A DNA stretch of 64,000 nucleotides, taken from NCBI GenBank assembly GCA_044892505.1, contig CM097883.1, positions 289,540,001 to 289,604,000 of the forward strand, written 5' to 3'. The translations under genes and the position numbers were made by a program. Below, piece by piece: positions 1-64,000 of this stretch. The DNA is from Schmidtea nova (taxonomy: Eukaryota). Numbering within the stretch: the stretch's first letter is position 1; each line of letters starts with the position of its first letter. Under the pieces are notes generated by a model. The model did no database searches, was not told the origin of the DNA, and saw only the letters and a list, made by a program, of their open reading frames with translations.

Positions 1-536
1 TCCAATGACGGTAACTAACTCGTAATTCGTGACAATTTAAAATATTATTTAGCTTTTGCAGCTTTTAACACCCTATACTATCAACTGCTTTACTTGGTTA
101 TCGTATAATTATTAACACCTTGTAAAACTAATTATTTAGTGACTCTAACATCCATTAAATTTAGTTTATTATGTAGAATAGTTATCGTTTCAGTCAATAA
201 TGTTCATGTTGATCTATTCATCATATTTAGGAAAATTAATTAATTATTCGAAAACTATTAAATCTGATTTTGTACTAATCCCTTCACAAAACACCCAATT
301 CAAATCCTATCACCTAACCTACCCTTAAAACCCATCTATATTACAATTCATAATTATATATTTCAATTTTTTAACTGAACCCACTTTAATACAAAGTCTA
401 TATTGTCATTTAGCGATAAGATGTTTATGAAGAATTTAAACCTACCGTTCTCTGACATAACATTCAATTATTGATATTAAGGCTACCTTCATGTAAAGTT
501 TGGTAATAGCACATTTTGAAGTGTCATTCGAAAATT

Positions 537-538
<2 letters not shown>

Positions 539-596
<58 letters not shown>
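539..596. repeat. (TA)n microsatellite
   Basis: Perfect TA dinucleotide run. Confidence 0.95.
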
Positions 597-600
<4 letters not shown>

Positions 601-666
601 TTTTTTTCCACCTTTGATCTTTTTTTATTATTATTATCAATTGTGTATTGATAAAGTGTATTGATA

Positions 667-738
667 CACACTTGATAAAGGCTGTGCCGAAATATTGTGT
701 TATTGTTTATAAAAAACAAAATTTTGATCTATAGTCAT
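667..738 (+). mobile_element. TIR fragment of the CACACTTG MITE family (runs into gap)
   Basis: TA|CACACTTGATAAAGGCTGTGCCGAAATATTGTG matches the TIR at 30354 and 32983; truncated by N gap at 739. Confidence 0.75.
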
Positions 739-3380
739 NNNNNNNNNNNNNNNNNNNNNNNNNNNNNNNNNNNNNNNNNNNNNNNNNNNNNNNNNNNNNN
801 NNNNNNNNNNNNNNNNNNNNNNNNNNNNNNNNNNNNNNNNNNNNNNNNNNNNNNNNNNNNNNNNNNNNNNNNNNNNNNNNNNNNNTTATAATAAAATCAT
901 TAAAATAATAAAAATTATGATCCGAGTTAAACAAATCTTAATTTATTAAACTAAAATTCTCATGTTCCGAGTTAGAATGTCAACAATTTTATTTTGAGTT
1001 TCCATAAAAGCTTGAGCCCTGAACACGATAAAAAGAGTTTTTCAAATGCACCCGTTTGCATCTAATTACTTTGTCTCACTTCAAAACTGTGCATAAAAGA
1101 AAGAGAATGCAAATCATCGGTTTGAAATTTGAGGTTTTAATAAGGAGAAAATTCACATCTTGGGGAAAGATTTAGAGAGCCAACTGTAATATTCTATACA
1201 TTATTTAGTTTTCATTTTCAACGATGTAGAAATTATAATCCACTCAAAGAAAAGCAATTTAGTACACTGAAAAAATGCACGAACAGAATAGTCGAAATCT
1301 TTGGATAAAATTTCGTAATAATCTTTTGAAAGTCCTATGACAAAATTAATGGATCCTAAATTATCTAAATAGTGATACTTGCCGGAATATTGGGATGGCA
1401 ATGAAAAATCAAAGAAATCCCGAAATAGAAAATATAGGTATAATCGATAATTTACGTTATACGCCAAAAATCATATATAACAAATTAGATTATATATAGA
1501 AGAAATATACATACTTACTGCAGATAAGGACAAAGATGAAAATCACAGTCATAAATTACGGGCCTATGCTATAGAAAAGAAGAAAAATAAATTAGGTAAA
1601 AAACACACTTACACAACACACAAAAATATTATAATAAAAAATACAAACACAAGGACATAATTTAAGTTACGATCTTTAATTAAAGGATTTTCAAATATAA
1701 AAAAATCATGCTTTATGAAGATATTTCAGAACCTTCGTCGAAATCAACAATACCATTTATTGAAGAAAATCAAGGAGAAATGTAAATTAACAATTATATT
1801 AATAGATTTAATAAAAATTATTTTTCAAAATGCAGAAAATGAAGTTATTGTGCCTCAACCAGTCGAATCTGTAGAAGTGAAGCATCGAAAAATGTAAAAT
1901 AGATTTTAATTTTTAATTTTTACTCAAATTTTAATAGATATATAGAACATGACAAAAGTTACTAATAGAAGTAATGAAACGGTATAAAATGCTTGCCGCC
2001 ATATAGCCTCTTTCTAAACCCCAATAAAACTTTATTTAGTAAAAAAAAGGGGCTATCAGAAAAGAAGTTGTGGCAACCAAAGGATGGAATATCATTGATT
2101 ACAAAATTTGAATGGAATCAGTCAAAAGATTTGTGGAGGAAGAATAAGAAAAAAGATCTTTTAAAATTCTTTATTCAAAAATGAAATCTTGGGGGGACAT
2201 TTAAATAATCACATGTAATTTAATTGCAGAATAAAAATTATAATAACTTACCTTTTCCAGTATTTCATAAATATCTAAAAAATATATTTATAAAATAAAT
2301 AGATATTTAACTTAAAATATTAAATAATATGTATTATGTAATTAAATAATATGTAATTAATAATATGTAATAATATGTAATAATAATATGTAATTAAATT
2401 TAATAATATGTTATTAAATTAAAATATGTTTAAACAGCTTTAAAATATGATTAAAAAATATAAAAAATAATTATTACTCACCAATTGCCTATAATATGTT
2501 TCTTTGTGGCCCTTATTTACAGACTGTTGGTGTAATATAATATACACTAACAACAAATCAACTAATCGAATTTGAGATCTAAGTTCATTCAAGCGCATAC
2601 CTTAAAATACTATATAGCATTTTAACGATGTCCCATCTCTTTTAATTTTAAGGGGTACTAGAAATTTAAATACTAATAACATTAAATATTAATAAAATTT
2701 TACACTATAAATAGTCTTAAAGCAAAGTTTGAAGATCATAAAAATTCAACATATAGTTGCAGTTGCCGGTTTCTAAGGCCTCGGTGGCAATTCAAAATTT
2801 TAATATTAAAATTTTTAATAAATTTCTATAGCATAAAATGAGTAATTCATCCCAATATGACTCTTATTTAAATAAGATTTGCATAAAACTTTAAGAGGAA
2901 ATAAATAGTCCAAAAAATTATGAAAATAATAGCTGCACGGATTCAAAATCGCAATAATTAAATATCCCTGAAAAATACATGTTTTCTCTGAAATTTAGAT
3001 TCCCGAATTGAGTGTTGATCAGATTCTACATTAAAGAATAATGTTGTACGAATAAATACATAGAAAATGTTTGTGTTTTTGGGTGAAAATACATATATCA
3101 GTCAAGTGAAATGATTGATTTTGTTTTGTCTTTTATTTAATATGTAAGATTGAGTGGAATATTTATTGTTAAGACGCCACAAATTGATTTAATCGATATC
3201 AGATCCGAATTTGAGATGGATAATCTCGAAGACTGAAAATCATGCGGGAAATCTTTGAAAACCTTAACAATCTCCAAGAATGTTTGAATAGATTTTATTT
3301 TGTCTATGGCTTGTATATGTATACTTATACATAATCATGGAGTGATGTATCAAACTGTTTCCATTTTTTCATTTACGATG

Positions 3381-4271
3381 TATTGGGTTGCCTGAAAAGG
3401 CTTGAAATATAAAGTTAAAAATCACAAAACTATGTGCAAATAGATTAAGATACTAAAATTGAAAAAATAATAATAATGTGCAAACATTAATTGAAAATTT
3501 ATAAAAATTCAAAATAAAGATTGAGAGGGGGAAACTGGTATGGGAGGATGCAAAACGATGAGACGAATTCAAATATTGGTATATAAAAATAAAAAGGGTT
3601 CCCATGAAAGAAATATTTAGAAAATACAAATTAATTAAAATAATTAATTACTCTATAGGAAACCCGAGCTAATTGGAAACCCGAGCTAATGGGAAACCCG
3701 AGCTAGTAGGAGACCCGAGTGATATGGGAAACCCGGGCATCAGCAAATTGATTAATTAAAATCAATTCAAAAATTGAAGGGTGACCCGGGGAATGAAGCT
3801 GCAAACCCATTTAGCGGCAACTTCCAAATTTATTTTGTAATTGACAGATCCATTAAGGCGTGACAGGAACAATCAATGAAACACTATAAAAGGCAAGGCA
3901 AAATTGCAGTACTTGCCAGTGGACCAAAGCTAATTTCTCGAGGCCAGTGGGTCAAAGCTAATTTCTCGAGCCAAAGTGGTCGAAGATAAACAGAATTTTT
4001 AAAACTAAAAGCGATTTGGAGGAAGTGTGTAGAGAAGACTGAAGGTAAAATTCGAATTTAATCTTCTTGCGTGCCAGAGAGGGAGATATCCCATTGGGTG
4101 TTCTACCCTTACGCAGAAGAGGGGCAGAACATTAGTAACTTTCTGTGATTAAAAGTGTTGTTGTTCATTTGAAAAATAATAAAAAGTTATTGGGTTGGGT
4201 TTCACTTATTTTCGTGATTGAAAAAGAACACAGGAGTCAGATATTACCGACTACTCGTTAATAACCCAACA
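3381..4271 (+). mobile_element. Solo LTR (Ty3/gypsy-type) with 4-bp TSD GATG
   Basis: Starts TATTGGGTT (TG decayed to TA), ends TAACCCAACA; GATG on both sides (3377-3380, 4272-4275); TATAAAAG box, AATAAA, five GGARACCCGRG motif repeats; terminal motifs shared with LTRs at 13574 and 48227. Confidence 0.85.
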
Positions 4272-4384
4272 GATGTTTGATTTGGAGAAAATGTTTGATT
4301 TGGATAAATTAATAAATTCATTGATGTCAATTATTTATTTTAAAATGCCGAAGAAAATGAGTGCTTGTAGATTAAGGGCTGAAT

Positions 4385-4621
4385 AAGGGACTCAAATGGG
4401 CATTAAACCTTCTATCAGTAGCTGTTGAACCCTTTGTAATGTTCAGTCAATCATAGTTTCGATTTTTCGACGCTCACTTTTTAAGGACATCCACACATTT
4501 TTTGCATTACTAACGTTACATTGTGACGGGCAACAAGATGGTTTTGACTAATGTTTTATGTGTTGAGTTGTTGATAAGAACCACAGTAATGTCAAGGTCA
4601 AATTGACGATCAACAACCCAC
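4385..4621 (+). repeat. Solo copy of the structured ~235-bp TIR module
   Basis: Aligns by eye to copies at 44353, 49553, 53005(-) and 56780. Confidence 0.85.
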
Positions 4622-5127
4622 TATTACCAATGTTACAATGTAGCGGGCAGTAACAAGTTTAAATAATGTTTAAATAACCATCATGAGGGTGTTGAGGCTT
4701 GGAAACACTAACCATAAAAACATCATAATCTAACAACCTATACAACAACATCATTTTATTAAAGTCTTTGTTCAAATTTGTCCAAACTTTTTGCGATTTT
4801 TCCAGAAAATAAAATTTGTTAGTTTGATTATTGTGTTATTAATTAAAAAACAGTTGGAGCCATGGCTTGAATTTTAATCTTACCGAAATCTTCAACAACT
4901 TAATTTTAGTATAATTTAAAATTAATTGAAAATTTATACTTTAAAATAATTACGTTGTAAATATTAAATTTGCAAAAATAATTGTACAAATGAATAAGTT
5001 TAAAAATTATTAAATATTTAACAATTCAATATTACTTAAATATAATATTTGTTTTATATCTTTAAATAAAGAATTATTTTTTTAAATTTTGATTAGTAAA
5101 CAGCTGTATTTATAAATACTCAATAAA

Positions 5128-5324
5128 ATGTCATATGATCTAACAAATTATCCATTGCCCGCAAATTATGAGCAAAAATATGACTGGGAATCTAAAAGAT
5201 TGTAACATTTATATTCTCATGTTATTTGATGTTATGTTACATATTCAGCTTTTTCATTGACCATGCAAATAAAATCACAACATGGATTGATCCACGAATT
5301 GAGTTATATAAAAAAGATCAACAA
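5128..5324 (+). CDS. N-terminal WW-domain protein, first two exons (5128-5201, 5249-5324)
   Basis: Splicing a 47-nt GT-AG intron (5202-5248) gives MSYDLTNYPLPANYEQKYDWESKRFFFIDHANKITTWIDPR, a WW signature with the first W replaced by Y; next donor GTAAAT at 5325. Confidence 0.75.
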
Positions 5325-6486
5325 GTAAATAAATAAGGCCGATAAATTAATGAAATGATATTTAAATGTAGCAACAGTCTACGAGTGAAATTTCTCCATT
5401 AGTAGATCCTTTGTCAGCTATGAGGGTAATTATTGAATAATATATGTTAGAAATTGTCTTCAGTGTTTAATAAATTATATTTATATTGTATATTAAAATC
5501 ATAATTAAAAGAATTATGTTAAAGTGACTCAATATTATTTTATGATAAAAGTTATTAATAACTAATGTTTAATTTTTTATACAGTTATAGGCAAGTTAAT
5601 ATTCATATATTGCACTTAATAAATATTGATTAAATATAAAAGAAATTAATATTTTAAATTTAATAACTAAGCAGAAAAATGGAAAGAACGATATGTGATT
5701 AATACGGAGAAGTGGTACAAGTAAAGTTATGCAAAAAGTAAAACCTTATGTTATTCTAAATTATTTATATGCTATATTGTAGAGAAGTAAATTTTGTCTA
5801 CACATTGTAACGCCGAAAACTCAATGAGATAATTTAATTTAGGAGAAAAATGTATAATAAAAAATCATAAGTAAATAAATGTTACTAGTTTAATCACTAT
5901 CCGTTGCATAAACTATTGGATACCAACTTGAAATTATTAGCTTTCATGTAATACTGGGNNNNNNNNNNNNNNNNNNNNNNNNNNNNNNNNNNNNNNNNNN
6001 NNNNNNNNNNNNNNNNNNNNNNNNNNNNNNNNNNNNNNNNNNNNNNNNNNNNNNNNNNNNNNNNNNNNNNNNNNNNNNNNNNNNNNNNNNNNNNNNNNNN
6101 NNNNNNNNNNNNNNNNNNNNNNNNNNNNNNNNNNNNNNNNNNNNNNNNNNNNNNNNNNNNNNNATTTGACCTAGAAATGGCTGGCAGATTTTTGACTCTC
6201 CGTTTTGGAGGAATTTTTGTGACAGACAAACAGCCACATGTATTTTCAATTTTATAATATAGATTGTTTTAATTGTGAAAAAAAAATTTTTTGCGTCATA
6301 CCCGTCTTATAACGCATATTTCAATAAAAATTTTACAAAAAGATTTTCACTTATATTCAAAATTACAATTTTTGAATACTACTAACTTTGATTTAAATAA
6401 GAAAACCAATATAAAACACAAATAATAATTGTCTACCTATAGAAATCGCTCATATGATGCAAGAATTTCGAATTTTAAAATTTTAA

Positions 6487-8075
6487 CTCTGCGTCTACCA
6501 AAATAAAATGCTCCTAAAAATACCGCCCGGGTCTAACGGACCCGGCTTTTTTTTAAAATTGCTGTTACATGTATTATAATGAATGTAAAAATTAAACATA
6601 ATAAATAACTTTCAAAAATTGTTTATTAATTAAAAATATAAAGAAAAAAATCAAATATTATACAAGAATTAACATTTTGTAATATAAAAAGTAAATGAAC
6701 ATCAATGAAAAAATAAAACAGGAGAAATTACTTTTTTTGTGCAAGAAATGCATAATACAATAGAATGTTCAGTACAAACATTTTTTTGCATTCGTTGCAT
6801 ATTGTCTTTGTCTTTTTATCCTTTTTCACAGGAAAAATCAAAAAACTTTTCTTTGCTGGAGGAGTTTCCAAAATACTAATACTCGTTGATGGTTTAAGTT
6901 GGTTTTGAATCCCATCTCCAAATTTGACTAATTGCTTCCCTAATTCAATTATGAAATTGCGTCGCCTTTTATATTTTGTAATGAAATTAGGATAAATTGT
7001 TTTCCATACAACGAATGAATTCATTACACTTATATCAATCATATTATAAAATATGACTAATGGTCATCTTCTCGTCATTCTTTTCACACTATAGCAGCGA
7101 GTCATCTGATCTATTGTTTCTACACCTGATTTGGTATATTAGCTAAGTATTATTTCAGGCTTTTTCTGAACATTTTTCTCATCAGTTTTATTATTTTTGT
7201 GAAATGTGCTAAGTAATGTAACAACCTTGCCCTTTTTAGGGCAGTAGGAAACAGTACAAACATCTTTTATAAAACCAAATAAACTTGAGAATACATCCTT
7301 TTTTTTGGATCTGTAAAGCAAATGGGAAACTCTGGTTTATTTTTACGCATTGTTCCTACTATTGTTAACTTTTTTGATAGCAAAAATCTTGCTAATGATA
7401 GTGATGTAAAAACATTATCGCATGTAATCTTACGACCAGAATTTTCAATTTCTTGAACTAATTTTTTTACAACATTTTCGCTTTGTTTTATTTCACGAAT
7501 CCCATATTATTTCCCAGTATATATGATCAATTCCCATGCATAAGATGTTGTACTATCACATATGGCCCAAAGTTTGATTCCATATCTACCTGGCTTTGAC
7601 GGTATATATTGTTTGAACGGACATCTGCCGCGAAATGTAACTAACTGCTCATCGACTGTCATACACCAATCAGGAATGTAAGTATATCCCAAGTACGAAT
7701 TCCATAGTTCAAAACATTCTCGTACTGGCTCTAATTTGTATTCAGATTTTCTTTCTCTTCTTCTAGTGGCATCGTCAAATCTTATAACACCCTGTATGTT
7801 TTGAAAACGAGTTCGGGGCATGATCTTGTTGAAAATATTTCTTCCATTTTCGGCACTCAAAAGTTGACGAATTTCTTCATTTTTTGATTTATACACACCT
7901 ATGAGAATTAATACTATAATAAACCTTGTTAGCTCATTTTCATCAATTTCTTTCCATGTCATGCCGAAAACTTTCTTCCCTTTATTTGTCCATTTTGTTA
8001 TGATGTTCAAAAGTGGTTCGCAAACATACAACATGAAAGCTGACTCAATTGTAGTAGCCTCGCGATAAGAATATT
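6487..8075 (-). mobile_element. piggyBac transposon, decayed transposase (PGBD4-like)
   Basis: Minus-strand ORFs 7507-8034 (TVDEQLVTFRGRCPFKQYIPSKPGRYGIK), 7139-7321 and 6728-7042 (Cys-rich tail); subterminal palindrome CCGGGTCTAACGGACCCGG; candidate TTAA at 6483-6486; 5' part replaced by mariner. Confidence 0.85.
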
Positions 8076-8128
8076 GCAGATCTTTCTTTCAAAATATTTT
8101 GATTACCAGTTCTAGCTGATTGCACTGA

Positions 8129-9169
8129 TGGAATTACGTGCCAATCAACGTATAAATCAGATGCCCCATCTCTAACGACTATAAAATACTGAATTCGAGA
8201 ATTTAAGTGTGGATGCACATCAATATTTGATGATGAAAAGCCAGGGAGACCACAATAAATATCTAATTCTGTCTATGAAAAATTACTGCAAATTGTGCAA
8301 GAAGAGTGCAGAATAACGACAAACTTGCTCTCTACTCATCTAAAAGTCAGCGTTGGAACAGTACACTCTAAACTGAAAGCTATTATTATACGAAAATTGT
8401 GTTCCACGTTCGTCCCTCGCTTACTAACTTGTGAAATGATGCAGCGTCGTTTAATCAGTTGTCAAAGTAACTTGTAAGTTTGGGAGCAGTATGGAGACAA
8501 ATTGTTGTCAAATCTGATTACGGAAGATGAAACTCCAATTAGAATGTACCTACCGGATTCCAAAAGAGAGTCTGCCGAGTGGAAGTTGCCAGGAGAGAAG
8601 CCATCATTAAAGATGAAATCAGGGACATCCCATCGAATGATCATGAAGTTATCCATTTTTTGAGATCAAAAGGGTTTATCCTTATGGACTTTGCTGAGAA
8701 AGGAACTAAAATCAATGCTGGATATTACAGTAACCTTGTTGCATCTGCTAGAGCAAAAAGACGGAAGCAACGAAATATTCCACTGTGGTTCCTGAATGAT
8801 AATGCCCTGTTCACACGACATAAATAACGAATACCACAATTGAAAACTCAGGACTTGTGCTTCTGGATAACCCACCATATAGTCCAGACCTTACACCAAG
8901 TGATTTTTGGCTTTTTAGTCATTTGAAGAAGCACATGCAAGGCAAAAATTTCGCGGAGAAAGCGGAATTGAAAGATTTTGTGGAAGAATTCTTTCAAGAA
9001 TGTACCCCAAATTTTTTTGAAAATGATTTTTTTCGATCTCGTTCATCGATGGAAAAAATGTGTTCTTGAAAATGGCGGCTATGTTGAGAAATGAGACGTA
9101 TATATGTTTGTTTAGTTTCAAAAAATGTTTCATATGGTTATCTTCTTTATTTCTTAGTTAGATCGGGTA
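8129..9169 (+). mobile_element. Mariner (DD34D) transposon, frameshifted
   Basis: Fragments KPGRP, FVPRLL (WVPREL-like), TEDET, NDNA and PPYSPDLTPSDFWLF across ORFs 8295, 8579 and 8857; right end runs into gap. Confidence 0.9.
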
Positions 9170-9594
9170 NNNNNNNNNNNNNNNNNNNNNNNNNNNNNNN
9201 NNNNNNNNNNNNNNNNNNNNNNNNNNNNNNNNNNNNNNNNNNNNNNNNNNNNNNNNNNNNNNNNNNNNNNNNNNNNNNNNNNNNNNNNNNNNNNNNNNNN
9301 NNNNNNNNNNNNNNNNNNNNNNNNNNNNNNNNNNNNNNNNNNNNNNNNNNNNNNNNNNNNNNNNNNNNNNNNNNNNNNNNAGAAATCATCACCCATAAAT
9401 AATATTATATAAATTAAAAAAACTACGACCGTTATTTGACGAGCTTTATAGGTAGTAATATATAAGTTAACATTTCGTCCTTCAAATTGTAGTTTTACTT
9501 CAATAAATGCTTCATCTGTTAATATATATATATCAATATTTTTATATTTTCTAAGATGTGTGTTTGTGATATTATTTTAGCCATTTGAACTTAA

Positions 9595-9797
9595 CCCCTT
9601 AACGCACGTTTTTTTATACGACGGCAAAAATAAATCATTTTTTATTATTGATAATTAATATATAGACCTATGTCATAAATTTAGTACACTGCCCGAGATA
9701 TAATCATTAGTGAATCTTAAACAAAACTTTATATTTCGTATACCCGAGACTCTCTCGGGCATGCACAAATTTGCCAGTAACACTTACCCGAGGGGGG
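9595..9797. mobile_element. Possible piggyBac-type MITE
   Basis: TTAA|CCCCTT ... GGGGGG|TTAA boundaries and internal palindrome CCCGAGACTCTCTCGGG; TIR match limited to terminal C/G runs. Confidence 0.4.
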
Positions 9798-10128
9798 TTA
9801 ATAATTATTTTCAATTATAGTTTCGAATACTTAATATTTTGATTTTTTATTATAAATTTAAAAAAATTAGTCTATTTCTGTATTTAAAATATTATAAAAA
9901 TAAAACCAATTTTAAAGTTACCTATTCTCGATTTTAAGTTAATCAAAATTATCCAGTGCCATTTTTGTCTGTTTTATAATAATAAAAGCACTGAAAACCC
10001 ATTCATTCACTCGTAATAAAGTATTCAACAATGTAGGGTGCGCAGATTTAAAATATTACTGCTATAATTTTGGACAATAATTGATTTTGAATTGTTTATA
10101 AATATTAATAATTATTTTATGCCATTAG

Positions 10129-10713
10129 ATTCCAACGAATGTAAGTAGAACATCTACAATGGTATCTAACACACGTGAAAAAGAAGCAAAAGAAATTCAC
10201 AAAAAATATAGTGAATTTTCAATAGCCAAAATTACCGAAATGCTAGAGAAGTTAATTGCCTATATTTCGGATTTTTTCTTCTAAACAATTGTATTTAGAA
10301 ATTGCAATAATGTTTCGCTAGTTGAAAGTGAGCTTACTCGAGAAAGGAAATCAAAAATTCAAAAAGAACAGGCTGATAAACAAAAACTGAAACAGGATGA
10401 AGAAGCTGCAAAAAAATTACAAGAGGAAAATGAAAAACGAATTAAAGAAGAAGTAGAAAAGCAAGTAAAAGAAGAATACGAAAAACGACTTAAAGAAGAA
10501 ACTGACAAGCGACATGTAGAAGAATTTGAAAATCGTTTTAAAAGCGAAAGTTCAATTAAACAAACTACAGAATTCGATGATAAAAGTAAAACAAAAGAAG
10601 ATCAAAATAAAAGTGATGACATAAATAAAAATAAAAACATTGAATTTGTAACTGGCGTGTCAAATGATCAAGATAGAGATTCAAATAGAGCAATGAATTC
10701 AGATATATCTAAG
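10129..10713 (+). CDS. Two spliced exons (10129-10250, 10299-10713) of an E/K-rich coiled-coil protein with CUE-like and MIU/UIM-like segments
   Basis: A 48-nt GT-AG intron restores an open frame (EIHKKYSEFSIAKITEMLEKNCNNVSLVESEL ... KLKQDEEAAKKLQEE); ends at AAG|GTTAGT donor. Confidence 0.6.
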
Positions 10714-10734
10714 GTTAGTTTTTATTTTTATTGA

Positions 10735-10803
<69 letters not shown>

Positions 10804-10804
10804 G

Positions 10805-11286
10805 ATTCCATCAAAACGCAAAGCTTTATTAAGAATTTTATTGTCAAATGATTCGAGCAAAATGATTCGAGCAAAATGGTTCGACATTAGAGACAATATA
10901 GCGATTTGACCAACATTGTGTGTCGACAGAACTGAAGGCTCATCGTGATGAAATAATAAAGTTTCGAAAATGGAAAGGTCACAATTAAAGTTATCCAATT
11001 TCACAAATTTGGCACAACCATCAGGTTCGGCACCTGGTTCTGCAGACGAGAATCCTTTATATCCTAACTGAAGCATCGCTGGTTCGATGTTAGATAAGTA
11101 ATATGAAATTTCAACTTCTTGGAGACAGAAAATGTCACAATTTAAATTCTCCAGATCCTTCTTAATATTTATCCATCGAATTGGCCAGTCAAGAAATCTC
11201 TGATCGCAATTTTCATGAAGAACATAACCATTAACCAAATGTCATTGAGCCAAAATATTGAGACTGGAACTCATCATTTGAAAACC
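10805..11286 (-). pseudogene. Angel/CCR4/nocturnin-family EEP deadenylase fragment
   Basis: NILAQ*...FLDWPIRW...DIFCLQEV...LGY...PDGCAKF...NVGQIAIL; in-frame TGA after ILAQ; truncated at an (AAT)n tract. Confidence 0.75.
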
Positions 11287-12221
11287 AAATTTCCCGAACA
11301 ATAGCATAGAAAACTTCATAATTCCACAAAAATCGAAACTAAATTTCACCCAATTGATTATTAAGCCAAAAAACCATTAAATTCAAAGCCCAATGTTCAA
11401 AATTTAAAGCCTTCCAATTAAGCAAAATTTGAAAGATTCCAAATCAAAACTTCATTCAATTGTTCCAAAATGATGCGATTAAACAATTCTAATTTCCAAC
11501 GAATTAAACTTTTTACTAAACTGGAATATTAAAACAAATCAATCCTTTCTACCTAAAATTCTCAATTCTAAAATTACAATCTAAAAATCAATTAAATCAA
11601 AAATCTCAAAATTACAATTAAACTCAATCAACGCGCACACGGACGCGACAAAGCCATTCGCAGCGCACACAGACGCTGATAAGACATATTTAACATGCAC
11701 ACGACAATGGTCAGTAAAAACGCGCACACAGACGCGATAAACTGAAAATATAAAAATAACCATGCAGCAAACAAACAGCCAAAGTTTGTTCAGGCAAACT
11801 TNNNNNNNNNNNNNNNNNNNNNNNNNNNNNNNNNNNNNNNNNNNNNNNNNNNNNNNNNNNNNNNNNNNNNNNNNNNNNNNNNNNNNNNNNNNNNNNNNNN
11901 NNNNNNNNNNNNNNNNNNNNNNNNNNNNNNNNNNNNNNNNNNNNNNNNNNNNNNNNNNNNNNNNNNNNNNNNNNNNNNNNNNNNNNNNNNNNNNNNNNNN
12001 NNNNNNNNNNNNNNNNNNNNNNNNNNNNNNNNNNNNNNNNNATAGTTATATTTGTTTGTATTCAATTTTGTAGTGCAAGTGGAATGGAAGTGCCCGAGAG
12101 AGTCAGCCCGATTATTGTGGGGACACTCGGGGTGTACAGTACTATGTACTGTAACCACCGAAATTCGAAAACAATAAAATAATAACAAAACGCAATAGTT
12201 AATAACAATTAAATTAATATC

Positions 12222-12259
<38 letters not shown>

Positions 12260-12894
12260 TTTTAACCGAAAATATTAAAGTTACTGATAGTAGCCTGGAT
12301 TCGACGATTCGATCGGGAAGAAATTCGGTCGGGTATCAATCTGGGATTTTTTGGATATAAATTATTTGATATAAATTTTATTCCAGTCTTTTCTATGGCA
12401 GTTTATTCGTTTCTTTAGATAATTAATTTTTTCTGTCTTGTCTTTCCAATTCCTATTTTTAATAATTTATCAAATTGTCTTCTTTTACTTATGCAAATCT
12501 TTGTTTCTTGTAATAATTTTTTATTGTCTTCAATTCCAATTTCTGTGAGCTTCTACAATTCAATTTTCTTAATTATCTTTTGTCGTTGTTTTCTTATCTC
12601 CGTTGACTATAAATTTTCTATCGATTTTTTTTAATTGTCAATATGGCTTACTATAGCTTTTGCTATAGCAAGCCAAATTTGAAAATCAAATTTAAATAAT
12701 AATAATAATAATAATAATAAAAATAAATATTATCATTCACAAGAAAAATGGGGGGCCCCCAGTGACCGCAAAGGCGCCGTCCATAACAATGACGGCGCTT
12801 ACACCAACATACGAGAATAACCATAATCGTAAGATGAATTAAACCATAAAATATGACATTCACATTATTATTATTATTATTATTATTATTCACG

Positions 12895-13573
12895 ACACAA
12901 ACACTTATAACCATAAGTACCATTGATAAAAAAGCGAGATATATAGATGATATCTTTATCACGACAAATAGCAAAAAGGAAGCGGAAGAAATAATTCGTA
13001 TTTTCAACGTGGCACACAATGACATAAAATTTGAGATTGAATACCCGAAAGAAGACAAATCACTCGAATTATTGGATCTGAGAATAAAAATCAACTCAGA
13101 CCCATCAACATATGGGTTCTACAGAAAGTCAGCTCGCAAAGAAATATTTATCCACCAAAGATCAGCACTTCCTCATCAGCAGAAGGTAAACGTCATTAGA
13201 AATGAGAGACAAAGGATAGCTAATAGAGACACAAAGGAAGAGGACAATTCAGTACAGCAAACAATATTTACTGAAGTCCTGCATCGTAATGGATACCATA
13301 ATATTAACGAGATTAACAAAGTAAAATTCAATCAGAGAAGGCAGAAAGACCCACAAAAGGAAAAAAATATTTCTACCTTTGAATTCCTTTCATCAGCGAC
13401 CGAATAAAGTTTATGATCATCAAAGAACTTAATCTCACTGGTCTTCCGATTCGTTTTGGCACAAGCCCTGGAAACACAAGAAAGGAAAATACACATAAGA
13501 TGAGAAATTGCCAAACACCAAAGAAACTATGCTTTCGCAAGAACATTGTCTATAGCATCATGTGTAATAAATG
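12895..13573 (+). mobile_element. 5'-truncated Penelope-like element, RT C-terminus to start of GIY-YIG
   Basis: RYIDDIF, F..E......L.LLDL, YRKS, SALP motifs; NIVYSIMCNKC is cut at 13573 and resumes at 32074. Confidence 0.88.
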
Positions 13574-14350
13574 TGTTGGGGTTAGTATAAAAATCAAAAA
13601 AGTAACAAGAAATATCAAAATATATAAAGTGCAAAAATTAATTAACATTTGTCAAAAATTAAAAATTAATATTTATTGGGGGAAATGGGTATGGTTGAAT
13701 GCCAAATCAAAAGACAAACCCAAAAATAATAATAAAAATTTAGTAAGGGAACCCCAGAGAAAGTTATATAGTAAAAACAAACTAATTAAAATTAATTAAT
13801 CGCTCAATGGGAAGCCCGAGGCAATGGGAAATCCGAGCGCAGAGAGACCCGAGAGATCAAAGTCGGGAGATTGCGCAGGGCAATTAGAGAAAAGCCACCC
13901 GAGCGCAATCACAATAATTTGTTATTTAAACAATCAAGCCCGAGATTGGATAATTTTTAGTTATCGATAAAACTTAATTGTTATTTGCGAAAGGTATAAA
14001 AAGCAGCACAAAGCAGAAGGAAAGGAGAAAAAGAAACTGAAGGAGAAAAACGAGCGGAGAGTTGACGAGCTGAGAGTTAAAACAGAGAGTATTAAAAATT
14101 ACTGAAAACTAACAAAAAGAGAGTTCTTGAGGAATCCAAGAGAGACAAAGCGAGGAAAATATTTTATCATAGAGAATCAAATCCGAATCCGAAAGAGAGC
14201 GCAAATTAGTCAAGAGTGTACGTAACAGAAGTTGTTATTTGTGTTGATCGCTAAATAAATTGTTCTGTGTTGGGTTCATTGATTTCGATAACTAAAGAAC
14301 ACGAGGAGTCAGGTCAGTAAACCGATCTGAAACAGAATAATAACCCAACA
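13574..14350 (+). repeat. 5' LTR of element A
   Basis: TGTTGGGGTTAG...TAATAACCCAACA; TATA box GGTATAAAAAG; AATAAA; paired with 31297-32073. Confidence 0.92.
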
Positions 14351-14353
14351 TTT

Positions 14354-14371
14354 TGGTGAGCCCGACGTGAT
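14354..14371 (+). promoter_or_regulatory. Primer-binding site complementary to tRNA-Trp 3' end
   Basis: TGGTGAGCCCGACGTGAT; its reverse complement ATCACGTCGGGCTCACCA differs by one base from the conserved animal tRNA-Trp end ATCACGTCGGGGTCACCA; 3 nt after the LTR. Confidence 0.88.
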
Positions 14372-14891
14372 TGAAAGGTCGGTAAAAATTGTTATGATAT
14401 TAACCGACGTGAAAGAAAGGTCCGTGAGAGATTTGTGAAAATATTGAATAATTGAAAAATTGTTGCGAGATAAACCGACGCGATCTAAAGGTCGGTGAAG
14501 GATTGAATCAAAGAAAAAGGAGAGATAATTTGCTATAGAAAATTGAATTTGATAAAGAAAGAAAACGATAATAACTGAGTTAATTGAAAAGTCAGTGAGA
14601 AAATTGTTGAAAAGTAAAATCGAATAATTGTAAAAAGAAAAAAAATTGAAAAAGTAAAGAAAACGAGATTAATTGTTGCGATTAAAAAAAGTGCAAATAA
14701 ATTGTATCTGTTGAAATAAAAGAGTAAAAAGCTTGAACAGAAAAGAGAGAATTGATAAAATCCAATTGCCAATAATCAAGTCAAAATTAAAACAAGGTAA
14801 AATTAAAAGTAGTAATATTTTAAAATTTAGACGTGAAAAAGTTGTACAAAAGAAATCTTTTAATCTTCGAAATAAGAAACAAGTGGAAAAT

Positions 14892-16104
14892 ATGGCTAGT
14901 AATTCAAATAATAATGATCAAACACCCATGTCTACAACTCTCACAAACAATGGCAGTGATTTTGCAAGCTGTCAGAAATTGCCAGTAGAGCAATACGGAA
15001 GAGACCCAATTGATTTTGTTGATTTCATGACAGACTACTATATGTACGCCACAGCATACGGATGGAGCCAATCAATTATGGTACAAAGGTTACCGTTATA
15101 TTTGAAAGGTGCAGCAAGAGAAGCTTGGCAACAGATCGATAAAAGACTTATTGCAAATGATCGGACAACGCTAAAAGATGCATTGGCAGCCAAGTTAATC
15201 GGTGGCGATATCAAAAGAATAATGCGCCAAAAATTTTACAACCGAGTGCAAAAGTCAAATGAATCGGTAAGTGAGTTTGCTTATCATTTAACAACTCTTG
15301 CAGAAAAAGCCTTTGAAGCGAAACCAGAACAACCTGAAGTGACGAAACAAGTGAAAGAATTACTACAAGATCAATTTCTGTCAGGAGTTAAAAGAGAAGA
15401 TCAAAAAGCCCTGTGTTATGTAGATTTAAACAATTTCGATGAATTGATTAAAAAGGCCATGAAGATTGAATTGAATCTCAAAACCACACAACAGACAGTA
15501 GAATCCTTTTGCAATTGTCAATGAAACAGGAGATGAATCAGTAGCTCCAGTTAGAGAGAATCGTTTGCAAAAAATCAACAAGTTCATCACCAAAGTTCAG
15601 AGTGAAATTCGAGCCAAGAAAGTCGTCAAACAGCCCAAATGAAGAGAGAGAAAGACCAATTCAATGTAGTTATTGTAAAAGATTGGGACATCAAGTAAAT
15701 CAATGTTGGTTTAAAAACAGCACTCGAAGAAGCCCAAGTCCTGTTCAGTGTCATTATTGCCAACGAAAAGGGCACAGTAATAGTCAATGTTGGTTTAAAA
15801 ATAATTCGCAACGGGGTCAAAGAAAGATGTGGCCAGATTGGTTGAAAGACAATGTCGAAAAAACTTTCAAGAGAAAGGACAACAATGATCAAAGAGCTAG
15901 TAATAATATGCAGTGCTATAATTGTGAAAGGAAAGGTCATATTTCACGAAATTGCTTTGCAAGATCGAGATCTCCGTCAACATCACCATCACCACAGAGA
16001 GATAGAGTAAATCTCCAAGGACAAATTCAATGTCACTCATGCAGAGAGGTATAGACACATGGCTAGATCATGCCCAAAGAATAATGAAAAATTTCAAAGA
16101 CCTA
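14892..16104 (+). pseudogene. gag: Gag of element A: Ty3/gypsy capsid plus four CCHC zinc knuckles (frameshifted, interrupted)
   Basis: Capsid-like RLPLYLKGAAREAW...QKSNESVSEFAYHL; knuckles CSYCKRLGHQVNQC, CHYCQRKGHSNSQC, CYNCERKGHISRNC, CHSCREV/HMARSC. Confidence 0.88.
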
Positions 16105-17040
16105 TGTGGTGTACTCAAAGGTTTATGATCGTTATGTTTTTTTTATTGGCCTTTTTATTGGTATTTTCATCGTTAGTGTAGTCGTTGTGATCTTGGGTGG
16201 TGTATGGAGTGCGGTGGTCCCCCCCGGACGGTTGAAAACTGCGTTGACTTTGATTATTATTATTATTATTAACCCTATGATTATAATTAAAATTCAAAAA
16301 TTGAAAATTGAAAATTAAAAAAAATCAATGATCTAAGCAGCTATAAAATAAAATTTGAAAAATTATTACCAAGGAAGAAAAAGAATCAATCGAAAAAGAA
16401 GCTACTAAAATTAAGTCCTAAGATTAATTCCTAATAATTCCCTAATCTACAAAACCAAGGAAAATAAACCATTGTTATCCATAAACAGTATTATCCCGCT
16501 TGAAAATTGAACAAATACCAAAGATCTTTACGAAGAATAGTAACAAAAGAAATACTTTCTAGTCCACCATCCTCATTCGGACTGCATTTCGCCTACATAA
16601 ACCATTATTATTCATAAACCATTAATATCCATAAACAGTATTATCCCGCTTGAAAATCTAACAAATCCAAAAGATCTTTACAAAGAATAGAAATAAAAGA
16701 AACGATCTCTAGTCCACAATCCTAATTCGGACTGCACTTCGCCGCCATAAACAATTATTATCCAATAACAGTATTATCCCACACTCAAAAAAAAATCAAA
16801 GTAATAGTTCGTGGTTTTTTTCTTTATTGTTCAAATTTTAATAAAATTTGATAACTTGATTAATATTTCTGTTCATTCTATTGTTTTTTTTTTAATTTGT
16901 TATATTTAATTGTAGAACTATCACGCAAAATATATATATATCACGCACCCCAATTGTCCCCACAATTCATTTTTCTTTGGGAGACTCTTTTGGGCCCTTA
17001 CATATTTCCCTCACATAACATTTCTACCTAACAAGATATC

Positions 17041-17208
17041 AACAATAACCCCACAGAGCAAAAACCAAATTTTAACCGATATAATAACCCAAACAACAGC
17101 TACATACAAAATGAAAATTGGTGTTATTTTCACAATAGATTTGGAGACAAGGCGTACAAGTGCAATGCACCTTGTACTTTCAACAATAAAAAGCCGGAAA
17201 ACATATAA
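17041..17208 (+). pseudogene. gag: Gag C-terminal remnant with CHCC motif
   Basis: WCYFHNRFGDKAYKCNAPC = C-x2-H-x9-C-x3-C, typical of the CsRn1 lineage. Confidence 0.8.
17196..17202 (+). promoter_or_regulatory. Candidate -1 ribosomal frameshift site G GAA AAC
   Basis: Heptamer just before the gag stop; the pol frame is -1 and open from here to ATG 17217. Confidence 0.5.
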
Positions 17209-17216
17209 AGTCACCA

Positions 17217-20200
17217 ATGATCGCACCAACCATTGGTGACAGCCAAACATTCACGGTGCACAGCAACGGTATTAACTTTCTCGTTGATACCGGTTCAATA
17301 ATTTCCTTACTGCCGAACTACCTCTACAAAAACACAAAAACAGAAACCCCAAGTTTATGCGCAGCAAATGGCAGCCCTATCAAAACATTCGGAAAACAAA
17401 ACATCGACATTTCCGTCAATAATATAAAATACAAGTGGCATTTCACCATCGCAGAAGTGAAACAAGCCATATTAGGAGCCGATTTCCTCGCAAGATACAA
17501 CTTACTAGTCGATTGTAAAAATGGGAAAATTATATCAAACAATACAAATAACTCAACCACCAAAAGTAACCAATCAACAAAACAAACCAACTGCGACATT
17601 GGAGTGATAACAGCTCTACACGGTGAAATAAAAACGAATGAGCAGAAACTAAAATCAGAAAATAAGGACGGACATATTCCTAATGAAATCATGAAACTGA
17701 TACAAACAATGCCAAACATAACAAACAAACTACAAACAATTAGCGAAACTAAATGCATAACTGAACACGCAATAATAAGCAATGGAAATCCTGTGCATGC
17801 AAAAGTCAGACAGTTGGACAAAAATAAACTCGAAATAACAATGAAAATATTTGACGAATAATTAGAAAATCAAATCGTCAAACATTCTAATTCAAATTGG
17901 TCCTCAGCTCTCATGCTTAAAGAAAAAGCAAATGGTGAATGGCGTGCCTGTGGAGACTACAGAGCACTAAACAGCATCACAACACCTGACAAATATCCAA
18001 TTCCTATCATAAATGATATAATTAACCGATTCAACAAACCCAAACTCTTCAGCAAAATCGACTTGGAAAAAGCCTACCATCAAATTCCCGTCAGAGCGGA
18101 AGACATAAAGAAAACAGCGATCATCACACCTTTAGGCCTCTATGAATACAACAGAATGCCTTTTGGTTTAAAAAACGCTGCGGCAACGTTTCAACGTTTT
18201 ATGGACCAAATCCTGCGAAACCAACGAAATACAGTCGCTTACCTAGACGACATACTTATTGCGTCCACAACCAAATCGGAACACATCGAAAACATAAGAA
18301 ATGTGTTGGAAATACTCAACAAACACAAACTAAAAATTAATACAAAAAAATGCCAATTTTTAAAAACTGAAATACAATTCTTGGGTCACTTGCTGAACGA
18401 ATCGGGAACAAAAGCACTAGAGGACAAGATAAAAGCAATAAAAAACTATCCATTACCCAAAACAACAAAAGAACTAAGACGATTCCTGGGAATGATCAAC
18501 TTTTATCACAAATACATACCAAAATGTAGCGAAATGTTAGCCCCTCTCAACGAATTAAACAAAATAAAGAGAAATATTAAAATAAATTGGAACGAAAATC
18601 TAATAACAGCATTTGAACAAGCAAAGGAAAATCTGAAAAATGCAAGCATCCTAAGCTACCCTAATCAGGAATTACCATACATAGTCAACACAGACTGTTC
18701 AGGACTAGCAATGGGAGGAACTATATTCCAAGAGGAAAACAATGAAAAACGACCCATAGCATTCTTTTCAAAGAAATTGAAAACGCATCAAATGAGATAC
18801 TCTACTTTCGACAGGGAGTTATTAGCGTTACACGACACGATCAGACACTTTCAATACCTACTGGAAGGTAAAGAATTCGAGGTTTATACTGATCACAAAC
18901 CCCTAATAAATGCAATGAATATGAGAAATTCTTCACCAAGACAAATACGACAATTGAATTATATTTCACAATTCAATTGTAAAATTAAATACATAGCAGG
19001 ATCAGCTAATATAAGTGCAGACGCATTATCAAGAATCGAAACTGATATCAACGCACTAAACATACCACCAATCATAGAGTTAGAGAATCTAAAAACTTTA
19101 CAAAAACAAAACATAACAGAGTCTCCGAGGATGAACTCGCTCAGATTGGAAGAAATAGACGGAATCTGGTACGACACTTCAAACGACAACAATAAAAGAA
19201 TCATGGTACCGCCTGAATTCCGCAAACGGTACCTACAGAAATACCACAACCTTTACCACCCAGGAAACAAAGCCACATAAGAACTTTTGCATACCAAAGT
19301 AATCTGGCCTTACATGAGAAGGGACGTAAAAACTTTCGTTAGAAACTGCCCACAGTGTCAAAAGAACAAAATAACGAAAAAACAATTTAAAACAACTGTG
19401 GTACAATTTCCCAGTTCGGAACCTTTCGAAACAATATACATCGACATTGTCGGTCCACTACCACCCAATAACAAACACAAGTATTTGTTAACAATAATAG
19501 ATCGCAAAACAAACTGGTTTGAAGCCATACCCATAAAGGAAATATCCGCAGCAAAGATTTGCAACAAATTAGAATTAAATTGGTTCGCACGGTATGGTTG
19601 CCCAAAAACAATAATCAGCGATCAAGGTAGACAATTTGAATCCGACATTTTTAAAGGACTGTGTAATAAATACAACATTACGAAAAACAGAACAACAGCG
19701 TATAACCCCCAATCAAACGGAAAAGTGGAAAGATTACACCGATCTATAAAACAAGCAATCAGAACAAAAACGAACAATAACGATAACTGGTTGGAAAAAT
19801 TACCAGAAATTTTGATAGGATTGCGCAACAACCCTTCAAGCATCGAACAACAAAAGTCCTAGCCAATTGGTATTTGGACACAACACCAACCTGCCAAACT
19901 TAAAAGACGAAACAGAAAACAAAGTAGAGACAAACTACAAATTCAACGAACCACAAATGACCAAACTAAAAAACACCCTGAAAAACAAAAACAGTCAACA
20001 AACACAAAACCAAACCAGACTAATAATAGACAAAGTCTTAATAAAGAAACCTTTCACAAGTGGTTTCGAAACAAAATACGAAGGTCCATACAAATTACTA
20101 AATTTGTACAAAAACGTCGGCACAATCGTAAAAGACAACAAGTCAATTAAAATAAACATACGCCGATTAAAACCATTTTATGAAAACAAACTAACACCAT

Positions 20201-20352
20201 CCAACATTGACCACAACCAAAACCCTCCAGACAAAACCCCAACAAAACAAAAACACATCTCATTCAACTCCAAAAACTCAATAAAACTATTCGACAAGGA
20301 CACAATAATCACACCCCTATACAAAAAACGATATAGCGAATGCCTCAAATAA
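17217..20352 (+). pseudogene. pol: Pol polyprotein (protease, RT, RNase H, integrase) with two stops and one frameshift
   Basis: LVDTGS; KIDLEKAYHQ, MPFGLKNA, YLDD; TDCS/ELLA/YTDH; HHCC zinc finger, IDIVGP, SDQG, VERLH; TAA at 17859 and 19278, frameshift near 19860. Confidence 0.95.
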
Positions 20353-21521
20353 AAATACATAAACATACACAAGCAAACACAGGCACAACATAGCTAAATG
20401 TACAGTTTTTAGTCGTTTGTAAATATGTAAATTTTTGGTTAAAACGTTATAAACAACAAAACAAATACAAAAACAAAAAAAACAAAATAAAGCAAAACAA
20501 CAAAAATAAGTCGTCAACATTGTTAATCTGTAAATTTTTCGGTATGTTTGTTAACCTCCGGTTTTAAAGGGGGAAGTTGTGTGGTGTACTCAAAGGTTTA
20601 TGATCGTTATGTTTTTTTTTATTGGCCTTTTTATTGGTATTTTCATCGTTAGTGTAGTCGTTGTGATCTTGGGTGGTGTATGGAGTGCGGTGGTCCCCCC
20701 GGACGGTTGAAAACTGCGTTGACTTTGATTATTATTATTATTATTAACCCTATGATTATAATTAAAATTCAAAAATTGAAAATTGAAAATTAAAAAAAAT
20801 CAATGATCTAAGCAGCTATAAAATAAAATTTGAAAAATTATTACCAAGGAAGAAAAAGAATCAATCGAAAAAGAAGCTACTAAAATTAAGCCCTAAGATT
20901 AATTCCTAATAATTCCCTAATCTACAAAACCAAGGAAAATAAACCATTGTTATCCATAAACAGTATTATCCCGCTTGAAAATCGAACAAATACCAAAGAT
21001 CTTTACGAAGAATAGTAACAAAAGAAATACTTTCTAGTCCACCATCCTCATTCGGACTGCATTTCGCCTACATAAACCATTATTATTCATAAACCATTAA
21101 TATCCATAAACAGTATTATCCCGCTTGAAAATCTAACAAATCCAAAAGATCTTTACAAAGAATAGAAATAAAAGAAACGATCTCTAGTCCACAATCCTAA
21201 TTCGGACTGCACTTCGCCGCCATAAACAATTATTATCCAATAACAGTATTATCCCACACTCAAAAAAAATCAAAGTAATAGTTCGTGGTTTTTTTCTTTA
21301 TTGTTCAAATTTTAATAAAATTTGATAACTTGATTAATAGTTCTGTTCATTCTATTGTTTTTTTTTAATTTGTTATATTTAATTGTAGAACTATCACGCA
21401 AAATATATATATATCACGCACCCCAATTGTCCCCACAATTCATTTTTCTTTGGGAGACTCTTTTGGGCCCTTACATATTTCCCTCACATAACATTTCTAC
21501 CTAACAAGATATCAATAATAA

Positions 21522-23335
21522 CCTATATTAAAGAAAATCAGATTTCAAAATGATAAATCAAAATTTGATAATGTGGCTTTTGTACAACCCGATGATGTTA
21601 ATGAAAGAATTGAAAAAGAGATAAAGCAAATGAGTAAACGATTGGATCAATTAATGTGTAAATTTGAATCAGTCGAAGAAACTGATAATCATATGATGTA
21701 TGAATCGCAATCAGAAGGGTCAGAGACAGATATAATGAAGGAAGTAGTAAATGATGAATTAGAAACAGAAAAAATAAAAATGATTTTGTCGAGAACAAAA
21801 ATTTTAATGGAGTCAAAAGTAAAAGAAACGTCAAAAATAATGACAATGCTAAAGAAATTGAGTCAAATGCCGATGAGTATACAAAAATTAAAAAGTGTAA
21901 TTGAAATGTGTGCTGATTATCATAATGAGAATTCAAAAAATAAAACTGAAACTGAGAATATAATGAAAATATTTGGAAAATTGTTCAGAGAGAAAACATG
22001 GTTAGATTTTATTGTTATTGATGTCGTAGATGAAAGTAATAATGATGTGATGTGTATTCGTTGTGAAATAGAAGAGTGCGTAAAGGAATTTAAAAAGAGA
22101 TTAGAGGAGAATAGCGGAAAATGGATAAAGGAAGTAAAATTTAAAAATAGATGTTTAAATGATGAGGAAATATTAATAGATTGTGGTCTTATACCTGAGA
22201 ATAAAAATAAAGTACAGATAATATTTATGACTAAAAATAATGAAGTAATAAAAGAAGATTCACAGAAAATTTGTAGGGAATTAAAGGATATTTTGTATAG
22301 AGGGGAATCAAAGGAAGTTATTAGAAAATTAAAATTGATAGAAGAAGTTGAAATTGAGAGAGATAGTAAACTACATAAATGAAAAATCAAAATATAGAGA
22401 AAATTTAAGAAATTTAGTACGACGATTAGGCAAAGAACTTAGAAAAACTACAATCGAATTGAATCCGTTTACAATAGCATTAGATTATGAAGATTATAGT
22501 AAAACTGAATATATATTAGAGCATTGGTGCACAAAGGTTCGGAAATTAAGAAAAAGAGCTGCTGAAAGAATAGGAAAAGATGGAATTATTATATTTATGT
22601 CTGAAGGAGAAGAATTAGACGATGATGAATATTTATTTGACTTAGGATTTGTACCACAAGAGTTAAATGAAAATGGATATTTACATTCCGATAGCGGAAA
22701 TGGATATTTGATAAATTGTGTAACAGTGATTAAAGAACAGAAATTTGAATTAATAGACAAATCTGATGGATCAAATACAGACAGAGAAAATGATGATGAA
22801 AATGAGATTAAAGAAGATAAAAAAATAAGCGAAATGGTAAATGATAACGAGGAAACCAAGCATAATAACAAAGATGAGTATAAAGTAAGAAAAGTGCAAG
22901 AATTTGAGGAACTTAAAGGCAAAATGAATAATGAAATTAATACTATGAAGCCTAGAACTATATGAAATAAAGAAAGGTCTTGTGCGATTGGAACAAGAAG
23001 TAGATAAAACCAAAGCATTATTAAAGAGCTTGACTAAAGCAGTATACCCAATGTGTGAAATTGAGATAGATGAAAAATATGAATTGGGAGGAATAGTAAA
23101 TGAAGTGAGAAACAGACTCCCTAGTATCATGCAAAGATTTGGTAAAATTGAAAAATTTTGTGACAAAGATGTAATCGAGAAATTAATACAATCCCACGGC
23201 CAGTGGAAGTTATGCCGGAAAATTGAAACTAATTTAAAACTACGGTACAAAATAATAAAAAGGCCAGAACAGTTATCATTCATGCTAATAGATGCAAAAA
23301 AGTGCCAGTTATGGATGACAATAAATATCAGTTAA
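21522..23335 (+). pseudogene. Gag C-terminal extension of element A: repeated helical (TFIIS-N-like) and ubiquitin-like modules
   Basis: Removing element B joins ...RSCPKNNEKFQRP|ILKKIRFQNDKSKFDNVAFVQP in frame with ORF 21573; UBL-like segments ~22008-22226 and ~22465-22728; continuation through frameshifted ORFs 22348 and 22982. Confidence 0.65.
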
Positions 23336-24646
23336 GATTAAAAAAGAAAAAGTCGCAAGATGAAACAATCAGCAAGCAAAGGGGTTCAAAAAACTCCGCA
23401 TCATTGGGATATATCAATAAAGTATTACTGATTGCAACAGTAATGATAATAAATGTTTTGGGAACAAATTCAACTAAAATATTTCCAATGTATGCAATAA
23501 AAAGAGTTCCACTTTTAGAAAAAATTGATATATATGCAACATGAACCCAAATGGTATGGGTCTATCATTGTGAACCGAGAGACGAAATAAAAATAAATAA
23601 TTTATTAAATTATTTTGATCCACCAATAAAGTTGAATTTTAACAACAATATGTACGTTGTGCATGATTTAACAATGAACTACAAATATCCCTGGTTAATA
23701 ACACAACAACAATATCAGGAAAATAATACAAAAATACAACAGCAAATTGAAATGGAAATTTGGACAAAAAAATTAAATAATAAAGTATCAATAGAACCAA
23801 TAATAAAAGGTATCAATGTATATTGGGAACCCCAGGAATCCCAACAAGTGAAAATTATTTTCGAAAAGTACACGATCAATACGCTAAATCTCAAGAAACC
23901 TTATGTACGTTATGTTAATTTAGAATTGTTTAAAACATATAATCTCGTAATTCATTATTACGAAAAAAGCATTACGGGAAAATGGTACTGAAATTGATAA
24001 TCAATGGTTCTAGATTTATTCCACTCAACAATCGGTGACATTGGAGAATGAAACAAATCGAGTCATCTTTGAATATAAAAATCAGAAATTAAACGCATCT
24101 CGACAAGCGGAAGTTAATAAAAAAGTTGAAATTCATTATTCGGGCAATATTAACAAGTAACATTTCATATCAAATTTTAAATTTTCAAAGATTAAGATCT
24201 ATATCGAATTCAAAATTTGTGATGATGAAAATCAAATATTATCGATTTGCTTCTCATTCCAAACAATGGCAGATCACTCTTGTCAAAACAAAGTTGTTAG
24301 AGTTTCATGTAACATTACTGATATTCATGATTAAAAAAACAATTATCTTTATAAAAATATGACTAAAGAATTTCAAACGACAATTATTCCTACTCATATC
24401 TATGATGTGACAATTCTAAAAAACGTATCATCTTCATCTAATGACAATGCAAAAACATGTATCATTTTATCAACTATTGTTATTAGTGCAACACCATTTC
24501 TCATTGTAATTCTTCTCTCACTACTGATTTGCTTTAAAAGAATGAACAATCATGCAGTACGTCAATCCAAGACCGTGGATTGTCTACGAGGAAACGTTTG
24601 TATAGTGAGACATTTAATATTGCATGCAATTATAATAATTTATTAG
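23302..24646 (+). pseudogene. Type I membrane glycoprotein (env-position ORF), disrupted
   Basis: Hydrophobic signal-like KVLLIATVMIINVLG; beta-rich ectodomain with INVYWEP and several N-x-S/T sequons; TM CIILSTIVISATPFLIVILLSLLICF followed by KR; several stops and a frameshift. Confidence 0.6.
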
Positions 24647-24936
24647 TACGGTAATAGTATGAACTTTCTTTTATCCATATTTATGTGATTTATTGTAAAA
24701 TTTGCGCTTTCGATCGGAAACGGATTTGATTGGTTGAACAAAAATATTATTAAGAATATAAGGGAATACCTAAATTAATAAATTAGAATAAAATTGAAAA
24801 TCAAATAGGTAATTAATTTTATTAAATATTTATTATTTATACCGTTATCAGCCAGGATGGTATACTCAAAGTACTCCATCTTGGCGATAACGTCAAATTT
24901 TAAAATTAAACAAAATTTAAAATTATAAATATTTTA

Positions 24937-26178
24937 GTGATGGAACAGATTCAATGGATCCGAGATATTTATGATGCCCACCTCAAACTGCATCGAAACT
25001 ACATGGGACAAAGTCCATTTAAAATCAATGAAAATACAAAAATACCAAATTATTTAAGAATTGACGACAGAAGAATGAAAACAAGAATCCTGAGAGTAAG
25101 TAAAAATGGAGGAGCAAAGCTGATGGAAGATAGCAAAGTAGAAAATGAAGAGGAATTCACGTTACATGTGTTGAAAGAGAAAGTTGAAATGATAAATGAA
25201 AATCAGCAGATATGGTGGGAAATGCACAAAGGCTCATCGTGGAGAATGCGAGAGGAAGCATTAAAGAAGAAGCTTAGATCGGCGAAAAAAGACGCACTAA
25301 TCGCGCTGGAAACAAGATTCAGAAACAACAAAGAAGTTCCACAAATTGACTCAGAATTGCCATCATATTCTACATTACTGCCAATATCAGAAAATATGAT
25401 AAAGAGAAGATTATCTTTCATTAGAAAAGAATTAAACCAGGAAGAAATAATAAGCAAGATATTGTTTATTGACGCGGAATACGACACATCAGAAAGTGGA
25501 CAAATGGTGCCATTGTGAATTGCCATCATGAATTATTTCGGGAAAATAATTAAAAATATATACCTCACGCCGAGAGGAAAAATGCGACACTTCCAATCAC
25601 GAATACATGGCATCACGGAAATTGCTAGTAGGAACCAATGCGATCAATATTTGGAAATGAAGCAAATCCAGAATCTAACTGTTGGAAAAATATTAGTTGG
25701 CCATGATTTGCATGCGGAATTGCAGTATTTGAAAATCTGGACAATTCAATTGTTTGGCATTCGGGATTTGTCCACGGCAAAGGCACTTCAATTACAAGGA
25801 ATATCGAGAAAAGGCGAATTCTTCAAACTAAAAACTGTGGTCGAAGAAATGCTTGGAGAACAAATGCAAGTGCGCATCCATTCAGCCCTAGAGGATGTCA
25901 AAAACATTCGGAAAATATATCTGAAGATTGAAAATTCATGGATTGATGATATCCAAATTCCCAAAGCAACCCCATCAAAGAAGTATTTATTGGAGGAATA
26001 TCGAAGAGCTCATACCATAAACACAATGCCAACGACGAGCACGGCGATTAGGAAAACAGTTGTCCTTTCCGAAGGAATTGAGAAAATGGCAGAGCAAATC
26101 GATTTGACGGGATATGGAAATTTATTTGGAAATTGGGAAATTGAAGTTGGCAACAGAAAATTATCCCGAGGCAATTGA
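24937..26178 (+). pseudogene. DEDDh 3'-5' exonuclease (REX4/ISG20-like) with N-terminal extension, one in-frame TGA
   Basis: ExoI LFIDAEY (25471), SRIHGIT, ExoII ILVGHDLHAE, IRDLS, ExoIII HSALED (25879); ORFs 24937 and 25528 share a frame separated by TGA 25516-25518. Confidence 0.85.
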
Positions 26179-27879
26179 AGAAAACGTTGAGGTAAACACC
26201 GGTTCGGCCATCGCAAGAGTTTTGATATCATTCGAAAATGGACCGATTTGGCACCTGGAAAATAGAAAAAGAAAAATATTCGCAAATAGAAGCAAATGAA
26301 ACCATAACGGTGAATGGGATTGTCTACCGAAGAGAAAAGACATTTATCAGATAAAAAAGTGATTATGGAAAAATTGAATTAAAATTAGACTAACAATATA
26401 TGTATATATATATTCTAATTGATTAATAAATTTTATATTGAGACTTTGTGATTTGGCATCCCATCCCAAAATAAGTAAAATAAATCAAAAAAAGGATGAA
26501 TGATTGATATCAGCAAAATAACCCTTATGTATTATGAAAACATTAATGTTCGATTATAACGAAACTGAAAAGAATGAGTACTACTAATAAAATTATTATN
26601 NNNNNNNNNNNNNNNNNNNNNNNNNNNNNNNNNNNNNNNNNNNNNNNNNNNNNNNNNNNNNNNNNNNNNNNNNNNNNNNNNNNNNNNNNNNNNNNNNNNN
26701 NNNNNNNNNNNNNNNNNNNNNNNNNNNTTTATTTATTATTAATATCTTGATTATGGTTATGATCATGAAATGTTTGTAAGAATTTAATAATAATTTATTA
26801 ATGATTTAAATGTTTTTTTGCCTTATAAATGATAGGTAACTCCATTTGAAAAAAGTTAACAAATTTATTTGGGTTTAATTAATAATATAATAATGATTTA
26901 AATGCTTTTTGCATTATAAATGTTAGGTAACTCCATTCAAAATAAGTCAATAAATCTTTTAGTATTTTCTTGGGCAACGCAACGACTAACACGCATATGC
27001 TTTTTCTGCTATATTGACGTATTTCCAATCAAGTAACAAGAAATCAAGCCTTTGGACACTGTGCAATCATGGAGACCTTGTAGACTTTATTCAAAAAAAA
27101 TTATAATAATGCATTAGTAGACTATTTATTAACTTTTAAATACTATATGACATCCAGCGTATAGGTATGATTGGTCAATAGTTTATAATAATAATTTACA
27201 AAGAATAAATATATTCTAAGATATGAATTACAGTTCGATTAGAAATCTATTTGTATTGATTATATGCTCGTGGAATGAAAAAAACTTTACGTCAGCAAGC
27301 GTTTGTTGATTACAAAGTTTATTTTTTACAAATATTATTAAATAATTTATTAAGAATAAATAAACGAATAATAATTACATTTTGAATAGAAATTCTAAAA
27401 TAATCAATTTTATATATGATGTAGCTGTCTCATTTTCGGGCAGCTGGACAAATGAAAAAGTTCTCAGATCATTCATTTCTCGAGGAAAAAGTAATTTTCC
27501 TGAGCAATTTGCCGGAGACGCCTTTTTAATATCGTGGACATTTTTCCAACTGCTTCTTTTCAGTGTGTCTTATTCTTTATTAGAGCCTGCAAATTCGTTG
27601 AGAAATAAATCAGAACTATATAGTTATCGAATTATTACACATAACAGATAATTCTTTTTTCAAATCGTAAATATCGTAAATGCCATTTTGTTTTTTGTTG
27701 ATAACTGTTGGATTTGTTGGTGGAGTCTATATTGTAATTATTAAAATGTAATTGTCAATAATAATTATTACCAGTCCAATTGGTGTAATAAAATGGGGTC
27801 TTCTAGTCATGTTGGAGTTTCCTCCGTTCAGAGTTGCGTGGGCTGGGTGCCTTTGCCTTGATCTTCTTTCTCCGTTCAA

Positions 27880-28233
27880 AATCTGTAAAAAATGAAATTT
27901 AAAAAAAAACGAGGCTTTAAAAAGAGAGAGGTGGCCAATCATAAATAAATGTTCTGCGATTGGCCAGCATCTCTTACTTTCTGGCAGCTCACAAAAAGAT
28001 TAATCGGCAATGCCGACAAAAATAAAGTGAAAATTTGATAATTGGCTATGCCGATTTCGATAATTGCCAACAATTAAAAGAGCTGAAAGCTCAATGATGA
28101 TAATTAACAAAAATCGGCAAAGGCCGATCAGATTGTCCAAAATTATAATCGGCAATGTCGATTTGAAAAAAGTAAATATCGGTAAAACCGATTTATTATC
28201 ACCAGCAAAGCTGAGTTATTAATTACCTATTAA

Positions 28234-28240
<7 letters not shown>
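27880..28240. repeat. Repeat unit with inverted CCAAT pair and TCGGY-n3-RCCGA palindromes, copy 1
   Basis: Matches 29450-29780; followed by an (ATT)n tract. Confidence 0.7.
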
Positions 28241-28313
<73 letters not shown>

Positions 28314-29449
28314 TTTATCAAAGAAAGTATTATTATCATAATTATTATCATAAATATTATCAAAATTACATTATTATAATTTGCTCATTTTATTATTATC
28401 ATGTACACAAGTAAAATATTGCAAAATATTTGTGTTATAACTTTCTAATTATGGACAAAACGTATATGCACTTTAGAATATTTTATTAAATTAAGGATGT
28501 ATTGTTTCTTAAATAATCCAGTAAAGCTAAGGTAAATTACAATTTCATTTAGACAACCTCAGTAAAAGGATTTCGACACATCTTTCATCATCTAAAACCG
28601 TGTTAATGACGTTTTGAATATTACCATAAAATAATTTTGTAGAACGATATCACTCTCGCCCAAAAAAAAATCATATTCCAATGGGTTTGTATCCTCAAAA
28701 TAAACTTTTTATAATCTGATTAATATAAAAGGGCTTATTATAATGATTATAATGGCTTCAGAACTGGAATGTACAAAAATAACGCGAAATCAAAAAAAAG
28801 CTATTAAATAGCAAATGTTTATTAAAAGGGACAAAAAATAGAACTTCCATTAAGAGTCTGAACCCCCATAAGGCATAAAGGCACATCCATGAGATTGACA
28901 GAATATGTGCGCCGCTAAGTCAAGGCCGCCCCAGTGTTGGCGAAATATTGATAACCTACAACTCCGCAGATGTTTCCACAGCCAGCACCCACAATTGGTT
29001 TGACATAGCTCCTCATACGGGAGTATTGAGATATCGGGAGTTAATTTTTGTGAGAAGGAAATATCCGGTGATCTGGGTGATAAGTGATCATTCTTCATGT
29101 GAGGGACGTTTTCATCTTTTTCGGAGTGCTGACAGGGAAGTGGTTGCAGTATTTTTGGTTCGGTGTTGAGGTGCCTGATTGTTGAAGGTTTTTGGTTGTT
29201 GTTGGAGGTGTTCGGCGACGTTGGTATAGATTGGTCGTTCCTCATGTGGTGGGGACTTTCGTAGTGTTCGTGGAGATATCTGGTAACCAGTAAAAACATA
29301 TTATTAAAATATTTGAAAGCTACAGCCAAAAAAAAGTTTACAGAAATTCAGCGATCTTGTTAGAAATAGTCATTTCTCTTGTGGTGAGAGTTGTAATAGC
29401 GATTTTCAGATATTGGTGGACAAAATAAAATTGCACATTTTTCAGAGGA

Positions 29450-29780
29450 AATTGTAAAAAAATGAAATTAAAAAAATGAGCCTTAAAAAGAAAGAGAAGC
29501 GGCCAATCACGAATAAATGTTCTGTGATTGGCCAGCAGATATTTAATTCTTCTGCTATTTGGAAATGTTGAGCCGAATGCTTAATTAGTCAAGTAAACAA
29601 TCAACAATGCCGACAAAATTAAAAGATCAATTAAATCGGCAAAGCCGATTAAATAAACAATGAATAGAGCTAAAAGCTCAGAAATTATAATTATCGGCAA
29701 AGCCAAACTAAATAAATAAAATCTCGGCAATGCCGATTTCAAAAAACAAACAAAATATGTCGGCAAAACCGATTTATTAA
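29450..29780. repeat. Repeat unit with inverted CCAAT pair and palindromes, copy 2
   Basis: GGCCAATCACGAATAAATGTTCTGTGATTGGCC; matches 27880-28240. Confidence 0.7.
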
Positions 29781-29953
29781 TTATTATTATTATTAGTGTT
29801 ATTATTATTATTATTATTATTAAAATTATTTATTAATTATTATTATTAGTATCAAATATTGTTATAATTATTATTATTAGTAGTAAAGTGTAGTTACTAT
29901 AATTATTATAATTTATATTATCGATTATAAAAGAGACTAATTAATAATTATTA

Positions 29954-29990
<37 letters not shown>

Positions 29991-29994
29991 CATT

Positions 29995-30265
29995 ATCATA
30001 TTGTGACGCTACTTACATAGGAAAAACACATAGAACTTTTCGCACCCGACTTAATGAACATACTAAAATCAAAACCAGTAATTATTACGAACACTGGGAA
30101 AAAGTACATAAAACAACTCCATCTATAGAAGAAACAAAATGCCAGATCCTACAAGAGGGATTCAAAAATTCATTACAAAGATTAGCTTCCGAGACTTTTT
30201 TCATAAAAAAATACAAACCGTCCATCAACATTCAATTCGCACAAAAAAAAATTAAAATAAAATAA
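29995..30265 (+). mobile_element. Penelope-like GIY-YIG endonuclease 3' fragment
   Basis: CDATYIGKTHRTFRTRLNEH ... RLASETFFIKKYKPSIN. Confidence 0.85.
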
Positions 30266-30353
30266 ATTTTTTCATCCAATAAAATCATTATAAAATATTA
30301 AAAAAATAATTAAGGCTACTATTTAGGATTAAGTAAATATAACGATAGAAATA

Positions 30354-30446
30354 CACACTTGATAAAGGCTGTGCCGAAATATTGTGTTATTGTTTATAAA
30401 AAAAAATTTTGATCTATAGTCATTATGAGAATTATTGATAATAATA

Positions 30447-30512
<66 letters not shown>

Positions 30513-31192
30513 TTTATTATTGGTGTTATTAGTGTCATAAGTATTATTAAAACATTATTAAAAATAGAAATATCACTATTATCATCATTGTTATTATTAA
30601 TATTATTGTTGCTATTAATAACATTAGTGTTATTATTATTATTAAGGTTNNNNNNNNNNNNNNNNNNNNNNNNNNNNNNNNNNNNNNNNNNNNNNNNNNN
30701 NNNNNNNNNNNNNNNNNNNNNNNNNNNNNNNNNNNNNNNNNNNNNNNNNNNNNNNNNNNNNNNNNNNNNNNNNNNNNNNNTCTCACCATTGTTATATTAC
30801 TATTATTATTATCGTTAATTGTTGGTGTTGTTGTCACCATCATTATTAAATTATTGATACCACTGGTATAACCATCTTCGCCATTATAACATTTAGATCA
30901 TTGTAGTATTATTACGATTATTACTATTTACAAGAAAATTATTATTAGTACTAGCAACATTAAGTCAATGTCATTAATAGTATGGCAATATTATTATGTA
31001 GCAGAGTAGTTGGTATTGAGATTACTCTACCATCTTATTTATAATCTAAACTATTATTATTATCATAATTATCTTTTTTCACCTTTGATCTTTTTTTATT
31101 ATTATTATCAATAATTCTCATAATGACTATAGATCAAAATTTTTTTTTATAAACAATAACACAATATTTCGGCACAGCCTTTATCAAGTGTG
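30354..31192. mobile_element. MITE/foldback element with ~100-bp TIRs, TA TSD and (ATT)n core
   Basis: TA|CACACTTGATAAAGG...CCTTTATCAAGTGTG|TA; microsatellite-rich core with a gap. Confidence 0.8.
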
Positions 31193-31296
31193 TATTATAT
31201 ATATATTATATATATTAATGGTATTGAGTGGACTCTACCAGTCTAATAAATAAAAAGATAGATTCGAGGACGAATCTTAAATAAAGGGGTGAGATA

Positions 31297-32073
31297 TGTT
31301 GGGGTTAGTATAAAAATCAAAAAAGTAACAAGAAATATCAAAATAAATAAAAGTGCAAAAATTAATTAAAATTTATCAAAAATTTTAAATTAATATTCAT
31401 GGGGGGAAATGGGTATGGTTGAATGCCAAATCAAAAGACAAACCCAAAAAAATAATAAAAATTTAGTAAGGGAACCCCAGAGAAAGTTATATAGTAAAAA
31501 CAAACTAATTAAAATTAATTAATCGCTCAATGGGAAGCACCGAGGCATTGGGAAACCCGAGCGATGAGGAAAGCTTGAGCGCAGAGAGACCCGAGAGATT
31601 AAAGTCGGGAGATTGCACAGGGCAATTAGAGAAATGCCACCCGAGTGCAATCACAATATTTTGTTATTAAAACAATTAAGCCCGAGATTGGATAACTTTT
31701 AGTTATTGATAAAACATAGTTGTTATTTGCGAGAGGTATAAAAGGCAAAGCAAAGCAGAAAGAAAGGAGAAAAACGAACGGAGAGCCGACGAGCTGAGAG
31801 TTAAAACAGAGAGTATTAAAAATTACTGAAAACTAACAAGAGAGAGATCTTGAGGAATCCAAGAGAGACAAAACGAGGAAAATATTTTATCATAGAGAAT
31901 CAATTCCGAATCCGAAAGAGAGCGCAAATTAGTCAAGAGTGTACATAACAGAAGTTGTTATTTGTGTTGATCGCTAAATAAATTGTTCTGTGTTGGGTTC
32001 ATTGATTTCGATAACTAAAGAACACGAGGAGTCAGGTCAGTAAATCGATCTGAAACAGAATAATAACCCAACA
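31297..32073 (+). repeat. 3' LTR of element A, preceded by PPT AAAGGGGTGAGA (31283-31294)
   Basis: Colinear with the 5' LTR, with multiple substitutions and two ~17-18-bp indels. Confidence 0.92.
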
Positions 32074-32300
32074 AATGCGAAGAAATTTATATCGGAAACA
32101 CCCTTCACACTTTGCATCAAAGAATGGTGGAAAGTCATCTGTATATAGACATCTTCACCAATGTCAGACAGAAAATAAGGAAAAAATAATATCAGTGAGA
32201 ATATTGACAAGCGAAAATGACGAAAAAATCTCAGACTGAAAGAAGCTATTCTCGATGTAGTGGTCTAAAAGAATTGATATTAAAGCTTGTCTCAAAATAT
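32074..32300 (+). mobile_element. Remainder of the Penelope-like GIY-YIG domain
   Basis: (C)EEIYIGNTLHTLHQRMVESH ... ILTSENDEKNLRLKEAIL continues the frame cut at 13573. Confidence 0.85.
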
Positions 32301-32761
32301 CAAAGGAACATGGTCTTCTTCAAACTTCCACTCTATTCAGTGCTATTAGATTTTCAACAATTCATTTTAATGACAATTTAACTCCAAAAACAATCAAGTT
32401 GCTAATAATTGAAGCTACAGAATGGTCTTGAAATCATGTATGTTGAAAATCGAACTTATCATGATATATTTGCTCAATTATCTTACAATTGAGAAATTCC
32501 AAGTCAAAAACATTTATGTAATTTAACCATAAATGTTCTCAAAATTTTATATATTTTATAAACTGGTTATGGTATTGGCTGATCTTACGTTCTGAATTGT
32601 TTTATTTATCTTTTTTTTTACTTTAAAGAAAATAATATTGTGCTTGTTTAAATATTTGACATTAATTATTATTTTGGGGTATATTTTGGAATTGGAATAA
32701 AAAATACATTTTTTGAGTTAGAATTGTTCAATTTTTAAATATATAAATTGAATTACAAAAA

Positions 32762-32958
32762 ATGGACAAGAAGATTTTCAATTTGAAATTAGCTCTATGT
32801 CTAACTGCTGCTACATTTCTTTTCAACTTAGTAACATTCGTTTCACCATACTGGATGGTAGCTAGGCCAGAACATCCTGGCCAATTTGTTAGACTAAGTT
32901 TATGGGTAGCTTGTTTCGATAATTATACACATCCAGAAGATTATGCTTCCAAAATGTA
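32762..32958 (+). CDS. Claudin/PMP22-like (invertebrate septate-junction claudin type) N-terminal exon
   Basis: TM1 followed by SPYW...LSLWVACFDNY.HP.DY...Y; the rest of the listed ORF reads into a MITE; may be an exon or a disrupted gene. Confidence 0.7.
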
Positions 32959-32982
32959 TAAACAATTTATAAACAATAAATA

Positions 32983-33357
32983 CACACTTGATAAAGGCTG
33001 TGCCGAAATATTGTGTTATTGTTTATAAATAAAAAAAAATTTTGATCTATAGTCATTATGAGAATTATTGATAATAATAATAAAAAAAAGATCAAAGGTG
33101 AGAAAAGATAATTATGATATTATCATTATTATTATTATCATCATTATCATTATCATAATTATCTTTTTTCACCTTTGATCTTTTTTATTATTATCAATAC
33201 TTCTCATAATGCTGACTATAGATCAAAATTTTTTTTTATAAAAATAACAATATTTCGGAACAGCCTTTATCAAGTGATAAACACACTTGACAAAGGCTGT
33301 ACCGAAATATTGTGTTATTGTTTATAAAAATAAAATTTTGATCTATAGTCAGCATTA
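32983..33357. mobile_element. Short palindromic MITE copy (32983-33276) plus adjacent third TIR (33282-gap)
   Basis: Forward and reverse arms of the CACACTTG TIR separated by a short (ATC/ATT) core. Confidence 0.8.
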
Positions 33358-34659
33358 NNNNNNNNNNNNNNNNNNNNNNNNNNNNNNNNNNNNNNNNNNN
33401 NNNNNNNNNNNNNNNNNNNNNNNNNNNNNNNNNNNNNNNNNNNNNNNNNNNNNNNNNNNNNNNNNNNNNNNNNNNNNNNNNNNNNNNNNNNNNNNNNNNN
33501 NNNNNNNNNNNNNNNNNNNNNNNNNNNNNNNATGTTTTATCGTCATAAACATTGATCGATAATCTAAAATAGAAATAAATTTAACGAATACCAAATAGTT
33601 CCGAACATGCAAATATATTCAATATTTTTGGCATTGTATCCATTCTGAGATAAAATTTTGAATCGTTAATGCTACAATTATTTCTTTTTTCGAATTTATT
33701 GTTTACCAGGAAAGCACATTATTATCCAAACTAAACAGAGGCCCGAATAAATCTCTGTGTAATGGACCTAATAGGAATAACTACAGTGGGCCAAACGAAA
33801 AGTTAATAAGAAATAACCGTGAGAACCTGGCAAAAGGCTCTAATCCTGCCAATCGCTGTGGCCCACAATCCGATGTCAAGATTCAAATATATACCTAAAA
33901 GATAATTCGGTTGTCTCTAATTTGGCAAAATTGATTTCAATATATATATATATATATATCTATTCCTTTTTGTTACTTTTGCTAGATTGAAATAAATTTT
34001 TACAATTTCATTTTTATTATTATTATTGCCAGCTGTAACCTTTGAAAAGTCAAGTTATGTACAAGTTATGTTCACTTTCGCATCAGATTGAACCATTTTA
34101 GAAAAACAAAAGTTTCAAGTATTATTATTATTGTTTGAAGATGGGCGTAGAATAGGGGTTTTAAAATTAAAATATTATACAGTGGGAAATGGAAGGTACA
34201 GAATATTAAATTAAATTTATTAAATATTTTATTAAATTTTAAATATTATGTCATTCTTTTGTTTTTGTAAAATTCTCCATGTTTTATAGTCTATTTAATT
34301 TAACCTTTTAAATTCATTTAACATTTTTCTAAATTTACACATGTTTTTATTTACCATAAAAATCTCTTGAAAATTTCAGTATAAAAAAGGTTATTGTATT
34401 TAGTTTAAGATTTTATAAAAATTAAAATTGTATAAAAATTTTATTCTAAAAAATTTTACTTTTAAATTTACCGACTCAGAGATTTCCCAAAAAATTTCGT
34501 ACTTATTTTTTAAATTTTCATATTATGTAATTTCAACTCTCACATTGCTTTAGTTTTACCATTTTTTTATTAAATTTTAAATATTATGTCATTTTTTTGT
34601 TTTTGTAAAATTCTCCATGTTTTATTGTCTATTTAGTTTAACCATTTACATCTATTTAA

Positions 34660-35640
34660 CATTCCAGTTCAAAATTACCAGAGTCCCGTTTTCCTTGAGA
34701 AATTGTGGGAATTGAAAATTCTACTGAAAATAATTTCAATCTATTTTATTTGTTTAAAAAATTTACAGGTGTTTTTTATTTACCATTAAAATTTCAGTTC
34801 AAAATTACCAAAATCACTTTTTGCCTGAGAAAAATCTGGGAGTAGAAAATCCTATTCAAAATAACCAGACTAAAAATCCTTTACAAAAATACAAGACCAA
34901 AAATCCCTGTATAAAAATCCCTGTACAAATATCCAGTGTTCATTTTTGCCCGAGAAAAATTTCGAAGCTCAAAATCCTATTCAAAATAACCAGACCAAAA
35001 TTCCCTGTACAAAAAATCCAGACCAATATTCCATGTACAAAAATACCAGAGTACCTTTTTGCCCGAGAGAAATCTCGGAGTAGAAAATCATTTACAAAAA
35101 ACCCATTCCAAAATCCAATTCAAAAATACCAAACCAAAAATCCTATTCATAATAACCAGGCATAAATTCACTGTAGAAAATATCAGTACAAAAATCTCTG
35201 TACAAAAATCCAGACCAAAATTCCATGTACAAAAATACCAGAGTCCCTTTTTTGCCCGAGAAAAATCTCGGAATAGAAAATCCTATTCAAAATAACCAGA
35301 CCAAAATCCTATTCGAAATAACCAGACTAAAAATCCAATACAAAAATACCAGACCAAAAATTCATGTATGAAAATTCCCTGTACAAAAATCCAGAGTCCC
35401 TTTTTGCCCGAGAAAAAATCTGGGAGTAAAAAATCCTATTCAAAAAAACCAGACAAACATCCTATACAAAAATACCAGACCAAAAATTCTTGTTCAAAAT
35501 AACCAGACTAAAAATCCTCTTCAAAAATCCTATTCAAAATCCCTGTACAAAAATCCAGTGTCCCTTTTTGCCCGAGAAAAATCTCTGAATAGAAAATCCT
35601 ATTCAAAAGACCGACAAAAATTTTCCTATACAAAAGATCG
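34660..35640 (+). repeat. Degenerate tandem array built from TTTTTGCCCGAGAAAAATCTCGG and AAAATCCTATTCAAAATAACCAGAC motifs
   Basis: Recurrent motifs by eye; the ORFs over it are repeat translations. Confidence 0.8.
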
Positions 35641-36321
35641 ACGAAAAAACATAGTAGCCCTCTAACCCACTTTTTGCTAGGGGGAGTGGGTAGAATTTTG
35701 AAGTGTCCCAAACGGCCACTGGGTTGGGTGGCCATTAACTACCTACTTATTTTATTTATAATATTGTAGTTATTTTTATTTATATTAAATCACATAGCTC
35801 TCACCTCTGCATAAAAATTCGGAAATGATAAAAATAAATCGAAAATATGCATTCGTAAATTGCCTTCGCTCAAATAAACGTCGTCTTTACTTCACTATGA
35901 AAGAATTAGCAAAATCGATCGGAAAGTCAAACGTATAAAAGATCATAAATGACCACTCGAAGAGTTGTTAAAATGTTATATTGAATTATGCTTACAGATT
36001 TTGCTCGATAATAGTTCGTTGAATTTTTGCTCTAAATCGTAAGCATCATTGATAAAAACTTCTAAGAATTGCATATTAGAGATCGCCAAGAGAACCGCTT
36101 GAAATTTTTATATACTTTATTTTTAGAGGTTCATATATGGTCGGAATTAATTTTTGTAAAAAATTATAATTTACTTTTAAAGATAATTTACTATATAAAA
36201 TTTTTTTAAATTGAATTATTTAGATTGTAAAATTTGTGAATAATAATTTTGTTATTGTATAAATTTTATAGAATTTTCAGATTTGGTTATAAAAATAGAA
36301 TGTACTTTTATAGATAATATA

Positions 36322-39243
36322 TAGGCTTGTCAGGTGTACGTTATTTGAACGTGCCGTATGTTATTTTGGCTTACAAAATAAGAATGTACGTTATTTACGG
36401 AATTAGTGAAAACGTACCTAAAGGTACGTTTAATTACTGATTATATTTTAAGTCGCACACATTTTTTAAAAATTGTTGTAATTTAAATCAAATAGTATAA
36501 AAAATACGCGAAAAAGAAAACAAAAATCAAACATTTACATATTAAGAATATAGTTTCGTTTATATTATGCTGCTGGTTCGTTTATATTATGCCGCGTTTT
36601 TGTTTAAAGGGGAAAATTTACCATTTGTTTAAAGTTCAACTTTAATGAAGGAGCGTTTTTGTATTCTTAAAGTATTATTTCTGGAATATTTGTTAAAAAA
36701 AGTATTTAATTGTAAATCTTCTTTTAATTTTATTTAAGATCTATATATGATGGAAAAAGATATTGGTGTTTTTGGAATTTGTGCCATAAAATTAAATATT
36801 TAAATTTTTTGATTTGTTTTGTTATAATATAATTTTTGTCTAGTTCAACTTTAATGAAGCAGCGTTTTCGTATTCTTAAAGTATTATTTCTAGAATATTT
36901 GTAAAAAATAAAGTATTCAAATGTAAATCTACTTTTAATTTTGTTTAAGATTTATATATGATGGAAAAAGAAATTGATACTGACAGCAGTGAATACAACA
37001 CGGAAGATGAAAATCAAAATATTAGTGAAAAATCAAAAATAAAAAGACAACGTCGTATAAATCATTTTAACGATGAGTGGCCAAATTCTTATCAATGGCT
37101 GGTCAGAGTAGCAGGAAAACCCAATGCTGCCAAATGTATTCACTGTCGCACAGAATTTATCATTGTCGTATCTGGAATTCGAGATGTGAAACAACACATG
37201 AAAACAATAAAACATATAACCAACTTAAAAGCAGCATCAAGTTCCAATAGCCTAACTTCATTTTTTTCAGCCTCATCAACAATAACTTCATTAGGTAAAG
37301 AAATTAGCGCTGCAGAGGCTACTTTGTATATCACAGTATTCAGCATTCGCATAGCTTCAATTCATAAAATTGTACCAGTGCTTTATTGCATACTTTGTTT
37401 CCTGATTCAAAAATAGCATCCAATTTCACTTGTGGCCGTACTAAATGTTCAAAAATAGTAACAAATGTATTAGCAAAAGAATCCCAAAATTCTATTATTG
37501 CTAATATAAAAAGCAAAAATCTTCCTTATAGTATTTCTACAGACACATCTAACAAGGGAAATATAAAAATGTTTGCTCTAGTACTACGATATTTTTTGAA
37601 AGATGCTGGTGTTCAAACAAAACTTTTAAATTTTTTTGAGAGCTCAAGTGAAACATCACAGCATATTGCTAGTTCATTAATTAGTTATCTAAATAAAGCA
37701 GATTTAGATCCAAAAAGCATAATAAGCTACTGCGGTGATAATGCTAGCGTCAATTTTGGTCGCCATCAAAGTGTTTTTACTGAGCTCGGAAAAATAATTC
37801 CAGACATTATAGAAGTAGGATGTTTGTGTCATATGCTGTCAAATGCTGTTAAAAATGTTTAAATATACTGAAATTTGACTTAGAATGTATTATAGTTAAA
37901 ATATATAATGAGTTCAGCTCTCATACGAAAAGGAAGCAAACGCTAATGGAATTTTATGATTTTTGCGATATGGAAAACGCAGAAATGTTGCGCCATGTTC
38001 CGACAAGGTGGTTACCTCTTGGTCCGATCGCCTTTACAAAAATTTTGAGCCAATAAAATCATATTTCGATTCCAAATCTTCACCACCGGCATTAGTCATA
38101 GATTTCTTAAACAACGAGTTGTCAGAAGCGTATTTAGGTTTGCTATCCAATATTGGGTCAATTATTAAAACTGTAATATTAAAGCTAGAAGGTGAAGGTC
38201 CTGTAGTAATAGAAGTGTATGACTTGCTTGAGAATTTAAGGAATTCGTTAAAAACAAAGCTACAGCAAAAATTTTATGGTACTATAGCACAACATTCATT
38301 AGAAAAATGCAATAATGATACTGAAAAAACATTATTTCTCAAAAGAGCTTCTGCATTTTTAGAACAATTGATTCAATATATTGAAAAAAGATTTGATTTC
38401 ATTAATAATATGTACAAAGCTCTAAATGTTTTTAAATTGGTAGAAGTTCCTGTTTTTGAAGATTTATTAAATGTACTGAAGGTATTTCCTATAAAAAATA
38501 TTGACTTAGATGGTATATTTGAAAAGTAAATAATATTTAAAGAAATTATACCAGATCCAGATATACAGAAATTAACATATGAAGAAAAATGGTTAAAAAT
38601 ATTTAAAACATTTAATTCTCCAAATACGCTTAAAATTGTAGAATTTATTTTTGCGTTACCTCATTCCAACGCGATGAGTGAACGCATGTTTAGTTTAATG
38701 TTTTATGCTTGGAGATCAGATAGAAGTCGTCTCCTTATAAAAAATATAGAAGCTGAAATCCTCGTGAAGCATAATTTTAATATGAATTGCAAAGAGTTTT
38801 ACAAATATGTGATTCAGAAAGATGAATTATTAAAAAAACTTAAAGGAAATGAAAAATATACCTAATCAAATTATAATTAAATGAAGTCCTTGTGATTTAT
38901 TTTTAAATTGTTATACTATTAATATAATTAAGTTTTTTTTAAGGGCAGAATTAAAGTCTTTGTTATTTGTTTTTTAAATTGTTAAATTATCATATAATTA
39001 ATTTTATTATTTTATTGAAGTGATATAATTAATCTTTTGTTAAGGCAGAATTAAAGGCATTGTGATTTATTTTTTAAATTATTTTATTTTTTAAAATAAT
39101 TTAATAATTTTATATATAACATATTTACTGATAATTATAATAATAAAAAAAATTACATAACATGTATCTTTAATTGTTTTCTTTTTTATGCTGATCAATT
39201 TTTGTATGTACGTTTTTTTCGAAATTTTTATCTGGCAAGCCTA
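36322..39243 (+). mobile_element. hAT-superfamily DNA transposon, near full length, frameshifted transposase (36958-38865)
   Basis: TIR TAGGCTTG(T/C)CAG at both ends; N-terminal Zn finger (AKCIHC...DVKQH...H), STDTS, GDNA, CLCH, C-terminal SNAMSERMFS dimerization motif; no 8-bp TSD retained. Confidence 0.85.
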
Positions 39244-39297
39244 CGGGGACACATCCTACTACTACTACAGCCTCGGCAAAAGTTCAATAATGTTAGA

Positions 39298-41935
39298 TTT
39301 GTTGGGCAAAAATTGCAATTTGTTTTAATACAGCGATAACCCCATAGGTAGAGAACGCGCAAGATTCCATTTTTAACCCTAGCATCCATTAAAAATCCAA
39401 CAATTAAGTGGAAAACACCAAAAGGTGAAGTGGAATCAAAACACATCAACCGGTAGAGTACGCGCTAGCTGCGAATTTGTAAGTCTTTTCACTGAAATCT
39501 CGAGAAAAACTAAATGCAGAACGTTTGGAAGTTAGAATAGGCGGAAAACCCATTGAAAATGCCCATAAAGAACAGAATTTTGTCATAAACCTTCAGTGCA
39601 GAAAAATTAACACAATTTTAGAAAAAAATTGTGAATTCATCACAAAATTTCACATTTAACAATAGAAAGAATTAATATTGATCGGAATATCATAAATTAA
39701 ATCAAAACGAACAAATTTCGATTTAAAAATAAAGATTTTGAATTAAAATAAATTATTTATGGTTTAATAAAAATTATTATATAAAAATATGGATTTAATT
39801 TTTGGAAAATCATTAGAATTAATTTAGAGAAAATTCTAGAACAATTTGTTTTATTGCACCAGTGAAGATAGGGCAAAATCGATGGTATATATACTGCCAT
39901 CAAAATGGAAGGTATCGGAATTTGTGGAAAAATTTCAGAATTTGTGGAAGAATTATTTTTATTTTTTTGGTAGAAATTTGCAGAAAAGAAACCGAATTTT
40001 GATTAGCTATTTGGACCGAAATTTGAAATTTGCAGATAAGAAACCGAATTTTGATTAACTATTTGGACCGAAATTTGAAATTTGCAGAAATAACCGAATT
40101 TTAATTAACTATTTGGACCGAAATTAGAACCTTCCGAAGAATTTGTTCTAAAAGTTTCCTTTCCGAAAAAATTGGAGTGGACAAACGTAAGGGTTTATTG
40201 GATTTTTTAAAATTATTTTTATTGGGGATTGGAATTGTCGTTTATCATGCCTAACGATCCTTCCATTCCTCGCCCTTTGTTATTTAATATGTTGTTTATT
40301 ATTTTATTAATTATGTAATTTTATATTATTAAAATATTTAATGATTAGCAGCTTAGCTTTTATCAATTTTTTCTTGTTATTATTACTATTATTATGAGTT
40401 ACAAATTCCCAACATAAATCAGAAAAACTATTTTTCATTGCAAGTAGTAAACTGGATAAAATAATGAAAAATAAAGAATTTTTTTTTCTCCCATATCTTC
40501 TGACGATCCGTCCAGCCTTGCGTTGTGCGGATCTGTTAGTAGCCTGGGTGGTTCGTTGTCTGATTGGTAATCGGCCAGTCCATATTTCCACTTTAAGGTG
40601 AGGCTCATACATCCATAATCACGTCATCCCAACTGGGGAATCGTGGTATGGCCAAGGGCAAGGATTTGTTATACTAATGATCTTTATTATAATAGAGTAG
40701 CATATTCTTATTATTTTACATAAGAAATTTCGTAATACAACACAACATTTTCTAACTCATGTCTTGAAATCTAAAATAGGAAATATTACTGATTAAAAAT
40801 CGACTCGCACTCACCTTCACCTTCACTCTCAACAACCGTCATCTTATGAGAAAACGCAAGAAAAATGGAAGCTAATGATGAAAAGAAAATTGTTCGAAAT
40901 AATGCTCAAAGCTAGTATAATGATCACGAAATGAAACGAATTGTGAAACAAGTATTGATTTGATCTGAATTAAACTCATTATTGTCTAAAAAAGTTTCTC
41001 CTGTGAACCTTGTTTTCGAGAGCCTGAAGTTCCTAAGTGAAGCGTCCCGAAAAAATTCGCGCGCACTTTAGTTGGGAAATTCATGCTCAACGAAACCGAA
41101 ATTCATTTTGCTCGATATCGAAAAATATTCTTTGAAGAATTTATAACTTATTTTAATTTTAATTTTTATTCCGTATATAAAACTTTTTAGGTTGAATGCT
41201 TATTTGGATTTCGAAATTTATGGATGAAAATTTATTGTTATTATTATTTCATTTTGATCAAAAAATAAAAATTTACTTTTATTATGTTACAAAATTATAT
41301 AACGAAAGATTTTGAACCAAAAATTTTCTAAGGAATCTACACATCAAAGACTATATCGAAACATTGGAAACCGAAAATATTATATAAAAGATTTGATCAT
41401 TTTACAAAATCCCAGAGAATTGCAAATCAAAAGTTATATCAAACCCCATAAAAATTATAGATCAAAATTTTATTATTATATTAATAATTTTTATCATTTT
41501 ATAAAAATCTGAATTCGAGATTTTATAGAAAAATTTTATGATTAATATATCTATTCTTAAAATATAAAATTTAAATTCAAAAATCTACATCATAAAAATT
41601 ATAAATTTTATCATTATTTAATTTTCATAAAATTATAAATTATAAATTTGTAAATAGTATTACAGAAAATATTATATTAATTTTAAAAATATTTTTATAA
41701 CTTATATATAATATATTATAATTACCCCCCACGATATCTAAAAATCATATTGCATCCTTATTTGCAAAAAATTACATCCATTTCATTCAATAACCTCTTC
41801 CATACTAATACACAAGCAACATTTATTTAAAACATAATGTACACACATACACAGTATCATTCAATAACATTCAACAATTGTACACACACAAGCAAACCAT
41901 ACCGAAAATTTCGCTCAGACCAGTTAGTTGGCATC
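39298..41935 (+). repeat. ~2.6-kb noncoding core of the long-TIR family, copy 1
   Basis: Colinear and diverged relative to 53362-55915. Confidence 0.85.
39975..40125 (+). repeat. Three ~45-bp tandem repeats
   Basis: AACCGAATTTTGATTAGCTATTTGGACCGAAATTTGAAATTTGCAGA repeated; absent from core copy 2. Confidence 0.8.
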
Positions 41936-43579
41936 GCACGTCTAACCACACTCACAAGCACTCCATTGTTTTCAGTCATAGATCATAGAATCGCACGCAA
42001 ACACGATAACAATACAATCATCCAAACCTATAACAATATTACACACAATCACTCCATCTCACCTCACTAAATACCATATAAAACTTCACCAAAAAATTCA
42101 ACATGCCAACTCACAAATTCCCCTGAATACTATAATCGTTAATTCGTATCCATATGAAATGACATATCTCGCTCATCCATACCTTCACCAACGACAAAAC
42201 CCTTCTATATTCCCCAAAGGATCTTCCTACCTAACCTCCACATCAAACCTCATACCCATGTACCCCTTTTTAGTCCATCCGCAACATTCTAACGGCGTAT
42301 TCATGAAGTGGCAGAAAGTATTTTCAATCTATTATTAAACATCATGATAATAAAATATCTTTAACAAAGTGCCGACATTCACCTTTTAAATATTGAAATT
42401 ACTTAAAATTTTTTTTGTAATAACATTTGAGAAAGAAAAAAAGAAATACTCTTGAACAATTTTATTTTACCCGAAAAATAAAAAATAAAAATCATATAAA
42501 TACCATCACAGAGTGTTCATTAATCAATGGGAAAGCCTCAGCATAATATCATGTCACTTGCTGAAATTCCACTTAGAAATTGAGCGAAAATATCTCAGAT
42601 TCGGTTGGGATCCATTGGGACAACAAGTGTATATCCGTCGAGTGAGATAGAGAGATCTTCATCTGTTGTTTTTGTTTTTATTCCAACGAGTAATTCCAAC
42701 ATTAAAAACGGGATGTTCGAGTAGGCATATACAATATAATGTTTATTTTGGTTGAAATTGCGATGAATTTGAGAATCAAGAGCTTTTGTGCAACGAACAT
42801 CGATTGAACGGGACACTACAAACAAATTTTAGATTCTAGGTTTAAATTAAAAAATTAAGGATTACCCATTCCAAGGAAAATATTTTGGCGATTTTGTTTG
42901 GAGTTCCAGTTCTGAAAATAAATAATAAATAAAATCAATAATTTCACTATACGAAATTAAAAGTGTACATTAAATTGACCAATGAAAACTTATGAAATCT
43001 TGTTCGTCGGTTATATAGTTTTCTTTTAGTCAGGAGATTTTAAACATTCCTGATGGGTAGGTGATTCGGATCCGAGTTCCTAAATTGGAATATAATTTTT
43101 AACTTAAAAGTAATATTGAAATTTGTAAACTGTAAGATAAATATATAACTTAATTAAACGAGATATTAGAATAATCTCGTTGTTGCCTGTTGCTAGGGAC
43201 GCGGCAAAATTTCAAAAATTTAAATAAAATTTTTTCTAATAAAATCAGAAATATATATATTAAAACTGCAAGATAGACATTAGGGATAAGGAATAAGTGA
43301 AATATCGTTAAATTTATCGACACAGAAATATACGAATTTAAAAATCTTGAAACTAATAATGAAGTTTAGTTAAAATCAATAAAAATCAAATACCTTCAAT
43401 AGATGTGTTGATAAAAGGTTTTCCCTTTTGATTTCCCGGATTGAGGCTCGATGGGCATACCCATGGAAGATTCGTGGTCAAATATGTGTTTATTAAATTT
43501 TCATGAATGATGATAGATGTTGAAATTGTTGTGCATTAACTATGCTCGACATGTACTAAATGCTTGCATACTTTTAGAA

Positions 43580-44153
43580 ATGAACCCAATACAACAGCTC
43601 GAGAAGATCCGCACGTTATTACTCGACAACGCGAGACATAACAAGAAGGTCGACGCACGTTTGGCCGAACTAGAAGCCAAAGGCGCATCCAACTCTGACG
43701 CACTCCAGCTGATGACCAGCCGAATGGAGAAATTCCGGGCCCGCTGTCGCGAAAAGGGAAGCGACATGGTCCGATAAGGAGACGGTGGATCGGCTGAAGA
43801 AATAGAATCAGCTGCTAATGCAACAGGCCGCCGAAGACGCAATGAGATTGCGGGCGTGTCGGGTATCAATGCGAGAACAGGAGCTCGTCAACCAAAAACG
43901 ACAGGTAGATAGTGGCATCATCGCGGCCATACTACCGAAATCTCAACCTCCACCTCAGGAATTGTTCCCGGTGAGAGTGGAGGAAGAAATCACAGTAGCA
44001 GCGGCTCCGACCAAGCCAAAACAATGGAGGCCCAGTAAAGGAACCAGGGCCAGAAACAAGCGCCGTCAAGAAGCACGAATACTAGGCCAATTGAGGGCAG
44101 AGGCCTCAAAATTTGGTGATCTGCACATTGACTTGACAAGTGCACGTTTTTGA
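43580..44153 (+). pseudogene. GC-richer coiled-coil ORF pair of unknown family, probably one disrupted gene
   Basis: ORFs 43517 and 43818 are bridged by KETVDRLKK*NQLL in the second frame; AATAAA follows. Confidence 0.45.
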
Positions 44154-44352
44154 GTTGAATTTCTAATAAATGTCGTTTTATGCTGTAATTATAAGTTTTT
44201 CAATTAGTTTCTTTTGTGTGATTGAATGGGGATACCGATAAAAATAAAAGCACTTGAATAAATTAACTGATTAAAAAATGGATCACGGTTTAGCGAAAAT
44301 ATTCAAATGAAAATCTCGTATGAAGAATCTACAGCGATAGAGCGGTTAATTT

Positions 44353-44590
44353 AAGAGGACAAAAATGGGCATTAAACCTTCTATTGGTAGCCTTTGGACC
44401 CAGGAGATATTCGGTCAATCATAGTTTCGTATTGACGACGCTCACTGTTTGCGAATACCCACCCACTTGTTACAGTACCAACGTTACATAGTGACGGGTA
44501 ACAAGATGGTTATTTCAATGTTTTATGTGTTGAGTTGTTGATGAGAGCCATAGTAACGTCAAGGTCATATTGACGATCAACAACCCACCA
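44353..44590 (+). repeat. Structured TIR module copy
   Basis: Nearly identical to 56780-57018. Confidence 0.9.
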
Positions 44591-45101
44591 GATTGTTGAT
44601 AAAAAAACATTCTGTCTAAATAAATATTATAAAATAGGACATAATAAATATTTGTGTTAAAAAATAAATATCAAAACTTCCATTTGAATATATGCCAATT
44701 TAACCAGATCTTTCAATTGGCCAAATACCATAATGTTCAGATTGAATTGCACCATCTTTGATTTAGAGATTAATATTTTATTTGACACTAATTGAATTAT
44801 ATCATTTGAGATTTAGACATTTATATTTTATGTTGACATTACTTAAATGGTATTAATTTTGTAATTTTTGAACCCAATAATAAAAGTTTGATATCAAAAT
44901 TTTTATATTTAAAATTGGATTTTGTTTAAAAAGAAAATAGCACATCTAAGTCTATCACTTATAATATTAATTTCGCACCCGAAAACTAACCCGAAATATA
45001 AAATCCCATGAAAAACTGTTCTTAATAAATTTAATTTAAATAAATAAATTTACTAATTAAATAAATGAATAAATTTAAAATAAATAAATGAATATAAACA
45101 A

Positions 45102-45491
45102 ATAATTACCAAGTTTTGTTACTTCGGTCAAATTGGTTTCAATTTCCTGTTTAATATGATTTTCATTTATCGACATTGTTGAATGTTGGAAGAAAACCAT
45201 TTCAGAGGAAAATAAGCAGATTTTATTATAATGTTTTTATTCGGTAGTACATTAATGATGTTTATCGGATCGTATTTTGCTCTCATTTTCCTTATACATG
45301 CGTTTACAATTATGATTGTCTATGTTTTGAGCAGGTGCAATCCATTCATTCGAATGAACTTTTTCGGATTGTTTAATTTCTATTTACCATATTTGCCATG
45401 GATTTTATTAGGGTTTTCATTTCTATTGAATAAAAGTGTTATAGTTGACGCTGTTGGAATCGGAATTGGTCATCTATACTATTTCCTATAA
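45102..45491 (+). pseudogene. Derlin-2/3-like fragment with two in-frame stops
   Basis: [38 protein letters not shown]...[25 protein letters not shown]...LPWILLGFS...GHLYYFL matches the DERL2 pattern; both ends missing. Confidence 0.88.
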
Positions 45492-45508
45492 TAATGAAAA
45501 TTGTGGAG

Positions 45509-46175
45509 TATTTGGGATGATTATTCAGTGCTGTTAGTCTGACTCTTCGGTGTTCTTTAAATTTGATTTAATGAAATAACAGAACACAGAAGAATTTATT
45601 TGCAACTATCACAATTTTTTAACACACAAAGTCTCTGTTCAAAATTTCACAATAACTTTTATGGAACTGCTTCTCCAACTTAGAGTAGGGATAAGTCTCC
45701 TAAAGGAAGATCTTTCTTTCTGGTACGCTTGAAGAATGAATTTAACTTTTTAATTGTCGCTCCTTACTCTGTAACGGATTCTCTCGTTCTGAATTCACTT
45801 ACTTTTTGCTTCGACCATTCTGGCCAAATTTGATGTTTGTCTTTCATTTTTATACTGCTCCTGCTGATGGATTTTCCACTCTGCTGAAGCTGCCTGATGA
45901 CAATTTCAGATTTGACATTTTAATTTCCCATCTGTCGGTTGCGTTCTCCGGGTCTCCTCTAAACTTAATTTTCTCAGGAATTATTACCTGTCATATTGCT
46001 TGTCCGGGTTTCTCACACTCTTCGGGCTCTCCATTAGCTCTAGTTTCTAATTAGCCAATTAATTATATTATTTTCTCATTGTACACTGTTATATTTTTTA
46101 AAATAAAGTTTCTTAAACAGTTATATTATTTTATTTATATACTAGTAACCGAAGTTGAGTTAATAACATCAAACA
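45509..46175 (-). mobile_element. Diverged solo LTR related to the 3381 LTR
   Basis: Reverse complement shows GAAACCCGG motifs, TATAAAAA, GGTCGAAG, AAGAACAC...GAGTCAG and an AATCATCCCAAATA-like end; no clear TSD. Confidence 0.7.
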
Positions 46176-46276
46176 CAAAAACTTAGCAAGAATTTAAAAG
46201 TAAATATTTACTAAAATCAAATATAACTGTTAGGAGAGAATGGTAACCTATTTTAAGTGACAACTAGACCTTAAAT

Positions 46277-47899
46277 TACGGTGACCATACGTACCACATT
46301 GTGTGGTACAGTACAACATTTTGAACAGGCGTCCAACATTGTCAACTGCACCACATTTTGTACCACATTTAAGTCATTTCATTAATATATCGATTTAAAA
46401 AATTATCAATCATTTTTTGTAAAAGTTTTAAGTTTACTGGGTTGTTTTAGGAGTCGATATATTAATAACAAATATATCGATTTTAATTTATATCGCCGGA
46501 AGGAACGACAAGTAAATTTCTTACAAAACCCTGTTTGTCAATTCACATAACTATGACATCTTTGACAGTTTAATATTTTAATTTAAATGCACTTGATAAG
46601 TAGGCTGTGTGGCTGTGTTTTAACGTGAAAAAAAATGTAATTAAAAATTCGGATGCGATTTTTTAAATATCAGCTTTATTATTATTTATTTCAACAATAA
46701 ATTGTCAATTTAATTAAATTGTAAGTTAAAAGTAATAATTAATAAATATTTTATTTTCATTAAAAAAAAATTCTTGAAGGATAAGCGATAATCATGTCAT
46801 CAAACGTAAATGTAAAGAGAAGAAAATGTACTTTTACTGTTGAATTAGCAAAGGAATTTCCATATATCACCAAATGTTATAAAGAAAATGACACCAAACT
46901 AAAATGCGGCAAATGTTATGGAACATTTTCTATTACTTCGGGAAGATACGACATAAATCGACATTTGCTATCAGAAAAACATAAATCTTCAGTGGCTGCA
47001 GCAGCTTCATCAAATAATATTAATAATTATATTATTAGAAACGAATATGGTGATAAAGAAAAACAGATAGCCATTGCTGAAGCAGTATTTGCTTTCCATA
47101 CTGTTAATCACAACCATAGCTTCAGGTCGATGGATTGCACGTCCAAAATTTTGAGAAAATTATTTGACAACAAGTTTAAGTCTGCCAGAACAAAAACGGA
47201 AGCTATAATCAAAAATATATTTGCTCCATATTCAATTGGCTTAATTCAAACAGAAATGGAAAAAACAAATTTTTTTACTATATATTCTGATGCTTCCAAT
47301 CACAAAGATATTAAATTTTTCCCAACATTAATTCGTTATTTTGATTGGAAAGAAGGAATTAAAATCAGAATGCTAGATTTTTTATCATTACGAGGTGAAA
47401 CTGCTGAAATGATAGCAAATTCAATCATTGATATATTAAAAAAATTTAATTTATCTTCAAAATTGGCAGCTTATTGTGCAGACAATGCAAACACCAATTT
47501 CGAAGGATTAAACCGAAAAGATGGTAAAAATGTTTTTACAATTTTGAATAAAAATTTAAGCCAATCAATCGTAGGAATAGGCTGTGCTGCCCATATTGCA
47601 CATAATTATTATGTCTGTGAATTGCAATGTTGTTAAACATGTTATTTTATTTATTTTTGTTATTTAATTATATTATTTTGAATTTAAAATACTGTACTGT
47701 AACATTATAACATTTAATTTATGTTATTTTCTACTTCTACTTAATTGAATGAATTGTTGACAATTACTTAATTTTTATTAAATTTAAATAAATTTGTGAT
47801 ACAATAAATATGTGTCATATATAAATTAATATTTTTTTTTATTTTTGGAAAAACCACCCCTCTGTACCACATTCACTATCAAGAAATCTGGTCCCCGTA
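46277..47899 (+). mobile_element. Internally deleted hAT element with 8-bp TSD CCTTAAAT
   Basis: TIR TACGG(T/G)GACCA; perfect TSD at 46269-46276 and 47900-47907; ORF 46794-47636 is the N-terminal half of a transposase similar to that at 36958. Confidence 0.92.
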
Positions 47900-48226
47900 C
47901 CTTAAATGGAATTTTTCGTAAATCTAATAAATTTGAAAATTAACCCTGTATAATCTTCTCTTAAAATTGATTAACTATAAGAAATCAGCGCTATTTAAGT
48001 GGTGAGATTAATAATAAAATACCCTGAACAACGAGTTAGCGTTCCAACGTGAGTGGTGAATGGATGTTCTTCAGAGTGATGTTGGAATGGTCATATGCTG
48101 GTAAACCAAGTAAACGTATGAAAACGTTTGCCTTTTTGGGACTAATTAATTTTTTCCCTGGAAATTAATTTTTTAGTGATCGAAATTTAGGTGATACTCA
48201 TTTTAGACGCAACTGATCGATCAAAT

Positions 48227-49270
48227 TGTTGAGGATACCTAAATTAGAAATAATATAATAAATAAACAAAATTACTTTGGGGAAAATCGTCATGGGGAAT
48301 GACACGATTGATTGGAGCCTGGGAAAGAAAACAGAAATAAAAAGGAATGAGAAATGAGAAGGGGAAACAAAAGAAAAGAAATCAGACAAGCGAAACGAAA
48401 TAGAGGTCAGCACTAATTAACTAGTGCAAATAGGAAGAAATTCTAAAGTTGGAAAAAACAAAAAACAACAACAAGAATTTTATCTCGACAACCGGTCAGA
48501 GATAATGTGGGCAAAAATCAAACAAGCCGGAGCGGTAAATAGGAAAAAAAACAGAGGTTATCTTGACATCTGTCAAAGATAACTCCGTTGCTGAGAAGAT
48601 GAATGGGATATCATGTTGGAAAAAAAATGGAATAACAGCTGATAATTTTAAGTGCTACAAAGTGAAGAGGTATAAAAGGAGGAAGCACCTCAGAAAACAA
48701 CACAACATTGTATACAGAAGTTGTTAGAGAAACATTGTAGATAGAATATTTGAGAGACAACGTTTGAGACAGAACATTTGAGAGAACATATTTTGCGGAG
48801 AATTTTTGCGTTTAAAGACTGAAGTCAGAGGAAAACAGGAGAAATTTGAAGCAGAAAAACGTCCAGAGAAAGTTAAAGAAGAGTCTAAAGGAGAATCCAA
48901 CAATTGAAACCAGAAACTAAGGGATAAGCAGCAGGAGTTTGAGAAAACAAAGCTAGTAAAATTCAGCGGGTAAATCCAAGTCAAACTAAAAAAATAACCA
49001 GTCAAATTACCAATTGTTATACTCCCCAGCAGTGAGTGATTTCGAATATCGAGTATAAACTAGTGCTATTCTTCACTATAGTGTCGAAATAAGCACTGTA
49101 GAATCAGCTGTAGTTTGAATTTGGTCAGTTCATTGTAAATTGAAGTTATTTGTGATATTCAATAAAATTTTCCTGCTGTCAGTTGTTATTGTGGGTCAAT
49201 TAAGAGCACGTTTGGAGTCAGGGTAATAATTTCTTAATTATAAAGTCACCAACAACCCAATAACCCAACA
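48227..49270 (+). mobile_element. Solo LTR with 4-bp TSD AAAT
   Basis: TGTTGAGG...TAACCCAACA; AAAT on both sides; GGTATAAAAGG box, AATAAA, GGAGTCAG near the end. Confidence 0.82.
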
Positions 49271-49436
49271 AAATTAACATCCGACTCGACTGAGGGCTTG
49301 TGAAAAAAACCTCAAACAAATTTGTCCAAAATCCTAAAACTTTGATATAATGGTGACGTATGATTTTAGTAAGTTTGTTGTGTTTGTTGATATACTACGT
49401 CTGTCTTAAATGGATCCTTGTATAAATTTGATTTTG

Positions 49437-49743
49437 TTAGTGTTTCAATGTTCGGAAATATCCATTTTGATGTAGAAATAAATTCTTATCGATGTGAATA
49501 TTTATTTAAATTGCCGATTAAAAATCTTTTTGAAGGCTTAATTGTTAAATTTGGGACTCAAATGGGCATTAAACCTTCTATCGGTAGTCCTTGAGCCGAG
49601 GAAATGTTCGGTTAATTATTGTTTCGAATCTTTTGAAGCTCACTGTTTGCGGACATCCACCCATTTGTTGCATTACCAACGTTACATTGAGACTGTCAAC
49701 AAGATGGTTTTGACTAATGTAACAACTAATCAACAACCCACCA
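49437..49743 (+). repeat. Diverged, partly deleted copy of the long TIR
   Basis: Aligns to 56659-57018. Confidence 0.8.
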
Positions 49744-50115
49744 AACCCCTTTAATGTTATTTTACTGCCTATTGCTCTATCATGCATTTTGAATTAGTTT
49801 CTTTTTGTATACATTTAAATTTTGATAAATTTAAACAAAATTTATTTTCGTTTCTGCCAGTCCAATATCTGTGACATTATTTAAGTACAACCCCTGATGT
49901 AAAATTGTAATATCAAGAACCATTTTGTTCCTCTATTTCTTTATAAGGGCTTTCAAAAGAGAGTAAAGACAGAAACATTTACTTGATTATATCTTAATTA
50001 ATTTTATTTATTCTCGATCCACACTGGCACCACTACTGCGTATTAGAATTTCTTTATAATATTTAAAATGGATTTCTATTATTAATAATAATTTGGAAAA
50101 TCTATCTCACCATAA

Positions 50116-51171
50116 ATGTTAAACATTTACTTATTTCTAATAATCTTCGAGATCCTTCTACAATATTTTCCTGGTCGAAGTTCCCAGCAGATAAATGTGC
50201 AATCCGTTGAATACTTAGATAAGATCTTACTCTCTAGCCATTCTATGATAAATTATCTTGAAAGAAAATATTTTCGAAAAACCGTCGATGTCGTTAGCGC
50301 TTTCCAAATGGCACAGGGTCAGTTGATGCAGATAAATCAGTCAGTTCTCCAGCAATATTGTCAAGCAGCTCTCTGCAGCTTCGAGACAATTGAAAAGAAA
50401 ATAGACAATTTCATTAACAGAATAAACAGACTGATATATTACGCAAGTTTGGAAGTCATGGAAAAAGAATCGGATGCTGGTTATTTCACTCGGTTCATAT
50501 CCATTATGAAAGTTCCTTTTTTGTATAATTCGACTTGGAAAACGTTCCGAAAATTATCAAATAATCAAGCCGAAATTAATGTTAAAAATCTTCTCAATTA
50601 TGACGATGTCATTGGGGATAGATGCTATGAGAAACTGATGGGCAGTGACAAGGTCCTTGACCATAACTGCTATGTAGATATCCATTGCTTACAATATATG
50701 ATTTATAGGCAATCAGTCGTTGGGTATTCTTTATCTCACAAAGTTCTCTATGGAATTTTCCTCCAATATCTCAACTGTTCAGAAATTGTAGACAAATTAG
50801 CCTTGGAAAAAAACACATCCAGAACTAATTTATTGAGCTATGAATGCTCGCTTGTCGAGAGAGAATTGCGTCAATTGTACAGTTTTTTTATTAATAATGC
50901 CACGGAAAATGTAGAGGATATCGATGGTTTACAGGACCTCTATAGTGAGCATTTATTGCTGTGCGGCATGGAGGGTTATTGGGAGGTTCTACAAAGGAAA
51001 TCTGTTGAGTTAATAATAAAATGGCAAAATAAAGATGGATGTATTGAATTGTTAAATTCCAGAAAATTTAAAGAAAAGCTATTAAAATGTTCTTCCCACC
51101 ACAATTCTTTAACTCTAGCTTTATTTGCAAATTACATTCGGTTTATTGTTCAGTTAGGGATTTACCAGTGA
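50116..51171 (+). CDS. UPF0764/C16orf89-like secreted protein, intronless, 351 aa
   Basis: Intact ORF with signal peptide; C-terminal DLYSEHLLLCGMEGY...IIKWQ...GC...CSSHHNSLTLAL matches my recollection of the family pattern. Confidence 0.75.
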   Translation: MLNIYLFLIIFEILLQYFPGRSSQQINVQSVEYLDKILLSSHSMINYLERKYFRKTVDVVSAFQMAQGQLMQINQSVLQQYCQAALCSFETIEKKIDNFINRINRLIYYASLEVMEKESDAGYFTRFISIMKVPFLYNSTWKTFRKLSNNQAEINVKNLLNYDDVIGDRCYEKLMGSDKVLDHNCYVDIHCLQYMIYRQSVVGYSLSHKVLYGIFLQYLNCSEIVDKLALEKNTSRTNLLSYECSLVERELRQLYSFFINNATENVEDIDGLQDLYSEHLLLCGMEGYWEVLQRKSVELIIKWQNKDGCIELLNSRKFKEKLLKCSSHHNSLTLALFANYIRFIVQLGIYQ

Positions 51172-52329
51172 TCTTTCCGTTGCGTTGTATATTATTATTT
51201 GTTGTGATTATTTAGTTTTTAGTGAATTTATTAATTTCATAAAAATATTTTTCCATTTATGCCCATTGGAACAATACGACCTACTAGAGAAAAATACTTA
51301 TTTCTTTATGTATTTTTAGACTAGTAGTTCTCAATCAGTATCACTAAGTCTATAAGATAATTCAAATAATTCCTGGATTGTGCACCAAAGAGCAGAAATT
51401 ACGGGCGAGAAATACAACAATTAAGGTTNNNNNNNNNNNNNNNNNNNNNNNNNNNNNNNNNNNNNNNNNNNNNNNNNNNNNNNNNNNNNNNNNNNNNNNN
51501 NNNNNNNNNNNNNNNNNNNNNNNNNNNNNNNNNNNNNNNNNNNNNNNNNNNNNNNNNNNNNNNNNNNNNNNNNNNNNNNNNNNNNNNNNNNNNNNNNNNN
51601 NNNNNNNNNNNNNNNNNNNNNNNNNNNNNNNNNNNNNNNNNNNNNNNNNNNNNNNNNNNNNNNNNNNNNNNNNNNNNNNNNNNNNNNNNNNNNNNNNNNN
51701 NNNNNNNNNNNNNNNNNNNNNNNNNNNNNNNNNNNNNNNNNNNNNNNNNNNNNNNNNNNNNNNNNNNNCAGAAAAGGAGAAAAGTTAAGTGCATAGATAT
51801 AAATTACGTGCATATACTGTTGGGTTATTTTTGTTGTTTAAAGATCGTTTTAAATATCTAACTCTTTGTGTCTTTTTAATTAATCGAAAATTAATAAAAC
51901 CCAACACAGAATATTTTATTGAATGTTCACCACAAATACAATTCGTCTTTGAAAAAAAACTTATTTTAATATATAAAACCTACACTTTCAACAATTTGCA
52001 CTTTCTCACGTTCCTGCCTTGATTAATGTTGAGACGTATAACCCAAGGGGTTATAGCCTCTTCTGGTAAGTTTTGTTTGACTAGGTTTTATTACAATTTT
52101 TTCTCACCTCTCTTTCTATCTTTTCAGGATCCTCAAATTTGTCTGTATAATATTATTTTCTTCGACTACTTTCGATTTGAGCCACTGACACCAATAATCT
52201 ACGTTTTATGGTATTTCAAAATTTCGCTCTCGACCACTGGCCACTTTCTCTTAGCGGCTACCTTTTCATACATATCTTGAATGGTAATTATCTAAATCTA
52301 AACCAACAGAAAAGTTAACAAATCTCTGG

Positions 52330-52810
52330 CCTAATTGGCCCATCAACAAATTATACTGTTGCTCTTTCTATCAGACCCGAGTGGATTTTTTCCAAATGGA
52401 TTTGCGCAATCTTCCGCCTTTGATCTCTCAGGTCTCTAATGCGCTCAGTTTTCTTCATTCTTCGGGTTTCTTATTGTCTTGGACTTCCCATTGAGTGATT
52501 AATTAATTTTAATTAATTTGATTTTACGATATAACTTTCTCTGGGGGTCCATACTAAATTTTTATTATTATTTTTGAATTTGTCTTTTGACTTAGCGTTC
52601 AACCATACTCATTTCCCCCGATGAATATTAATTTTAAATTTTTGATGATTTTTTGCACTTTCATTAATTTTGATATTTTGCTTTTATTATTATTATTTTT
52701 TCTTTGATGATATTAATATCAAACTTAGCATACCTTCCTTTTTTGTTTGAGATTCGTCCTAAAATCGATCTAATTAAAATGGTAGAGTCTAGTCAATACC
52801 AGAAAATATG
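52330..52810 (-). mobile_element. Diverged fragment of family A (3' UTR, PPT and start of LTR)
   Basis: Reverse complement aligns to 31215-31640 (GGTATTGA..GACTCTACC, GGACGAATCT, CCCAGAGAAAGTTATA). Confidence 0.8.
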
Positions 52811-52963
52811 TATTTCGTTGCCCATAGAACTAAATCAAAAGTAAAATTGTTATAATGACATTTTTATTTATCTGGTTTTTAATCAGCTTATCTGGTGCTT
52901 TATCTTTTAGAATATCCCTTTTTCTGCTTTTTAAAACAATTCTTTTCTTTGTAAATAATAATA

Positions 52964-53004
<41 letters not shown>

Positions 53005-53008
<4 letters not shown>

Positions 53009-56000
53009 GGGTTATTGATCGTCAATATGACCTTGACGTTGCTATGGCTCACATCAACAACTGAACATACAAAACATTAGCTAACCATCTTGTTGCCCGT
53101 CACAATTTAACGTTGGTAATGCAACAAATGGGTGGGTATTCGCAATCAGTGAGTGTCAAAAATTTGAAACTATGATTGACCAAATATCTCCTGGGTCCAA
53201 GGACTACCGATAGAAGGTTTAATGCCCATTTTGTCCCTTCTTCCATGATCTATCTATAAATATTCAAAAAAACTTTATCGGCTATTCAACATAAATATTC
53301 TACATCAATATAAATTTATCTTTGCATCAAAGGGAATCATTCTCAGCATCTAAACACTAATGTTGGGCAAAAACCACAAATTGTTTTAACGGAGCGATAA
53401 CCCCATAGGTAGAGAGCGCGCAAGATTCAGTTTTAACCCAAATATCCATTAAAAATCGAAACGATTAAGTGAAAAACAACAAAAGGTGAAGTGAACTCAC
53501 AACACATCAACCAGTAGAGAACGCGCTAGCTGTGAGTCTGAGAGCTCTTACATTGAAACCTCGAGAAAAATCAAATACCATCAAAAGAGGAACGTTTAAA
53601 AGTTAGAATAAGGCGGAAAACCCATTGAAAATGCCCATAAATAACGGAATTGTGTTATTAAACCTTCATGCAGAAAAAATTAACAGAATTTTAGCCGAAA
53701 ATTGTGATTTTAGCAAAATATTTCACATTAACAATAAAAAGAATCAATATTGATTGAAATATCGTAAATTAAATTAAATCGAACAAATTTCGATTCAAAA
53801 ATAAAATTTTAGATTAATATAAATTATTTGTGTTTTGTAAAAAATTATTACACAAAAATATGGATTTAATTTTCGGAAAATCATTGGAATTAATTTAGAA
53901 AAATTAAATGGAAAGTTCTAGAACAATTTGTTTTACTACACTAGTGAAGGTGACGAAAATCGACGGTATATATACCGCCATCAAAATGGCAAGAAACACA
54001 ATTTTTGTACGGAATTTGTGAAAAATTTTCGGTCTAAAATTTTTACAAAAATATTGTTTATTAAACTTTATTAACAATTTTTGAGAAGAAACCACCCGGA
54101 GCGTAAGGTTTATTTTTTTTTCTTAATTTTGTATATGCGTTATCGGCATGGGATGCCCAAGAGTCATGCCCTTTGGACCTCCCATGTCGACACAGTTCTT
54201 GTTTATTGTTATGTTATTTAATTCGTTAATTGTATTCTTTTATTACTGATAATATAGGATCATATCTAAAAATTTGTTTTATTTTATTTATTATTATTAT
54301 TATTATTTTATATATCACAAATTCCCATAATCCAACAAAAAATTTAGTAACTCAAACTCTTAAATAACTAAATAATTTTTTTTTTTACTTCCTTACCCCC
54401 TGAAGCCTGTGTCTGGCCTTGTGCCGATCGGGTGGAAGTAGCCTGAGCGGATCGCTGGTTCGATACGTAAATCGATCAGTCCATTCGTCCGAGTTCAGGT
54501 GATTAGCCTAACCATCCATGCTCACTTCATCCCAACTGGGGAACAGTGGCTTGGCCCAAGGCAAGGTGTTATATTAATGATATTTATTTATAATAAATGT
54601 AGTTTATCCGAATTTATAATTTTTGACATATTAAAAATTAATACCACATGAAAACGTAAAGACGAATCTCTCCAACAATGTCTTTTCCATTAGGAAAACT
54701 AATATGCAAAACATTTTACTCGTCCTTCGCCTTCACCTTCACAATAATTTTCTTCTCATCCAAGATCCAGAATATTAAAAACCGATATTAAAAAGTAAAT
54801 CGTTCGAATTAATGCTCAAATCCGATGGAATAATAATGAAACCGAAATTAACTTTACTCGATGTCGAAAAAATTTCGTTGAAAAATCTACAACTTAATTT
54901 TATTTTATTTTTATTTAGCATATAAAATTTTTTTAGATGCTTATTTAGATTTCGAAATGTATGGATGAAAAATTTATTATTGTGTGAATTTCGTTTCGAT
55001 CAAAAAATAGAAATTTACTTTTTATTATATTGGAAAATTTTTATAATGAAAAATTGTGAACCAAAAATTCTCCGAATATTGTTATGATATAAAAGATTTT
55101 GATATTTCATGAAATTCCTAAGAATTTGTAAATCAAAACTTGCATTGAAACTCATAAAAATTTTAAATCAGAAATATTATTATTATAATGAAAATTTTAT
55201 CATTTCAAAAAATCCAAAATTTCAGAATTCTATAGGAAAATTTTTTACTATATACATACACTTAAAATATAAAAATTCGAATATAAAAATGTATATTATA
55301 GAGACTAGAGATTTTATTATTATATTATTTTCATAAAATTATAAATTTAAAATTTAATAAAAGTATTGTAAAATTTATATTATGAAGATTAGAAATTTTA
55401 TTATTATATTACTTTCATAAAATTATAAATTAAAAATTTATAAAAAGTATTATAAAAGAGTATATTATAAAAATTATAAATTTTATTATTATATCCATAA
55501 AATTATAAATTAAAAATTTATAAAAATTATTATAAAATATGTATTATAAAAATTAGAAATTTTATCATTACTTGAAATTATAAATTTAAAATTTGTCAAA
55601 AGTATTATAAAAATCATTATTATTATTTTAATATAAAAATTATTATTATTTTTTCAATTTTAAAAAAATATTTTATATAATTTATATATATATATATTAT
55701 AAATACCCCCACGATATCTCAAAAATCATAATGCATCCCTAATTGCAAAAAATTACATCCATTTCATTCAACAACATTTCCCATACTAATACACAAGCAA
55801 CATATACTTAAAATACAATATACACACATACACAGTATCATTTATTAGCATTCAATAGTTATATACACACAAGCAAACAATACTGAAAATTCTACACAGT
55901 CATGTTAGTCGGCAACATACATCCAGAAAAACCGTACAAAAATTTCTATCATTCAAACCTACCATATAAAATTTAATATACCCAGCCAAATAGGCCATTT

Positions 56001-57018
56001 ACATTACAGTTTATTTTTAATTTACAAAATTTCATAAAAATAATAAAAACTCAAACGAAAAAGAGTAAAGACGAAAAAAATTTTTTATCTAAAGATTTAT
56101 TGATGAAAATTCAGTTTGAGGGATAAGAGTCCCCGGCAAGGATTTTTTTTTCGGTTTGTAGTACTTGAAGGGCCAGTTTCCACATATTCTCTTCAAGAAA
56201 TTTTCTAAAATTGATCAAAATAAATTATAATTCTGAAATAATCAAAATTTTACTTGGTTGGTAGAGCGGGCTATTTTGCTTCATAGGAGCTCGAATTCTA
56301 ATCGGATTGACCCGTTTGGGGCGGGAGAATTTTCCTCTGGTTTCGTAGTTTCTGGAAAGGTCCATTTCTTGTTGATCTGAACTATAGTAATAGTTAATTT
56401 ATCAATTTAGCGAAAAATTCAGGAAATTACATTTAAAATTAATATAAATTTTAAATTGAGTAAATTTGTCCTTTTGATTAAATTAGCAATTTTAAACAAA
56501 CGGAAATTTTATTTTTATTATTTCTAAACTGGATTAAATTACGGTAATAATTAAAATTTTTCTTAAATTTCAAATGCAGATTAAAATTTTTCCATAAAAA
56601 TATAATATTTTATGTATTAATTATCATAAAATGCAATATTGGTAAAGTATAGGGTTATATTAGTGTTTTGATGCTCGGAATAATTTATTTGGATGTATTA
56701 ATGAATTTATAGTTATGTAGAGTGTTTATGTTGAATTTCCGATAAAAATTTTTGTTGAAAGCTTATAGATAGATCGTCGAAGAAGGGACAAAATGGGCAT
56801 TAAACCTTCTATCGGTAGCCCTTGGACCCAGGAGATATTCGGTCAATCATAGTTTCGTATTGACGACGCTCACTGATTGCGAATACCCACCCACTTGTTA
56901 CAGTACCAACGTTACATAGTGACGGGTAACAAGATGGTAATTTCAATGTTTTATGTGTTGAGTTGTTGATGCGAGCCATAGTAACGTCAAGGTCATATTG
57001 ACGATCAACAACCCACCA
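53005..57018. mobile_element. ~4-kb non-autonomous element bounded by ~360-bp inverted repeats
   Basis: 53005-53361 is the reverse complement of 56659-57018; encloses the 2.6-kb core; left end abuts (TA)n; no transposase and no clear TSD. Confidence 0.7.
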
Positions 57019-58190
57019 TATAAAAATTTGGGGGCTCAGCCGGGATTAGGAGTTTGTTTTGCTTGAAAAAAATCGAAAAGCGACTAAAACGAGTTCACGC
57101 GAGACTTAATGAAAGTTTTCATAAAATATCAACAAACTGTTAAATAAAATTTTGACACAAACAGCGGAAAATTTTGTTTNNNNNNNNNNNNNNNNNNNNN
57201 NNNNNNNNNNNNNNNNNNNNNNNNNNNNNNNNNNNNNNNNNNNNNNNNNNNNNNNNNNNNNNNNNNNNNNNNNNNNNNNNNNNNNNNNNNNNNNNNNNNN
57301 NNNNNNNNNNNNNNNNNNNNNNNNNNNNNNNNNNNNNNNNNNNNNNNNNNNNNNNNNNNNNNNNNNNNNNNNNNNNNNNNNNNNNNNNNNNNNNNNNNNN
57401 NNNNNNNNNNNNNNNNNNNNNNNNNNNNNNNNNNNNNNNNNNNNNNNNNNNNNNNNNNNNNNNNNNNNNNNNNNNNNNNNNNNNNNNNNNNNNNNNNNNN
57501 NNNATTATGATTGGAATCATAAATAGTATTTTAGACGAGCTTTAAATCGAAAAATCGGAAAAAATCGAGAAAATTTCAAACAGAATCACCGCGAAAATGA
57601 AAAAATTGAAAACCAAAACGTGATTTTAAGCCCCAGGAGCAGTCAATAATCGAAAATGAAAATAAATAGCGACTACAGAGCGTAGAATAGGGGTCTCCAA
57701 TACAAACAAACGGCAAATATACCATAGGATAAAAAGTTGAGCCGGAATGGGCCAAAAGTCTAAGAAAATCACGGGTAAAATAGTCAAAATACCAAACCAC
57801 GGCAAATGAGTCCCACGGACAGCTAATAATCGTAAAATTGTTCAAATAACGTCCATGAAGCGTAGAAAGTGAGTACGCAGCACCGGCAAGTGGAAAATAC
57901 CTCGAAAGATAGAATATGACACCGGAATCCGCAAAAAGTGTAGAAAATCGCCGCTAAGAAATTAAAAAAAAAAAAAAATTGAAGAAATTACGAAATTTTG
58001 ACCCAAGAAAGCAGTAACACCGAGTATTAATGATCGTATAGATATCAGAATTATTATTATTATCATTCTAATAGTAGAAACAGTAATTTGGTCAAATAAT
58101 ATAAAAATAAAACTGAGTTATTATATTTTTATTATAATTATTACGTAATAATATATAAGAAATATATTGGTAAAATTGTTGTATAACGCG

Positions 58191-58253
<63 letters not shown>

Positions 58254-59423
58254 GATCATTTTAGTTATTATTACTAGTAGTNNNNNNNNNNNNNNNNNNN
58301 NNNNNNNNNNNNNNNNNNNNNNNNNNNNNNNNNNNNNNNNNNNNNNNNNNNNNNNNNNNNNNNNNNNNNNNNNNNNNNNNNNNNNNNNNNNNNNNNNNNN
58401 NNNNNNNNNNNNNNNNNNNNNNNNNNNNNNNNNNNNNNTATTATTAATATTATTACTGTTATGATAGTGAGTGGTACTGTTGATATCATTAGCAATATTG
58501 GTGTTATTTTGACCATTACTTATTAATTAAGAATGACTGAGGTATGACCCCTGTAATTTTATTTTGTTGGCAAAGAAGGACATGGAAAGTATCGGGTCTA
58601 AAAGAGATAACAACGAAAATGGATCAATACGTGAATTGTTTGTTTTAATTGGTATAATTTAATAAGTTTGGAGTTTGAATGATGGAGGGGATAGATTGTT
58701 GAAGTCAGAATGATGCATGGTGATATTGGAATGTTGAGCGCGACTCTGTTCGGGAATCGAAATCGGGAATAACTCTAAAATCTTACGAAATCATAAAATA
58801 ATATTTAACAACGACTTAAAAACAAATATAATGATACAGAATCAAACAAGAAAACGTGAGACTTAACGCAAATATGAAAATTTTGAGATGCACAAAATTA
58901 GGACCCTAGTAAAAGGAGATGTTATATGACCATAAGATATGGGATAGAGTTCACGCGAATCACTTAGAGAATAAATATTCGAATACACAAAAAATTGATT
59001 TCAGTAAGCGGAAAATTTCCGAGAATTTGCGAGTACTTTAAATAAAAATATAATTATCTTAAAATTGATAAAAGTGTAAAAATCATGAAAAAATTGTGTA
59101 AATAAATGTTTAATTATTCTTTATGTAGAAATATTAGTTATGTACTTAATGGCTGATTATTCTATTCGGAAAATATCGAATATGGACGAATGGAGAAAAT
59201 TATAGAAATATAAAAATATAAAAAATATAAAAAATATAAAAAATATGTATAAAAATGGCTGATTATTCTGTTAATAGTAGTTTTGAAAAATACAAAATAT
59301 ATAAAAAATTATAAAAATTCGTGTACATAGATGTTGAAATTTTTATTATTTATTTTTTCGTTCAAATTATAACGAAGGGTCAATTCAAAAAGTTATAAAC
59401 ACTAGTCATCATGAATATTTTAG

Positions 59424-59906
59424 ATGGAATCGATTGAGTATATTTTACTACGAATCGAGTTGTTTTTCGATTTTAAAGACGACCCATTGCAGGTGTTGAG
59501 CGAGAAACTCGAACGAGTAAATGGAATAAAAGATGAATTATTGTTGAATCCTAGACCACAACCTGAGAACCTAATAGTGATTGCAGGAATTGTGGGAACA
59601 ACAAACGATATTTCGTTGGAATCGATTTATGAATTACAGCGATTGCGACTGAATAATCCGAGCTTTAATCTGAAAATACAAGAATGGATTGGAAAAATCG
59701 ATAAAATCATAGACAAGTTAGAGAGATCGATAAATCAACAGATCGACTCATTCGAAAGATGTTATATTTGTCGACAAAAAGAAGCGAACATTTTATTCAT
59801 GCCATGTGGGCATTTGTGTTATTGCCAGCCGTGCTCTAGAGAAATAAAGCGATGCGTAATCTGCAAACAGGCAATTGATGACAAAATCATGGTATTTTGT
59901 TCGTGA
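59424..59906 (+). CDS. Intronless C-terminal C3HC4 RING (IAP/MGRN/RNF34-type) protein, 160 aa
   Basis: CYICRQKEANILFMPCGHLCYCQPCSREIKRCVICKQAI at the extreme C-terminus; TTTTAG just before the ATG could be a splice acceptor. Confidence 0.85.
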   Translation: MESIEYILLRIELFFDFKDDPLQVLSEKLERVNGIKDELLLNPRPQPENLIVIAGIVGTTNDISLESIYELQRLRLNNPSFNLKIQEWIGKIDKIIDKLERSINQQIDSFERCYICRQKEANILFMPCGHLCYCQPCSREIKRCVICKQAIDDKIMVFCS

Positions 59907-60914
59907 AGAATGTCGTTCGAAATAAACGTTTTAGTCGTGTTGAACTTCGTCGATCATCCAGTACTCCAAATCGTCGTAAAAATTAAATAAACACAGAACA
60001 CTAGGTAATTAATGATTGAGAGTCGTGTAAAAACATAACAAGTAACGGCTAATGCCGAAAAATCGAACATTAGGAAAATGGAAATTTGTGACAAAGTTAC
60101 TTTTCTTTTCTTTTTGAATTTTCTTTATTATTATTATAAATCCTCCTCATCATTATTATATTGATACAAATTTCATTACTATAAGTCTTCCTCATTACTG
60201 TTATTATATTGATTATCATTATTATATCGACCATTAGGACGGACAATAAGTAGAGTAATAAAAATTGATTTTATAAGGAGAATCTTCTGAAATAAGAGCG
60301 ATAAATGAGTGTCTGAGTAGGAAACGGGAAAATAGTACACAAATTCATAACTGAGCTATCAAAAGATAGTACGCCAAATTTTAACAGAGCTATCAAAAGA
60401 TAGTACGCCAATTTTTTTATTGTTGTTGAAAAATTAGTAGACAACAAACGGGGAAAAACTCGATCACCTTGAGGAGAAAGTGTAAAATAGGTACCAGCGC
60501 ATATGTTGGCAAAATTTCGTTTGTGACTGATCATCACAAATTGCGAAACGAGTTAACGCGATTATTTTACGATTTTGAATTAGGTGAAAGGACTAAACCC
60601 GTAATGTTCGTTTTATACACCAGTTTATCAAGGCATGATTGGTACACTGAGGTAGGAGACAGTAACATTAATAAAGAGAAAGATGCTGCAGATTTTAGAA
60701 AGTCGAAAGAGTAGAAAGTGAATTCCGACGATTATAGTAGAAAGATTTTACCATGGTAGTTAAGAAACTCGTAACTGAGAAGTAGTAGAACAATTTGAGA
60801 AAACCAGTCAGTAACAGCGAATTTATTTGTGAAAAATTAAAAGTCGAGAATAGGAAAGCGAGTGATTAAATAGTATAAAGAGAATAATCGAAGACGGCCG
60901 AGAAAAAAAAAAAA

Positions 60915-61851
60915 AATTGAGAAACTTTGAGAGTTCATGTATGTGAGAGACTTTGAGAGTCCAGAAAATTGAGAAACTTTGAGAGTTCATGTATGTGAGA
61001 GACTTTGAGAGTCCAGAAAATTGAGAAACTTTGAGAGTTCATGTATGTAAGAGACTTTGAGAGTCCAGAAAATTGAGAAACTTTGAGAGTTCATGTATGT
61101 GAGAGACTTTGAGAGTCCAGAAAATTGAGAAACTTTGAGAGTTCATGTATGTGAGAGACTTTGAGAGTCCAGAAAATTGAGAAACTTTGAGAGTTCATGT
61201 ATGTGAGAGACTTTGAGAGTCCAGAAAATTGAGAAACTTTGAGAGTTCATGTATGTGAGAGACTTTGAGAGTCCAGAAAATTGAGAAACTTTGAGAGTTC
61301 ATGTATGTGAGAGACTTTGAGAGTCCAGAAAATTGAGAAACTTTGAGAGTTCATGTATGTGAGAGACTTTGAGAGTCCAGATAATTGAGAAACTTTGAGA
61401 GTTCATGTATGTGAGAGACTTTGAGAGTCCAGAAAATTGAGAAACTTTGAGAGTTCATGTATGTGAGAGACTTTGAGAGTCCAGATAATTGAGAAACTGA
61501 GAGTTCATGTATGTGAGAGACTTTGAGAGTCCAGATAATTGAGAGACTTTGAGAGTCCAGATAATTGAGAGACTTTGAGAGTCCAGGTAATTTAGAGACT
61601 TTGAGAGTCCAGATAATTGAGCGCTCTGGGAGAGACTTTGAGAGTCCAGATAATTGAGAGACTTTGAGAGTCCAGATAATTGAGAGACTTTGAGAGTCCA
61701 GATAATTGAGAAACTTTGAGAGTTCATGTATGAGAGACTTTGAGAGTCCAGATAATTGAGAAACTTTGAGAGTTCATGTATGAGAGACTTTGAGAGTCCA
61801 GATAATTGAGAAACTTTGAGAGTTCATGTATGTGAGAGACTTTGAGAGTCC
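60915..61851 (+). repeat. 52-bp tandem minisatellite (two related sub-units) degrading to ~27-bp units
   Basis: AATTGAGAAACTTTGAGAGTTCATGTATGTGAGAGACTTTGAGAGTCCAGAA repeated without spacers. Confidence 0.95.
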
Positions 61852-62605
61852 AATGTTTGTGAATATTGTTGAGAAATTTAGGAAAACGTTTGAGAGATAG
61901 AACTAAATAAAACTGCGCAGTTAAAATTTTGTTATGACAGAGAAAAACGTTGAACGCGAATACTTAAGGTGTAGTAATACAAACCGGTAATAAGAGCAGA
62001 TAAAAGACATCGAGAAATACTTAGGAAATAAGATAATGGCCATGAATAGATGACGAATAAGACATTTTTTCCTCGAATGCCGAGATGAGTATGATCATAC
62101 TGTTATTATAGTATTAGTATTGTTATTATTATTATTATTATCAGGGTATAGATAATTGATACGACCATATAGATAATTATTACGAGATATAGATAATTTA
62201 AAATCTGAGCTCAGAGTAAAAGGGGGGTAAATGGCGTCGATGAAGAAGCGATATTTTTATTTAGATTGTCCAACAGATCAAAGCCAAGCCAAGAGAATAG
62301 TCAAATCAATCAGTTATTGAAGAGGTATATATAGAAGAAAAGAAGAAAAAGAAGTCTAATTGAAAAGGAAAGAAGTAAAAGAAAATAAATCAAAGAAGAT
62401 CCAATTGAAGATAAAAGAGAGATCAGCAATCGATATTAAACGCAAATCGATAATATTACCAAACCAACCAAGTTCGTAAAGTCGAAAGATAAAGAGTCAA
62501 ATCTATAAAGAAACGACGAAAGGAAATTACAAAGAAATAAAGCTGATAAATAAAGAAGTAAAATCCACAATATTAGAAAGTTTGTAGTCGATTTTCAAAA
62601 GAAAA

Positions 62606-64000
62606 ATGGAGGAGAATCAGAAAGTTACCAGTGTAAACTCGGAAGATAATTTATTAAAAGAAGAGCAGAAAATAACCAGTCCAAATGTAGAAGATAATTT
62701 ACAGGAAGAAGAAAAAGAAGTATTAACAATGAATATGCAACTGCAACAGAATATCGAAGGAAAAGTAAATGAAATAATAACTGAATTATCAGACGTTGAA
62801 ATTGAAAGAAAGGGAAATGTATATGAATTTTCAGTAAAAGATATGGAGGGAGAAGAAAAGAAGAAGTTTGTGGAGAAATATAACCGAAAAAGAAGAGAAA
62901 GAAGAAGCGATGATGACACATGTAGCATGGACGAGAAATGGGATGAATCTACGACAATCAAATTAGAAGAAGTGGCACAAAGATTGTTAACAATTACCAT
63001 GGAAGAAATGACGAAAATGAATCAAAAATCGGAAGAAAAGAGGAAATCAGCGAAGCTCGAAAGATCAAAACAAATAGAGACGTCAAAGATCGAACGATTA
63101 ATCAGTAATCTAAGCAAGAGTGCAGGAAATCAAGGTGAAACAACAACTGAGTTACTAAAATGGGTTATAAAAAATAGTGCAAATATATCAAACATGAGAT
63201 TGATAGTGAAAGAAATCGAGAAATGCAGACGTTTATGCCCTTGGTATTTAACACAATTTGATGACATCATGAGAAAATGGAAACAACTGGAACAAACAAA
63301 CGATGATCCACAGATGTGCAGATTGAAAATTCAGTTTCCGAGTCTAGGAGAAATAAAGATGAATGTACCATTAACAACAAAGATCAAAGAGATAAAAGGG
63401 AGATTACCATTCAATTTACCATTTCACTTGAGATATGATGGAGAACCGCTGGATGATGATATAGAAATCGGTGTAACCCCGATACAAATCGAAACAAGTA
63501 ATAATTTAACTGTTGATAAAATTGCAGGAAGCGAGTTGACCAAAAAAGCGAGAGGTGAAGATAATCCCAAAACAACGATAATTGCAATGATGAAAACTCC
63601 AGCTGGACCAACACTTACAATTAACATCGAAGTTAATGGCGTAAAAGTAGACGCGATGATTGATACTGGTGCAAATATATCAGCAATAGATATCGATATG
63701 ATACCAGAAATGTTACAGTTATGCATCGAGAAAACATCAGTAGACGTAATAACATGCAGCAAAGAATCTGTCAATATCGTTGGAAAGATATGGACGGACA
63801 TCGAATACAAAAATGTGAAAGTATCAACTTATTTGACAGTAATAAAACAACTAGGTGCACCATGCATTATTGGAACAGACTTAATACCAAAACTGTTAAA
63901 AGGATCTGTAATTGATTTGAATACGATGAAGTTGAAACACCAAATTGAAGAAAATTGCACAAGAGAAACAGCGACAGAACAATCAAATCAAGAAATGACC
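62606..64000 (+). CDS. Retroelement polyprotein N-terminus: acidic region, helical module, UBL-like domain, retropepsin (open to window end)
   Basis: Open frame from ATG 62606 with no stop to 64000 (hence absent from the ORF track); VDAMIDTGANISAI (D at 63662) and CIIGTDL; UBL-like segment 63320-63480. Confidence 0.8.
   Translation, partial: MEENQKVTSVNSEDNLLKEEQKITSPNVEDNLQEEEKEVLTMNMQLQQNIEGKVNEIITELSDVEIERKGNVYEFSVKDMEGEEKKKFVEKYNRKRRERRSDDDTCSMDEKWDESTTIKLEEVAQRLLTITMEEMTKMNQKSEEKRKSAKLERSKQIETSKIERLISNLSKSAGNQGETTTELLKWVIKNSANISNMRLIVKEIEKCRRLCPWYLTQFDDIMRKWKQLEQTNDDPQMCRLKIQFPSLGEIKMNVPLTTKIKEIKGRLPFNLPFHLRYDGEPLDDDIEIGVTPIQIETSNNLTVDKIAGSELTKKARGEDNPKTTIIAMMKTPAGPTLTINIEVNGVKVDAMIDTGANISAIDIDMIPEMLQLCIEKTSVDVITCSKESVNIVGKIWTDIEYKNVKVSTYLTVIKQLGAPCIIGTDLIPKLLKGSVIDLNTMKLKHQIEENCTRETATEQSNQEMT

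Follow-up and report, generated by a model that had tools for sequence, protein, structure and literature searches.

A Ty3/gypsy element without pol in Schmidtea nova, very probably a broken copy of an env- and pol-bearing family with conserved accessory genes

An LTR element in the genome of Schmidtea nova, lying within a window of 64,000 nucleotides (the whole stretch of DNA analysed here), retains both of its termini and no pol of its own, raising the question whether it represents a non-autonomous lineage that forms particles but relies on Pol supplied in trans, as the initial annotation had proposed, or a single copy that has lost pol. The element is read on the forward strand. Its two LTRs, of 777 bp each with TG...CA ends (13574–14350 and 31297–32073), are flanked by the TSD AATG (13570–13573 and 32074–32077) and differ by 32 mismatches over 757 aligned bases (K2P 0.044). 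The PBS (14354–14371) is complementary to the 3′ end plus CCA of this genome's tRNA-Trp(CCA), and a polypurine tract (PPT) precedes the 3′ LTR at 31280–31296. All of these Ty3/gypsy LTR features are present, in agreement with the initial annotation.

Between the LTRs, every remaining gene of the copy carries stops or frameshifts. The gag (14892–16104; capsid with Pfam Retrotrans_gag, E 4e-5, and zf-CCHC knuckles) is broken by frameshifts and spread over several frames, and an unrelated Ty3/gypsy element from outside the family, hereafter B (16105–21521), sits inside the fourth knuckle region; four CCHC knuckles, as originally described, are found in the gag of the family frame. B has LTRs that are 99.2% identical, a TSD CCTA, PR-RT-RH-IN with stops and a gag that is mostly absent. 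It contributes 5.4 kb of the 18.5 kb of the window copy and the natural unit of the family measures 16–19 kb, which removes the grounds for calling the element giant. B was also considered as a helper and rejected, its pol being only 34–39% identical and an outgroup in an RT tree built from sequences of this analysis only. Downstream of B follow the remaining N-terminal polyprotein (21522–23186; a coiled region, two UBL modules and the start of a Bcl-2-like domain, frameshifted), a deletion junction with a 40-bp env remnant (23186–23225), a broken segment comprising the integrase tail, a signal-like segment, a predicted FN3-like ectodomain, a TM and a short tail (23224–24602), and ORF2 (24922–26390), predicted to encode a cupin/DSBH domain, an ISG20-like DEDDh exonuclease and a tail. 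ORF2 is a 493-aa frame in sisters and is interrupted here by a stop at 25516–25518 and by frameshifts. The 3′ non-coding, microsatellite-rich region (26391–31279; 2.2–4.9 kb in sisters) contains a local duplication and likely took later insertions as well. The Bcl-2-like domain, the env remnant and the breakage of the genes had been missed at first; the membrane protein and the ISG20-like nuclease had been recognized correctly as cargo.

The missing ~5.85 kb is present in six of six chosen sister copies, which span 16.2–18.9 kb (6/6) and have young LTRs. These copies were picked for two hits 9.85 kb apart and are therefore biased toward full length, so that we prefer as a count a sample of 20 copies, about every 7th row of the best 150 nuclease hits, which favours young copies. 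PR, RT, RH and IN lie upstream of the nuclease in 18/20 of them, RH and IN in one, and nothing within 10 kb in the last. The family order, in one frame of ~3,400 aa, is Gag-UBL-UBL-Bcl2-like-Env-PR-RT-RH-IN-membrane protein, followed by a separate exonuclease ORF. Between gag and PR lies a gB/chuvirus-type env (Pfam Monjiviricetes_fusion, E 7e-84 and 2e-89), found at residues 1110–1769 of a natural 3,062-aa frame (E 7e-84) and followed there by RVP, RVT_1, RT_RNaseH and rve. The interval between PR and RT holds a conserved domain of ~145 aa, with no dUTPase match in PDB or Pfam. The cargo, initially thought to stand in place of pol, flanks pol in these sisters, and the virus-like reading is stronger than the initial annotation held because the sisters carry a true env. 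As separate observations, the family frame is covered in 30 of 30 bins by four contig runs, which has no bearing on transcription, and a search of viral contigs gave a match in none of 28 candidate stretches.

Compared with the sisters, the window copy is without ~5.8 kb of env and pol at 23186–23225, lost as two deletions of ~0.57 kb and ~5.23 kb that flank the 40-bp env remnant and show 2-bp microhomologies. Jointly they removed most of the stretch that encodes the Bcl-2-like domain, env, PR, RT, RH and IN. No family PR, RT, RH or IN occurs in the window outside 16105–21521, as had been stated from the start, and the pol of B is only 34% identical. This absence might be an artefact, through a mis-join or a pol concealed in N stretches, since the junction is read from the assembly and two such stretches lie inside the element. 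However, they measure only 128 nt (at 26600) and 131 nt (at 30650) and both fall in the 3′ non-coding region, the wrong place and too short for pol, and there is no N at 23186–23225 where pol belongs; the LTR pair is flanked by matching TSDs and the junction microhomologies are typical of real deletions, all of which makes an assembly error very improbable.

The alternative that the window copy belongs to a pol-less lineage draws on its intact LTRs, PBS and PPT in a window without family pol, and on the existence of a comparable lineage in family D (see below). Several results argue against it. First, the junction has a single genome match at up to 2 mismatches, and of 40 scored candidates none but the window spans the full 221 bases of the junction query, these searches scoring top candidates only, such that a minor, diverged subfamily sharing the deletion might have escaped notice. 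Second, the layout of the window copy occurs in none of the 20 sampled sisters and in none of the 10 copies with the closest LTRs. The window LTR has 3716 first-look candidates across the genome; of the 10 closest copies, eight resemble solo LTRs, having neither a PBS nor internal genes within ~9.6 kb, one is cut at its 3′ end and one continues into PBS and gag. On the same counts, a deletion common to other copies was rejected. Third, the deletion ends cut through the Bcl-2-like domain and the integrase and leave a scrap of env behind, and the retained genes are all broken. We thus regard membership of a pol-less lineage as highly unlikely for this copy, which is a one-off deletion and very probably a broken, internally deleted member of a pol- and env-bearing Ty3/gypsy family. 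The divergence of its LTRs is 4.4% versus about 0.4–1% in sisters, and the ~5.8-kb loss likely came after insertion.

The pol-less reading does hold elsewhere in the genome, although not at the window, because of a subfamily of the sister family D. Full copies of family D have a single frame of 3,232 aa, and a pol-less, env-less subfamily keeps gag and the nuclease: 14 of its 22 best gag hits lie 2.0–2.2 kb from the nuclease core, and the structure was seen in 3/10 fetched copies, which have different flanks and LTR pairs that are 99.7–99.8% identical. This is a real non-autonomous lineage. The C-terminal half of a 488-aa gag-like ORF gave no convincing match, and literature searches returned no description of a pol-less, env-less gag and nuclease subfamily.

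The accessory genes could also be host genes captured by single copies, with no role for the element, and the resemblance of the nuclease to cellular ISG20/REX4 proteins fits such an origin. Yet across five families of this genome, and also in distant metagenome relatives, the cargo keeps its position and its order, and ORF2 is open at 493 aa in most of the 150 matches listed. Moreover, pN is much lower than pS in the nuclease core (0.19 vs 0.83–0.89), which is conserved more than the other cargo, in the second UBL region (0.23–0.27 vs 0.62–0.65), in the membrane protein (0.27–0.29 vs 0.66–0.69) and in the Bcl-2-like domain (0.31 vs 0.62–0.78), values taken from families A–C, not from every family for each domain, and with synonymous sites near saturation. 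These ratios point to purifying selection on the cargo across the five families, and copy-specific capture is extremely improbable. The initial annotation had accepted that its reading would fall if family members had a normal pol and the cargo was specific to single copies; normal pol is indeed found, accompanied by env, and the cargo is conserved.

The individual modules differ in how readily they can be assigned. UBL modules, which had been noticed initially, give a Pfam ubiquitin match in three of five family members (best E 7e-5); the UBL, Bcl-2 and FN3 calls are sub-threshold profile hits, below Pfam cut-offs, together with one ESM lead at 0.88. A UBL-Bcl2 query of the ESM Atlas gave no usable match and the UBL-env region had none in a homolog search among long proteins. 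The post-integrase membrane protein, in frame with pol in 5/6 sisters and ending in a PDZ-ligand-like tail, had no match in a homolog search, no useful result in a PDB profile search and no counterpart in literature searches. The metagenome relatives L027 and L028, with RT-RH 59% identical, likewise combine a pol with exonuclease ORFs and a membrane protein at the C-terminus, and they contain ankyrin repeats; of their exonuclease paralogues, one is apparently intact and one degenerate.

The C-terminal part of ORF2 is predicted to be an ISG20/REX4-like DEDDh exonuclease. Residues 177–345 find the human ISG20 and ISG20L2 exonucleases as best sequence match (E 6e-8), the predicted model superposes on ISG20 with Z 18.2 and rmsd 2.4 over 159 aa, and the catalytic set is present (D185, E187, E267, H321 and D326). 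The second catalytic Asp is Glu267 in the family; aligned proteins have Glu in 25/67 and Asp in 25/67, and catalytic residues are lost in several homologues. The N-terminal domain (model pLDDT 89) is predicted to adopt a cupin/AlkB-type DSBH fold. Each of the 50 fold matches listed seems to be a protein of the cupin/DSBH type, and the best of them is middling (Z 9.2, rmsd 3.4 over 125 aa). It has no conserved HxD iron motif among 47 aligned sequences; conserved polar residues are Y17, N43, H82 (43/47), S106 and E130 (38/47). The domain was detected in 51/152 proteins, 42 of which built the profile. A predicted cupin/AlkB fold fused to an ISG20-like nuclease was not found in literature searches.

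What such a set of genes might do can be outlined from the domains. As is known for elements of this kind, the family would copy itself by tRNA-Trp-primed reverse transcription and integrate with 4-bp TSDs. Internal signal sequences, suggested by hydrophobic segments, would thread the polyprotein into the ER, leaving the gB-type fusogen on the outer face along with the FN3-like protein; signal peptidase and the element protease would cut both free, and the resulting enveloped particles could pass between cells. The cupin-like domain of ORF2 may bind RNA, and ORF2 may be an active 3′–5′ RNase that breaks down triggers of silencing or immunity derived from element RNA, the Bcl-2-like and UBL domains keeping the producing cell alive. 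That the RNase acts on such triggers while these domains preserve the producing cell is the least certain part of this outline, quite possible if somewhat short of probable. Enzymes of the ISG20/REX4 type act in the processing of 3′ ends of structured RNAs, and most Ty3/gypsy elements replicate without an exonuclease ORF. The first point would suit a role of ORF2 in the replication cycle, trimming element RNA at its 3′ end, or else the tRNA primer or the ends of the cDNA, as would the superior conservation of the nuclease and the replication role earlier proposed for rotifer DEDDy ORFs in the text of PMC5408684. The second speaks against it, as does the company of Bcl-2-like and UBL modules, which point to host interference; in addition, the pol-less D subfamily retains ORF2 even though a helper might have provided the enzyme in trans, and the paralogues of the relatives fit a decoy or binding function better. 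We consider a replication role somewhat unlikely. A fuller scheme joins the counter-silencing RNase (cupin RNA-binding plus ISG20-like) to particles whose two surface proteins derive from a single polyprotein (gB fusogen, and FN3-like attachment protein with PDZ-ligand tail) and to an old env- and pol-less parasite subfamily with its own divergent gag that would recombine with its helper and so renew its nuclease gene and LTRs; as a whole it is tentative and rather unlikely to hold in every part.

Taken by itself, the window copy is unremarkable genomic debris, and it carries a caution, that a deletion can pass for a new design when repeats are read from a single copy. The family, of which hundreds to thousands of young copies have an open nuclease ORF, is of interest because, to our knowledge, transposon-encoded suppressors of host silencing have rarely been identified in animals. 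A further reason is that planarians serve as a main model for how PIWI proteins control elements of this sort in stem cells (PMC8532177). The pol-less gag and nuclease subfamily offers a natural comparison for asking which parts of the cargo have to be encoded by the element itself.

The layout of UBL, Bcl-2 and an env between gag and pol is known from Burro (PMC6431247) and from planarian errantiviruses (PMC13524379). The latter, Smed_errantivirus_1-6, are GAG-ENV-POL elements with an HSV/gB-type ENV and share with the family the Ty3/gypsy affiliation, multiple copies and a gB/chuvirus-type env between gag and pol; against the env of Smed_errantivirus_1, in a supplement row, 17 of the first 106 residues differ (~84% identical, counted by eye). 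The main text of that source mentions neither exonuclease, ubiquitin, Bcl nor Burro and its table gives no LTR or PBS, and as far as these sections go the family described here adds ORF2, the post-integrase membrane protein, the Trp PBS and the pol-less subfamily (PMC13524379). Burro/GYPSM1, giant LTR retrotransposons of >30 kb with polyproteins of 4,873–5,140 aa, have in common with it one huge polyprotein, Gag with CCHC knuckles, a BCL2-like domain and an in-frame env between gag and PR-RT-RH-IN with mononegavirus-like fusion protein hits, and their Ubi2/SUMO-like domain resembles the UBL of the family, the latter below Pfam cut-offs (PMC6431247). The family is smaller (16–19 kb, ~3,200–3,400 aa) and falls short of the Burro length; MATH, BIR and ankyrin have no Pfam match in its frame, nor was a dUTPase-like domain, which Burro has between PR and RT, detected there. 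No exonuclease or C-terminal membrane protein of Burro is named in the text of PMC6431247, although some accessory ORFs may already be annotated in the extended data for Burro and in Repbase. With respect to human ISG20 and ISG20L2, ORF2 differs in being encoded by an element and in its additional predicted N-terminal DSBH, its C-terminal tail and the Glu at the second Asp. Finally, the bdelloid rotifer LTR retrotransposons Juno and Vesta encode a DEDDy ORF3 and, as described in the text of PMC5408684, share with the family an exonuclease of the DEDD superfamily in an ORF of its own, placed downstream of pol, with a DEED variant of the motif there too. Theirs is RNase D-like and replaces env, whereas ORF2 is an ISG20/REX4-like DEDDh enzyme with a predicted N-terminal cupin and stands alongside env (PMC5408684), and the two exonucleases were likely captured independently.

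The element that surrounds the nested insertion is bounded by two LTRs of 777 bp each (13574-14350 and 31297-32073), with AATG at both ends, a purine tract directly 5' of the 3' LTR and a primer-binding site (PBS, 14354-14371) complementary to the 3' end of the genome's own tRNA-Trp(CCA). These features, together with gag and its zinc knuckles, were all found as the initial annotation had described them. Alignment of the LTRs over 757 bases shows 32 mismatches (K2P 0.044), a divergence that dates this insertion as several times older than those of the sister copies. Stops or frameshifts disrupt all remaining genes of the host element; one of the stops lies in the nuclease, at 25516-25518. The annotation was also right that no pol of this family is visible outside the nested element (16105-21521; TSD CCTA): the sole pol between the window LTRs belongs to that Ty3/gypsy insertion, is 34% identical to the family pol and falls outside the family in the RT-RH tree. 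Although its LTRs are 99.2% identical, this insertion has neither a clear PBS nor the greater part of gag; a short C/H-rich motif before its protease may point to the CsRn1 clade. Concealment of a pol in the N stretches was rejected, as these sit in the 3' non-coding part, not in the place of pol.

Several other features were noted in the window. Fragments at 12850-13600, 29948-30400, 31050-31220 and 32980-33360 have inverted terminal repeats and resemble an RT (Pfam RVT_1, E 0.001) and an endonuclease. They may be Penelope-like, and one of the fragments was apparently the target into which the LTR element inserted. The window also holds a DDE_Tnp_1_7 transposase fragment (7510-8088), a claudin-like exon (weak Pfam match, 32747-33028), an intronless DUF4735 ORF (50116-51168, E 1.5e-28), a degraded LTR fragment on the minus strand that belongs to a related family (52310-52801, 73-75% identical) and the start of a further gag-protease ORF (62588-64000).

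A search of the 1.25-Gb genome with the LTR gave at least 3716 first-look candidates, and one with the nuclease at least 2031; both figures are lower bounds and should not be read as copy numbers. The UBL region lies about 9.85 kb from the nuclease in sister copies vs 4.0 kb in the window. Six sisters (16.2-18.9 kb, LTR pairs 99.0-99.6% identical, 4-bp TSDs) all possess the roughly 5.85 kb that is absent from the window between 23186 and 23221. Because these six had been chosen by their ~9.85-kb spacing, 20 more were taken evenly down the best 150 nuclease matches: PR, RT, RH and IN were present in 18, RH and IN in one, and one had no family sequence within 10 kb. The family of the window copy has pol and env, and the headline claim of a pol-less element fails for this copy, whose junction is unique and whose layout recurs in none of the 20 sampled sisters. 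At the junction, 40 bp of env remain between two deletions, of 0.57 kb and 5.23 kb, and 2-bp microhomologies are present. A 27-base pattern across it has one genome match at up to two mismatches, and among 40 scored candidates the window alone fully covers the 221-base junction. Nine of the ten copies with the nearest LTRs look like solo LTRs, without internal genes within ~9.6 kb (one is truncated at its end), and the tenth continues through the Bcl-2-like region into env, beyond the window's break point. Judged by its sequence, the window copy is a one-off deletion.

A pol-less lineage, untenable for the window copy, does exist elsewhere in this genome, in family D. Three of the ten fetched family D copies (G000:C1:193934427-193944941 in stretches L057-L058, and those in L059-L060 and L063-L064) measure 7.9-10.5 kb, and their LTR pairs are 99.7-99.8% identical where they could be aligned. 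They encode a 488-aa gag-like ORF that lacks knuckles, an integrase tail together with the membrane segment, and an open nuclease ORF; neither env nor pol is present in these three. The gag-like ORF has 146 genome matches (46-100% identity), 13 of which keep the 488-aa frame open; 14 of its 22 best matches sit 2.0-2.2 kb from a nuclease core, the other eight having no partner among the 150 nuclease matches scored. In its capsid part this ORF shares 48% identity with the gag of autonomous D, and synonymous sites there are saturated; its C-terminal half has no known match, and selection within the ORF is weak (dN/dS 0.47-0.54, three pairs). The nuclease and LTR of the subfamily are 99% and 98% identical to those of autonomous D. 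We infer an old parasite lineage that would renew its ends from its helper through recombination. Two other loci were noted: at least three head-to-tail family D copies with a 15.86-kb period (>99.6% identical; G000:C1:547590001-547630000, L069-L071 and L078), and a family A copy (G000:C1:92179712 region, L044-L045) in which an internal deletion joins the nuclease in frame to the end of integrase, giving a 2,633-aa frame.

The accessory cargo described in the annotation withstood comparison: it is real and family-wide. Its order is the same in four sister families of this genome, A-D, and its non-synonymous divergence between families is well under the synonymous for every cargo region, yet above that of RT and env. 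The four families are 60-72% identical across most of the polyprotein, which forms a single 3,232-aa frame in three family D copies. Pfam matches to ubiquitin (best E 7e-5) and Bcl-2 (best E 0.0015) were each obtained in three of five family members, below the curated cut-offs, and PDB profile matches agree weakly with both assignments. A membrane protein follows integrase in frame in five of the six sisters, with a signal-like segment, several N-glycosylation sequons and a transmembrane segment; its resemblance to FN3 (ESM 0.88, weak Pfam Fn3 matches in a relative) is a lead only. Its tail ends in (S/T)-x-V in seven of eight aligned relatives, presumably a class I PDZ ligand. Two metagenome contigs of relatives, L027 and L028, which begin at the protease and so cover protease onward, encode PR-RT-RH-IN, a second protease, ankyrin repeats, a C-terminal membrane protein and then two nuclease ORFs, one degenerate and one Pfam-positive; L028 has an additional UBL-like ORF. 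In both (L027:1-6660, L028:3-7106) the second, aspartic protease and the ankyrin repeats lie 3' of integrase in the same frame.

From Ty3/gypsy biology, replication would proceed through tRNA-Trp-primed reverse transcription. The primer tRNA of these families is that of a tandem array on G000:C3 (from about 128,022,000, L099-L101; unit ~282 bp); the tRNA-Trp(CCA) pattern has 1955 matches on a single strand, and the first 100 listed fall in this array. Hydrophobic segments at about 1102, 1666 and 3022 of the polyprotein and in the C-terminal protein suggest that parts of a single polyprotein lie by turns in the cytosol and in the ER lumen, and that signal peptidase and the protease may release from it a gB-type fusogen and another surface protein.

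The core of ORF2 resembles ISG20 proteins in sequence (ISG20L2, E 6e-8; ISG20, E 6e-7) and in fold (ISG20, Z 18.2, rmsd 2.4, 159 aa). Its N-terminal 130 residues, modelled alone from 47 sequences, form a predicted double-stranded beta-helix (pLDDT 89). Since the best fold matches are all middling (AlkB-family proteins and cupins, Z 9.2; vaccinia C16, Foldseek E 2e-4) and the domain has no HxD iron motif, it is probably a cupin that is non-catalytic or binds a ligand. Of 152 database homologues examined, 51 have it, and 42 of these 51 had gone into the profile; the genomic context is available for few of them. Across 67 aligned proteins the nuclease motif reads D (50), E (50), D or E (25 each), H (48), D (47), and is degenerate in a subset. 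We tentatively favour an RNase that would remove silencing or immune triggers; a role in trimming ends during replication seems somewhat less probable, and a binding or decoy role is also ranked behind the trigger-removing RNase.

Among known elements, Burro carries Gag, Ubi2/SUMO-like and BCL2-like regions and an env that lies in frame between gag and pol, and a role in apoptosis and ubiquitination was suggested (PMC6431247); it is twice the length of the present family, and no nuclease is named for it in the text consulted. As far as the accessible part of a second article goes, six Schmidtea mediterranea GAG-ENV-POL elements have a gB-type env, and the terms exonuclease, ubiquitin and Bcl have no match (PMC13524379). 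Compared by eye, a stretch of env from one of the six, Smed_errantivirus_1, departs from that of the present family at 17 of 106 residues, a similarity that makes a planarian the likely host. Rotifer LTR elements carry DEDDy ORF3s, according to the available portion of PMC5408684, and those of PMC11410931 and PMC8532177 give no further domain detail. In the partly available literature we found no description, for elements of the present kind, of an ORF that joins a cupin to a DEDDh nuclease, of a membrane protein after integrase or of a pol-less subfamily that retains the nuclease, some of which the original Burro paper, its extended data, Repbase or figures may contain. Three parts merit follow-up: the nuclease ORF, the second membrane protein and the parasite subfamily of family D. 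As a whole, the architecture belongs to a known planarian class, of which it is a compact variant.

Follow-up and report, generated by a model that had tools for sequence, protein, structure and literature searches.

A Schmidtea nova reading frame with a SUMO-like domain directly before a retropepsin, probably the start of a Ty3/Gypsy Pol polyprotein

The reading frame at positions 62606–64000 (+ strand) of a 64,000-nucleotide stretch of Schmidtea nova DNA (the window; contig CM097883.1, positions 289,540,001 to 289,604,000) was found to encode a charged region, a helical domain of ~78 aa, a ubiquitin/SUMO-like (UBL) domain and a DTG retropepsin, in that order. With a probability of about 0.7, this frame, ORF 62606, encodes the N-terminus of a Pol polyprotein; the element would be a Ty3/Gypsy LTR retrotransposon present in many copies and akin to the Burro-like elements that carry env. 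The original prediction had called it a retroelement, and its protease, its repeat status and its relatives support this, the label itself being one that we infer, since RT, RH and IN would lie beyond the window. The independent, Gag-less start is the feature most worth following; its promoter-like leader and spliced intron had been overlooked in that prediction, as had the SUMO-like precedent found in the available text of PMC6431247.

Reading frame and domain layout

ORF 62606 begins with an ATG at 62606, is preceded by a stop at 62587 and runs for 465 codons without a stop to the window edge, where it is still open; 33 of these codons follow the protease, and two contigs, read by eye, keep the frame open for five more. 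The window is AT-rich (~28% GC) and part of a gapped scaffold. The N-terminal region (62606–63067) is charged and of low complexity (25% Asp/Glu, 18% Lys/Arg) and carries no Gag domain. It is followed by a four-helix domain (63068–63301), delimited by the structural model and by a weak collinear alignment to the helical half of the modules of another insertion, element A, by the UBL domain (63302–63535), recognised by Pfam and by fold, and, after ~25 residues, by the clan AA retropepsin (63611–63901), with DTG at 63662 and IIGTD at 63866. The open frame with helical, UBL and DTG parts that had been predicted was present, including the motifs quoted for it, and the proposed fusion of the UBL directly to a retropepsin is borne out by the agreement of Pfam RVP, PF11976 and the modelled fold. 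Neither a capsid nor a CCHC knuckle was found by Pfam and motif scans of the protein, residues 1–154 of which are highly charged, in line with the predicted lack of both, and no gag was found in 57504–63067; two assembly gaps lie upstream of the ORF. A single low-depth contig of sequencing run X1 joins 63264 to 63556, a joint that would remove the UBL in frame (291 bases, 97 codons).

The UBL and helical domains

The UBL spans aa ~236–310. When aa 233–310 were scanned alone, the sole Pfam match was Rad60-SLD (PF11976, E = 0.0032, under the family cut-off). An AlphaFold model built on a three-row alignment of window stretches had a mean pLDDT of 53, with values of 55–74 across the UBL; an earlier single-sequence model (mean pLDDT 35, best fold match Z 5.5) was uninformative. 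Nine Foldseek matches of the model to SUMO, ubiquitin and ISG15 folds had E ≤ 0.001 (best E = 1e-4), and the top VIA-align match (Z 10.6, rmsd 1.9 over 73 residues) was tied with many UBL folds. Near the top of the fold matches, level with other UBL folds, were the Rad60 SLD2–Ubc9 (3rcz) and SUMO–SIM complexes; an Atlas search with the helical and UBL module of ORF 62606 gave no usable match. A C-terminal Gly-Gly was absent from this UBL and from three related modules, so the domain would not be conjugated and is an unlikely substrate of host de-ubiquitinases; judged from its sequence, the UBL is an integral domain and not a conjugatable modifier.

The four helices that precede the UBL were modelled with a pLDDT of only ~49, and no family was found for them in Pfam, PDB sequence or fold searches. 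This part may resemble the TFIIS N-terminal (LW/TND) domain, which was unlisted for it in Pfam and PDB sequence searches and in fold searches with models of too low confidence to rule it out; death-fold, capsid and TFIIS-N are unconfirmed candidate ideas without a database match.

Element A and the recurrence of the module

Element A (13574–32073) is an LTR-bounded insertion, with LTRs at 13574–14350 and 31297–32073 (723 of 755 positions identical, 95.8%), a 4-bp target duplication and a primer site at 14354. It contains gag, three knuckles and two helical+UBL modules, A1 (21750–22238, + strand) and the partial A2 (22342–22734, + strand), which served as comparators, and has no RT of its own. 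Stops, frameshifts and a nested insertion disrupt it, as does an internal deletion that ends in an integrase C-terminus, the remnant of which (23248–23364) matched the gypsy polyprotein P0003 with E = 1e-6. A1 and A2 were alike (z 9.6, 0 of 2000 shuffles), both matched a module in the polyprotein P0014 (z about 10–11), and the profile of these A-type modules detected another in P0042 (E = 1.4e-21); Pfam detected the module in neither P0014 nor P0042. An Atlas search with A1 reached SUMO/ubiquitin clusters at 0.85–0.86, a lead only. By sequence comparison, the A-type module is a real recurrent unit, firmly homologous in P0014 and P0042. Its size and order in element A, P0014 and P0042 are those of the ORF 62606 module, and the proteases are also related; it follows the Gag knuckles in P0014 and element A and lies ahead of the fusion glycoprotein in P0014 and P0042. 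The recurrence of the module after Gag in three other elements points to a shuffled accessory unit.

These modules are homologous to one another but only marginally similar to that of ORF 62606. BLASTP gave nothing against A1 (best E = 1.3) and a short UBL patch against A2 (E = 0.015), hhalign against the element A modules gave E = 0.034 with a probability of 1.5, and pairwise tests against A-type modules gave z values of 0.2–3.9. A profile of A1, A2 and P0014 aligned model positions 2–133 with aa 155–285 collinearly and without notable gaps, a score reached by 5 of 1000 shuffles; in a search of 1056 sequences the same profile ranked ORF 62606 barely above chance frames (E = 0.26). With P0042 as a fourth row, the score was reached by 14 of 2000 shuffles for the whole module and 60 of 2000 for the UBL half, and the helical half alone was not significant (326 of 2000). 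The predicted homology to element A is consequently marginal, favoured by the collinear profile match (p about 0.005–0.007) and opposed by the BLASTP result against A1 and the helical half. We think it probable that the two modules share descent, as this alignment suggests; an independent capture of the UBL of ORF 62606 is possible. The claim of a lineage trait is valid for the A-type module, which is found in element A and again in P0014 and P0042, two env-bearing polyproteins unrelated to each other, and its extension to ORF 62606 is as marginal as the homology. At the DNA level, no similarity beyond microsatellites was found between the LTR and leader of element A and the ORF 62606 region, so a family partnership between the two lacks direct support.

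Several further features were observed within and around element A. The nested gypsy at 16105–21520 is young (LTRs 935/939 identical, 5-bp target duplication, LTR end TA and not CA) and encodes PR-RT-RH-IN interrupted by stops. At 23233–24643 the frame after the integrase remnant leads into a signal-peptide-like stretch and then a transmembrane segment, with no Pfam match, and P0003 likewise has a membrane-protein-like tail after its integrase. The stretch 23054–23260, which had no relevant Pfam match, presumably resembles BCL-2 BH1/BH2 motifs, as judged by eye, at the place where Burro has its BCL2-like region. A DEDDh-type exonuclease ORF with one stop lies at 24910–26178 (RNase_T, E = 0.004), and a third fragment of the element A LTR, 70% similar, at 3475–3589.

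Protein relatives

A protein search over 1.84 billion representatives gave 39 matches, all of which were scanned with Pfam. The alignment ran through the protease in 38; the other, P0002, an Ig-repeat adhesin, was a repeat-driven artefact and was discarded. Domains of the RT, RH, IN, gag, CCHC or fusion-glycoprotein type were present in 14 of the 39, and five of the best 13 carried an in-frame Monjiviricetes fusion glycoprotein. The absence of a UBL domain from these Pfam scans is weak evidence, since Pfam also misses the module in P0014. The gypsy polyproteins P0014, P0003 and P0042 include a Monjiviricetes fusion glycoprotein in frame and more than one copy of the protease, which forms a tandem of four in P0014 and occurs three times in P0003, once after the integrase. 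In P0042, a complete polyprotein with env, the best match of the pol part is Ty3-G (E = 1.7e-128).

The closest protease relative was P0005 (56–57% over 57 aa), which was also the one match of a word-indexed protein search among shorter proteins, the longer or near-length ones giving none. It was sister to ORF 62606 in the protease tree (support 99/87), a tree with little resolution elsewhere (8 of 36 branches starred) and without a Ddi1 sequence. A profile built on ten PR-RT spacers of the library matches gave the stretch after the P0005 protease 27.5 bits, a value reached by 0 of 1000 shuffles. P0005 is a chimeric gene model with ThiF as its second half, so this continuity is indirect; it is the principal evidence, at one remove, for a pol that continues after the ORF 62606 protease. 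No relative turned up in scans of viral, metagenome and prokaryote genomes, a short acidic-patch match to a Mu-like phage region (L001) having been discarded as chance.

Repeat family, leader and upstream region

Four of the six listed sequencing runs (X1, X2, X3 and X5) were mapped, with RNA and DNA runs undistinguished. Over 61880–64000, X1 gave 2874 contigs, X2 1152, X3 1191 and X5 two; dozens of substitutions recurred among those of X1–X3, which fell into four bands of identity and covered 30 of 30 bins. ORF 62606 belongs to a dispersed multi-copy family, the read depth not being a copy number. Among the 32 listed copy differences in the frame, 14 were synonymous and 18 non-synonymous (P = 0.13 against random transitions; 19 further sites lie outside the list), and selection was not evident beyond chance at these listed sites.

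A GT-AG leader intron at 62558–62601 (+ strand) ends just before the ATG, with a length of 41 nt in other copies and possibly 44 nt here. Joints from 62556/62557 to 62604, which skip 62558–62598, were found in X1 and X2, with none listed for X3 and X5, at a depth of ~3% of the neighbouring bins. They may come from RNA or from intron-less genomic copies, and spliced RNA is implied in either case. Upstream of the intron lie a TATA-like box (62326–62333, + strand), presumed to be functional from its sequence, and a purine tract followed by TG (62218–62233, + strand), which may represent a PPT with the start of an LTR or a G-rich promoter motif. Four such sites occur in the window, one of them being the PPT of the inner gypsy and another lying within the LTR of element A. 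No second copy of the 62218–62233 region and no LTR pair of the ORF 62606 element were seen in the window, and no primer-binding site was recognised by eye between 62232 and 64000. Depth ratios across 62232 disagreed between runs (1.5–1.6x in X1, 0.7–1.2x in X2, 0.9–2.0x in X3). Contigs bridge the purine tract region (61981–62232 in X5; 62180–62333 in X2 and X3), which indicates that the upstream region is joined to the leader in other copies too. G-runs similar to the tract also occurred in divergent contigs; the stretch 62169–62205 and the G-run after it were common to these contigs with differing flanks, which suggests a cis-element of several families.

Further upstream, a tandem array of 18 copies of 52 bp (60913–61852) probably belongs to the same element, a microsatellite is also present, and an intronless ORF of 160 aa (59424–59906, + strand) ends in a C3HC4 RING (zf-C3HC4_3, E = 9e-14) and may be an accessory gene. 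This ORF has a 110-aa N-terminus ahead of its IAP-type RING and lies upstream of the array. Arranged in a row, the RING ORF, the array, the microsatellite and the purine tract with its TG resemble what is expected where an internal region ends at its 3' side and an LTR begins. No tRNA and no Rfam match of note were found.

Alternative explanations

Since a UBL followed by a retropepsin in one chain is also the arrangement of Ddi1/Ddi2, ORF 62606 could be a host Ddi1 gene or retrocopy, a reading that is largely refuted and to which we give next to no probability. The retropepsin (aa 337–430, DTG at aa 353) scored 25.9 bits with RVP (cut-off 20.7) and was the sole Pfam domain in the whole-protein scan; with PF09668, the Ddi1 family, for which a strong match would be expected, it reached 25.6 bits, under the cut-off of 26 and at a level typical of retroelement proteases. 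The PDB sequence matches of ORF 62606 were Ddi1 proteases only, at non-significant E-values (0.19–0.64), but none of the 39 library matches was Ddi1-like, Pfam giving neither a PF09668 score of Ddi1 strength nor a UBA in any of them. Ddi1 is a single-copy host gene with the order UBL–helical–protease, whereas thousands of variant contigs were found here, the helical domain lies ahead of the UBL and there are 154 extra N-terminal residues; the predicted Ddi1-like order thus holds for the presence of UBL and protease in one chain, and the likeness is otherwise superficial. The conclusion that this is not host Ddi1 stood, given a repeat family of many variants and the lack of Ddi1-like library matches, but one argument offered for it was wrong: the active site of Ddi1 had been given as DSG, and the yeast Ddi1 chains 4z2z and 2i1a carry DTG, so that the DSG/DTG contrast fails, even if Ddi proteases mainly have Ser at that position according to the available part of PMC7072860.

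The Gag-less appearance could also be local, with ORF 62606 part of an ordinary two-ORF or rearranged gypsy whose gag(-env) lies upstream past assembly gaps, or of a tandem dimer sharing one short LTR. This is unlikely, though it deserves real weight, as N gaps lie at 57180–57503 and 58282–58438, within 5.5 kb upstream, and the Oikopleura Tor elements are known to use internal promoters for a downstream ORF (env, in the accessible text of PMC4402516). However, no + strand ORF of more than 160 codons was found in 57504–62605, and the leader–ATG junction was found again in other copies, which implies an independent start family-wide even with gag elsewhere. Appreciably less probable is a stand-alone accessory ORF, a helical-UBL-protease convergent on Ddi1, that belongs to a giant element, possibly within a long LTR starting at 62232, acts on host ubiquitin/SUMO pathways and has no RT after it. 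The upstream row resembling an internal-region 3' end, the extra protease copies of P0003 and P0014, the promoter and intron of its own and the restriction of PDB sequence matches to Ddi1 proteases all agree with it, but the continuation of P0005 into a PR-RT spacer, the frame left open past the protease and the disagreement of depth ratios across 62232 argue against it, and the tract at 62218–62233 need not be a PPT, since a similar G-run lies within the element A LTR.

Relation to known systems

In the available text of PMC6431247, the giant planarian gypsy Burro has a PF11976 SUMO-like domain after Gag, BCL2-like and in-frame Env regions before the protease and a dUTPase-like PR-RT region, within one ORF of 4,900–5,100 aa, and an IAP region of Burro1 with RING and BIR is cited in the accessible part of PMC13465017. 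ORF 62606 resembles Burro and GYPSM1 in the SUMO-like domain, here under the Pfam cut-off and joined by a fold match, in the dUTPase-like spacer after the protease (here in its nearest relative, P0005), in the nearby RING/IAP-type accessory gene and tandem repeats, in its high copy number and in its AT-rich host. It differs from Burro in that the UBL abuts the protease and in having its own ATG and no Gag, Env or knuckles. Excerpts of PMC11410931 and PMC8532177 served as context only.

A SUMO-like domain in planarian giant elements is thus already published, and what was not found described is the arrangement, namely a UBL immediately ahead of the protease, in an ORF that lacks Gag and is preceded by a purine tract, then a TATA-like box and a short spliced-out intron. 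The literature search found neither a UBL directly before a retrotransposon protease nor such a Gag-less Pol ORF; Grohme 2018, Repbase entries and supplements may describe it. Foamy virus Pol is expressed apart from Gag by splicing and Tor env from an internal promoter, so both share with ORF 62606 a downstream ORF expressed separately from Gag, but here the intron lies in a short leader right after a promoter-like region and the ORF concerned encodes the protease of a gypsy-type element. The ubiquitin insertions upstream of NS3 in pestiviruses (BVDV) also place a UBL directly before a viral protease, and BVDV P125-2 was the top viral fold match of the UBL (E = 4e-5). These insertions depend on a Gly-Gly end for host cleavage, whereas ORF 62606 and the three related modules have none.

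Proposed mechanism and significance

If ORF 62606 is the start of a Pol polyprotein, transcription would begin at its own TATA-type promoter near 62330, the short leader intron would be spliced out and translation would start at 62606 without Gag or frameshift. The retropepsin would dimerise and cut the polyprotein, which would run via the PR-RT spacer into RT/RH/IN beyond the window, and Gag would be made from another ORF of the element or provided in trans. The helical+UBL module would be an integral accessory unit. Most likely it would serve as a SUMO mimic or decoy that engages the host silencing machinery, through SUMO-interacting motifs or through the SUMO E2, or it would tether Pol to a chromatin partner. 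This role is the weakest step of the proposal, held at somewhat less than even odds; the decoy or adaptor idea draws on Rad60 SLD2, which acts in this way with Ubc9 (3rcz).

Gypsy elements normally produce Pol only together with Gag. A high-copy family that makes a protease-first Pol from its own spliced transcript, with a movable helical and SUMO-like module in front, would, if true, reveal one more means of adjusting the Gag:Pol ratio, and this fragment offers a small expressible domain with which to probe the putative interference of giant elements with host ubiquitin/SUMO pathways. A bolder version, speculative and improbable in our view, would make this a Gag-less, Pol-first LTR element, with promoter and spliced leader at the element start, that takes its Gag/Env particles from partners of the Burro type (element A has kept gag and lost pol) and in which an N-terminal TFIIS-N-like domain and SUMO mimic anchor the enzyme at complexes of host transcription or silencing; if true, it would amount to a two-component retrovirus-like system in an animal.

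Other features of the window

Fragments at 12850–13404 and 29948–30262, read by eye, are taken to resemble the C-terminus of a Penelope-type RT and a GIY-YIG endonuclease. Decayed DNA-transposase-like frames (piggyBac/hAT-like by eye) occur at 7510–8088, 36949–38862 and 46785–47633. An intronless ORF of 351 aa with a signal-peptide-like start (50116–51168), which had no exact match in the protein collection, is probably a host gene.
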